From Lepidodermella squamata (taxonomy: Eukaryota; Animalia; Gastrotricha): a stretch of 64,000 nucleotides of DNA. The notes beneath the pieces are model-generated. The model saw only the letters and a program-made list of their open reading frames with translations, did no database searches and had not been told where the DNA came from. Made by a program: the position numbers and the translations under genes. The first letter of the stretch is position 1. Every line of letters begins with the position of its first letter. The stretch is from positions 4,898,001 through 4,962,000 of the forward strand of contig JBLDXI010000024.1 in assembly GCA_047495785.1 (NCBI GenBank), read 5' to 3'. Below are positions 1-64,000 of this stretch, piece by piece.

Positions 1-892
1 CAAAATCGTCGGTCAAATTGTTTCAAACAATTCTTAGACATTTTATTCGAATTTTAAGATTTTTCCTTGCCTTCCTTGTTTTTCAGGCATCTTAACCTAA
101 ACTAACTAAATACCCGGTTATTTTTTATTTCTTGTACCGGTATTCATTGATATATTATATTACTTGATCATTTCTTATATTAATTTTACGTAAAATCACG
201 CAATTTTCTTCGAAAATGATTAATTTGTATTTTTATGTCAAACATTAGCCGTAATATTTTATTTTTTTTCCATCGATTGATTTATACCCGATTTTCTCCG
301 CGCGCTCAGGTGCGCAATTTTTTATATGACCTTCAATATTTAATTCTGCAACTTTCTTACCTTTTTACCTATTTTTTGAAAATTGGTAAATTCTGAATTT
401 TTATAAATTGAGTCGAAAAATCATTTTTCCACATCTTTCCAATCAGCTGATCAGTGCATTACGCTGCGTCTAGACGCGATAAGGCTCATATAAATGACTC
501 ACACTTTAATTAACCTCGTCCATTCGATATTTTCATGTAAAACATGAGTTTCCTCGCCAAAGATTTCCTCGCCATTTTCATGTTCAGCACATGGGAAATT
601 ATTCCATTTTTAAAGGTATTTCTGAAGTGTTCATGGCAACAATTTTTCTACTCGATTTTTCTGCCTATAAAATTAGGGAGCAGTTGTAATCAATTCATTC
701 GATTCCGTCTATCGATTGATACGTGTCTTCGCAAAGAATTATTAATTACGTTGACCTATATATCGATTGTCTATTATTAATTCATTGATCTAGGTCATTT
801 TCAATGAGCACGTGACCTGACCTTGCGGTTTCTTTTTTACAAAGTGCGTCTAGTCATCGCTATGCAGTCAAAATAGCAGAAGCAGAAGCAGC

Positions 893-3800
893 ATGCCGTC
901 GCGCTTCATTGCGCTCGCGCTCGTTGCGGCGAGCGTCGCGACCGGGGCCGTGCGTGGCGGCGTGCGCAAGGCGATCCGCGAACGGGCCGACGCCGTGGCG
1001 CCGTTGCCGCAGCCCAGGACCGCCGCGACGGCCGCCTCGCCGCAGTTCTACGTGCCGCCCGACTACAACGCCCAGCCGGCCGCCTACTACGCCCAGGCAC
1101 CGTACTACTACGACTCGTATGCAAGCAGCGGCAATGGCCTCGTCGGATCGGCTGGCAATACTGCCGGGGTCATTGGGGCGAGTCCGAGCGTGGCACCATT
1201 GTCAACGCGATCGGAGGTAATTTTAGTGTCAAATGAAAGAAAATTATTGATTTCTAAGAAATTCTTGGAACAGTAAGGGCTAAGGTTATGGGGTCTTGGA
1301 CCATTTAATTCCTAATAATAAATTAATTAAATTCCATATTAATTATTTATAAATTTGTTTATTTATGAATGTATTTTTTTCGTTTTTTTCAAATTTATAA
1401 ATTCATTAAAAATTAATTTAATTTATTTCTTTATGATAATTTATGATAATATTTATTTTAAGGTGCTGACCATGCCAGGTGATATTATTTTCGGAGGGCT
1501 GTTTCCAATCCACGAGCAGGACGCGGTGAAGGGATGCGGGCGCATTGATCCGGAACGCGGCATTCAACGCCTCGAAGCTATGCTGTTCACCCTCGATAAA
1601 ATCAACAAAAATTTCACGAATCTACTACCCGGCATTCGGCTCGGCGCCCTAGTTATGGACACGTGCGGGTCGGACTACATCGCGCTCGAGAGGTCGTTGG
1701 AAATTGTTCAAACAGCTGGGGCGACTGATGCGCTATCGGTATCGGCCGGGCAGCGGCGCGACTACTCGACGTGTCTCAGGCAGCAGCAGGCCTCGGCGGA
1801 ACGGGCTGACAAAAATAACAAGCTAGGCCTAGGACTGATGCCGGGGCTAGTCGGAGCGGCTTCAAGTACAGAGTCAATACAAGTGAGTGTCTGAATTATT
1901 GGGACACATTTGGGACTAAGAACACAAAGTCAGGAAATATTTTCAAATTTTCAAAAATTTTCGAAAAAATTTAAAAAAATTTGAATTTTTAGGGATCGAT
2001 AGCTAGATCGTTCGGAATGAAGGCTGAATGCTGAATTTTTGAACCATTTCAATTCTCAACTTTTCCATTTTTTCCGCTGTTTTAGGTGGCATCGTTATTT
2101 CGGCTTTTCAGAATTCCTATGATAAGCTACGCGTCAACATCTGCCGAACTGTCGGACAAGAAGCGTTACGAATTTTTCGCGCGAACCGTGCCGTCAGACG
2201 TGCACCAGTCGCGGGCCGTCATCGACATTCTCGTCGCCTTCGACTGGACCTACGTGTCGGTGATATACAGCGACGGCGATTACGGTTCAAGTTTGTTCGA
2301 GGCCTTCCTCAGGAACGCGTCCAGCGCCGGCATTTGCATAGCCCACGTTGCTAAGCTCAACAAACGCCGCGATATGACCGAGTTTCGCGAGCACGTCCGC
2401 GCCCTCGTCGACAAGGAACGCGCCCGTGTTGTTGTGTTGTTCGTCACGGCGATGGACGTGAGACAATTTTTGAAGGCCGTCGCGCTTGAAATTGCTGCTG
2501 AAGCCTTGCCTTACTTTCAATTCGTCGCCTCAGACGGCTGGGGCACCCAGAAAGCTTTGCTCAGGTATGTGGGAGCTAAATGTTAATTTTCAAAAATCGG
2601 TGAATTTGAAATTTTCACATTTTGATTCGTGAATACTTATTTTGAAAAATTTCAAAATTTCAAAATTTCAAAAAGTAATTAAAACTGAAATTTTTCAACA
2701 ATTATTCACTCGCACAAAATTTTGAAAATTTTGACAATCTTTACAATTAGAATTTTTTATAAAAGTTTCTGAAAATGTATTAATTGAAAAAATCCTAAAA
2801 ATTTAAAAAATCGAAATTTTGTTTTTAAAATTTCTGAATTTTAAGATGTAAATCAGGACATTTTTTTCGACAGAAATAATTATTCTTCCTTTTCACTAGT
2901 GATCCAGATGCGAGTTTGGCATCGGAGGGTGCCATAACCCTGGAAATAAAAACCGCGCCTCTACCTGGTTTCGACGACTATTTCAAACGGCTCATGGCCA
3001 ACCCATCGGCTAACACGCGAAATCCGTGGTTCCGCGAATTTTGCGCGAATAATGCTGCCTTGAGGGCGGGCAAGCCGCCACCGCCCGGCCAGTCGCCCTG
3101 CTGGCTCGATGAGTACCAACAAGACTCGAAGACTATCTTCGTCCACAATGCTGTGTATGCCTTCGCGAAAGCTCTGCGGAATATTCAACAGCGGCACTGT
3201 GGCAAGAAGCATATCGGGTTGTGCGAGCAAATGATTCAAAACCTTCAGGCGACTAATGTCTTCAAAACGATTTTAAGCATCAATTTTACAGGTAATTGAG
3301 ATTTAACAAATCATTTAAAATTGAAATAAATTGAAATTTAAAAATTGAAACTTCAAGGTTTAAAAATTTATTTTCAACATCATTTTAAAAATTCATAATC
3401 TTGAAGTATCCGACCAATTGAAACTCAACATAAATTTCCATCTTTTTCGAAAATTTTAATCAACTTTTTGTGATTAATTGGCTTGATTTTTCAATCATTT
3501 TTAGATCCTATTGGGCGGCATGTGAAATTTGACGAATTTGGCGATGCCGTTGGCCAGTACCACGTTTACAAGTACCGGCGGATAGTTGTGCAAGACGGCG
3601 AGGCCGGCAGTACGTACGGCGCGTACCGGTACCAGTACGACCGAGTCGGCGAGTGGGCAAACTCGCGGCTCGCCATTCCACGCTCAATGCGCCTTGTTGT
3701 GCCTTATATCAACAATACAAAGGTAAAAATTCGGAATGCTCATAATATCTGCAAAACTTAACTTGGGCTTGAGAATTAGGAAGGAAATTAGGAAAATAGG

Positions 3801-6800
3801 GACGGGAAAAGGTATACATAAATAATTTTGAACCACTAATAATAAGGTTCCGGCGCAACAATTCAGCACTTAATTTTTCCGTCAATGATCGATACTGATC
3901 AATTCCTGAACTTGGGATTTTTTATTTTAGCCTTATGAAAAATTATTTATTTTGGATTCCAAGCCGGCTGATATCGGAAAAATCACTGATTTGTAAAATC
4001 GATACTTGGAATCAATATCGGCTCTGTAGGCTGAAGTTCGACTCTTAAAATGGTCGCTCATATCGCAAAATGCGCGTAATAGTAAGACCTATCGGCTAGG
4101 CATGATACCAAAAAACTGAGGTTATTGGGAAGACCTGAAACTAGACCAACCATATAACGAGAAAATCCAGTGCTGGGACCTAAAATTTAGGGGTTCCACT
4201 GTCGACACATTTGATTGAGAATAGGATTAGGAATTGAGATTAGGATTAGTTTCTACTGCTGTTAGAATATCCGTATTCATTGGAATTCGTTCGAATTATG
4301 TTTTTATTTCATTTTTAGGTTCGCTCAAAATGCAGTGACCCGTGTCGCATAGGTGAAGCGATGCGCGTCCTCGTGAAAGGCTGCTGTTGGGAGTGCGTCG
4401 CGTGTGCGCCGCACCAGTACGTCGGCGCCAACGCCTCGGCGTGCGTCGAGTGCGACGCCGGCTACTGGCCGGACCCGGACACGCACTCGTTCTGCTTGAA
4501 GCTCGACGAAAAGCACCTCGACATGGCGTCGTGGTACGTCATCGTCTCCGGTGCTATCGCCTTCGCCGGCATGCTCATCACCGTACTTGCTACCATTGTC
4601 TACGTCAAATTTGTCGATACGCCTCTAGTCAAGGTAAAAAAATGATATAAATGATTAAATCTCTCTATAGGCCTTAACTTTATTTTGCTTTTTAATCAAT
4701 ATTTATGCTGACCTTTTCTTTTATGAATGTTTAAAAATTCCTATTCCTAATAGTCCTAATTCACCATTGCTATCAATCCCGAATCTCTTCATTTTTGTTT
4801 TGATTCCTTATCTTGTTCCTGTTCCTATTTCCTATTTTTCCGAATTTTGCGAATAAAATCCTATACGAAGTAATTCGAATTTATCCAATCGAACTGATGG
4901 ATGCCAAGTCTCAAAGCCTCTACTTATAATTCTCATTCCTTTCATTTGCCCGGCCTGATCCTATTCTTCCTATTAAACTTCCAATACGACGCAAATTTCC
5001 CATTCCTTTTCCTATAGTCCAATATTCCAATGCGATTATCAAACCATTTCCGACCTATTCCAAGTCAACTTTTAATCTAAACCTATTTCAATAATCCTAT
5101 TCCTATTCGATATCGGCTACCATTCTGATTTATCTCTATTATCCTTAAACAAATGTCTATAAAATTACCTAAAATCTAAAATTCTTTTTATTTTATAATA
5201 TTTCCGTTCCTTTTAAAGTTCGCTTCTTCTCTTATTCCTTATTTCCTATTCCCATTTCCTAATTCCTAATTATCTTTTGTCCTTATCTTAATTCGAATTT
5301 TCAAATTTCAAAAAATATTTTAGGTATTTTCATTTGTCTTCTCACTTTCCTATTCTCAGCTGCGATCTTCCTAAATCTATTTTTTTTATCATATTTCCTC
5401 ATTTTTAATAAATTATTTGAAACAGCAGAATATTTATTGTACATTTTTTTGTATGCAGGCTTCTTCGGTTGAACTGTCCTTCATCATACTGGGCGGGTGT
5501 TTCGTCACATTCCTAACCACGTTCCTATACCTGTTATGGCCTTCAATTCCGATCTGCGTCGTGCGGCGGCTTTCATTCGGCCTTGGCATTGCTTCAATTT
5601 ACTCGGCCATAGCCGTTAAAATCAATCGAATCTACAGAATTTTCGACGCTGCTTCAAAGTCATCACAACAACCAGCAATGATATCACGTAAACATTTTTT
5701 TAATAATTTTTTGAATTAATTGAAAAATCGAAATTTCTGATGGGTCTTATAGAAAATCGTGCCGCTGTTCGATTTGCGTTTGAATTACAAAAAAAGGAGA
5801 AATGTTAATTATTATTGAAAAATGTTCCCAATCATCTATGAAACAGCAATTTCTCACTTATTTCTGGGACATTTTCGCAACATTTTCTCACTTTTCTTCT
5901 TCTATTATTCAACCTCATTCTGCAATTTTTTCGCATTTTTTCCGCAAAATTTATAGAAGATGATAATCGTAAAGTGGATGAGTCATCGTTAGGCGAAGAG
6001 CGTCGAAAAAAGGCTAAGTCGGGCGGCGAAAATGCTTCAGACTCGGCGGTGTTGAGTAACAGCCGCCGCCTCGTGAAGCTGCTGTCAGTGGGCACGGAGC
6101 GGTTGATAGAACGCCATCGCCAAGTCAGATTTCTTGAACCTGTCAAACGGCCTGTAGTTAGACTGCTGGGCATGTTTACAGCAGCTTTTTTTCACTCGTC
6201 TTTTGATATTATTTATTTTTGTTGTAAAAATAACGTGAGGTTATAAAATAATGGAGCCGTTGAGTGACTGCGTTATAAGCTTATCATCACCGCACGCTTT
6301 ATACACTCACGTTATAAACAAAAAATTATCCAGAGTAAAAAATTTGTGCGCAAAAAATGTCCTGTCTTGGAATTATTGTGCGCGAGTGATAAAAAATGAA
6401 GGAAAATTTATAGGCTAAATTAGCTTTATTGAATTTGAATAAAATTTATTTGAGCGAAAAGTTGATATTGAAATTCAACACTTGCTATATAGTACTCTAA
6501 TATAATTTTGAGAGGTTGAAAAACAATTTTTGATTCCGAAGACAAAGTTGTATTTTAGATGATTCCCGTGATATCTGCAATTTGGCGTAATTTTTATACG
6601 TATTTTACATGGGTTCGGGCGATTTTAAACGTTTTCGCATACATTTGAACAATTATAAGATAGTTTGTGGGACGCTCATTTGCATAAATGGTACATATAT
6701 TGAGAGTTTCAGCTTTTATACATCGGAGTTTATTTCGAAAAATAACTATGAATAAATGGCGCACATTTTCGCACAGTCGAAAGGCAAATTACCCGATTTT

Positions 6801-9593
6801 CACCTGAATTAACGGAAATGTCCTGCAAAAGCCAGCCGGAATTGTGAAGGAATTTTTTATTTCGAGAATGAAAAATGACAATAAAAGGGATGAGGAACTC
6901 TAAAATAAGAAGCCACAGGAAAATCTTAAAAAATTCAAAAAGCCATTAGAATTGAAATCAAACGTGTCGCACTTGTTACTATCCTGGAATGTCAGTTTTA
7001 GACAAGATTTAATTTAATTTCTCAAAAAAGTTCCATAATTAAACAATGGTTGCACAATTTATGGGATACGCTGCAGTGGGTGAAAATAGTTTTATTTTTC
7101 TCGAAATTTGCCTGAAAAAATCACACTTCTTGATCAAACTTTTTTCCAATCTCTTCTTACTAAGAAAAATCGGTCAAATATGTCTCTATCGTACCTTCGA
7201 TAAATCACTCTTTAAACTAATTAATCAATTAACTAATTAATTTAATAAAAATTCATTCGCACATTTTTTGCACTTGCTGCTGCTGAGTAAAATTTATTCT
7301 CGAAATTTCAATTTTTAAAAATTAATTTTTTTCTAATATTTTTTTTCAACAGCCGAGAGTCAGTTAATGCTAGTCGCGTGCTTCGTCGGCGTTCAACTCA
7401 CCCTCAGCGTCGTCTCACTGCTCTTCGACCCGCCCGACGTCTCCGACTTCAACCCGTCCGGCGACCGCCGCACCTGGTACAAGGTGTGCACAATCACCGC
7501 CCGCTCATACGCCCTACTCATGGCGCTCACCGTCGGCCTCATCATCGGCGCCACGTACTACGCCATCCGCACGCGCAACTGCCCGGAGCCGTACCGAGAG
7601 GCGCGCGTCGTCGGCTTCTCCGTCTACACAACGTGCATCATATGGCTGGCGTTCGTGCCGCTCTTCTTCACAACTTCAAGCTCAGTTGAACTGCAAACCA
7701 CGGTCATATGCATATCGCTATCGCTGTGCGGCTGGGTCGTACTCGTGTGCCTGTTCTCGCGACGCATCTACATCATCGTATTCAGACCGGCGAAAAACGT
7801 TAAACCCGGCAAATTCACGCTATCGGCCGCTGTGTCGAAAAACGCGTCCATCGTCACGAAATTAGCACTTTCAAAGTCTGAAATCGAAAGTAAAGAAATG
7901 GCGCATCTGCACCAGAGTCGAATGTCCGTAACTGGGACATCGGTTATCAGCCGCACAATGGGCGCGACGCTGCAACCCGAGGAGGAGAATAGCACTGTGC
8001 CTAACGTCGCCTCAGCCCTCGCCCTAGCTGCTGAGCCCGCCCTTATTGTAGTGACCCCGTGCGGTCACCCAGGGCGCCCCGCAGGGGTGCCGGAGGTGTC
8101 GGAGGAGGCGGAGAATCGGCCGACGCCGACGAATGAACGGCGAACGCAACAACAATCGCCGGTGTCCGAAACTGGGTCGAATAACACGGTCACGCGTGGT
8201 GAACGCGATTCAATCGAAAGTTCAGAAATTTTAGGTGAGTAAAAACGCAAAAATTACGCATTAAAAAATTGCTTTTTTCGTTTTGAAAGATTCGCTGAGA
8301 TGAATCACCCCGCTTCGAGTAATTAAACCCCACCTAACTAATTTTTTCATAATTTAAAATGAAATTATTTTCAGGTGGATTATTGCGATTGGCGAATAGT
8401 GAGGATGCGTCCTATTCAACATTGAGTAAATAATAAAACACCCCGAAATTATTTTTAATTTCAAAAATTTCAGTGATAAAATTTTGAATTTCACAGAAGA
8501 AAAAATTGCTGCAAAATTAGGTAAATAATAGAAAAACCCTCGTGACCCCTGTGACCCCTCGTGACCTTGTTATAATTTTGGTTGAATTTTTTTCATGTAA
8601 TTTTAGAGGATGAGACGTCATCGAGAGGCGATGATACTACAACTTCGATCACGTCGAGTAAATTAAACCCCGATTTTGTTCGCTTGAACCCCTTTAATTT
8701 TATATTTCCTCGCTTGATTGATTTCTAAGGCGAGATGGAGTCGTCCATTGAAGACGGAGCAATGAGTATCTCCTCGAGTAAAACCCGCATTTAAAAAAAA
8801 AGCTAAAATTTTTCGTTCTTTCAATTTTATCAAAATGTATAAAATATTTGCTTGGCTTCAAATAATTTCAATATTATTTTGAAAAAGTTATAAAAAGCTA
8901 TTGTTAAAGCTTTACATTTTTGTAATTATTTTATGTATTTTTTTACATTTTTGTTTAATATTTTTAAATATATTTTTTGTTATTTTTTCAGATGAAATTA
9001 GGTCTTCATCTTCCTATTCGAAATTATGCCGCGAAGTGGATCAGGACGATTCGAACGCTTACGTCAATTTAACGCCTTTAATGGCTGCTAAAATGCGCAA
9101 TAACACCGGCTATCAGGGTCACCACCACCACCACCGCTCGCTAATTATCCCGAACGCCAGCGCGTTGGTGCCACCTCCGGTGCCACAGCGCCCTGTCGGT
9201 GGTCGGAGCGCGTCATCAGTCGCGCCTATCGCTTCAATTTCATCACTTGGCGCGACTTCATCGACGATACCTATGATAGACAGGTCACCCGGCGTGTCGT
9301 CAGCCGCGTCTAACAACATTTTCTACGACGCAAGTGTAGTCGATGGCAGTTCATCGACGTTGACGAGGCGGAGGGTGACCCCGCTCGGCAGTGTGACGAG
9401 TGATGGGGTCGATGCGACCGTGGTGACCGGGAATGCTGGCCCATTCACGGCGCGGTCTTCGTGTACGACGAACGCGAACAACAGCATGAGCAGCCAGGAC
9501 GACATCGCGTCGATTCTCGACCGCCACGAGCAGTTGACGACGGTGTACACTGACGTTATAGCGATATGCAACGGAGCTGTTGTCAATTTATGA
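893..9593 (+). CDS. mGluR: Metabotropic glutamate receptor (class C GPCR, group II-like), ~1336 aa. Exons 893-1216, 1463-1882, 2086-2564, 2900-3291, 3505-3722, 4319-4633, 5459-5687, 7353-8234, 8375-8425, 8607-8657, 8730-8777, 8992-9593
   Basis: GDIIFGGLFPIH, ERGIQRLEAMLF, ISYASTSAELSD..RYEFFARTVPSD, SDGWG, QQDSK (glutamate-pocket R/S/T/D/Y/D/K all present), NCD3G Cys-rich domain (CCWECVAC), 7TM (GFSVYTTCIIWLAF). All GT-AG junctions are phase-compatible and total length is divisible by 3. The C-tail microexons are less certain. Confidence 0.93.
3958..4195. repeat. Interspersed repeat, copy 1 (mGluR intron); related copy at ~40960-41205
   Basis: ggctgatatcggaaaaatcactgatttg...tgcaaaatgcgcgtaat is shared with the calponin intron; boundaries approximate. 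Confidence 0.7.
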
Positions 9594-9954
9594 CGCGAGA
9601 TATGAGCGAATGGATTTTCACCGCTGTATACACTGACAGTCGTGCTTCTTTGATATGAAAATAATAAAGGCAATAATAATAATGTTATTATTATGTTGCA
9701 TTTGACATGAATTTTTCTTATGCGCCGCGTGAGTTCATCAGCGATGATAATTGTGCCACTTATCTATTATTACGTGTTTGTTTTGCATTTTCGTCCCGGA
9801 ATAAAAGGTTGAAGTTTTCGGTCGTTCCGATTTTTTTATCCGCGCCGCTGTTCAGTGCGTTGAAATTGAGGTTAAATTTACACAAGGAGTTGTCGAACTA
9901 TTTGTTTTAATGGCCTCAGAAGCCTACTGAAACTAACAAAAATACAAAAGCGGA

Positions 9955-10027
9955 CGACGCTGATGGGACTCGAACCCACAATCTTCGGATCCGAAGTCCG
10001 ACGCGATAGCCATTTCGCCACAGCGCC
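9955..10027 (-). tRNA. tRNA-Arg(TCG)
   Basis: Cloverleaf, anticodon arm tcgga-CT TCG GA-tccga. Confidence 0.9.
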
Positions 10028-10129
10028 TGTCACATGAAGTATAGCCTATACAAGATTTGAGGTTTATTGCATGCTCGAAGCTGAACCCGCGCTGGTTCAT
10101 CTGAATCAAATTGAATATTCAGTCAGACG

Positions 10130-10213
10130 GTCAGGATGGCCGAGCGGTCTAAGGCGCCAGACTCAAGATCTGGTCCTCGAAAGAGGGCGTGGGTTCGAAC
10201 CCCACTTCTGACA
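10130..10213 (+). tRNA. tRNA-Leu(CAA), intronless
   Basis: gtcaggatggccgagcgg..., ccaga-CT CAA GA-tctgg, long variable arm. Confidence 0.92.
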
Positions 10214-10303
10214 CTATTTTTCGCATGCTTAGACTTATTTCCGATTCATATCATCAGTATTATGGCTGTTACTTCTCAACATTTACGCGAAAAAAGTGCC
10301 AAC

Positions 10304-10375
10304 TGGAGGCATCGGGGATTGAACCCGAGACCTTCACAATGCGAATGAGACGCTCTACCACTGAGCTATGCCCCC
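10304..10375 (-). tRNA. tRNA-Ala(CGC)
   Basis: G3:U70 pair, anticodon CGC; one U-U mismatch in the anticodon stem. Confidence 0.85.
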
Positions 10376-10562
10376 TAGGCTAGTGAAAGAAAAGGTTTGA
10401 ATGGTAACAAATATTATGATCGCAAGTTGAGTAATGAAGGAGCACAGTCGTCGCTGCAATAAATTGTTATGCCCCCTAGGCTAGTGAAAGAAAAGGTTCG
10501 AATGTTTCGAAAAGTTTCCATCAGTTGAGAGTGAGCTGAAAGTTTGTTTCAAAAACTGATCA

Positions 10563-10634
10563 AGGTCCCATCGAGAATCGAACTCGAGTCGCTGGATTCA
10601 GAGTCCAGAGTGCTAACCGCTACACCATGGGACC
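10563..10634 (-). tRNA. tRNA-Gln(CTG)
   Basis: ggtcccatggtgtagcggttagcac, ctgga-CT CTG AA-tccag. Confidence 0.92.
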
Positions 10635-10721
10635 TCTCGAACGCTGCTTTTGGAAAGGAAAGCTTTCATCTCGTCACTAGCAATGCGTTTGCTGCTCTCA
10701 AACGTGTGAGCTAAAAACGTG

Positions 10722-10793
10722 TGCGTCAGCCGGGAGTCGAACCCGGATCGGCTGCTTGGAAGGCAACCATGCTGACCGTTACACCACTGACGC
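10722..10793 (-). tRNA. tRNA-Gly(TCC)
   Basis: gcgtcagtggtgtaacgg, anticodon TCC. Confidence 0.92.
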
Positions 10794-10867
10794 CTGATGA
10801 ATGCGGGGACTGTATTATGGAGACTAATTGCAGAACTGACTTTCAGTCGTTATATTGCAAAAACTGT

Positions 10868-10949
10868 CGTCGCCAGTAGGATTTGAACCTACGCGCGGAG
10901 ACCGCATCTGATTTCTAGTCAGACCCCTTAACCACTCGGGCATAGCGAC
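10868..10949 (-). tRNA. tRNA-Ser(AGA)
   Basis: tctga-CT AGA AA-tcaga, long variable arm, 82 nt. Confidence 0.92.
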
Positions 10950-11876
10950 TTGAGTGCTCATTCAGCAGTTTCAATAACGATACACCCTGATCGACGTTAC
11001 TGGCTAGTTTTATATTGTGGCAATAGGTCATAAACAAGCCTCAGGTTCCGATAAACAGCAATTGGACTATCAGTTTTAAGACAAACCATTACGAGCTTCA
11101 TCAGCACAATTATCTCAATCGGCAATTATCTCTCGTTATGTCTACGTTATGTCTGCATTCCACTGCATGCTGCACCGCGTCGAAAAAGCTGTCAAGCGGT
11201 GCGAAGGCATGACCGTCTCGGCTAATGATATACCGCGCCACACTGTCATGATACACGTTTCACTGACGTTATCGCTGTCAAGAAGATGGTTGGTGGCGTG
11301 TTAAAAAATGTTGACTTTTGATGCTGCATTCTTTGCTTGGCTTTTTCGTTTTCTTTCAACGGATTAATTTGATTTTCCTTTCGATTGTCTATTAGATTTG
11401 CCTCGAATCACTCCTTGGTACGCCTGCTCGGCTGTTTTCAGGTCGGTCGAGTGGGAAGTTAGGCGCCGCGCATGATCAAAATTTGACAGAGGGATTTGCT
11501 ACAACAGACTCGAAATTGAACTTATTTCAGTTATTAAGTTGTATGAGAATTGCTGGCGCTTTTATCTATGGCTTTCGACTGGTGAATGCGGGGACTGTTC
11601 CGGAGGCTGTCTGCAGAATATTAGAATTTCAAATTAAATTCAGGATATCAAATTGCTGACACTCATTATGAACTTTGACATGCTATAATAGCGTTATTGT
11701 AGCAGGTTTCTCTCTCCTAAGTTTTATTCGAACTAAACCTGCATTGTGTACCGACCGGAGTTCAGTAAATCCGAATGATAAAAAATGTTAGGAGGAAGCA
11801 TTGGTCGAAATTACAGTTATTTAATACGCAAAGTCTGTCGTCATCTTTCCTGTCAATATGTCCAACGTTCTCCCGT

Positions 11877-12389
11877 TCATGCACGAAGCAGTCTGAGGAG
11901 AACCGGAGCCGATGCTGCCAAGATAAGGGCAGGCAGCGCAATGTCGACAGGCGACGCCTTGTTGCAGTTCGCGCCCTGGCAGCAGTATACGTCCACGCAG
12001 TTGTTACCTCCGTCGCAAGTTTTTCCAGAGGTGCAAGTGTTCGCGCATCCTTTCGCAATTTGCTGTGAATATCTAAAAGAATTGGCTTGACTCGAGTTGT
12101 AGGTGGTTATCGATTTCTGTGGCATATAATCCGGATTAGCACATTTTAGTTGATGCTTATTTCAACAGTAACAAACCTGGCAATATCCCGTCGTATAAGT
12201 GCATGAATAATATACATCTACTACAGTGGTGTTGGTGTAAGTTGTGCTGGTTCCATAAATGCAGGTAGTCGTTGATTGGGCATCTATTTAATAATAGGTA
12301 AAATTCAATAAAATTCAGGTATTTCAATCGATTTGCCAACCTGTCGCAGCAATAAGAGCGAAAGCAAGCGTGAGAAGTAATGCGTTCAT
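11877..12389 (-). CDS. GPI-anchored Ly6/uPAR (three-finger) protein, copy 1, 131 aa. Exons 12389-12341, 12283-12177, 12116-11877
   Basis: Signal peptide MNALLLTLAFALIAAT, 10 Cys ending in CCQGANCN, hydrophobic C-terminal GPI-type signal; in-frame GT-AG introns of 57 and 60 bp. Confidence 0.82.
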
Positions 12390-14779
12390 TCTTGGCAGGT
12401 TTGGAAATTGAAAGTTAAAATATCTTCAAGAAAAATGCTTGTAATGAATAACAACTCCTAGTGTCACTGCGCCTTTAAATGCGCTCATTTTTTGCACTTC
12501 GCTGTTTACCCCACCTGAAAAAGCGAGCAGCCGGCGCCCGCGCGTTCACGAATTATGGATTCATTTGACGTGCCAAACTGCGGAGACGCTGCGGGCGATG
12601 CGACGCGCATGATGCCAGGTGCCATGGCAAACTGGCCGAGTGGCTTTGGTAGCCGGTTGAGATAATTGACTCACCATCAGGATAATGCTATAGCTTATAA
12701 CGAATAGCTGAGCACTATCATGCTCGGCACAGCAACAATTTCATGATAAGTTGAGTGCGTTAACAGATCTGCCACTTGTATAAGTCACATGAGCGACGCA
12801 TGCTCGGTTCGCGTCGCCCACCGCTCATGTTGTCGAGCTTGTCGCGCATCGAGGACACTTGAAGTATTTTGCACTAATTTTCTCAGAATTTAGGGTAAAC
12901 TCGTTGTGTATACATTCGAAATCTGCAAAAAAACGGCTGTTATCTTTTGAGCGGCGCTCACTCGGGCATCGGCGACAAGGTCCATCAGTCTACGCCCCAA
13001 CAGCATGCCTTCAATTACTAAGGATTGCATGTTTCGACTTTTCAGGAATAGATTACCGAACAAGTACCGTTCTTTGAGTGTCGATTTGTACTCCCGTATC
13101 AGTAAATATGCGTGTGCCATTCTAATGATTCAATCGTCAATTGCTCGCAAAGTTGGGGAAATTCCCCATTCCAAAGCAGCGCCAAGCTTTGCTATTCTAT
13201 AGCGCCATTAGGCTGTCATAAACAGCAAATCACCGTGAACTCAGTTATACCGAACTAATTGCGCCATGAATGCATGAACATCAAGACTCTGCTGCTGGCA
13301 ACCTTTTATTGCTCCGATGTTGGGAGCTTTATCTCACTCTTCATGCTAGCCAACTTGTGAGGTAAACACAAAATAAATCCGCCGAATACTCAAAATTAGT
13401 TTGGCGGATGAATGTGGGCATTTTATTTATCATCTGCCGTTAGATAATAACGGCTCAATCTCAAGGCCAACTGTTCTTCGATTTCAATGCGTCCTCTCGC
13501 ACTTGTTTGGTCTCACAGTTCACTTCAATAGCGTAGGGTAGCAATATCGTAGCCCACGGCAAGACGCAAGGCGATGTTCCTGCTGTTTGCTTATCTCAGC
13601 GTTGCCTGTCAGGGAAACATCAAGACTGGGTTAGGCACTACTCTATCCTTTATTGTGAATGAATCGAACATTGAGGATCTGCCATTCATGGCCTTGAATA
13701 TCATATAGAAATAACTACAGCAAACATGGCATTGCCTAATTGATGATCACATGACACATGATTATTGTCACAAGCTAGTTAGTTCGATGGCACGATGCCA
13801 GCCGGCAGTTCCTTACATTGCCACAGTTTGAGTTTTGTCGTTTCGGACATTTCCGCCAAAATCTTGTTTCTCCCATCCATACCTATCGTAAAAAAATTTC
13901 TAATTTCTGAGAAATTTGAAATGAACCCGAATTTTTTTGCACTTGTCAATTAACTACACCTGAAAAAAATCGAGCAGCGGGCGGCCGCATGTTTATCAGC
14001 ATTTCTTTTTAAATGACGTGCTCAACTGCCTGCGTTATATCGCACAAATGATATCATGGCAAGCCGGTCGAGCAGTACTGGTAGGCGCTCGTTTTAATGA
14101 CCTGTCATGTTATTGACACCAAAAATATCCGAGCATCATATAGCTTGGCTAAATATTGCTTGTGTCACTAAATGCGTTGCTCAACACTAAGGCGCCAAGG
14201 AACTCGAAATTTCGGTCAAAGCCGATTAGCAGACAACTTTACTTACCTTCGTACAGAAACCAGGCGTTCCAAGATAGATCTTGAAGCCGCGGCATGGTCT
14301 TCACAGGCCTTTCCGCCTATCGCTCCTTCTCCGCCGGGTGCTTCGTCTTCTTGTTCTTTCGAGCACAGTCACTCGCAGCCAGGCACGATTCATGATGGCT
14401 TCCATCTTATAAAACTCCACTCGATTCGAGCACCATACCGGCTCCACTGACTATACCTGAAAAACAATAAGAATGTAGTTCTTTGCACTATTTATCTCAG
14501 CCGCTAGTTACCCTCGATTTGTACACCGTGCATTCGGCGGAATCCCCTAATCGCCTTAACCTACGTTTTAAGTCTTGCCTCATCTTCTCTATCATTCTGC
14601 CAGTAGTCGGTCGTGTTGTGCGTGGAGCGCATCTAATCGCTCTCAACCATTTTCGCTTCGATTTAATTGCTCTTGCAAATAAACGTTGCAACTTGATCAA
14701 TCCGAATATCGTTAGAGCTTTAGCCTCGGTATGCTTTAACGTAATACCAAACCACAAAGAATGACAGTGAATTTATTTA

Positions 14780-16141
14780 CCGTATTTTTTCTATTAGTTG
14801 CCCAGGGCCAACATTAAAAATGAAAGATTCACCAAAAATGATTTTTTGAGATCACTACCGTTTCGGTATAACTCTCCATTTGGCGGTAATTACTTTACCG
14901 CAGCACGCAAACACGGCATTATACCTTATAATGCTTTTGCGGTAAAACTAACGCCGCCGCAACCGTACATTTTTACCACAAGCGGCGTTAGTTTTACTGT
15001 GGAAGCACTTGCGGCAGTTAGTATTTAACGAAAGCTTTTATCTTTTCAGTTACTGTAAGGCTGACACAGCGAGTGTAAGAAGCATGCTGCATATGAGCTA
15101 TGGAGGAACCCCGCGCGCACCCTGTCGTCACTGTCACTGTTGTCACTCCTGGGGTGGTGCCGGGCAAGGCCGAATAGCTAATTGCGATCACGCAAGCTCG
15201 TCATTTTTCAATAATTTTTAACCACCACCCTTCGTTTTGTAAGCCTATGGGCGCGCGCCGGTTTAAGCTAGAACAATGGAATAACGGTGTACCGAATAAT
15301 GAAAAGCTCTATCGGTACAATTTTACAACTTGTTTATAACTGTTAAAACAACGGCAGTGGATTTATCGAAAAGTTGACATTTTTCAACACATTTATTAAA
15401 TCATCTTCAAGAATGCGAAAGATGTAAACATAACAGTTTCACGAGCCGATAGCTCTTGATCGAGTGGTTTTGAATATAAGAAAATCGCTCGAAAAATGAC
15501 TAGCGGTGATTTTTTATTTTGCATTGAAAGACATGCGCTCGGTTGCGGTTGCGTAACAAGCTCTAATGTAAGTACGCAAGCCAAGACGTCGGCGGCTGCG
15601 CGCGCGCATCAACTGATAAACCTTTCGTCACTGCGCGCAGATGCAACTCTACAATATTCCTCCATAACATGAGCTGAACTTACCGTAGAGAAACAAATTT
15701 TACCGCGCGCGAGTATTTGTATGCTTTACCGTCGAGGTTGCCGTTTACGGTAAATTATTTACCGCAACTAGAGAACAATGGCGAGATTGAGTTACCGTCA
15801 ATTAACTAGAAAAAAATCTGGTTCATTAGCTCAAAACCCTCAAAATGCTCTTGCTAATAAACCATTTGGCGACGGGTTTATTATCTACTTTTAAATAAAA
15901 AATTAGCTTAATAGCTAGTTTTTCATTGTTGCGTAATCAAATTTTGTCTTTTCAGCTTCTTAAATATCTAAAAGTAGATAATAAACCCGTCGCCAAAAGG
16001 TTTATTAGAAAGAGCATTTTGAGGGTTTTGAGCTAATAAACCAGATTTTTTTCTAGTGAAATGGAGAGTTATAGCGAAACGCTAACGAGATTTTTGAGGT
16101 TTCAATTTTTGCTGCCCGGGCTGCTACGGGAGGAAATACGG
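14780..16141. mobile_element. Non-autonomous Tc1/mariner(pogo)-type element, TA TSD, CCGTATTT termini, ~100-bp imperfect TIRs
   Basis: TA|ccgtattt...gtttcggtataactctccattt mirrors aaatggagagttatagcgaaac...aaatacgg|TA. Confidence 0.7.
15809..16053. mobile_element. Foldback MITE (~85-bp near-perfect TIRs) nested in the 14780-16141 element
   Basis: gaaaaaaatctggttcattagctcaaaaccctcaaaatgctc...tctactttta is mirrored at ~15969-16053; flanked by TA. Confidence 0.8.
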
Positions 16142-16644
16142 TATACCGACGAACTTACCAACTGCAGGCCGCATGTATTAGCAGTGTAAATTTTCTTGGC
16201 ACTAGCTGACTATTCACGTTGGCCATCAGATATGCAGGAAACGCGAACTAATTTTGCCAAATATTCCTAAATGACGTCGAAAATTAGTTAGACAAATGCA
16301 TCCTTTGCTGCCACATAAGAAGTTTGCTACTTTTTAGCCGTTGATCGCACGACAGTGAGCGATAGCTTTTAGAAAACAGTTGAAGATCCGCTTTCGAACG
16401 AATGTAGCTTCGCACTCACGGAATGGCGCGCAAACTACTTGTCTTGTACACAATGTACAATTGAAATTTCCTGGCTCGCCTATATCTTAAACAATCAAGC
16501 ACCGGGCTGTCGTATGCCGTGCGTTAATTCTAAATTCGTTGAAATTGGCGTGCTTTATTGCGATGACGCTGATGTCATGTTGCACATCTAGCAAGCGGGT
16601 CGTTGTCGGCCGAGCTAATGCTATTGACATCACCTACAGCTGAT

Positions 16645-16786
16645 AGAGCGAAGTAAGACCGCGGAAGTGGTAGGGATACCAAAAATCGGCATAAGGGTCC
16701 CCCCTTTGGTCTACGGCTGAGCTCACCCTAAGGACCGATGGAACTGGTAGGGATGACCCCTACCATCCCTAGCGGTACTTCGCTCT
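16645..16786. mobile_element. Small putative MITE with 11-bp TIR agagcgaagta
   Basis: agagcgaagta ... tacttcgctct; 9-bp direct repeat ctacagctg nearby on both sides. Confidence 0.45.
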
Positions 16787-18273
16787 CTGCCGCTCTCTGT
16801 CTACAGCTGCGTTTAGATCACTCGTATTCGTCTTATGCTTTACGCTTGTTTGGTTTGCACGGCCGACATAGATAGGTAGCTAACGCAGGTCATGCAGCTG
16901 AAGCTAAACTCAGCATTCGCATAACTTGCATAACTCGCGAAAGTTGAGCGTAGCCCGATCAATGTATAGCTGATTTTCCATCCATTAGCGAAAGATCAGC
17001 TCAAAACTCATGCATCTTACATCTCGACCCAAAGTTTTATTCTCGACCCAAATTTAAATTTCAAATAATCTGGTTTTCAACAAAAAAGTTTACCCTGAAT
17101 GTGCCGCGTGGACTTCGGGCACCAATCGATAGCCCTTGATTACAACAATCGATTGACATGTGATGATCGATAGTGACCCTCACGGTTTGGCCGTTATGGC
17201 AGTTGAAAATGTCGCTAAAGAGAGATCCTCAAAAGGCGTACAACATATGTATGGACTCAGCGTTTTATCCGCTGGCAAGAAGAAGCGCTGTCCATCAGCG
17301 GTTATTCGGCCATTCACACTGCAAAACTGCTTCGAATATTCGCCGTCATGACAAGCCCGACTTCATATGAAGATGCCGCGCCTACACTGGAGTGGAACCG
17401 GTCAGATCGAGGCCGAATCGTCTCGCAGCAAGGCTCCATACCCGCGTCATCAGAGACCAGCCATGATAAATCAAAGTTGACACAACAGTCATTCTCTTGG
17501 AGATAAGCCGTGACGTGCCGCTAAACGAGGGAGAGTCGCTTGACTTGATCAAGATGTATCCCGCGCTTGGAGTCGATTTCGCGCAACACACCGGCTGGTT
17601 TCCCCTGCATCGCTTCGTGACGTGCGGTATTCGGACCGACCACCGAGTGCGGGCTGTCCTCAGTAATTCGGGTTGCCTTGTTTCAGAGATGATCGCTTAA
17701 CGTCGTTTCTGGTTTCGACACGTTCTACTACCTTCGCTGTACCCACGCTGTAAATCAACCTTGAAGAGCTACACTCAGTGTCAATGGATTTGGTTCAGTG
17801 ATTGCTAACCAGGCAACGCCACTTTAATTCTGAATTCGCTGCGGCCTATCAAAGAAGCGGCTCAGCATTGCTGCCCCACTTCACCATGAAAAACTGGCGA
17901 ACAAAGGGGTCAAATCGAATTGTTCGGAGTTGTTCGAATGAGCCAAAAGTACTCGTGCCAGGCTGGGATAGCTGTTCTGGAAGCAAACTCATCTTGCAAA
18001 TTATTTGTAGAAATGTTTGCAAGCTAGCCGAGGCTCCAGATAGTGAAAAATCGTTGGCTCTCTGTTCAAAGACAAACAAAGCGCATGTCGCTTTTTCATT
18101 CGTTTTATTATGATTAACAATTTTAGCAGATCCGAATGACAGAGAGTCGCTACCAAGGCTTTTAACTTTTAAATCGGTAAAGCAAATTCAATGGAGTCGA
18201 AATGGCAGTTTTTTCATATGCAAGGACTCCCAGGAGCATTTTCCCTCAGGAAGTATGCTAATCTTTCTTCCGT

Positions 18274-18786
18274 TCATGCACGAAGCAGCCTGAGGAGTAC
18301 CGGAGCCGATGCTGCCACGATGAGCGCGGGCAGCGCAATGTCAACAGGCGACGCCTTGTTGCAGTTCGCACCCTGGCAGCAGTAATTGTCGTTGCAGTTG
18401 TTGCCTGGATCGCAAGTTTTTCCAGCGTCGCAAGTGGTCACGCATCCTTTCGAGATAGTTTGTGAATATTTAAGAAGATTGGCTAAACTCGAGTTGTACG
18501 TGATTACAATTTTCTGTGAAATAATCCGGATTAGCAAACTGTCAGCTGATGCAAATTTCAACGGCAGCAAACCTGGCAATATCCCGTCGTATAAGTGCAT
18601 GTAGTATAAGCCTCGGATACAGTGGTGTTGGTGTAAGTTGTGCTGGATCCTGAAATGCAGGTAGTCGTCGTTTGTGCATCTACTTGATTAACAGAAAGAC
18701 TGTTGTGATATTCAGATATATAAATTGATTCGCCGACCTGTCGCAGCAATAAGAGCGAAAGCAAGTGGGAGAAGCAGTGCGTTCAT
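18274..18786 (-). CDS. GPI-anchored Ly6/uPAR (three-finger) protein, copy 2, 131 aa. Exons 18786-18738, 18679-18573, 18513-18274
   Basis: Paralog of 11877-12389 with identical exon sizes (49/107/240), CCQGANCN motif and GPI tail; ~0.45 kb of upstream sequence is also duplicated. Confidence 0.82.
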
Positions 18787-19405
18787 TCTGGCGGGCTTGA
18801 AAGTTCAACGTTGAAATTTCTTCGGGAAAAATGCTTGTGAAATGAACACCCCCCAGCGTCCATGAGCATTTAAATAGGCTCATTTATTGCCCTGGGCTGT
18901 TTACCACACCTGAAATACTTCGAGCAGCGGGTGGCCGCCCGTTCACAAAGATGAAAAAGTTTGGCGTACCTCTATCAGCGGAGGCGCATATGATATGCTA
19001 GGCCAGCTGGCTGAGTGGTGTTGGTAGCCGGTCGAGTTAATTGACTCGCCACGGTAATGTTATATGGCGGATAGCTGAGCACTATCATGCCCGTCCCGCG
19101 CTACAACTTCATGATGTGTGAGCTATCAGATCTGCCGGTCGTAAAAGTCACATGAGCCACGAATGCTCGGTTCGCGTCGCCAACTGCTCACGTTGTCGAG
19201 CATGCCGACCATCGATGGCGAGTAAAGTATTTTGCACCAGCGAGAGTTTCTTTAACAATATTGCTGGACTCTATAGTTAAATCATGAAAGAAGGACCGAT
19301 TTTCTACAACAGAAACAAATTCTAACAGTTAAGTAACCCCAGTTGGTAACCCCAAGTGCCATTACGAACGCTTAGGTAGAGCCTTCCTAGCGGCAGCGTA
19401 GCACC

Positions 19406-19477
19406 GGCCCGTTGGTCTAGGGGTATGATTCTCGCTTCGGGTGCGAGAGGTCTCGGGTTCAATTCCCGAACGGGCCC
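19406..19477 (+). tRNA. tRNA-Pro(CGG)
   Basis: ggcccgttggtctagggg, ctcgc-TT CGG GT-gcgag. Confidence 0.92.
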
Positions 19478-19551
19478 GCCGCATTTTTACCTTTGACAAC
19501 CTGCAAAAAGCGCTGAATGACAGATGAACACAACGTCCAGTTGTCATCATC

Positions 19552-19623
19552 TCCCTGATGGTCTAGTGGTTAGGATTCCGCGCTTTCACCGCGGCGGCCC
19601 GGGTTCGATTCCCGGTCAGGGAA
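19552..19623 (+). tRNA. tRNA-Glu(TTC)
   Basis: tccctgatggtctagtgg, ccgcg-CT TTC AC-cgcgg. Confidence 0.92.
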
Positions 19624-19707
19624 CATTTTTATCATTTCTACGCATGCAACATAAAAATTGACTGGCAAAGTTGTGTGGCTTTATTTTCAAAAAATTCACC
19701 CAATACC

Positions 19708-19779
19708 AGGCTCAGGGGGGGATCGAACCCTCGATCTTCTGCTTACTAGGCAGACGCTCTACCACTAAGCTACTGAGCC
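19708..19779 (-). tRNA. tRNA-Thr(AGT)
   Basis: tctgc-CT AGT AA-gcaga; one A-C mismatch in the T-stem. Confidence 0.87.
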
Positions 19780-19854
19780 GAAGGTGACAGCTAGAATTTC
19801 AGGGACGACGTCTCATTTCGGCGAACAAACCGTTTCTACAGGCAGAAAAAATTC

Positions 19855-19927
19855 TGGAGGATACGGGCGTCGATCCCGTTACCTCTCGCATGCTAAGCGA
19901 GCGCTCTACCATTTGAGCTAATCCCCC
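19855..19927 (-). tRNA. tRNA-Ala(AGC)
   Basis: gggggattagctcaaatgg, anticodon AGC, G3:U70. Confidence 0.92.
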
Positions 19928-19999
19928 TTCGTAGTCAAGTGGTTCGACAAAGCGGTGAAATCAGCCGAATGCAGCTAAACTGAGCAAGGAAAAAGCTTG

Positions 20000-20072
20000 C
20001 GCCCTCCGGGGGACTCGAACCCCCGACCCTGTGATTAAAAGTCACATGCTCTACCGACTGAGCTAGGAAGGC
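20000..20072 (-). tRNA. tRNA-Lys(TTT)
   Basis: tgtga-CT TTT AA-tcaca. Confidence 0.92.
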
Positions 20073-20861
20073 CCTTGAAACGCATGGCCTCTGGCAAAAT
20101 TGATTGATTCAACAGTGGGGCCTGCATCGTCTCGAAGGAGATCTCGGTATTTTGCGCCACTTTAGGTAAACTCGCCCGCAACTTTTTAGGTTAAACTCGA
20201 CTAGCAGGCAGCGTAACTTACACAGTAAAAAAAACTCGGTTTTCACCCAGTTGGAAAAACGGAATTTACCGTGCAGCGTTTACGGAACCCGGTAAATACC
20301 AGATGACAACCGAGTTTTTGCTACTTTTCGCAGTAACCGACCTAGTGCAACCCAGTAAGAACCATGCATCTACGAAATATCGGTTATGAACCTGGTTTGT
20401 ACCGACTTTGTACCGACTTTGCCGCATTTTTACAGAAAATATTTCTAAGTCCCTATTCCTATTGGATCGCATGATGAATTGCACTACCCCTCGAAAATTA
20501 GGCAGGGTACCTATGCAGTGGGCAACTTCATACAGCTGGCATACAGTTGGCATACGAAAGTCGATCATCGAAACCAACCGATTTCTGCCTTTGTAACATC
20601 AACTCGATAATTTATGCAAAAATGTGAATTAATCTCTGATTCAGGCCGCATATAACTCAGGCCTGGTAGCTCTGACCGATCAACAATCAATAATGATTAA
20701 TCTAGCCCTTTCTGGAAAATTTCAACTAAAATGCAGGTTTTATTAACAGTGGAAAATGCTGAAAAGTTAGGAAATCTAATTGCATACATTGCATGTTAAT
20801 AACAATTGCATCACATTCAGTGGTCGGAAATATTAGATATTGCAGCTTTTTAACTGCATAT

Positions 20862-21039
20862 CGTTAGCGGCGCGCCAAAACAACCACTTAGATGACTCAT
20901 TCGATCGTACTTGATGTCGCCGAACGTAATGATTAAGTACGATAGGCCATTTGAGCTCTGATTTTTTTTCTACTCTCGATTGTACTATCCATATAAAATC
21001 TATTAATAGTAAAGTGGTTGTTTGGGCGCGCCGCTATCG
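20862..21039. mobile_element. MITE, 28-bp TIR cgttagcggcgcgccaaaacaaccactt, flanked by ATAT
   Basis: TIR has 2 mismatches; same termini as the MITE at 34121-34308. Confidence 0.75.
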
Positions 21040-21675
21040 ATATGTGCAATAATATGTGCATCGTCATTTTGGATTCGCTTCCGCTGCGACAGGGCGACAT
21101 CGAGTTGCTTCAAAGTTTACGGAAAAAATAAACATCGTCGCTTTACGACACCCTCGATATGTCTGAATTATAACGAAATTACCTCATGTTTGTGGATTTT
21201 GAACCGGCAGGCCTCATTCAACTGCAACGTGAAAAATTGTGAGGAATGCTGCGGCAGGAAAGTTTCACAAAATAAAAAATCATGCGATAAGGAAACTTGG
21301 GAATGGCCAACTAAAACATCAACAAAGCTTCGGATTCCTCTCTTCACTTACAACCTGGAAATTATCACTTTTACAGAGCATAGCTGGAACTAAATAAGTA
21401 ATAATGGGGCAAAGTGGAAACGGAAAAAACGCGCGCTGGAAGGAATCCATTTGTTACTTCATGGATTAAAATCGAATCCAAAATAATAAATCACCCGTCG
21501 CCAAATACGTGTTTATTGCCGTAAGCGCAGTCAACAACAAAATAGTAGCACATCGTGATTTAATAGCATAATATTCCAAGGAATGTGTAGATTCAACGGC
21601 TATCGGTCGAATTTCAACATAGAAAGAAAGACCCGTCACCATTCAGTCACTGGGTAGTAGTAATGATAACAATTT

Positions 21676-24600
21676 TCACTCGAACTTGATGCCCTGGGCC
21701 AGAGGCAGCTGGTTGCCGTAGTTGATCGTGCACGTCGACCGGCGCATGTACTGCTTCCACGAATCCGACCCGGACTCTCGCCCGCCGCCCGTGTGCTTCT
21801 CCCCACCAAACGCCCCGCCAATCTCAGCCCCGGAAGTGCCGCAATTCACGTTGACGATGCCGCAGTCAGACCCGGCGGCCGACAGCCAACGGAACACCCG
21901 GCCGGTGTCCTTGGTGAAAATCGACGAGGATAAACCCTGTTTCACCTCGTTATTCCAGGAAATAGCCTGGTCTAGGGAATTCGTTTTCAGAACGTAGACA
22001 ATCGGGACGAAGGTCTCCCGCATGACCAACGGGTGGTCGTGCGGCAGCCCTGTGACAATGGTCGGCTCTACGAAATTGCCATCGCGGTCCGACAGAACCC
22101 GGCCACCGCTCACAACCTTGCCGCCGGCTTTTTTCGCCTCCTCGACCGCGTTTTTGTACGCTTCAACTGCGGATTTCGTGTGCAGGGGCCCGCACAGCAC
22201 GCCCGACTGCAGCGGGTCGCCGATTTTCACGGACGTGTACGCCTTGGCGAGGCGCTCGACAAAGTTGTCGTGCACCTTCTCGTGCAGGATCAGCCGGCGC
22301 GTGGTCGTGCACCGCTGGCCGGCGGTGCCGACGCTGCCGAACACGGCGGCGCGGACCGCCATGTCGACGTCCGCGTCGTCCATCACGATGATCGCGTTGT
22401 TGCCGCCCAGCTCCAGCAGCAACTTGCCGAAACGGCTTTGCACCTGATGAAAGTATCAAAATGAAGCGATAGTAACGAAGAAATTAAGAACTAACTAATT
22501 CAAGCCGATTTTTCAGGTGCAGAAATGCATACAAATTTTAGCGAAAATTTAGCAGCCTTTTCTACAGCGAGTCCCATATGTTGCACGCAATTGTTTTATT
22601 TTTCAATTTTTGAAGGAAATCAACTAAATATTTGAAACTCCATCCACGATTTTACTAAATAAATTGAAAAATTTACCGGAAAAAACCCGATGGTAACGTT
22701 TCGGTTATTACCTGGTTTGACAAAATTTCTTCGGATATGTTTATCCTATTCACATGAGACGTACTTGATCTCATTGCATTTTAGATTTTTCCAATATTTT
22801 TCTGGCCATGAAATATGACTTCATTTCAGAGTTCCCGATCCCTTCCTTTGTTTGCGTTACTTAAGGGACACGCTGTAAATAAAGCTGTCGAGGCTTTACG
22901 CAGCATTTATCCATGATTTCCACGAAAAATCCTCGAAAAATTCGATATAAGACACTGAAGTCCGCGTTTTTCTACTATCTATGAAACGAAACGAAACGCT
23001 TTTTATTTTGTCCTTTTTTTCCAGATAAAACGAACGAAAATGTATGAAGAAGTGATTGGCACTTTCATCGGATTATGAACAGAGTGTTTTATGCTTTCTA
23101 TAAAATTAATTTTGTTTTCACATTGCAAAGGACGTCGGAAACAAATTAATACAGCAGTGAAGGCAGTTTTTAAACAATTTGAAGCGCCTTGAGAACAACT
23201 TTAGGTATTTAGTAAGACTCGCCTTAAATGCTGAGACTAATGCAAGCTATCATAGGCTTCACATTCCAGAAAAAATAGGCTAAACAGAACAGACAAAATA
23301 TTATGAACGCCGATATACTTGAGCGATGATGCTTAACAAAATCTGGTTCTCGAGATTAGATACCAAGACATTAGATCATGCTAGTGCAGAAATTCAATGG
23401 AACATCCAATGATTTCAAGGGAAATTCGGGTCAATTTGGTTCCCTAATTTGTTTAGCGCAGAAAGCTTTTTTATCGCAGCCCTACGAAAGTCTTAATCCA
23501 CGACTTAATCCCCGCAGGTATTTCTTATTTAAAGTAAGGTGAAAAATTCAGTGAAAATTAACCCATCAATCGGTCAATGTTATGAAATGGAAAAGATGCG
23601 TACCGTAAACACCGAATTATTAGGCACTGCTTTTTTCCGAAGAGCATTTCCAGAAAAACTAATTGCTCGCCGGGCTAAGATCGATGCAGAAGAGGGCTTA
23701 TATAGGTAGGAGAGATCTAGCCGTGCCTTGTAATTCTTGTAATAATTTATGTAGATATTTCGGTAATTTCCAGAACATTCAACACTATCATTCCGATTGG
23801 TAAATTATCCTGGCAAATCACGCTGTGATTGAAGCAAATCATTACGAGTCGAACTTTTAATTAATTTGGTAGAATTTTTTGCCAATTATATAACATATTT
23901 CAGATTTCAGGGTGAATTTAAATGGGTCATTTTGTTCACGTGTAAGTCGCTTAAGTAATAACTCTTCAATGAACTCGGAAGCATTTTTATCAGATTTGCA
24001 GACTTGGCCTTAAGTAGTTGTAAATCCTCTTTGAACTAGATTCGATGCAGCCGGGTGAAGAATTCGCCTGGTAACATAAATTTAGCAGCGTTTCATTATT
24101 AGCCAAGCATAAATTGAAATGAAGAATTGTCAAATCCCCAATTACTAGTGCATATTTACGAACTAAATTATAGGCTCATGATCTCAGTTATAAATTACCT
24201 TTTGTCCAACGATGCTGCCAACGTGGGTTGAGCCAGTGAAAGAAATCATTGGCAGCCGCTCATCCTCAGCCATCGCATTGCCAATATCAGCCCCGCCGCA
24301 AACCATCGAACAAATTGCGGGCGATAGGTTGTTCTTCTCGAAAACCTTCGCAACAATGCGAGTTGTCGCAATTGACGTCAATGGAGTGGTCGGCGCACCT
24401 TTCCACAGGAAAGTATTGCCACAAACTAGACCAATAGCGGCATTCCAGCCGAAAACAGCGACAGGGAAGTTGAAAGCAGTGATGACACCGATGGTTCCGA
24501 GCGGATTCCACGTTTCAACCAGCATATGATCCGCTCGCTCACTAGGCAGAACTTGACCGGCAAACGTGCGTGACAAACCAACGGCATAATCACAAATGTC

Positions 24601-25053
24601 GATAAATTCTTGAACTTCACCCTCGCCTTCGACGAGAAGTTTGCCCATTTCCAGCGATACAAGTTTGCCGAGTGGTGTTTTGTATTGGCGGAGGCTGTCA
24701 CCGATTTGGCGAACGATTTCACCGCGTTGCGGCGCAGGCATCTTCCGCCAATCAATCCAAGCGGCATTAGCTGCCTTAACTGCGGCTTCGTAATCTTGGA
24801 GTGAAGCTTGGGCGACTTTACCCAGTACTTTGTTGTTGATTGGCGATACAGACTCAATTACCTGGCCGTTTCCAGTCCATTTCGATCCGTAGTAAACACC
24901 ATGATTGACCTCAGTTGAGCTCAGACCGAGTGGGGCAAATATTTCGTCCATTTTGTGGTGAGATGAGGATTTGAAGCGGGCAACAAATGACAAACGAGAG
25001 GGTGCTAGCAGGGACTTGTTGGCAAGAACTCGAGTAAAATTAATAAGTGTCAT
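21676..25053 (-). CDS. ALDH7A1: Aldehyde dehydrogenase 7A1 / antiquitin (alpha-aminoadipic semialdehyde dehydrogenase), 540 aa. Exons 25053-24199, 22443-21676
   Basis: [14 protein letters not shown], catalytic LELGGNN and [36 protein letters not shown]...[10 protein letters not shown]; Arg/Ser-rich N-terminus resembles a mitochondrial presequence. Confidence 0.97.
22668..22830. repeat. Interspersed repeat in the ALDH7A1 intron; related copy at ~42828-42960
   Basis: Shared aaaatttaccggaaaaa..cccgatggtaa..tttcgg..acctggtt..ttctggcca. Confidence 0.55.
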
Positions 25054-26433
25054 TTACCGAACCTACACAGAAAAAGAAATTATTGTACGAAATACGGGCA
25101 TAGAGTGATTGAATAAAGATAAGTATGTAGCGTAATAATCAATTGGATGAATGGCCTCAATATTTCTGAACGCAAAGCTTTAGTCTCCCTTCCGTGATGT
25201 AATTCTTGTTTACAAAATGTTGCTTGTTCATTATCTGTTGACTGGTTGCTTCAAATTCTGCAAGTCATCAGTGTTTAGGCGCAAAAATTTGTGTATACTG
25301 AGATTTCGAAAATTTTCGATCGGCCTCAAGCCTTAAGATTTTCATAGACCATAAGCTTACGGTTTACAGGTTGCTGGTTGCTTGCGGTTACAGAGGCATC
25401 GGTTTTCAGCGACGTTCCACACCCTCGATTAAAAAATGCATCCCGCCAAACATGCTCACAAGCCTTATTTCAAGGTCAGAAGAGAGCGTTATTATTCATT
25501 CATTTTTAGCAATAACTTTATTATTTACAGATAAATGAAAGTTAATACATTAATTTATGGTGTTATTTTACTGCATGTAATGTCCAAATTCTGATTCTTT
25601 TTTGGTGTTTTTAGGACCTTCGGATTGTGCTCGTTAACTTATTCGTTAACTTATCCATTCTGTAGTTTCTGTAGTTTCTCAAATTTTGTTTGTTGATATT
25701 GTAGCTAGCACCGCAATGGCTGCGCCCCAGCCACAAGCGGAGAGGTGAAATGCATGTGATCGCTTTGCCCAATAAATTTTGCCCGGTTGCCCGCTGTGAG
25801 TAACACCTTATAAGATAGACAGTTTCAGGTTTGAGATCACTTGCCTGCAAATCTGATAGATGTTGACCTGGTCTCTTGCTGTCGGTTTGGTACAATCAGT
25901 TCAGCGTGTTCAACTACAAACAATACTGTCACACTCAATATTTTAATGCGTATGTTTCCTAATGCATTTAGTCAGCCGAAATTTCTAAATTGTGTAATTT
26001 TAATTTTAAAATTTTAAAAAGCAAATTTGTTTATAAATTTTTAATGAAGTTGAATGTTGCGCAATAAATTGGCGCGCCTTGGACCTGTGCGGCACGCCCT
26101 CTAAGCACACCGTGTTGTCTTCAGTTTCAGGCGCCCATTTAAAGCATATTGCTAGCCTAACAAACATGTTATTTGTTAATTTTGCGCCTACTGCTTGCCG
26201 GAAGGTCATTTACTTGTTAATTTTCCTCTAAGATGAGGGACTGCAGGACTAAAGGCACTGATCTTTCTTCATGCATGCAGAAGTGATTATTAGTTATCTC
26301 GTTTCATCTTCAGCTCAAACCTCATCATGCCAATTTAACATTGTCCCTAGAGTTGTTGCAAAGTTGTTTTCCATTATTTTAACCGCTTTTGCATTGATAT
26401 AGGGCTTGACCGTGCTACTTTTTTAACATTGTC

Positions 26434-27745
26434 ATGGCAGATCCGATTAAGGTGTCATGGATCGAAGCATTCTTCCACGATGAGAAAAGCTCCATAAGTC
26501 GTGCTGATGTATTTTTAGTCTCCGATAAGGTTAGGACTTTTTCTTATGCTAATTGGGCTTTTACTGCTGTAGTTGATAGCAGTTATAGCGAAAAAAATCA
26601 GGATAGTCACACTGTTTCTGTTGGTTTTAACAAGAATGGGTTCACGTATGCTCGTTGTAACTGCGCGCGGGGTAGATTTAAGTGTTCACATATGGCCTGC
26701 GCAATGATTTATGCTAACGAGAATGTGTCGAAGACTGATGTCCCTGTCAGCAGCTCTATGCGTCGTAAGCCCGTAAATATTTTGCCTGCTGAGGTTGCTT
26801 TTCATAGGGGAGGTCCTGAGCTCTTGAAGCAGGCTAGTAATTTACCAAGTAGATACGCCGGTTTGTTCAGCCGCCTCCGTGGAAGAGCTTTGCCCATGAA
26901 TCAACTCTTGGACAATGCAATCAGTGTCCGAACTGCTGAAGAGCCGCAATATCCGAAGCCGAACATCGCTACAATTCCTGAGATATTGCGCGCAGCACCG
27001 TCAGCTACCATCGACGATCTCAAACTAGCGATAACGCCTACCCCAGCTGAGATAACGGAGCTTGAACTTGCTACGCGAGGTCAGTCTGAGAATCCCTGGT
27101 GGTCGGAGTATCGCATTGGGCGCATCACAGCGAGCATATTTAAAGATGCTGTTACAGCATCTAACAGCCGATCATTGAAGCACACCTTGTTGTCTAAAAT
27201 TTGTGGTACATCGCCTGTAGTGGTAAGTTCAAGTTAACCCTTCCTATGTGTTCCGTCATTTTTTTAATTTTTAGTTCAACCCACACATTCAATATGGGTG
27301 CGAGCATGAATCGGTGGCCATCAATGTTGTCCAACGCGAGCGTGGAGTCGTCATTAATCCACGAGGTTTGATGCTACATCCCTCTGGCGTGATGGCTGCT
27401 AGTCCGGATGGCGACTATGGCTATGGTCTGGTGGAGGTCAAGTCTAGCAGCAAACATCGATTTGATCCCAAAGCTGCACTTGCCGACCCGGACTATGGAA
27501 TTGAACTTATCGCTCGTGATACCTTTAGATTAAGCGAAAAATCAATTTACTATGATCAAGTCCAAGCTCAGCTTTACACTACCGATAGGCCAAGTTGTAT
27601 TTTTATATTATACATACCTGATTCTAGTTTTATTATGGATGTTCCTCGTAATCCCAAGTGGGAAGAAAAGTTTAATCGTGTAATTGACTTCTATTGGAAA
27701 GACGTTATGCCTGCTATTCGTCCTATTTTGTCCTCTAGAGTTTGA
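26434..27745 (+). CDS. SWIM zinc finger + YqaJ (lambda-exonuclease-like) protein of the transposon, 419 aa. Exons 26434-27222, 27275-27745
   Basis: CNC..G..KCSH (SWIM); TRGQSENPWW..R.GRITAS, YG..HE, ASPDG, VEVK, YYDQVQAQL (YqaJ PD-(D/E)xK motifs). Confidence 0.88.
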
Positions 27746-27912
27746 ACTTGAATAATAAAATTCTCATACTATTCTCATATGCTGTTCGATAAATCGTGTC
27801 TTTCTTGACCCTGAAATGGAGAAATTGTCCTCTAGAGTCTGAAGTTAAATAATAAAATTCTGTATTCCTATAAGCTGTTCGCTATATCATGTCTTTCTTG
27901 AGCCTGAAATTG
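27728..27912. repeat. Two ~98-bp tandem copies in the convergent 3' region of the transposon
   Basis: ttgtcctctagagt.tgaa.tt.aataataaaattct...gtctttcttga.cctgaaat occurs twice, each with AATAAA. Confidence 0.75.
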
Positions 27913-28149
27913 TTTTCGTTCAGCCTTTCACCATCTTACTGCTCAAATGTCGATGATTTTCTGATAATTCATCTCGCGCTATTTTCATTCAGAGATTATT
28001 ATGCAAATTCTGACAACAGAAGAATAAAGAATACATGGGATAAATTCGTCTTTTATTCGATAAATACAGAAATTTGAAAAAAAATCTCTCGACCGCCAGA
28101 AAGACTAGAATAATGATCTGTTACAATTCAGAAATATTGATAACGTAAT

Positions 28150-30195
28150 TTACAAGTTCTTAAAGCACTCAGCGTTTTCATTCATTATTGGAGTAGACAA
28201 ATTTACAAGGCCGCAAAGTATAACCAAGATGTCGGAAGCAATGTCGTTAAATTGATATGGAATTTTATCTAAAATATGAAAGTTTTTGAGTCTTTCGTTT
28301 ACTCGCTCGACGTGGGATCGGCCGGATGAAATGGTTCGCGATCTTACAGCCTGATGTTCGGTAAATTGTTGCTTCTTGACTCGAAAAGACGGGATCGCGA
28401 TGGATACCCCACTCGGTAAAATATCCGCTATTTTGAATCCTTTATCAACGGCAATTTTGTGACCCGGCTTCAATTGCTGCAAAAACCCCGATTTTTCACA
28501 TATAGCCTTATCACTAATTCTCCCTCCAAAGAATTGTGAACAAAAGGTAATGGCACCGGAAGGTAAAATTCCTATCAAAGTTTTCATGGTATGGGAACCA
28601 CGATATTCCGAGTAACAATTTTTGGCAGTTTCAAAATTTTTTCGAGGTGTTTGCATCCTTACGTCAGTACAGTCGATAATGAGGCTGCACCTTTGAAGCA
28701 GGGAATTTTTAAAACATTTTGGTTGAATTTTTCGACATTCATGAGGATCAGGAATGGTGGTGACTAATGGTCGAAAAAAAGTGGCTAAAGTCTCAATCAT
28801 TGAACGAAACACCGCCGATAAAGTGGAAATGGCTCGACGGAAAAGATGAGACAAATGAAAAAAAGGAAAATTTTGTTTCAACTTAACTAAGGTAAATAAA
28901 AGTTGATCCTCGAGCATCATAGACTTAACTCGCCCGCATTTAAAGTGAGGATTTTCATCCAAAAAAATGGCAATTTCGTCTTTAAGGGCATCGAATACTT
29001 CCTTTTCCAGCCCAGTGTAGTTATTGTAGAGAGAATCCTTCAAATTACGATAACACATAAAGGGGAGATCATTGGAAGGAGAATTAACAGGAGATGACAG
29101 AGCACTTAGTAAAATTTGACTTCTGCGAAAGCCGTATGGAGGAATAGCAGACTGAGACCGAGACGTGGAGCCATCCACCGGACTGTCAAATCTCATCGCA
29201 GCTACCGTTTCTGGTCTTTTGAACGGCTCCGACACATTAGGCACGGTCGACTGCGGTCGCTTCTGAGGCGGGTCATATGTAGAAGACGGTGATGGCGGCC
29301 GCTTGCTTCGTAATGGAGACTCGTCTGCGTCGCGAAAATCGCTAAGAAAAACCATACTAATTAAATGCTAATTAAATTATGTTAAACAAACCTGTCTGCC
29401 GGAGAGCGCGCAATCACCGGAGTGAGTCGTGCAGCAAGAACTCTTGGTCTCCCTCGGCCAACAGGAGTCAAATGCGACTGACCTCTGCCAAGGGGCGTCA
29501 ACTGAGTAGGCACTTTAGTGGGACTAGCGCGACCCTTGCCACGGCTTGGAGCATCTACGAATATTAACACATCCTAGCTGCTTTCAATTAAAATCGAGGT
29601 GTCGCGAACTCATACCAGGCGTCGTGAGATCAACTAGGGAAGCGGCTGCTCGACCCTTACCAACTCCAGCCGGTGTAGAAACTGGCTGTTGGTTGGAGGA
29701 CAAATCAGCGAACGGCGTTCGCGGCGAATTAGTTGTTGAAGGAGGCGGCGGATTCGCAGGATTTGATGAAGGAGGTAGACGTTTCCAAACGATACCGGAC
29801 CCCGTGTTGACAGCAATAACACCACCACCACCAGCGGATGCCGACGAGTCATTCTCGTTGGCGATGGTACTAATACGTCGCAGCTCAGGGTCTGTACGTG
29901 TAGCCACGCGCTTCGGTGTACCCCAGAATTGAATCTCTGGGTCGCTTGCTGGATCTAGCGAATGAAAATGACGACCACAAAAACGAATGCTGTCGCTGTT
30001 CTCCAAGCTCTTCCAATCCTGCATCTTTCTTCTAATATACATAAGTACTCAATTATATCATTACAATCAATAACACAATTCTTACCCTGACAGTCTGAAC
30101 CATTTATCGTACCGATCCTGATCACCAACGGGGACACGCCGAAATGGGGGAATTTGCTGCTGTGTCGGACAATTAACGCAAACACAGCCAGGCAT
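28150..30195 (-). CDS. THAP-HTH-DDE (DDE_Tnp_4-like) transposase, 626 aa. Exons 30195-30086, 30031-29616, 29554-29392, 29341-28150
   Basis: THAP MPGCVCVNC..F..VP..R..W..CGRHF; HTH EDQLLFTLVKLKQN; triad IIDCT / VDKGF / HVERVN; three short in-frame introns. Confidence 0.88.
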
Positions 30196-31163
30196 GATGA
30201 CGACGACAAAAAACCTCAAAATTACCTAAATAAACGGCAAATGATTCCTTTAACGACAATAAGAATAAAAAATTTGGATAGCCCATATACGAAAACATTA
30301 ATCCCGAACCAAGTCCGCTGATTTAACCACAAACATCACAAGGAAAAGCCCGCACATAGCGCGAGGCGTGTTTATCTGCGCGCGCGCGACAGGTCCAGAG
30401 CGCGCCAATTTCAAAATTAAATTATTTCAATTAATAAAATAAAATTATAAAAAATAATTATTTTAATTAATCAAAAAAATAGCATCAGGGTCTGCCTGGA
30501 AACAAGCGCATACGCTCAGCTTATCCTGCACGATATGTGTTAAGCTGAGCTTGATAAGATTAGCTAAGGTGTCAATACACTGAGCGCTGAGCGTAACGTA
30601 AGCTGAGCTCACTTTCAGCTGTGCTTGATACTTGAATAACGAAGTGCAAGCGGGCGCACCAAACTGCGACCCAATTTTCAATTTTTTTCATACTCGCTTT
30701 CATCGCTTTTCGGGCGCCCACGGAAAAAGGGCGATGGGGTCGTGACCCCCAATATGAGAAGCCCTGTTGTAGCTGAAAGCTGCCGCATTATTCATAACCA
30801 TTATCAACGAAAATCTACAGCTTCTATAGCCAAAAAATTGTCTCATAATGGTTTTATCATACATTAATTTATTAATTAGCAATTAACGCAGCTATTTTTA
30901 CCATTCAACAGCGCCAGCCCTGGCTTTTACACGCGCATCATGTCTATAGAGATCAAATCACTCACATGAATAAAGGATGCTTCCCACCCACTAATCAAAA
31001 AGCTTGCGAAACCAGTGCTTTTGTTCTGTGATATGTTGCGAAGCAACTATCAAAACAATAACAAATATTGCCAAACATTTTTTAAATATATACCTAATCC
31101 CTATCTCCAACGAATACCATTTACAAAGTATTATATCATCGCGCAGATTTGAGATTCGTGAAA

Positions 31164-33561
31164 ATGTTACTCCTCTTGTACATTATACTGTTATTGAACG
31201 TTGTTCAAACACTTTCCCAAGCTTGCGGAGCAATAAATCCTTCGTTCTCTATGAATTCAGCTGCCGACGTTTCGTCAAAATGGGACTATTACCCACCCAG
31301 CACCTTGAACATGCTGAACGCGAACGTCAACGCAACTCGCTTAGTCTCAGAAACAAACGATCAATCAGGATCCATGTGGTCAAAAGCGGTAATAGCTCAT
31401 ATCAATACTTGAATACTTGAATACTTCAATTACTCCTCATTTTTAGGCCTTCACATTGGTTGACTTTTACATATCGATATTTCTTCAAATCGGTAGAAAT
31501 GACGCGAATAACGGCGATGGCATAGTCGTAGCTCTAGCATCAAATAACTCAGTTGTGAGAAATCAGGTTATATGTAAGTGCCAAGTGCCATCTTCATTTC
31601 AGCTAGCTTTTATGACAACATTTATAGCTGGGTCGACTCACGGTATCAACTGGAACTCATTCAGTGGCCTAGCTTTGTTCTTTTCACCCAACGCACAAAA
31701 AGTCCTCGGACTTATGTCTGCAACAGCAATAACACCAGCTCAAACCAGTTGTTCGTCATCAAACACAGCACAATTTGCTTGCGTTCCAATCACAGACACA
31801 TCCCTTCTTCAAAGCGCACCATACGTCAACATTCAGATTCGACTGTCAGGTGGAAAAACCGTTACCGTCAGCATTTGCCTTGCTGCATTGGGACCGAATT
31901 CGTGCACAGCTGTACTTCAGGACATTCCGATAACGCAATTTAGCCCAGCATCGTTTTCGCCATTAGTTTTGGGGATAGGGGCTTATAATAGTCCGACGAG
32001 TTCTGATTTTGTTGATATCATGTCTATCACCACTTCCGACTGTTCGGCTACAGCTACTGTCGCACCAGGGGCAACGGTTTCTACAGCAGCTAGCACCAAA
32101 GCAACGACTATTACGACTACAGCTCAGCCTGTGGCATCATCAGTCCTTGGAGGAACCGCCGGGGCTGGTATACTGAATCATAATTAGCTAAATATTTTCC
32201 CGAATTTTCCATATTCAGATACTACGGCAGCCATAGCCAAGGTGAGCGAACTCGAAAACTCGCCATCACAGCAGTTGCAAAACTCGATAACTGGAATCAG
32301 CGATACAAACTACGCGAAAAAGAGTGCGAAGGATGTTCTGCTCGAATGCACCGACTTTGCCCCGACGCGACCAGCGCCACCAACTACTAACTCTAATGGC
32401 TTAACCTACGTTCGAGCTGTTTTCGCTGTAGATCGGCTGAATGAAGTCGACACGGTGGGCCAAACTATCACAGTGAGTGGAACGCTGCTACTCGCATGGT
32501 CTGTTACGACCTGCCCAGTTGGTTATTCAGACGTTCTATCTTCCAAATCGAAGACGACTGAGCAACTTTTCGTAACATCGGCAGAGGAGGTTTGGACTCC
32601 AACATTTAGATTTGTCAACAGTGCAACGGGTAATGCTTACATGCAAGCTGGAGGTGAATCATACGGGGAAGACCTGGTTGCGGCTGTGACAAATCCAATG
32701 GCGTCTAATGTCACCACACCAAACAAAACTCTCGACTTTTTCTGGATAAAAGACGGGATTTTCTCGTCGTCCTGCCGGCTTGACCTTTCTAACTTTCCTT
32801 ACGACAAACAAACGTGCTTGTTCTCATTCTCATTTGTCAGAAGTTCAGCATTGGTGGTATTCAACAGCTCCTCTCAGTTCTTATGGCTTGAAACTAGAAG
32901 CGAAAATGATGAGTGGAAAGTGAATGGGCAAACGTCTATATCGGGCACGTTACGCTACAAAGGCCAATCGACTAGTGCAATGCATTTTAGTGTCACCCTA
33001 TCGCGGAACCCAGCTTTTTACGTATCAAACTTGATCGTTCCTACCGCCATTCTGGTTATTGTTGAAATTGGAAGCTTTATCTTACCTCCAGCTGTCCCAG
33101 ATCGACCTGCATTCTCTGTGACAGTTCTTCTCGCGATAACAGTTGCGCAGTCAAGCGTGACGAGTCAAGTTCCGAAAACTGCTCAGCACATCTTGCTGGC
33201 AGATTACATAGCTGCAATGACCTGGCTGTGTGCGATGTGTACCGTTTATCACATGATAGCTTGCTTCCTCGCCAATCGTGACCACGAAAGATTAGAGAGG
33301 GAAGCTAAAACCGGCGATCTCACACCGGGTCGCTCGCTGAGGTCGTCTTCTATTGCTGCTGCAGTACATCCACTGCCCCTCACACCGGCCGAAAGCAGCC
33401 ATCACCTAATTGGATATAGAGACATTATTGAAAAAAGATTTTTCAAAGCAAATGTTAAGATTGGCTTGGCTCGAATACTTGATATCATAGCAGCTGCAGT
33501 AGCAACGTTGTCTTTTATAGGCATCTCGTGCTACCTTGCACTCAAGGCTACAAATAACTGA
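31164..33561 (+). CDS. Cys-loop (nAChR-like) ligand-gated ion channel subunit with N-terminal L-type-lectin-like domain and Thr/Ala-rich linker, ~762 aa. Exons 31164-31388, 31447-32167, 32219-33561
   Basis: Signal peptide; VWTP; Cys loop CRLDLSNFPYDKQTC; M1 NLIVP, M2 DRPAFSVTVLLAITV..VPKT, M3, M4; 58- and 51-bp GT-AG introns join the three ORFs in frame. Confidence 0.8.
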
Positions 33562-33790
33562 TTCGAGTAGAACTTCTCTGGCAGAAGGTCGATGGCTCCC
33601 TGGTGAAATGTTGTTCTTTATGTCTGAAAGAAACTTTGTTCCATCGACATAGTTCTCGCTAGTTATTTTGACGCCTTTAATACTATCGTTCCTTATTCTA
33701 GGTATGCTTGAAAAAGACAGAGACATTGGTTAACGTATTTTCTTTTATTCTACCTAATATATATAATAAATTGTTTGAAAAAACTGATCA

Positions 33791-33862
33791 AGGTCCCATC
33801 GAGAATCGAACTCGAGTCGCTGGATTCAGAGTTCAGAGTGCTAACCGCTACACCATGGGACC
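33791..33862 (-). tRNA. tRNA-Gln(CTG) variant with an anticodon-stem mismatch
   Basis: ctgaa/tccag versus ctgga/tccag in the array. Confidence 0.75.
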
Positions 33863-33941
33863 TCTCGAACGCTGGTTTTGGGAAGGACAGCTTTAATCTC
33901 GTCACTAGCAATTGCTTTCAAACGTGTGAGCCAAAAACGTG

Positions 33942-34013
33942 TGCGTCAGCCGGGAGTCGAACCCGGATCGGCTGCTTGGAAGGCAACCATGCTGACCGTT
34001 ACACCACTGACGC
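33942..34013 (-). tRNA. tRNA-Gly(TCC)
   Basis: Matches the array copy. Confidence 0.9.
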
Positions 34014-34120
34014 CTGATGAAAGCGAGGACTGTTCTGGAGGCTATATCTGCAGAATTGAGCTTCAGTCGTTATAATGCAAAAACTGTCGTCGCCAGTAGG
34101 ATTTGCGAAATGCGGGATAT

Positions 34121-34308
34121 CGTTAGCGGCGTTGAATAACTCGGATTTAGGCTTGTTTACATATGTTTCAAGGTCACGGGTGACAAGTGAAAAGCGGCAT
34201 TTTTCAAAGTAAATGAAGATGAAAAAACATAATGCTTTTTACTTGTCACCTATCACTTTGAAATAGATGTAAACAAGCCTAAAGCCGAGTTATTCAACGT
34301 CGCTAACG
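34121..34308. mobile_element. Foldback MITE inserted in a tRNA-unit spacer; ATAT (or TA) TSD
   Basis: ~75-bp imperfect TIRs; the empty site gATATc is visible in every array unit (e.g. ~51403-51408). Confidence 0.85.
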
Positions 34309-34331
34309 ATATCAATCTATACCGCCATCCC

Positions 34332-34415
34332 GTCAGGATGGCCGAGCGGTCCAAGGCGCGGCGTTCAGGTCGCAGTCAGTTTCTACTGGCGTGGGTTCGA
34401 ATCCCACTTCTGACA
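34332..34415 (+). tRNA. tRNA-Leu(CAG) variant with an anticodon-stem mismatch
   Basis: cggcg/cgcag versus ctgcg/cgcag in the array. Confidence 0.75.
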
Positions 34416-35165
34416 TACATTTTATGCTTTTTCCCATGCTGCGACGCAGTATACGTATCATCAACGATTCGATGTGGGTTCGAACGTGTTGATAGCACGT
34501 GCGCCATGTGCACGCTGACTTGAGTCCAGAGATGGAACAGAGTTCAAATGTACATAGTGGAAACCTATTCTTTCAATTAATTAATAAAAAATTCCAGAAA
34601 ATCAGAAAAATGAGTCCAAGGTCGCTCCAAGCATCGAAATTACCTCGAAGAAGCTTCATCAGAATTACCTGGTCCATTAAAAATACGCTTCAAGTTCACT
34701 GCCATATTGGCAGTGGTCATGTTTGTTATTAATTGATCAATTTCTTTTTATGCGATTTTCCCTATTTCAAGAATTTCAGAAAAATAATCAATGTGTTCGT
34801 CGTTTCAAGAGCTATCTCGATCCTCGAACCGCCGGAAATGATCGATTGTGATTAATCGTTCAAGAATAATGAGCGATCGAAAAATCACCTGATTTGTTTG
34901 CTTTTCCAACCACTCGATGCTGATTCATCGCAACATCTGGCGCCCATGGCATTTACAGGCGTAGTCATGAGTAGGACCTCTATCTTAAAACTAGCTCTAC
35001 GAAAAAGACTCACAGATCACTCCGTTCTATATGAATACTCATCATTTGCCGTTGAATTCGAATTTTTATTCAAACAATTGTCAGTTTAGGTAACAAAATG
35101 TAATGTTTTCAGGATAAAATGTGTTTTGGAAATGTGAGTATAAAAACGCGAGTATCGTCAGTTTT

Positions 35166-35670
35166 TCACAGAATTTTCGCTGGAACCATGATGCAAACAA
35201 CCTTCTTTTCCTTGTCGTCGAGCAGCTCCCACTTGACGACCATGGCGACTCGCGGAAACTTGGGATCGATGAACACGTTCGTCTTGTACGTGTAAGTCTG
35301 CGACTTCTCAAGCGGGCACGGCAAGTCGTGGCGGCAAACGTCGCGGTTTCGCATCTGGAACTTGGACGTACGACCGCCGATGATGCCGTAAGCTTGAACT
35401 TGCAGAGTCAGCGTCTTTTCGAGAGCTTCAAACTCGATTTCAATCGACTGGTTCGAGCCTGGCAGCAAATCACATCGGTGACGTTGATGACAGTCGATAG
35501 CTTTGAACGTGACGATCTTCCCGGTTTCCGAACCTGAAAATTCAAAGAAAAAAGGGAGAAATGAAGAGCAGGGTTGGTAGTCTGAACTTACCACAGTCAC
35601 GCCAAACTACAGCCTGGGCAAGACTGGCGAGGGTGAGAATCGCGAGGGCAATAACGAAGCTGTTTGCCAT
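35166..35670 (-). CDS. NPC2: NPC2 / ML-domain lipid-binding protein, 148 aa. Exons 35670-35592, 35533-35166
   Basis: Signal peptide, VVWRDCGS, C..C.L.PG, DVC..LPCPL...TYTY, FP.V..VKWEL.D...VVC. Confidence 0.88.
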
Positions 35671-37545
35671 TTTTGTGTGAAAAACTTGGAAAAAATGTGT
35701 TTTAGGCAGTGTGTTGTAATGATTTGAAATAACGTTATTGAATTGTGTGTTAAATAGGCCACGAGCCCGCCGTTACAGCTCGCGTGCGAAACAGATGGCT
35801 GTTAAAAGGGGTCAAAAATATGTTTCAGTTACGCTCGTATTCGGAGGTTGAGTAACATGCCGTAGTCGCGTGCCAAAAATGATTCGTTGTAAGGCAACGA
35901 AACCTAAACCTAGCAAACTTGGGCATCGATCCACCAATACCTTATCGAATAACGGTGTCCGACTTTCGATTGTCTTAATCAAGGCCAATAAAGTCTTGTT
36001 TCTTTCTGTCCAGGTTTGTACATCTGCGGCGATTTCGGCACACCATGGTTGTAGTCACCTTACAACAGCATAGTGACTTCAAATAAGTATGAGCATATGA
36101 GGTTTCTATTAGCTTTTAAAGGGTTCTGCCTCAGTAAAACTTGGGTTATGCTATTTCATGATTTCGCATGTCTTTACACACTGAGCATTCGATCATGTGA
36201 GCTGTGAGACGCGATAACTAAAAATGCAATCTGTTAGGGTTCTAGATCTAAGGGAATGAAATAAAACCAGCAGTAACAAAAGTAATCACGTTGTAACGCT
36301 CATCGAGTGATATTTTTTATTCGTTTTTCATCATTGTCGTCTTTTCAGGCAGTTTTGCTGTTTTCATTGATGTTCAAGCATCGTCAAATCAAAGTATGTA
36401 TCAAATAATAGCAGTACGTTTTAACAATATTATAGGGTCAGGCTGTGAGGATATTATAGGGTGGTCACATGATTAGTTGGATCATAGGCTGCATTTGGTG
36501 AAAAAACCGCTGAAAAACTCAAAGCAGCACGAAAATCGAGTGCGAAAGCGAAAGATGTTAAAAATTATCGGGACGGGAGAAAAACTAGCCGCCTAACTAG
36601 CCGTTTATAGGTTAATCCTGCTCCCAATTTTTCCCACGATTATTATTATCCGGTTTTTTGTCCAGGGCAGAGGTGATGATGATATTTTGCAAAAAACGAC
36701 AACGCAGTGCTGGGGGTTGTTTTAAATAAATATTTTTTATTGAGTAATTGAATTAATTAATTGAATATCAGCAGTCTCAAGGCGCACTCCTAATATTAAT
36801 TAATTAATTATTGTTTTTTTGTCATAGATTTTTCTCGCTTGATTTTGTACACTTTTACACAGAAATAGACATTTTTCGAACATGTCAGCTAGAGAATACA
36901 GGTGTAATTATAATAATTAAAATAGCTTTTGATTAGTTAATGAATCAATTAATTAATTAGGAACACAGATCGCGATTATAAATGACAGAAGATTGTTCGT
37001 AACAAATAAACCGTATTCAATAAGCAACGCCAGCAACATCAAACAACAACAACAACAACAGAACGTAAAAAATATACATTTAATATCGAGTTATAATATT
37101 ATGGTCAGCGCTTAATTGTTTTTTTTCAATCCTTAATTGATTCGCCTGAATCCATCATCATCAAAGCCACCTTTTTTTATCGACAGAAAGATATGCGTGA
37201 TTGATTTTGCGTATACAATTATTTGAACTCAGAGTCAATTAGGACAAGGATGAAAATTAAAACTAAAAGAAGAGAAGACATTTGACGATGCTTTCACACA
37301 GCTTTTTTGATTGGCGAGCATTATTATTTTGTCGAAGACAAATATCTAAGCGATTTTCGTCACATTTAAAGGATAGATGATTAGGCAAAGTATTATTATT
37401 TGCTGTTAACTTGTTTATCTTTTGTTTTAAACGATGAATATCAGCAGCTGTTCCGGTTGGGTGAGTTTTTTGTTTGTTTTATATCAGTGGTGCGTATCCA
37501 GTGTGTGTCCGGCAGTATTTCGAAGTCAATCGAGGGCGAGTCGGT

Positions 37546-40500
37546 TTAAAAATCGCTCCAGATCGGCGTGATTTTAAGATCAGCACCGTGCCGGGTGCCG
37601 CCGAACACCATGCCGCGTTGCGAGGCGCCCATGTTGTAGCCAGCCTAGAACACATAACCGCAAAGGTTAAAACACAATCTGCCAAGTAGCCATTTAGCTC
37701 TTAGTTTAATAACCATGCCCGCCAATGGTTATTCCAGTCGAAATTTTCAAATTTAAAATTTGCATCAATATTCTTGTGAAAAATCCAACTCGCTAAATGA
37801 CTCTATGGACTGTTTCGCTCAAATGCTGCGCTAAGAGGGTTCAAATTTCAGGTTCAAATGAAAATTATGGACCTCAAAGATATAATCTTTCTTCCTTTTG
37901 AATTGAAAAATGAGAGTTTAAAAAACGTCTAAGAGACGCATGGAAGCAGTATTTCCCGCTAATCCATCATTTCCAGATTTAACCTTGAATAGCGGATATA
38001 GGGAGAATTCGAAATTTCGACCAAGCAAGTTCAGAGCTACATCGAGTTGACGAATTTTTGCGTCTCCATTCGAAAAATTCGTTGCTACTCGGAATGCAAT
38101 CAATTTTAAAATTTCAAACGGATGGAATTTCCCTCATTTTTCTGAAATTTTTTCTTAATAATTTTTCTAAGCGTCATTTCAAAATAAAAATCAAAGAAAA
38201 TTGAACATAATTGTTGTTTATAGTAATTAAATTCGAAAACTCGGAAAAATAAAAAAATTGAGAATGGAATAATAAATTCTCTGAATAAATGGAATAATGG
38301 AATGGGATAAATGGTAAATGGAATAAGAAGTCATTTCGAATTATTTTATTGGAATTTTCACAAATTTCCTGAATTATTTTCTGATTTTTTAGAGTTTTTT
38401 CAATTTTAAGTAACGAATATTTCGGATTTATTTCTGAGTTTTGCGAAACTGAAATGACTGACGTGTTGGATACTGAAATTTTGCTAAAAAAAAAACTTAT
38501 CCAATTTTCTGAAATTCGATTTTGGAAATGTCTCTTCTGTTTTTCAATCATGTTTCTCAATCGAAGAAATCTTCATATCTTGCCAGAGTATGCCTGCCAG
38601 ATCCGGCTTCAAAGGCGCTATTTCTTACCAAGATCCAATCAAGATCTTATGGAATTTAACGTCTAACCTTGCTCTTAATTAGATCTTAGCAAAAAGTGGC
38701 TAATCCGGATGAATCTATATTAAAAAACTAGCGGAATGAAACTTGGAGTGAGATCAGAAACTGATAGGAAAAATGCGCATCCCCAATAAAGCATAAGAGT
38801 GTCGATTTTCCGACTGATTCGCCCATTTGCTGAAATATTTAAAAATTCGATTTTTCGGCTTTACAAAAGAAAATCCGTTAATTAGGGACTAAGCTCTCAA
38901 TTCACGTCACCCGAGATTCAATCTTTTAGGAAACATTCGTATCGGCTTCCCATTCCAATATTGTTCGGGAAATGACGTTTTTTCGATACGAATTCGGTTT
39001 CGAATTTGGAACTAGTTAAAAAGGTATGAAAGACTGTTTACCTGGAGAGTGATGATGCCCTCGCTAGCCTGAGCGTGCTGGTTCGAGTTTTTCTTATCGG
39101 CAACGTCGCGGAAAGAGCCCATGGCCATGCCCTTCTGGCTGGCGAACTTGTTCGTGCCCGAGATGGTCGGGATGATGGCCTGGCTCTCCTGCGAGATGTC
39201 GTGCAGCTGGTCGCCCAGCTTGCCGCCCACAATGTCGCGGAACCCGCCGATCGCCATGCCCGACTGGTTCGCGAACTTGTTGGTACCGCACTGCAGCGTC
39301 AGAATGGCGGAGGATTCGCGCGATGGCTCCGTCGCCTCGCGAGTCGTCAAAATGTCGCGCTTGCTGCCGATGTGCATGCCCGACTGGTTGGCGAATTTGT
39401 TGGTGCCCGACTGCAGCGGGATGACCGCCTCGGAACCGCCGGCCGCCGCTTCGCCCTTGAAGTTGACGTCGCGGAAGCCGCCCATCGATGACATGCCCGA
39501 CTGGTTCGCGAACTTGTTCGTGCCGGTTTGCTGCGTCAGGAAACCTTCGCCGGCCTTCTCGCCGTCAGGAAGCTGTAAAAATAAATGCAAAAAATTAGGA
39601 CTCGTTAATTTTATATGCAAATAAAAATAAATTCTCACTTTCCCAGGTTTTAAGGTAAAAAATGATAGAAAATCTAAAGATTTCGAGTTCCATAACGAGA
39701 TATCGAAAAACTAATGCGCAAAATGTAAATTGCTTTACTTCGCTTTGGGTGAAAATTAACGCTTAGGGGCAAAGGTCACAACTCTTGTTTTCAGTATGGC
39801 CGCATATCATTGAGTTTTCATAAGAGCGGTTCGGTGGTGTAGTGGTTATCACATCTGCCTAACACGCAGAAGGTCGCCGGTTCAATCCTTTTTATTTATT
39901 TTTATTTTTATTTTGTTTTTTTTCAGATTTTTATTTTCTAAAATTGATAAAAAGGAATCATGGGATCATTAAAACAATTTTGTTTACAAAAATTTAAAAA
40001 TTGTTAATTATTAATTTCGTTTACATTTAACCTAAAATTTTGCCAAAAATTAACAAAAAGTAAAAGAAATTTGATGTTCAAAAGATAATAAAAAAGCTCG
40101 TGATTCTTCGTTATTTCTTACTGATTCGATAAATCTGCGGGTTATATGGCGGAAATTTTGAACAGGTAACGGAACCAAATTTTCGAAAAATAATTCGAAT
40201 GGGAATTTTATGAAAATTGTAAAAAAAATCCAAATAAAGTACCATAAAATTCTGAGCACGATTTAGGCAGAAGGCCTGGTTACCTATTTGCTATTTGGAG
40301 AACACGGTGTAATCATGATTTAGAAAAATCATCCGAAAATATAATTTTTAATAGTTTAAAATTTAGGTGCCGGCTCCGCTAAATAGGCATATTCTAAAAG
40401 AAATTTGTTCTCCACTTGAACAAAATTAGAGCAAATAAAAAATTCGGTTAGGCGAGATAAAAATTGGCAAACGAAATCGATTTTCATTTGTGTCCGAATT

Positions 40501-43500
40501 TAGCCGACATTCGAGGGCCCAACATTTTATATGGCTTTTACAGGTGAGACTTTTTTAATCCAAAAACCGAAAATTCGACTGAAATTAATTTTGGGACAAA
40601 GTTTGCTTCAAGACTGGTAGTTGGGCAGTAGTTAGTGAGCGGCTTCGATCGCTTGTATAATATATTCGAGGCCTAGTCCGGGAATCGATCACACCAATAA
40701 TAGCCATTTCAGAGCTAAGACCTATTAGCGGAGCCGTGACCTAGATCAAGCGACCCACGTGACCCAAATACTTGAATATCGCGTTTACTGCTAAAGGGTC
40801 TAAATATTTCCACCATTAAAAATGAGGTTCCAGCACTAAATTTGAGCTTTCTGGCACTAAATTTTTCAGATTCTTTGCCATTTCAGTTTTTGATCGATAT
40901 TTTTTTATTATAGCTACATGGTGCCCTAAGCTACGGAGAAAAATTATCGATCTTAGGTTTCAAGACGGCTGATATCGGGAAAATCACTGATTTGTGAAAT
41001 CGGTACTTGGAATCGATATAGGATGAAGTATAATTCGTAAGAAACTGACCGCTCTGAGTGCAAAATGCGCGTAATATGAAGGTCCATCGATTGGTCATGA
41101 TAACAAACAAATCTGAGATTCTAGTGAAGACTAGAAATTCGAAAACCCATATTCAGGGGAGATCTAGAGCTGGAGTCTCGAATTTAGTGCCCTAAATTTA
41201 GGGTGCGCTCTTGGCACGCCCATTGCTAAAACAATATAATATGCTATTGTAATTCATAAGAAGGTCTAGCGTTAAAATCCACCAGGCCAGACGGTCAAAA
41301 CTCCACGAATTCGATGTTTTTGCTTTTACGGAGAAAAGCGAGACCCATAGATGAATGTTCATATTAGTTCAAGGTCATAGGTCATCGAAAACTCACGTGT
41401 TTGTCGTAGAGAGGCCGGAAGCCGCCGATGAACATGCCCGCCTGCGTGGCGTACCGGTTCGTGCCCATCTGCAGCGACAACACGCCGTTGGACTCGCGCG
41501 ACGGTTCAACGTGCGTGTCGCCGCCGTGCCGCACCGCGCCGAACGCCTGCATGCCCGTCTGACTAGCGAACTTGTTCGTACCGAGCTGCGACGGGATGTA
41601 CGTCTCGGACTGCTTCAGCTGCTCGAGCGTGAAGCCGACGTGGTGCGCCTCGTGCGGCTTCGGGCCGCACACGGCGCCGCGGAAGCCGTGCCGCTGCGCC
41701 TCCGAGCCGAGCATCAGCAGGCACGTGATGACGGCCGCCATGTTGCGGCCCTCGTACAGGTCGACGGTCTGGAAGAGGCTCGTCTTCGCCACGCCGTAGC
41801 ACTCGGCGAAGTTCAGGAACAGGTCGATGTTCTCCATCTGCTGGAACGGCGCGCCCGTGTCCTTGGGCACGAGCCGGATGTCGCGGCACGCTTCAGGCAG
41901 GTTCGGCGTGCCTTCCGCCAGCTTCTGGCAGATCCTGAAATAAATAAAGAAAAAATTATCATTATCATTGCTTTATTCGAAAATTCCTATATTACAATAG
42001 AATTTGTTTAACAAAATTGAAAAATGTACCCATGTTCCTGGAATTTTCGACTGAAACTTTTTCTTACTGATTAAAGGAAAATCTTCCGCTGGTACCAAAT
42101 TTCTTTTTTTCAACTGGTTAGGGTTAGGGTTAGGATTAGGTTAGGGTTGGAGGCTGGGTCTTGAAATTTGAGATTTGGAACTTATTGGAATAATTTGGTA
42201 CTGAATTCAACAATTCGGTAATGATTTCACAATATCCCCTGATTAAAAGCTTTCAATTTTCAAATTCCCAGTCAACATTTTTTGATAATTTTCTAATTTT
42301 CATTTGCCACGCGGTAATTAAGTCCAGCATGCTAAAACGTAATTTTACACCTATTTTTTGAGATTCAAATTTTTTTAAATTAGCAAATAACAATGGGGAG
42401 AGCGCTTTCTACCGTCAAATTTGGACGTTTCATCATAAATTTAGGGTTTTTTGCTAATGAAACGGAAACCGCCATGAACTCAGGTAGTTGAGGTTCTTAA
42501 GCAATTGCATGAGCTGAATCTTCACAAGGTTTCTGAAATTAGCCACGAGGTAGAAGAACGCAAGAACGCAAAATGGGGGAAATAACTTCAATTGTGATGA
42601 ATTATTCATTTGTTCCTTAATTTGTTGAAAATTAAAATGGGCTTGGATAATTATAATCCAAAAATTACGAAAAATTAAGGATAACTTCGCGAAATCTGAG
42701 TTCGTCGTCCTTCTCCGGTTAGGAAAGCTCGATTTCGATTTCTGTAAAATTGCTAGAATCTATAGCCTGCCCCATTTTTGCGGGCTATTTATTCATCATT
42801 CATCACCGATTATACCAAGGAATTCAAAAAATTTACCGGAAAAATTCGGAAAAGCCCGATGGTAATTGGTTGTGAATAGTTTTCGGTATTTCACCTGGTT
42901 GATATCAATTTCTCCAGATTTTTTCAGGATTTGGAATTTTCTGGCCACGAGATGTGATTTGGCGTCTCAGTCTGGACCTCGCGATCTCTTTACCGCGAAT
43001 TATCCTAGGTCGCTGTAATTCAATATAATTTTCCCAAATTCTTGAATAATTAAATTTTGGATGCGCCTTCACTCAAAACTGAGTAATCTAGTTTTCAACT
43101 TGAACTGTAACTCACTTGACGAGGATGACGCCGCTCTTGAGCTCCTTCTCAACAGCCGCCATGCCGGTCTGCATCTGGTGGCCGAGCAGTTGCGCGACCC
43201 ATTCGCGCACCTCAGCCTCAGCCTTGTTGCTGTACTTGGCCGCGATCTATCCGAAAAATCACGAAAAGAACAATAATTAGCGCCTTCGTCAATAATTATC
43301 ATTATTATTTGCCAAGCACTTGACGCGTTGCTATAACGCGAAGAAAGCGTGAAAAAGCGTAACATGCGCGACACAACCAGTGAAGCGTGACTCATCGTTG
43401 AGGGTCGTACCTTACTAATGTAAACACGTGCTGTCATTCCGTTCGTTCAGTCACTCAATGTCGTGCAATTAATTAACAAATAAAATACCTAAATTGAGTA

Positions 43501-43658
43501 ATTAATCATTTTGTCACATGCAGGGTGAAACAAAATTAAATGGAAAAAAATTAAATTAAAAAAAATCAGAAAGTTCACGCCCATGCGCCGCCTCGAGTCG
43601 AACTCACTCGTCCAGCAACTAGACGCTGATCGCCGAAAAAACCAGGGTTAAACGCCAT
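37546..43658 (-). CDS. Calponin family protein (CH domain + 7 calponin repeats), 449 aa. Exons 43658-43608, 43246-43116, 41934-41397, 39572-39042, 37644-37546
   Basis: IAAKYS..E.E.REW..LKSGVIL, FQQMENI..F..YGV..LFQTVDLYE (CH domain); repeats of LQxGTNKFAxQxGM; all junctions in frame. Confidence 0.9.
39828..39888 (+). pseudogene. 3'-truncated tRNA-Val(AAC) in a calponin intron
   Basis: ggttcggtggtgtagtggttatcacatctgcctAACacgcagaaggtcgccggttcaatcc followed by a T-rich tract; acceptor 3' strand missing. Confidence 0.8.
40960..41205. repeat. Interspersed repeat, copy 2 (see 3958-4195)
   Basis: Shared blocks as in copy 1; boundaries approximate. Confidence 0.65.
42116..42149 (+). repeat. Short degenerate (TTAGGG)n-like tract
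   Basis: ggttagggttagggttaggattaggttagggtt. Confidence 0.6.
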
Positions 43659-46535
43659 CGTTTCACCGCTGCGAAATTAGGTCACGCAGGTAATATAATA
43701 ACAGCAAAAAATCAAAATTTAATTAAAACCTAGAAAATTGGCAACAATTTCAATTATTTTAAAAAGCTTCACATTTTTCTAGAAAATTCCGGAAAATAAA
43801 AGTTGAAATGGGTGGAAATTAATACGATTTTTTCAATTTTATTGTGGTAATTTCCGAAAAATCAGCAAATTCACGTGCATCAATGCCGTGATATCCAGGT
43901 GAATTTTTCACCTCTCGCGCCCGAATGGTGGGCGTAATATTTGCATTCCTTGATTTCTCACCTACATAATACCATCATAACGCACACGCAAAAATACAAA
44001 AATATTATTAGCAATATATTTATTAAAACGGCGGCCAAAAAATTGCGCGCGCGCGCAAGTTATCGCGCGTGCGAGAAGCCGGTTATACGCGCATATTATA
44101 TTATAATAAAACTGGGAGCGGTTTTTCGGTTTTATAATAATTATCGGCGACTTCTTCCGAAATCGATAGTGATTATACGCACACACCTAATAAAAACAAA
44201 GCATCACGATGATAATATAAAAGACGCGCGATTTTTCCGGAAAAACGACGAGCCACGGATCGAATCGATAATAAAATAATAATAATATTTATCGCTCGGC
44301 ACAGGCCAAGCGTGGTATACCTACGTATAATATGTAACAGCGGTAGGTAAAGATATACACCTTTTGTCCAGTTGTGTTATACTACTATAAAAATGGCGGG
44401 TAGAAACGGTGGCTATATGGGGGAAAAAAGGCTTCGAAATCGGGACCAGACCCGCCGGCTAATAACAAAAATAGGGTGCGCTATAGCCGGCGCCTAATGC
44501 GGCGCGTGTTGAAAAATTGAAGGCGCATGCACGCTAGGTAAAGTATATGTGAGGCACTCAAATGAAAATAATAATAATAATAATATTAAAAGGATAATAA
44601 CAAAGATCGCGCGCGCGTTAGGTGAGCCGAAGCGAGGCGAAATGATGCGCGTTCGATATGTGAGGCGTAACGGTCAAGTGACCACCTGGACATGACCTGG
44701 AAAATGTCACTTTCACCTTTTAGCAAAATATTTCGCAAATAAAACCCGATTTCCTAGTTTCGGACAGAACTTCAATTTAACAAAAAAAATGATTAACATA
44801 TTTTCACAGGCGAAAAGATTAATTTTTCTTGAAATTGAAAAAACTGAAAAATTCTATGTAATATATGATCTTGTTTCCGACTTATTCTCGAAAAAATCAG
44901 AAGTCTGCATTTTTTGCATTCGCCCTGCATGGCTACAGTTCGCATATTTCTGACATGATGGATTATATATTATGCTTATGGAGATACATTCATATTATGC
45001 AGGCAATAAAAACAAGACGCTTTTTATTAGCGTTCCTGTTATAATATGGCGCAAAAAATCCAGAGGCGGTCATAAAAATCAGGTTGCAAATGCACGATTC
45101 GAGAACGTTTGAAACTTCAACATATTTTCCAGAATAATGATAACATTTTCCGAGGGAATATTCCGGAAACATTCCCAGCTTTCGACTTTCATTCAAGAAA
45201 GGAGGTTATGCGGAAAATTTTGAATATCCCAAGTCAAAAATTTGATCCAAGGAAACAAAAAATCTTCAAAATAGACAAAAGTCGGAAAGGAGGTCAAATT
45301 AAAATATTTTTGTACCTAAAATTGCTGAAAATGTAAGAAAAATTGTTTGATTCTAGAAAAATTTGAACCGCGGCTTCAAATTATATCTGGCTCGTGAAAA
45401 CCAGGAAAAAAAACTGCCTTCAATCTAGCAAACATTCATCTCTCAATTGTGATGGAATGATCTCGATCTGATGCAGGTGCCGTCGAAGTAACAGATTTGA
45501 CATCGGGAGAAATGGGGGCAATCTTGAACCACGGGGAGAAATTTTGGAGGGCACGCGAAAAATTGTCACCTTAGACCGGGTTCAACGAAGCGTGTCGAAA
45601 GGCAGTAAAACGGAACGTTTAACACGAAGCGCTCGCGCGACTCGGCAACGCTCAGAACAGCACAGAACAGCAGCTGGCTCGTGTTTCGGCGGCAATATAG
45701 GCTCAATTATAGGCGGGCGATATACACGTATGAAACACAGCGTTACAGATACGTGTGATTCATGCGTGTATTATTGTTGTTTCACTTATAATATAATATA
45801 ACCAAGAGGCATAATAGCCTATACACAATACATTACGTATAAGCCGCGCGCGCAAAAATACCAGAGCCACAAAAAGCTACCGATAGATAGTTGGGCAAAA
45901 GATAAAGACGCGTACAACGCCCCGCTCCAATGCCTTCTTTATTATTATATTATCAATTGTATATACCATGAAAAGCGCGCTTGTGCGTGCGCGTGCTCGA
46001 GAAAAATTCCGCCTTAATAATACCGCAAAGCGCGCACTAATATAACAACGTTATAATATCCAGTGTGCGCCTTGGAACTATCGTTTTGAGCATATATAAA
46101 TAGGAAAATACCTACGTACCTACGTTATACCCAAGTCGCTGCCGTGTGTTTGCCCGTTCGTTTTTTTCCGCCGCAGGCCGCACTTAAGGTATGCGCGCAA
46201 TATTAATATAACCGCGCCAGGTATAACAAGAAGAAAAAAAATTCTACCAGAAGCAGCTCGTTTTATTGGCGCGCAAAAAACGCGACGCACTGCGCAGTGG
46301 AGCGGAAATGCCTATAACTGTAAAAACGATGATAATAATGATGATTACAGGCGGGCGGGCGGGCAGGCGGGCGAGCGGGTTAATTCGTTGCAGAAACCCG
46401 GCGCGCTCTGCAAAAAAATGCCTCCGCAAACACGGCTATGGTAATAAAAACAAAGAACTGGCCGGTATAGAAATAATTAGGTACCTATACCTTCAAGGAA
46501 GAAAGCAAAGACATATAGCCTTAAAACACAATTTA

Positions 46536-46685
46536 TCCCGCATTGACAAGTGAAAAACGTTAATTTTTGACGTATTTCAACTCAAATGCTGGATTAACAA
46601 GCGAAATGAGACGAATAAAATGATGTATAACACTTGAATTGGTTGGAAAAAAGTTGAAATGTCATTTTTCACTTGACAAGCGGGA
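46536..46685. mobile_element. Putative ~150-bp MITE
   Basis: tcccgcattgacaagtgaaaaa ... tttttcacttgacaagcggga, plus inner atttcaact/agttgaaat. Confidence 0.55.
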
Positions 46686-47059
46686 CTGGTATCAGCAGTG
46701 AGGCCTTTCATCGCGCTTAGTCATTAAACTGCGTGCGAGTGCTGGAAAAAAAGTGATCGGTAAACGATGGTGTAATAAAGCGGCTACTAGGGCGCGGGCC
46801 ACTTCACCTGACGTTGAGTAATAAATGGCTAGTAATTAAAAAAATGCCGCAGAAAAGCGAATGCTACAAGTGATTCGTCGCTATGACGGCTCAAGGTCTG
46901 GGATCTATAGCACCCTGAAATCCACTGTTGTGGGCTGAAAGACAGCCGGATCTGATAAACCTTCATAAAAATGAAAAGATGGCTCTTCCTTGAGATTAAA
47001 AAACCAATGAAAGACAGCTGAAGTTGATGATATGAAACGAGGACAATGAATGGGAAGAA

Positions 47060-47494
47060 ATGAGCGAGAAGCTACCCTTTACTGTATGCCACGGCACGCG
47101 GCAGAGTGCACACAGCCCCCGCACGTCTGGAGTTCACAGAAGTGAGGCGAAGTCGAACGCTGGGCAAATGAAACTAAGAAATGTGGGAATAACGTTGGGG
47201 CCCAAGCCCGATTTCGGCCCGTACGCATTCAGGCCGGCCCGTATGCGGTCGGGTAACAGCGCTTTGCCACTCCGCGCTCGGGATTCTCGGCCGGACTTGG
47301 GCTGTCCTCTGTCCTAGTGAGGAACTTCTGAATCTTTCCAAAGTGTTGACCTGATAGCCGCCCCAGTAATCGTCGCTCTCCGCGCTCAGGAATCATGTCG
47401 ATGACCGAGCGCGGCGGACAACAATAGACTTGTCTGCCTATTGCTCTCTCCGCCTCACTCGGATCGGCACATGCCCTTGCCTGGGTTCACTCAT
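47060..47494 (-). ncRNA. Candidate structured non-coding RNA (~435 nt), family unassigned
   Basis: At least 8 nested helices; ~10 positions are G-U on the minus strand but A-C on the plus strand; CCAAT box upstream. Confidence 0.55.
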
Positions 47495-47559
47495 GCGGTT
47501 TTGTTTGAATTCATTCAATTTAGCACATTTCCCCATCCGCCGGTATTTCCTCCACGCGC

Positions 47560-47670
47560 GCGCTCCTATTGGCTGGGCGTTGTTGCGCAACAACTAAGAT
47601 AATTACAGCCTTCGTGCGCGCGCGCACGGACGAGAGCAAAGACGACTGCGCCCTGCGCTGAGTCAGCGAA
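47560..47670 (-). promoter_or_regulatory. Candidate Pol II promoter (AGCCAATAG CCAAT box ~47566-47574; AP-1-like TGACTCA ~47659-47665)
   Basis: Motif matches only, 75-170 bp upstream of the structured element. Confidence 0.35.
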
Positions 47671-48231
47671 ATGCTTTCAAGAAAATAAAAAAGCTGAAAT
47701 TAAGGCAGATATTGTTGTCGAAAAACTTGACAAAATTTGGATTATCATGTATTCTGTTCTTATGTTACGTTATGTTTACCTATCGATTGAATAGAAAATA
47801 GAAAATAGTGCGCGTGCAAAATTCAAACTTCACCTAACAAATTGCGAGAGCGCGCACCGATGGAACGAGCTATTTTCGGTGAATTTGGGGTAATTTCATC
47901 AAAATATAGCTTGAGACTCTAACCATTTGATTATTTTCGCGCTACGTCGAATTGATTGAAAAATGTTTCTTGCCCTGGAAAGTTTGCGCGTTTGAAAAGT
48001 TACCGTTCATTACCGGAGCCGCTTATGTAGAAGTGGATGTAAAAATTTCTTAGAATGATCAAAACTCAAGCGCTTCTAAAAATGTAGAAAAATTGCGATT
48101 TCATAAAAGCGGCATATTATCATGATGAACCCTGGTGGCGCGATTTTGCTTGTAAATATTTTTGAGCGGCCTGTCGATTGTAAGGCATCATTATTTCTCG
48201 CATATCTATTTGCAATTTTTTGATCTATCGA

Positions 48232-48265
48232 TCTCCGCGCGTAGGTTCAAATCCTACTGGCGACG
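48232..48265 (+). pseudogene. 3' fragment of tRNA-Ser(AGA) at the array's left junction
   Basis: tctccgcgcgtaggttcaaatcctactggcgacg only. Confidence 0.85.
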
Positions 48266-48342
48266 ACAGTTATTTTTGCAATATAACGACTGAAAGTCAG
48301 TTCTGCAATTAGTCTCCATAATACAGTCCTCGCATTCATCAG

Positions 48343-48414
48343 GCGTCAGTGGTGTAACGGTCAGCATGGTTGCCTTCCAAGCAGCCGATCCGGGTTCGAC
48401 TCCCGGCTGACGCA
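48343..48414 (+). tRNA. tRNA-Gly(TCC)
   Basis: Cloverleaf and anticodon read by eye. Confidence 0.93.
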
Positions 48415-48501
48415 CACGTTTTTAGCTCACACGTTTGAGAGCAGCAAACGCATTGCTAGTGACGAGATGAAAGCTTTCCTTTCCAAAAGCAGCGTTCGAG
48501 A

Positions 48502-48573
48502 GGTCCCATGGTGTAGCGGTTAGCACTCTGGACTCTGAATCCAGCGACTCGAGTTCGATTCTCGATGGGACCT
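48502..48573 (+). tRNA. tRNA-Gln(CTG)
   Basis: Cloverleaf and anticodon read by eye. Confidence 0.93.
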
Positions 48574-48671
48574 TGATCGGTTTTTTCAAACAAACATAGC
48601 TGGAACTCAACAGCTGGAAACTTGCGATCATAATATTTGTTACCATTCAAACCTTTTCTTTCACTAGCCTA

Positions 48672-48743
48672 GGGGGCATAGCTCAGTGGTAGAGCGTCTC
48701 ATTCGCATTGTGAAGGTCTCGGGTTCAATCCCCGATGCCTCCA
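48672..48743 (+). tRNA. tRNA-Ala(CGC)
   Basis: G3:U70; U-U mismatch in the anticodon stem. Confidence 0.85.
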
Positions 48744-48833
48744 GTTGGCACTTTTTCGCGTAAATGTTGAGAAGTAACAGCCATAATACTGATGATATGA
48801 ATCGGAAATAAGTCTAAGCATGCGAAAAAAGAG

Positions 48834-48917
48834 TGTCAGAAGTGGGGTTCGAACCCACGCCCTCTTTCGAGGACCAGATCTTGAGTCTGGCGCCTTAGAC
48901 CGCTCGGCCATCCTGAC
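48834..48917 (-). tRNA. tRNA-Leu(CAA)
   Basis: Cloverleaf with variable arm. Confidence 0.93.
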
Positions 48918-49019
48918 CGTCTGACTGAATATTCAATTTGATTCAGATGAACCAGCGCGGGTTCAGCTTCGAGCATGCAATAAACCTCAAATCTTGTATA
49001 GGCTATACTTCATGTGACA

Positions 49020-49092
49020 GGCGCTGTGGCGAAATGGCTATCGCGTCGGACTTCGGATCCGAAGATTGTGGGTTCGAGTCCCATCAGCGTCG
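49020..49092 (+). tRNA. tRNA-Arg(TCG)
   Basis: tcgga-CT TCG GA-tccga. Confidence 0.9.
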
Positions 49093-49205
49093 TCCGCTTT
49101 TGTATTTTTGTTAGTTTCAGTAGGCTTCTGAAGCCATTTAAACAAATATTTCGACAACTGCTTGCGTAAATTTAATCTGCCTGCAATCTACCACGCATTT
49201 CAAGG

Positions 49206-49278
49206 GCCTTCCTAGCTCAGTCGGTAGAGCATGTGACTTTTAATCACAGGGTCGGGGGTTCGAGTCCCCCGGAGGGCG
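49206..49278 (+). tRNA. tRNA-Lys(TTT)
   Basis: Cloverleaf and anticodon read by eye. Confidence 0.93.
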
Positions 49279-49365
49279 CAAGCTTTTTCCTCAGTTGCTC
49301 GGTTTAGCTGCATTCGGCTGATTTCACCGCTTCGTCGAATCACTTGCCGTGGCGTTAACTACGAA

Positions 49366-49438
49366 GGGGGATTAGCTCAAATGGTAGAGCGCTCGCTTAG
49401 CATGCGAGAGGTAACGGGATCGACGCCCGTATCCTCCA
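49366..49438 (+). tRNA. tRNA-Ala(AGC)
   Basis: Cloverleaf, G3:U70. Confidence 0.93.
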
Positions 49439-49496
49439 CAATTTTTTCTGCCTGTAGAAATGAGACGTCGTCCCTGAAATTCTAGCTGTCACCTTC

Positions 49497-49568
49497 GGCT
49501 CAGTAGCTTAGTGGTAGAGCGTCTGCCTAGTAAGCAGAAGATCGAGGGTTCGATCCCCCCCTGAGCCT
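49497..49568 (+). tRNA. tRNA-Thr(AGT)
   Basis: Anticodon AGT. Confidence 0.87.
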
Positions 49569-49652
49569 GGTATTGGGTGAATTTTTTTAAAATAAAGCCA
49601 CAAAACTTTGCCAGTCAGTTTTTATGTTGCAGGCGTGGAAATGATAAAAATG

Positions 49653-49724
49653 TTCCCTGACCGGGAATCGAACCCGGGCCGCCGCGGTGAAAGCGCGGAA
49701 TCCTAACCACTAGACCATCAGGGA
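49653..49724 (-). tRNA. tRNA-Glu(TTC)
   Basis: Cloverleaf and anticodon read by eye. Confidence 0.93.
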
Positions 49725-49806
49725 GATGATGACAACGAGACCACTGGACGTGGTGTTCATCTGTCATTCAGCGCTTTTCGCAGGTTGTCAATGGTAAAAA
49801 TGCGGC

Positions 49807-49878
49807 GGGCCCGTTCGGGAATTGAACCCGAGACCTCTCGCACCCGAAGCGAGAATCATACCCCTAGACCAACGGGCC
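49807..49878 (-). tRNA. tRNA-Pro(CGG)
   Basis: Cloverleaf and anticodon read by eye. Confidence 0.93.
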
Positions 49879-49953
49879 GGTGCTACGCTGCCGCTAGGAA
49901 GGCTCTACCTAAGCGTTCGTAATGACACTTGGGGTTACCAAAAACGTGGGGCA

Positions 49954-50026
49954 CGCCGAGACCCGGGATCGAACCAGGGACCTTTAGATCTTCAGTCTAA
50001 CGCTCTCCCAACTGAGCTATCTCGGC
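49954..50026 (-). tRNA. tRNA-Phe(GAA)
   Basis: gccgagatagctcagttgggagagcgttagactGAAgatctaa. Confidence 0.93.
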
Positions 50027-50100
50027 TGTTATGTACAGCAGTGGTAAAGTTGATGCTTCGCTAGCTCATTGCAGGCTGTTATAGTTTGATCTAAAAATTG

Positions 50101-50117
50101 CGCTCCTGGGTGGGCTC

Positions 50118-50157
<40 letters not shown>

Positions 50158-50174
50158 AATTGCGCCACAGAAGC
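50101..50174 (-). tRNA. tRNA-Asn(GTT)
   Basis: ttcgg-CT GTT AA-ccgaa. Confidence 0.93.
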
Positions 50175-50355
50175 TCACGGCAGGCAGAACTAGCAGGAGG
50201 CTAAGGCCTAACAACGATTGGCCAAGGTCTGCGAACTTGGGTCCAGTTCGATGTGCAGTCATTAGAGTAGCGGACGCGATTTTATCCTTTACGGCTTTTG
50301 CAGCCGACAAGCTTTTGTGATACACCAGCTTAACATTACCTCACCCCTCACGCGA

Positions 50356-50441
50356 CCCGCGATAGCTCAGCTGGTAGAGCGGAGGACTGTAGATGCAACG
50401 CAGCTATCCTTAGGTCGGTGGTTCAAGTCCGCCTCGCGGGA
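50356..50441 (+). tRNA. tRNA-Tyr(GTA) with a 13-nt intron (50393-50405)
   Basis: gagga-CT GTA G[atgcaacgcagct]A-tcctt; canonical 37/38 intron position. Confidence 0.93.
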
Positions 50442-50520
50442 TCGATGACTTTTTTACAGCTGATGAGCCCGCAGAATCGGTTATTTTCGAGCCTCGAAGA
50501 AGCTTTGCCATCTTGCATCA

Positions 50521-50592
50521 GGCCCGTTGGTCTAGGGGTATGATTCTCGCTTTGGGTGCGAGAGGTCTCGGGTTCAAATCCCGGACGGGCCC
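50521..50592 (+). tRNA. tRNA-Pro(TGG)
   Basis: Anticodon TGG. Confidence 0.93.
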
Positions 50593-50678
50593 AAGCTTTT
50601 TGATATAATAGCCGAAGCGGCGGCATTACAAAAGGTGCATGCAATAAATAGCCTTCAGCAAGTAATGCTATCATAGCG

Positions 50679-50749
50679 GCATCGGTGGTTCAGTGGTAGA
50701 ATTCTCGCCTGCCACGCGGGAGGCCCGGGTTCGATTCCCGGCCGATGCA
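50679..50749 (+). tRNA. tRNA-Gly(GCC)
   Basis: gcatcggtggttcagtggtagaattctcgcctGCCacg. Confidence 0.94.
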
Positions 50750-50847
50750 AGCGACCCTGTTTTTGCATGAAAGCTTTGAGCAGCACCCGGCGAACAATGA
50801 AGCGCGGAAATTCAAAAGCAATGCCAACAGACTCCATGTCACCAAAA

Positions 50848-50919
50848 TCCTTGGTAGTATAGTGGTTAGTATCCCCGCCTGTCACGCGGGAGACCAGGGT
50901 TCGATTCCCTGCCAAGGAG
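50848..50919 (+). tRNA. tRNA-Asp(GTC)
   Basis: cccgc-CT GTC AC-gcggg. Confidence 0.94.
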
Positions 50920-50992
50920 TCAGCTTTTTACATGCGGATTTGTGGATTTCAAGCAAATTTATTCAGTAATAACGTGCAAAAATGTTGATTGC

Positions 50993-51065
50993 CGCCCGAT
51001 GTGGGGCTCGAACCCACGACCCTGGGATTAAGAGTCCCATGCTCTACCGACTGAGCTAACCGGGC
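50993..51065 (-). tRNA. tRNA-Lys(CTT)
   Basis: tggga-CT CTT AA-tccca. Confidence 0.94.
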
Positions 51066-51155
51066 TTAGCCGACATAGCTGATGACTAGGGCAGGTTCAA
51101 AGACCCAAATCAGGCATGCGACACGAGTCAGAGACAGAGAGTGTGTAAAAACATT

Positions 51156-51228
51156 CGAGGCTGCCAGGAGTCGAACCTGGAATCTTCTGATCCGTAGTCA
51201 GACGCGTTGTCCATTGCGCCACAACCCC
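51156..51228 (-). tRNA. tRNA-Arg(ACG)
   Basis: tctga-CT ACG GA-tcaga. Confidence 0.93.
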
Positions 51229-51300
51229 ATCGTGTTGATTTAGCATCATATCGTTGATGATACGTACAGCGTTGTAGCACAGGAAAAAGCATAAAATGTA

Positions 51301-51384
51301 TGTCAGAAGTGGGATTCGAACCCACGCCAGTAGAAACTGACTGCGACCTGAACGCAGCGCCTTGGACCGCTCGGCCATCCTGAC
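51301..51384 (-). tRNA. tRNA-Leu(CAG)
   Basis: ctgcg-TT CAG GT-cgcag. Confidence 0.93.
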
Positions 51385-51549
51385 GGGATGGTGGTATAGA
51401 TTGATATCCCGCAGACGGCATTTCGCAAAGCCAGTAGAGCGTCGCCACAAAGTACTTAGTTTAATTACCTGTTGCCAATATAAAACTTAAACTAGCCAGC
51501 AATGTCGATCAGGGTGTATCGTTGTTGAAACTGCTGAATGAGCACTCAA

Positions 51550-51631
51550 GTCGCTATGCCCGAGTGGTTAAGGGGTCTGACTAGAAATCAGATGCGGTCT
51601 CCGCGCGTAGGTTCAAATCCTACTGGCGACG
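51550..51631 (+). tRNA. tRNA-Ser(AGA), first gene of unit 2
   Basis: Complete 82-nt copy. Confidence 0.93.
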
Positions 51632-53483
51632 ACAGTTATTTTTGCAATATAACGACTGAAAGTCAGTTCTGCAATTAGTCTCCATAATACAGTCCTCGCA
51701 TTCATCAGGCGTCAGTGGTGTAACGGTCAGCATGGTTGCCTTCCAAGCAGCCGATCCGGGTTCGACTCCCGGCTGACGCACACGTTTTTAGCTCACACGT
51801 TTGAGAGCAGCAAACGCATTGCTAGTGACGAGATGAAAGCTTTCCTTTCCAAAAGCAGCGTTCGAGAGGTCCCATGGTGTAGCGGTTAGCACTCTGGACT
51901 CTGAATCCAGCGACTCGAGTTCGATTCTCGATGGGACCTTGATCGGTTTTTTCAAACAAACATAGCTGGAACTCAACAGCTGGAAACTTGCGATCATAAT
52001 ATTTGTTACCATTCAAACCTTTTCTTTCACTAGCCTAGGGGGCATAGCTCAGTGGTAGAGCGTCTCATTCGCATTGTGAAGGTCTCGGGTTCAATCCCCG
52101 ATGCCTCCAGTTGGCACTTTTTCGCGTAAATGTTGAGAAGTAACAGCCATAATACTGATGATATGAATCGGAAATAAGTCTAAGCATGCGAAAAAAGAGT
52201 GTCAGAAGTGGGGTTCGAACCCATGCCCTCTTTCGAGGACCAGATCTTGAGTCTGGCGCCTTAGACCGCTCGGCCATCCTGACCGTCTGACTGAATATTC
52301 AATTTGATTCAGATGAACCAGCGCGGGTTCAGCTTCGAGCATGCAATAAACCTCAAATCTTGTATAGGCTATACTTCATGTGACAGGCGCTGTGGCGAAA
52401 TGGCTATCGCGTCGGACTTCGGATCCGAAGATTGTGGGTTCGAGTCCCATCAGCGTCGTCCGCTTTTGTATTTTTGTTAGTTTCAGTAGGCTTCTGAAGC
52501 CATTTAAACAAATATTTCGACAACTGCTTGCGTAAATTTAATCTGCCTGCAATCTACCACGCATTTCAAGGGCCTTCCTAGCTCAGTCGGTAGAGCATGT
52601 GACTTTTAATCACAGGGTCGGGGGCTCGAGTCCCCCGGAGGGCGCAAGCTTTTTCCTCAGTTGCTCGGTTTAGCTGCATTCGGCTGATTTCACCGCTTCG
52701 TCGAATCACTTGCCGTGGCGTTAACTACGAAGGGGGATTAGCTCAAATGGTAGAGCGCTCGCTTAGCATGCGAGAGGTAACGGGATCGACGCCCGTATCC
52801 TCCACAATTTTTTCTGCCTGTAGAAATGAGACGTCGTCCCTGAAATTCTAGCTGTCACCTTCGGCTCAGTAGCTTAGTGGTAGAGCGTCTGCCTAGTAAG
52901 CAGAAGATCGAGGGTTCGATCCCCCCCTGAGCCTGGTATTGGGTGAATTTTTTGAAAATAAAGCCACAAAACTTTGCCAGTCAGTTTTTATGTTGCAGGC
53001 GTGGAAATGATAAAAATGTTCCATGACCGGGAATCGAACCCGGGCCGCCGCGGTGAAAGCGCGGAATCCTAACCACTAGACCATCAGGGAGATGATGACA
53101 ACGAGACCACTGGACGTGGTGTTCATCTGTCATTCAGCACTTTTCGCAGGTTGTCAAAGGTAAAAATGCGGCGGGCCCGTTCGGGAATTGAACCCGAGAC
53201 CTCTCGCACCCGAAGCGAGAATCATACCCCTAGACCAACGGGCCGGTGCTACGCCGCCGCTAGGAAGGCTCTACCTAAGCGTTCGTAATGACACTTGGGG
53301 TTACCAAAAACGTGGGGCACGCCGAGACCCGGGATCGAACCAGGGACCTTTAGATCTTCAGTCTAACGCTCTCCCAACTGAGCTATCTCGGCTGTTATGT
53401 ACAGCAGTGGTAAAGTTGATGCTTCGCTAGCTCATTGCAGGCTGTTATAGTTTGATCTAAAAATTGCGCTCCTGGGTGGGCTC

Positions 53484-53523
<40 letters not shown>

Positions 53524-54906
53524 AATTGCGCCACAGAAGCTCACGGCAGGCAGAACTAGCAGGAGGCTAAGGCCTAACAACGATTGGCCAAGGTCTGCGA
53601 ACTTGGGTCCAGTTCGATGTGCAGTCATTAGAGTAGCGGACGCGATTTTATCCTTTACGGCTTTTGCAGCCGACAAGCTTTTGTGATACACCAGCTTAAC
53701 ATTACCTCACCCCTCACGCGACCCGCGATAGCTCAGCTGGTAGAGCGGAGGACTGTAGATGCAACGCAGCTATCCTTAGGTCGGTGGTTCAAGTCCGCCT
53801 CGCGGGATCGATGACTTTTTTACAGCTGATGAGCCCGCAGAATCGGTTATTTTCGAGCCTCGAAGAAGCTTTGCCATCTTGCATCAGGCCCGTTGGTCTA
53901 GGGGTATGATTCTCGCTTTGGGTGCGAGAGGTCTCGGGTTCAAATCCCGGACGGGCCCAAGCTTTTTGATATAATAGCCGAAGCGGCGGCATTACAAAAG
54001 GTGCATGCAATAAATAGCCTTCAGCAAGTAATGCTATCATAGCGGCATCGGTGGTTCAGTGGTAGAATTCTCGCCTGCCACGCGGGAGGCCCGGGTTCGA
54101 TTCCCGGCCGATGCAAGCGACCCTGTTTTTGCATGAAAGCTTTGAGCAGCACCCGGCGAACAATGAAGCGCGGAAATTCAAAAGCAATGCCAACAGACTC
54201 CATGTCACCAAAATCCTTGGTAGTATAGTGGTTAGTATCCCCGCCTGTCACGCGGGAGACCAGGGTTCGATTCCCTGCCAAGGAGTCAGCTTTTTACATG
54301 CGGATTTGTGGATTTCAAGCAAATTTATTCAGTAATAACGTGCAAAAATGTTGATTGCCGCCCGATGTGGGGCTCGAACCCACGACCCTGGGATTAAGAG
54401 TCCCATGCTCTACCGACTGAGCTAACCGGGCTTAGCCGACATAGCTGATGACTAGGGCAGGTTCAAAGACCCAAATCAGGCATGCGACACGAGTCAGAGA
54501 CAGAGAGTGTGTAAAAACATTCGAGGCTGCCAGGAGTCGAACCTGGAATCTTCTGATCCGTAGTCAGACGCGTTGTCCATTGCGCCACAACCCCATCGTG
54601 TTGATTTAGCATCATGATACGTACAGCGTTGTAGCACAGGAAAAAGCATAAAATGTATGTCAGAAGTGGGATTCGAACCCACGCCAGTAGAAACTGACTG
54701 CGACCTGAACGCAGCGCCTTGGACCGCTCGGCCATCCTGACGGGATGGTGGTATAGATTGATATCCCGCAGACGGCATTTCGCAAAGCCAGTAGAGCGTC
54801 GCCACAAAGTACTTAGTTTAATTACCTGTTGCCAATATAAAACTTAAACTAGCCAGCAATGTCGATCAGGGTGTATCGTTGTTGAAACTGCTGAATGAGC
54901 ACTCAA
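51550..54906. tRNA. Array unit 2: 20 tRNA genes in the same order (Ser, Gly, Gln, Ala, Leu, Arg, Lys, Ala, Thr, Glu, Pro, Phe, Asn, Tyr, Pro, Gly, Asp, Lys, Arg, Leu); offset about +3366 from unit 1
   Basis: Near-identical repeat; point variants in Leu-CAA, Lys-TTT and Glu-TTC. Confidence 0.95.
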
Positions 54907-56858
54907 GTCGCTATGCCCGAGTGGTTAAGGGGTCTGACTAGAAATCAGATGCGGTCTCCGCGCGTAGGTTCAAATCCTACTGGCGACGACAGTTATTTTT
55001 GCAATATAACGACTGAAAGTCAGTTCTGCAATTAGTCTCCATAATACAGTCCTCGCATTCATCAGGCGTCAGTGGTGTAACGGTCAGCATGGTTGCCTTC
55101 CAAGCAGCCGATCCGGGTTCGACTCCCGGCTGACGCACACGTTTTTAGCTCACACGTTTGAGAGCAGCAAACGCATTGCTAGTGACGAGATGAAAGCTTT
55201 CCTTTCCAAAAGCAGCGTTCGAGAGGTCCCATGGTGTAGCGGTTAGCACTCTGGACTCTGAATCCAGCGACTCGAGTTCGATTCTCGATGGGACCTTGAT
55301 CGGTTTTTTCAAACAAACATAGCTGGAACTCAACAGCTGGAAACTTGCGATCATAATATTTGTTACCATTCAAACCTTTTCTTTCACTAGCCTAGGGGGC
55401 ATAGCTCAGTGGTAGAGCGTCTCATTCGCATTGTGAAGGTCTCGGGTTCAATCCCCGATGCCTCCAGTTGGCACTTTTTTCGCGTAAATGTTGAGAAGTA
55501 ACAGCCATAATACTGATGATATGAATCGGAAATAAGTCTAAGCATGCGAAAAAAGAGTGTCAGAAGTGGGGTTCGAACCCACGCCCTCTTTCGAGGACCA
55601 GATCTTGAGTCTGGCGCCTTAGACCGCTCGGCCATCCTGACCGTCTGACTGAATATTCAATTTGATTCAGATGAACCAGCGCGGGTTCAGCTTCGAGCAT
55701 GCAATAAACCTCAAATCTTGTATAGGCTATACTTCATGTGACAGGCGCTGTGGCGAAATGGCTATCGCGTCGGACTTCGGATCCGAAGATTGTGGGTTCG
55801 AGTCCCATCAGCGTCGTCCGCTTTTGTATTTTTGTTAGTTTCAGTAGGCTTCTGAAGCCATTTAAACAAATATTTCGACAACTGCTTGCGTAAATTTAAT
55901 CTGCCTGCAATCTACCACGCATTTCAAGGGCCTTCCTAGCTCAGTCGGTAGAGCATGTGACTTTTAATCACAGGGTCGGGGGTTCGAGTCCCCCGGAGGG
56001 CGCAAGCTTTTTCCTCAGTTGCTCGGTTTAGCTGCATTCGGCTGATTTCACCGCTTCGTCGAATCACTTGCCGTGGCGTTAACTACGAAGGGGGATTAGC
56101 TCAAATGGTAGAGCGCTCGCTTAGCATGCGAGAGGTAACGGGATCGACGCCCGTATCCTCCACAATTTTTTCTGCCTGTAGAAACGGTTTGTTCGCCGAA
56201 ATGAGACGTCGTCCCTGAAATTCTAGCTGTCACCTTCGGCTCAGTAGCTTAGTGGTAGAGCGTCTGCCTAGTAAGCAGAAGATCGAGGGTTCGATCCCCC
56301 CCTGAGCCTGGTATTGGGTGAATTTTTTGAAAATAAAGCCACAAAACTTTGCCAGTCAGTTTTTATGTTGCAGGCGTGGAAATGATAAAAATGTTCCCTG
56401 ACCGGGAATCGAACCCGGGCCGCCGCGGTGAAAGCGCGGAATCCTAACCACTAGACCATCAGGGAGATGATGACAACGAGACCACTGGACGTGGTGTTCA
56501 TCTGTCATTCAGCGCTTTTCGCAGGTTGTCAAAGGTAAAAATGCGGCGGGCCCGTTCGGGAATTGAACCCGAGACCTCTCGCACCCGAAGCGAGAATCAT
56601 ACCCCTAGACCAACGGGCCGGTGCTACGCCGCCGCTAGGAAGGCTCTACCTAAGCGTTCGTAATGACACTTGGGGTTACCAAAAACGTGGGGCACGCCGA
56701 GACCCGGGATCGAACCAGGGACCTTTAGATCTTCAGTCTAACGCTCTCCCAACTGAGCTATCTCGGCTGTTATGTACAGCAGTGGTAAAGTTGATGCTTC
56801 GCTAGCTCATTGCAGGCTGTTATAGTTTGATCTAAAAATTGCGCTCCTGGGTGGGCTC

Positions 56859-56898
<40 letters not shown>

Positions 56899-58281
56899 AA
56901 TTGCGCCACAGAAGCTCACGGCAGGCAGAACTAGCAGGAGGCTAAGGCCTAACAACGATTGGCCAAGGTCTGCGAACTTGGGTCCAGTTCGATGTGCAGT
57001 CATTAGAGTAGCGGACGCGATTTTATCCTTTACGGCTTTTGCAGCCGACAAGCTTTTGTGATACACCAGCTTAACATTACCTCACCCCTCACGCGACCCG
57101 CGATAGCTCAGCTGGTAGAGCGGAGGACTGTAGATGCAACGCAGCTATCCTTAGGTCGGTGGTTCAAGTCCGCCTCGCGGGATCGATGACTTTTTTACAG
57201 CTGATGAGCCCGCAGAATCGGTTATTTTCGAGCCTCGAAGAAGCTTTGCCATCTTGCATCAGGCCCGTTGGTCTAGGGGTATGATTCTCGCTTTGGGTGC
57301 GAGAGGTCTCGGGTTCAAATCCCGGACGGGCCCAAGCTTTTTGATATAATAGCCGAAGCGGCGGCATTACAAAAGGTGCATGCAATAAATAGCCTTCAGC
57401 AAGTAATGCTATCATAGCGGCATCGGTGGTTCAGTGGTAGAATTCTCGCCTGCCACGCGGGAGGCCCGGGTTCGATTCCCGGCCGATGCAAGCGACCCTG
57501 TTTTTGCATGAAAGCTTTGAGCAGCACCCGGCGAACAATGAAGCGCGGAAATTCAAAAGCAATGCCAACAGACTCCATGTCACCAAAATCCTTGGTAGTA
57601 TAGTGGTTAGTATCCCCGCCTGTCACGCGGGAGACCAGGGTTCGATTCCCTGCCAAGGAGTCAGCTTTTTACATGCGGATTTGTGGATTTCAAGCAAATT
57701 TATTCAGTAATAACGTGCAAAAATGTTGATTGCCGCCCGATGTGGGGCTCGAACCCACGACCCTGGGATTAAGAGTCCCATGCTCTACCGACTGAGCTAA
57801 CCGGGCTTAGCCGACATAGCTGATGACTAGGGCAGGTTCAAAGACCCAAATCAGGCATGCGACACGAGTCAGAGACAGAGAGTGTGTAAAAACATTCGAG
57901 GCTGCCAGGAGTCGAACCTGGAATCTTCTGATCCGTAGTCAGACGCGTTGTCCATTGCGCCACAACCCCATCGTGTTGATTTAGCATCATGATACGTACA
58001 GCGTTGTAGCACAGGAAAAAGCATAAAATGTATGTCAGAAGTGGGATTCGAACCCACGCCAGTAGAAACTGACTGCGACCTGAACGCAGCGCCTTGGACC
58101 GCTCGGCCATCCTGACGGGATGGTGGTATAGATTGATATCCCGCAGACGGCATTTCGCAAAGCCAGTAGAGCGTCGCCACAAAGTACTTAGTTTAATTAC
58201 CTGTTGCCAATATAAAACTTAAACTAGCCAGCAATGTCGATCAGGGTGTATCGTTGTTGAAACTGCTGAATGAGCACTCAA
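54907..58281. tRNA. Array unit 3: 20 tRNA genes
   Basis: Near-identical repeat; carries the 17-bp spacer segment. Confidence 0.95.
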
Positions 58282-60218
58282 GTCGCTATGCCCGAGTGGT
58301 TAAGGGGTCTGACTAGAAATCAGATGCGGTCTCCGCGCGTAGGTTCAAATCCTACTGGCGACGACAGTTATTTTTGCAATATAACGACTGAAAGTCAGTT
58401 CTGCAATTAGTCTCCATAATATACAGTCCTCGCATTCATCAGGCGTCAGTGGTGTAACGGTCAGCATGGTTGCCTTCCAAGCAGCCGATCCGGGTTCGAC
58501 TCCCGGCTGACGCACACGTTTTTAGCTCACACGTTTGAGAGCAGCAAACGCATTGCTAGTGACGAGATGAAAGCTTTCCTTTCCAAAAGCAGCGTTCGAG
58601 AGGTCCCATGGTGTAGCGGTTAGCACTCTGGACTCTGAATCCAGCGACTCGAGTTCGATTCTCGATGGGACCTTGATCAGTTTTTTCAAACAAACATAGC
58701 TGGAACTCAACAGCTGGAAACTTGCGATCATAATATTTGTTACCATTCAAACCTTTTCTTTCACTAGCCTAGGGGGCATAGCTCAGTGGTAGAGCGTCTC
58801 ATTCGCATTGTGAAGGTCTCGGGTTCAATCCCCGATGCCTCCAGTTGGCACTTTTTTCGCGTAAATGTTGAGAAGTAACAGCCATAATACTGATGATATG
58901 AATCGGAAATAAGTCTAAGCATGCGAAAAAAGAGTGTCAGAAGTGGGGTTCGAACCCACGCCCTCTTTCGAGGACCAGATCTTGAGTCTGGCGCCTTAGA
59001 CCGCTCGGCCATCCTGACCGTCTGACTGAATATTCAATTTGATTCAGATGAACCAGCGCGGGTTCAGCTTCGAGCATGCAATAAACCTCAAATCTTGTAT
59101 AGGCTATACTTCATGTGACAGGCGCTGTGGCGAAATGGCTATCGCGTCGGACTTCGGATCCGAAGATTGTGGGTTCGAGTCCCATCAGCGTCGTCCGCTT
59201 TTGTATTTTTGTTAGTTTCAGTAGGCTTCTGAAGCCATTTAAACAAATGTTTCGACAACTGCTTGCGTAAATTTAATCTGCCTGCAATCTACCACGCATT
59301 TCAAGGGCCTTCCTAGCTCAGTCGGTAGAGCATGTGACTTTTAATCACAGGGTCGGGGGTTCGAGTCCCCCGGAGGGCGCAAGCTTTTTCCTCAGTTGCT
59401 CGGTTTAGCTGCATTCGGCTGATTTCACCGCTTCGTCGAATCACTTGCTTTGGCGTTAACTACGAAGGGGGATTAGCTCAAATGGTAGAGCGCTCGCTTA
59501 GCATGCGAGAGGTAACGGGATCGACGCCCGTATCCTCCACAATTTTTTCTGCCTGTAGAAATGAGACGTCGTCCCTGAAATTCTAGCTGTCACCTTCGGC
59601 TCAGTAGCTTAGTGGTAGAGCGTCTGCCTAGTAAGCAGAAGATCGAGGGTTCGATCCCCCCCTGAGCCTGGTATTGGGTGAATTTTTTGAAAATAAAGCC
59701 ACAAAACTTTGCCAGTCAGTTTTTATGTTGCAGGCGTGGAAATGATAAAAATGTTCCCTGACCGGGAATCGAACCCGGGCCGCCGCGGTGAAAGCGCGGA
59801 ATCCTAACCACTAGACCATCAGGGAGATGATGACAACGAGACCACTGGACGTGGTGTTCATCTGTCATTCAGCGCTTTTCGCAGGTTGTCAAAGGTAAAA
59901 ATGCGGCGGGCCCGTTCGGGAATTGAACCCGAGACCTCTCGCACCCGAAGCGAGAATCATACCCCTAGACCAACGGGCCGGTGCTACGCTGCCGCTAGGA
60001 AGGCTCTACCTAAGCGTTCGTAATGACACTTGGGGTTACCAAAAACGTGGGGCACGCCGAGACCCGGGATCGAACCAGGGACCTTTAGATCTTCAGTCTA
60101 ACGCTCTCCCAAATGAGCTATCTCGGCTGTTATGTACAGCAGTGGTAAAGTTGATGCTTCGCTAGCTCATTGCAGGCTGTTATAGTTTGATCTAAAAATT
60201 GCGCTCCTGGGTGGGCTC

Positions 60219-60258
<40 letters not shown>

Positions 60259-61650
60259 AATTGCGCCACAGAAGCTCACGGCAGGCAGAACTAGCAGGAG
60301 GCTAAGGCCTAACAACGATTGGCCAAGGTCTGCGAACTTGGGTCCAGTTCGATGTGCAGTCATTAGAGTAGCGGACGCGATTTTATCCTTTACGGCTTTT
60401 GCAGCCGACAAGCTTTTGTGATACACCAGCTTAACATTACCTCACCCCTCACGCGACCCGCGATAGCTCAGCTGGTAGAGCGGAGGACTGTAGATGCAAC
60501 GCAGCTATCCTTAGGTCGGTGGTTCAAGTCCGCCTCGCGGGATCGATGACTTTTTTACAGCTGATGAGCCCGCAGAATCGGTTATTTTCGAGCCTCGAAG
60601 AAGCTTTGCCATCTTGCATCAGGCCCGTTGGTCTAGGGGTATGATTCTCGCTTTGGGTGCGAGAGGTCTCGGGTTCAAATCCCGGACGGGCCCAAGCTTT
60701 TTGATATAATAGCCGAAGCGGCGGCATTACAAAAGGTGCATGCAATAAATAGCCTTCAGCAAGTAATGCTATCATAGCGGCATCGGTGGTTCAGTGGTAG
60801 AATTCTCGCCTGCCACGCGGGAGGCCCGGGTTCGATTCCCGGCCGATGCAAGCGACCCTGTTTTTGCATGAAAGCTTTGAGCAGCACCCGGCGAACAATG
60901 AAGCGCGGAAATTCAAAAGCAATGCCAACAGACTCCATGTCACCAAAATCCTTGGTAGTATAGTGGTTAGTATCCCCGCCTGTCACGCGGGAGACCAGGG
61001 TTCGATTCCCTGCCAAGGAGTCAGCTTTTTACATGCGGATTTGTGGATTTCAAGCAAATTTATTCAGTAATAACGTGCAAAAATGTTGATTGCCGCCCGA
61101 TGTGGGGCTCGAACCCACGACCCTGGGATTAAGAGTCCCATGCTCTACCGACTGAGCTAACCGGGCTTAGCCGACATAGCTGATGACTAGGGCAGGTTCA
61201 AAGACCCAAATCAGGCATGCGACACGAGTCAGAGACAGAGAGTGTGTAAAAACATTCGAGGCTGCCAGGAGTCGAACCTGGAATCTTCTGATCCGTAGTC
61301 AGACGCGTTGTCCATTGCGCCACAACCCCATCGTGTTGAGTTAGCATCATATCGTTGATGATACGTACAGCGTTGTAGCACAGGAAAAAGCATAAAATGT
61401 ATGTCAGAAGTGGGATTCGAACCCACGCCAGTAGAAACTGACTGCGACCTGAACGCAGCGCCTTGGACCGCTCGGCCATCCTGACGGGATGGTGGTATAG
61501 ATTGATATCCCGCAGACGGCATTTCGCAAAGCCAGTAGAGCGTCGCCACAAAGTACTTAGTTTAATTACCTGTTGCCAATATAAAACTTAAACTAGCCAG
61601 CAATGTCGATCAGGGTGTATCGTTGTTGAAACTGCTGAATGAGCACTCAA
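58282..61650. tRNA. Array unit 4: 20 tRNA genes
   Basis: Near-identical repeat; D-loop variant in Phe. Confidence 0.95.
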
Positions 61651-63602
61651 GTCGCTATGCCCGAGTGGTTAAGGGGTCTGACTAGAAATCAGATGCGGTC
61701 TCCGCGCGTAGGTTCAAATCCTACTGGCGACGACAGTTATTTTTGCAATATAACGACTGAAAGTCAGTTCTGCAATTAGTCTCCATAATACAGTCCTCGC
61801 ATTCATCAGGCGTCAGTGGTGTAACGGTCAGCATGGTTGCCTTCCAAGCAGCCGATCCGGGTTCGACTCCCGGCTGACGCAAACGTTTTTAGCTCACACG
61901 TTTGAGAGCAGCAAACGCATTGCTAGTGACGAGATGAAAGCTTTCCTTTCCAAAAGCAGCGTTCGAGAGGTCCCATGGTGTAGCGGTTAGCACTCTGGAC
62001 TCTGAATCCAGCGACTCGAGTTCGATTCTCGATGGGACCTTGATCGGTTTTTTCAAACAAACATAGCTGGAACTCAACCGCTGGAAACTTGCGATCATAA
62101 TATTTGTTACCATTCAAACCTTTTCTTTCACTAGCCTAGGGGGCATAGCTCAGTGGTAGAGCGTCTCATTCGCATTGTGAAGGTCTCGGGTTCAATCCCC
62201 GATGCCTCCAGTTGGCACTTTTTTCGCGTAAATGTTGAGAAGTAACAGCCATAATACTGATGATATGAATCGGAAATAAGTCTAAGCATGCGAAAAAAGA
62301 GTGTCAGAAGTGGGGTTCGAACCCACGCCCTCTTTCGAGGACCAGATCTTGAGTCTGGCGCCTTAGACCGCTCGGCCATCCTGACCGTCTGACTGAATAT
62401 TCAATTTGATTCAGATGAACCAGCGCGGGTTCAGCTTCGAGCATGCAATAAACCTCAAATCTTGTATAGGCTATACTTCATGTGACAGGCGCTGTGGCGA
62501 AATGGCTATCGCGTCGGACTTCGGATCCGAAGATTGTGGGTTCGAGTCCCATCAGCGTCGTCCGCTTTTGTATTTTTGTTAGTTTCAGTAGGCTTCTGAA
62601 GCCATTTAAACAAATATTTCGACAACTGCTTGCGTAAATTTAATCTGCCTGCAATCTACCACGCATTTCAAGGGCCTTCCTAGCTCAGTCGGTAGAGCAT
62701 GTGACTTTTAATCACAGGGTCGGGGGTTCGAGTCCCCCGGAGGGCGCAAGCTTTTTCCTCAGTTGCTCGGTTTAGCTGCATTCGGCTGATTTCACCGCTT
62801 CGTCGAATCACTTGCCGTGGCGTTAACTACGAAGGGGGATTAGCTCAAATGGTAGAGCGCTCGCTTAGCATGCGAGAGGTAACGGGATCGACGCCCGTAT
62901 CCTCCACAATTTTTTCTGCCTGTAGAAACGGTTTGTTCGCCGAAATGAGACGTCGTCCCTGAAATTCTAGCTGTCACCTTCGGCTCAGTAGCTTAGTGGT
63001 AGAGCGTCTGCCTAGTAAGCAGAAGATCGAGGGTTCGATCCCCCCCTGAGCCTGGTATTGGGTGAATTTTTTGAAAATAAAGCCACAAAACTTTGCCAGT
63101 CAGTTTTTATGTTGCAGGCGTGGAAATGATAAAAATGTTCCCTGACCGGGAATCGAACCCGGGCCGCCGCGGTGAAAGCGCGGAATCCTAACCACTAGAC
63201 CATCAGGGAGATGATGACAACGAGACCACTGGACGTGGTGTTCATCTGTCATTCAGCGCTTTTCGCAGGTTGTCAAAGGTAAAAATGCGGCGGGCCCGTT
63301 CGGGAATTGAACCCGAGACCTCTCGCACCCGAAGCGAGAATCATACCCCTAGACCAACGGGCCGGTGCTACGCTGCCGCTAGGAAGGCTCTACCTAAGCG
63401 TTCGTAATGACACTTGGGGTTACCAAAAACGTGGGGCACGCCGAGACCCGGGATCGAACCAGGGACCTTTAGATCTTCAGTCTAACGCTCTCCCAACTGA
63501 GCTATCTCGGCTGTTATGTACAGCAGTGGTAAAGTTGATGCTTCGCTAGCTCATTGCAGGCTGTTATAGTTTGATCTAAAAATTGCGCTCCTGGGTGGGC
63601 TC

Positions 63603-63642
<40 letters not shown>

Positions 63643-64000
63643 AATTGCGCCACAGAAGCTCACGGCAGGCAGAACTAGCAGGAGGCTAAGGCCTAACAAC
63701 GATTGGCCAAGGTCTGCGAACTTGGGTCCAGTTCGATGTGCAGTCATTAGAGTAGCGGACGCGATTTTATCCTTTACGGCTTTTGCAGCCGACAAGCTTT
63801 TGTGATACACCAGCTTAACATTACCTCACCCCTCACGCGACCCGCGATAGCTCAGCTGGTAGAGCGGAGGACTGTAGATGCAACGCAGCTATCCTTAGGT
63901 CGGTGGTTCAAGTCCGCCTCGCGGGATCGATGACTTTTTTACAGCTGATGAGCCCGCAGAATCGGTTATTTTCGAGCCTCGAAGAAGCTTTGCCATCTTG
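61651..64000. tRNA. Array unit 5 (cut by the window end): 14 tRNA genes, Ser through Tyr (Tyr 63841-63926)
   Basis: Near-identical repeat. Confidence 0.95.

Follow-up and report, generated by a model that had tools for sequence, protein, structure and literature searches.

We analysed a 64-kb stretch of DNA, referred to here as the window, in which a unit of about 3.36 kb (3357-3375 bp) is repeated head to tail from position 48229 to the window end. Five successive units lie in register, and 4.7 units are in view: the first is cut on the left, the last is cut where the array runs off the window at 64000, with the right edge outside it, and four have a visible start. Unit 1 (48229..51549, + strand, 3321 bp) is left-truncated inside a tRNA-Ser gene and keeps 19 complete tRNA genes; by blastn it is 99.5% identical to the reference unit over unit positions 46-3357. 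Unit 2 (51550..54906, + strand, 3357 bp), unit 3 (54907..58281, + strand, 3375 bp) and unit 4 (58282..61650, + strand, 3369 bp) are complete, with 20 tRNA genes each, and unit 5 (61651..64000, + strand) contributes 14 complete genes, from Ser to Tyr. Unit 3, in which the spacer between Ala-AGC and Thr is 17 bp longer, was used as the reference. The count is 19 + 20 + 20 + 20 + 14 = 93 complete tRNA genes, at a density of about one per 168 bp.

ARAGORN detects 19 tRNA genes per unit and the Rfam model RF00005 adds a twentieth; all 20 differ in anticodon, and together they specify 14 amino acids. In the reference unit, both programs recognise a leading block on the + strand made up of tRNA-Ser(AGA) (82 nt; 54907..54988), tRNA-Gly(TCC) (55066..55137), tRNA-Gln(CTG) (55225..55296) and tRNA-Ala(CGC) (55395..55466), followed on the - strand by an intronless 84-nt tRNA-Leu(CAA) (55558..55641). 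The next + block, again found by both programs, carries tRNA-Arg(TCG) (55744..55816), tRNA-Lys(TTT) (55930..56002), tRNA-Ala(AGC) (56090..56162) and tRNA-Thr(AGT) (56238..56309), and the - block after it carries tRNA-Glu(TTC) (56394..56465), tRNA-Pro(CGG) (56548..56619), tRNA-Phe(GAA) (56695..56767) and tRNA-Asn(GTT) (56842..56915). The third + block opens with the twentieth gene, tRNA-Tyr(GTA) (57097..57182), which is 86 nt long including a 13-nt intron in canonical position 3' of the anticodon, and is recognised by Rfam only (57.5 bits). It continues, with both programs in agreement, through tRNA-Pro(TGG) (57262..57333), tRNA-Gly(GCC) (57420..57490) and tRNA-Asp(GTC) (57589..57660), and the unit closes on the - strand with tRNA-Lys(CTT) (57734..57806), tRNA-Arg(ACG) (57897..57969) and an 84-nt tRNA-Leu(CAG) (58033..58116), also found by both. 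All 20 genes fold into a canonical cloverleaf. Their RF00005 scores lie between 50 and 70 bits, and those of all 107 tRNA genes in the window between 46 and 70.5 bits, against a gathering threshold of 29 bits; ARAGORN is concordant with Rfam for 102 of the 107, the other five being the intron-bearing Tyr copies.

Twelve genes of each unit lie on the + strand and eight on the - strand, in six alternating blocks. Genes are separated by gaps of 63-113 bp, or 102-181 bp where they face away from each other, and tRNA sequence makes up 45% of the unit. The spacers are unique sequence, and Rfam finds no 5S gene in the unit. The mirrored order of Arg-Lys...Pro and Pro...Lys-Arg would fit an ancient inverted duplication within the unit, a speculation that we set aside for lack of supporting spacer similarity.

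A first-pass annotation of the same DNA had proposed a tandem array of 20-tRNA units, which ARAGORN, Rfam and blastn bear out at a unit length of 3357-3375 bp; it had also listed the 20 anticodons and the strand split correctly, and its estimates of about 93 complete genes and one gene per 170 bp agree with our counts. It had the array beginning at 48232, where tandem sequence is indeed present; the exact start is 48229. Genes for Val, Ile, Met, Cys, His and Trp tRNAs, which it had reported as absent from the array, are found nowhere within the 64-kb window.

Homogeneity of the units and their outlying copies

Between pairs of units there are 3-11 substitutions and 0-3 indels, and identity is 99.67-99.88% over aligned bases and 98.9-99.5% when indels are counted. 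Units 3 and 5 are set apart by a 17-bp indel and units 1 and 4 by a 9-bp indel; together with single-base variants, these differences form a mosaic across the units, and because of this distribution we take the units to be distinct copies rather than one collapsed or duplicated read. It is therefore highly improbable that one or very few copies of a tRNA cluster were inflated by mis-assembly of repetitive reads: an assembler working from one copy would not invent such a mosaic of specific indels and substitutions, the array joins unique DNA cleanly on its left, and diverged partial copies nearby record a duplication history of the unit at this locus. What speaks for mis-assembly is that the window ends within the array and that only one sequencing run contains most of the sequence, possibly the very run from which the assembly was made.

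That run carries the same organism label, and its contigs contain 70% of the sampled words (31-mers) of the unit and 84% of those of the flank, runs being listed from a twentieth of the sampled words upward. In two runs with another organism label, 24-30% of the words of the unit are present, and neither run is among those listed for the flank. Two patterns taken from spacers only, a 24-mer lying between Asn and Tyr and a two-part pattern that the outlying copies share, gave 0 matches each against metagenome contigs. Pfam identifies animal-type genes in the window. Three protein searches brought up distant or uninformative matches only: an ALDH7A1 shows 60-72% identity to proteins of molluscs, annelids, arthropods and fish, and its best match (75%) is a Logan contig of run ERR1712137.

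The region upstream of the array contains 14 further tRNA genes, not mentioned in the first-pass annotation, which belong to three older partial copies of the unit in inverted orientation. Copy A (9869..11034, - strand) is a mosaic containing Ser, Gly-TCC, Gln, Ala-CGC, Leu-CAA and Arg-TCG. Copy B (19343..20087, - strand) contains Lys-TTT, Ala-AGC, Thr, Glu and Pro-CGG and matches the array at 364/365 positions in its tRNA parts and 367/403 in its spacers. Copy C (33771..34461, - strand) contains, in this order, Leu-CAG, a palindrome of about 200 nt, Gly-TCC and Gln, the palindrome having replaced the spacer together with the 5'-most 64 nt of tRNA-Ser. Across the three copies, 1079 of 1082 tRNA positions are identical to the array, against 1209 of 1337 spacer positions (about 90%; Fisher p = 3e-30), so the tRNAs of the array and of the outlying clusters are essentially identical. 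The tRNA parts, in other words, are constrained: they were kept while the spacers drifted, which argues for selection on the tRNAs.

The array units are 99.7-99.9% alike, whereas their spacers are about 90% identical to those of the outlying copies, and the array has thus been homogenised by concerted evolution. Unequal crossing-over and gene conversion would be the processes that keep its copies about 99.8% alike. Spacer identity to the array changes abruptly within copy A, from 323/331 (97.6%) in 9869-10428 to 303/350 (86.6%) in 10468-11034 (p = 6e-8). We read the more similar half as a gene conversion tract, by which array sequence has recently replaced part of a copy lying 38 kb from it.

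The left boundary of the array, at 48229, falls within a tRNA-Ser(AGA) gene that is severed at its position 46. Unit homology begins at unit position 46, and the 3' 37 nt of the gene remain (48229..48265, + strand). The sequence to the left of the junction is AT-rich and unrelated to the unit; the flank from 44000 to 48228 gave no Rfam match in a low-threshold scan and contains short ORFs only. An edge inside a gene, together with scattered copies, is what one would see if a multimer of the unit had been inserted here as mobile or extrachromosomal cargo, through a circular intermediate or a transposon. The tRNA-Ser of copy C is also severed, beside the 200-nt palindrome, and the window contains a PIF/Harbinger-type DDE transposase ORF at 28150-29355. 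Neither a terminal repeat nor a transposase adjoins the left edge of the array, however, and the truncated edge is accounted for just as well by unequal crossing-over and a subsequent deletion, so that we give an inserted multimer very little credence. A tRNA-derived SINE or transposon-borne origin of the copies was likewise considered and rejected, as the tRNAs are full-length and canonical, come in 20 kinds and share no body, and the left edge has no terminal repeat or transposase.

Transcription, selection and tRNA supply

Every gene of the unit is followed by an oligo-T terminator, a run of four to six Ts starting 3-14 nt past the 3' end (20/20). In a simple pattern check, the B-box pattern GG[AT]TC[AG]ANNC was present at the T arm in 19 of the 20 genes, with Gln carrying the near variant AGTTCGATTC, and an A-box pattern was present at positions 8-19 in 19, Ser being the gene that does not fit. 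Because each gene has its own A and B box and its own terminator, the unit can be read as a block of 20 independent transcription units and not as an operon. Judged by these signals, it would consist of 20 separate RNA polymerase III (type 2) tRNA genes rather than one rDNA-like transcript.

The "rDNA-like" cassette of the first-pass annotation therefore survives in its tandem repetition and homogenisation and fails on the single transcript, the genes being on both strands with an internal promoter and a terminator each. The same arrangement means that nothing forces a 1:1 RNA output; the fixed 1:1 stoichiometry that had been proposed thus applies to gene dosage, where it is given by construction, and not to RNA. 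Neither a clear AT-rich peak nor a shared motif is present within 60 nt upstream of the genes. When array and outlying copies are compared, the 40 nt upstream of genes show no significant extra conservation over other spacer sequence (11.4% vs 12.3% changed, p = 0.70). The array also bears on how tightly Pol III genes can pack; its spacing of about 168 bp per gene is, by a rough estimate, near the upstream room expected for the transcription factors of such a gene. Array and outlying spacers differ by about 10%, and because of this difference the leaders and trailers of pre-tRNAs can reveal whether a transcript comes from the array.

Inside the array, substitutions are not depleted in the tRNAs (5 in 1505 nt vs 10 in 1852 nt, p = 0.44), a comparison that with 15 substitutions only is underpowered. 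The consensus sequence is matched by 89 of the 93 gene copies. The other four carry private, damaging-looking changes, three of them in unit 2 (Leu-CAA, Lys-TTT and Glu-TTC) and one in unit 4 (a G15-to-T change in Phe-GAA). All four strike critical positions, namely T54 in the B box, a T-stem pair, an acceptor-stem pair and G15, and for this reason individual array copies are not visibly under selection. Such a lack of visible selection on single copies is also expected of a silent array.

The array could indeed be real and largely silent, a heterochromatic tDNA satellite amplified selfishly or neutrally, with the outlying clusters and dispersed genes supplying the tRNA pool. The undepleted substitutions and the four altered copies would fit such a satellite, and a precedent exists in the Arabidopsis SYY cluster, which is described as transcriptionally silenced in most tissues (PMC12308677). 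We nevertheless regard silence as unlikely. The great majority of gene copies retain the consensus, canonical structure and terminators are kept in all 20 species, and with divergence at about 0.2% the changes are too few to reveal selection in either direction. Long-term methylation would leave a signature of CpG decay, and none is visible, since observed/expected CpG is 1.29 in the flank and 1.03 in the array.

The first-pass annotation had suggested a comparison with codon usage, and here the array does not match for Ser and Thr. In 1229 codons from five window ORFs, a small sample that for three of the five comprises their Pfam-matched parts, TCG (Ser) and ACG (Thr) lead their respective codon families. 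The array's Ser and Thr tRNAs are A34 isoacceptors only. A34 isoacceptors of Ser and Thr are not expected to read TCG and ACG, so the array lacks the expected readers of both codons. Its anticodon set does not simply track the most-used codons of the window, and the 14 amino acids that it serves account for about 78% of the codons in the window's genes.

Taken together, we think it probable that this locus of an invertebrate animal is a genuine tandem array, homogenised recently, whose unit of 20 independent Pol III tRNA genes acts as a high-dosage source of tRNA. If transcribed, and if the copy number is as large as a tandem arrangement suggests, it would supply 20 tRNA species for 14 amino acids and so contribute to the tRNA pool; the species absent from it would have to be encoded elsewhere. 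Selection acts on the tRNA sequences, and single array copies, buffered by redundancy, could gather damaging changes, so that the array may illustrate how redundancy allows damaging mutations to persist. Twenty tRNA species at equal gene dosage, amplified together, offer a natural experiment on tRNA supply in animals, and on whether output is set by copy number or gene by gene.

By analogy with Entamoeba, one may tentatively go further, to a genome that keeps most of its tRNA genes in a few complementary, close-packed multi-species arrays, in the Entamoeba style except that each unit has 20 genes. The size of the tRNA pool would in that case depend on how many array copies there are, and perhaps on their activation at particular stages such as oogenesis, and the whole unit might form one nucleosome-free Pol III "factory" domain. 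We hold this larger scheme to be possible and on balance doubtful.

Comparison with known tandem tRNA arrays

The array is a head-to-tail tandem tRNA array of the type known from Xenopus, Entamoeba and human 1q23.3. Known tandem units had been said in the first-pass annotation to carry far fewer tRNA species, and our literature search, which found no published tandem unit with a comparable number, agrees.

A close likeness is in Xenopus laevis, whose 3.18-kb unit reportedly holds eight tRNA genes, Tyr among them, and is said to be present in about 150 copies. Xenopus Tyr tRNA genes have documented oocyte and somatic regulation. Both arrays belong to an animal nuclear genome and repeat a unit of near-equal length head to tail, with several independent Pol III genes including Tyr; the Xenopus unit differs in having eight genes as against 20 here, at a density 2.5 times lower. 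The 3.18-kb tandem repeat itself goes back to Muller, Clarkson and Galas (1987), as cited in PMC1635290.

The protist Entamoeba has 25 unit types with at most five tRNA genes each, microsatellite-like repeats between the genes and, in some units, 5S RNA, and it keeps nearly its whole tRNA gene set in such complementary arrays (PMC2652664); a complementary array is also one of the two arrangements that the first-pass annotation predicted for the present genome. Entamoeba shares with our array short, tandemly repeated units in which tRNA genes lie close together, and differs from its 20 genes per unit, unique-sequence spacers and absence of 5S.

The human tRNA VNTR at 1q23.3 has a 7.3 kb unit with five tRNA genes and is GC-rich, CTCF-bound and LTR-flanked; its units are about 98% identical and variable in copy number, and between it and its mouse counterpart only the tRNAs are conserved (PMC4041453). 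Conserved tRNAs amid drifting spacers are also what distinguishes our array from its outlying copies, whereas the tRNA share of the unit is below 6% in human and 45% here.

Large clustered or tandem tRNA sets for which there is evidence of stage- or tissue-restricted use, in zebrafish and Arabidopsis, provide models for possible regulation of the array. The large, maternal-type tRNA clusters of zebrafish chromosome 4 are described per anticodon (bioRxiv 10.1101/869651) and not as a defined 20-species unit. The Arabidopsis Ser/Tyr array has a unit of three genes for two amino acids (PMC2886086), and is silenced and then reactivated in root tips (PMC2886086, PMC12308677). Tandem tRNA arrays are thus already known, and the 20-gene unit reported here is the richest that we have found described.

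Structure of the array and its tRNA genes

Self-comparison of the window identified a single unit that recurs in head-to-tail orientation between 48229 and the window end at 64000, with 4.7 units in view up to that end. Unit 1 (48229-51549) is truncated at its left end and unit 5 (61651-64000) is cut by the window end; between them lie unit 2 (51550-54906, 3357 bp), unit 3 (54907-58281, 3375 bp) and unit 4 (58282-61650, 3369 bp). ARAGORN found 102 tRNA genes in the window and Rfam 107, all matching RF00005 with 46-70 bits (threshold 29 bits). The five genes found by Rfam only are tRNA-Tyr(GTA) copies, each 86 nt long and interrupted at the canonical site by a 13-nt intron. Every full unit carries 20 genes with 20 anticodons, 12 on the forward and 8 on the reverse strand, and the array contains 19 + 20 + 20 + 20 + 14 = 93 complete tRNA genes. 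The first-pass annotation had described the same units, anticodons, strands and gene number, and is borne out almost to the base: the tandem array is real, with equal gene dosage within the unit.

That annotation had also likened the unit to rDNA, an analogy that the anatomy of the genes does not support beyond the tandem arrangement and its homogenisation. A run of T4-6 begins 3-14 nt past the 3' end in 20/20 tRNA genes of the unit, and simple A-box and B-box patterns each fit 19/20 genes, the exceptions being Ser for the A box and Gln, which has a near variant, for the B box. At a packing density of about one gene per 168 bp, the genes fall into six blocks of alternating strand (+4, -1, +4, -4, +4, -3). 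Same-direction or tail-to-tail genes are separated by 63-113 bp, whereas the three head-to-head gaps (102, 165 and 181 bp) are among the longest in the unit, as two adjoining upstream regions would need. Taken together, the per-gene terminators, internal boxes and both-strand blocks lead us to read the unit as 20 independent predicted Pol III transcription units, without a single rDNA-like precursor. Scaling of the tRNA pool by the array and a 1:1 RNA output are proposals of the first-pass annotation.

At its left edge, the array begins within a tRNA-Ser cut at its position 46, directly adjoining unrelated AT-rich DNA. Neither an Rfam family nor a sizeable ORF lies in the 4 kb to the left. A GC-rich stretch beside the array at 47060-47494 matches no Rfam family at a cut-off as lenient as E = 1 and includes the start of an 85-aa ATG ORF at 47060.

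Variation within the array and its outlying copies

The array units share 99.67-99.88% of their aligned bases, which speaks for concerted evolution. They differ by indels of 17 bp (units 3 and 5), 9 bp (units 1 and 4) and, once, 2 bp, by the length of a T run and by about 15 substitutions. These variants are spread as a mosaic across the array, which argues for distinct physical copies over duplication by the assembler. Within the array, substitutions are no rarer in tRNAs (5 in 1505 nt) than in spacers (10 in 1852 nt, p = 0.44). All four private in-gene changes fall at critical positions and each reduces the Rfam score: T54 in the B box of Lys-TTT, a T-stem pair of Leu-CAA and acceptor pair 4-69 of Glu, all in unit 2, and G15 of Phe in unit 4. 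Unit 2, with three of four private substitutions in tRNA genes and all three at critical positions, may be a decaying copy. Damaging private changes are expected if redundancy shields single copies; a silent array would also fit both these changes and the lack of substitution depletion in tRNAs.

Upstream of the array lie three inverted fragments, A (9869-11034, six tRNA genes), B (19343-20087, five) and C (33771-34461, three), which we interpret as older partial copies of the unit. Compared with the array, their tRNA parts are identical at 1079/1082 positions and their spacers at 1209/1337 (Fisher p = 3e-30), a drift of about 10% in spacers and none in tRNAs. This pattern fits either purifying selection on tRNA sequences or homogenisation limited to tRNAs, and the same contrast has been reported for the 1q23.3 arrays of human and mouse (PMC4041453). 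The two halves of fragment A also differ: spacers of 9869-10428 (Ala-CGC/Leu-CAA/Arg-TCG) match the array at 323/331 positions (97.6%) versus 303/350 (86.6%) for 10468-11034 (Ser/Gly/Gln; p = 6e-8). The closer half looks like the tract of a recent gene conversion between the array and this inverted copy, which lies 38 kb from it.

Fragment A ends on the left at unit position 996 and fragment B on the right at 1009 (counted from the tRNA-Ser start). Adjacent in the unit, these ends are now 10 kb apart and in swapped order, indicating that they were probably once contiguous and that the older cluster has been rearranged. A 1.08-kb direct repeat of 76% identity (11804-12874 and 18196-19237) is found between the two fragments. 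In fragment C, a palindrome of about 200 nt (34116-34313, arms 80.6% complementary) takes the place of the Leu-CAG/Ser spacer together with 64 nt at the 5' end of tRNA-Ser; it resembles a foldback or MITE-like element whose insertion cut this gene. An unrelated second palindrome is located at 15799-16063 (83%).

Genomic surroundings and decoding content

The window contains animal-type genes for ALDH7A1, a class C GPCR, a Cys-loop channel, a calponin-repeat protein and a Harbinger-type transposase. ALDH7A1 (alpha-aminoadipic semialdehyde dehydrogenase; 21676-25053, reverse strand) lies between fragments B and C as two long exons about 1.7 kb apart; its best match (75%) is a Logan contig of run ERR1712137, and named matches of 60-72% come from molluscs, an annelid, arthropods and fish. 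The intact-looking PIF/Harbinger-type DDE transposase ORF (28150-29355, reverse strand; 401 aa, DDE_Tnp_4 and HTH_Tnp_4) has its closest relatives, 50-56% identical, in metagenome assemblies.

Codon use was sampled from five ORFs of the window, a small set of 1229 codons. In these, NCG codons are favoured: TCG, ACG and CCG each lead their family, and GCG is level with GCC. Together with a CpG observed/expected ratio of 1.29 in the flank (1-48000), this preference suggests that the genome is not depleted in CpG. In the comparison with codon usage called for by the first-pass annotation, the array's 14 amino acids account for about 78% of these codons. TCG and ACG are the most frequent Ser and Thr codons of the sample, and isoacceptors expected to read them are missing from the array. 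Genes for Val, Ile, Met, Cys, His and Trp tRNAs are likewise absent from it. The array amounts to a partial tRNA kit, and the remainder must be encoded elsewhere.

Occurrence elsewhere and comparison with known tRNA arrays

Contigs of one run with the same organism label contain 70% of the 31-mers sampled from the unit and 84% of those sampled from the flank. In two runs labelled as another organism the unit's share is 24-30%, and neither is among the runs listed for the flank, where listing required a twentieth of the words. In many environmental runs the unit's share is 13-17%, which is taken to be tRNA-sized conserved parts; two spacer-only patterns had no match in the metagenome contigs scanned.

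Tandem tRNA arrays are already known, and heterogeneous tRNA clusters were surveyed in Nematostella, frog and zebrafish in 2010 (PMC2888827); the large zebrafish clusters are mostly of maternal type (bioRxiv 10.1101/869651). In the literature searched, we found no tandem unit with about 20 tRNA species, and we therefore count the L. squamata unit as a new variant of unusual complexity and density. Arrays of this kind may be common in long-read assemblies without having been reported. Against its 20 genes per unit, Xenopus laevis has 8 in 3.18 kb, according to a title cited in PMC1635290, and Entamoeba is described as having up to 5, in 25 unit types making up over 10% of the genome (PMC2652664). 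The human 1q23.3 unit has 5 genes in 7.3 kb, at 9-43 copies per allele (PMC4041453), and the Arabidopsis unit 3, in 27 units (PMC2886086), an array described as silenced in most tissues (PMC12308677).
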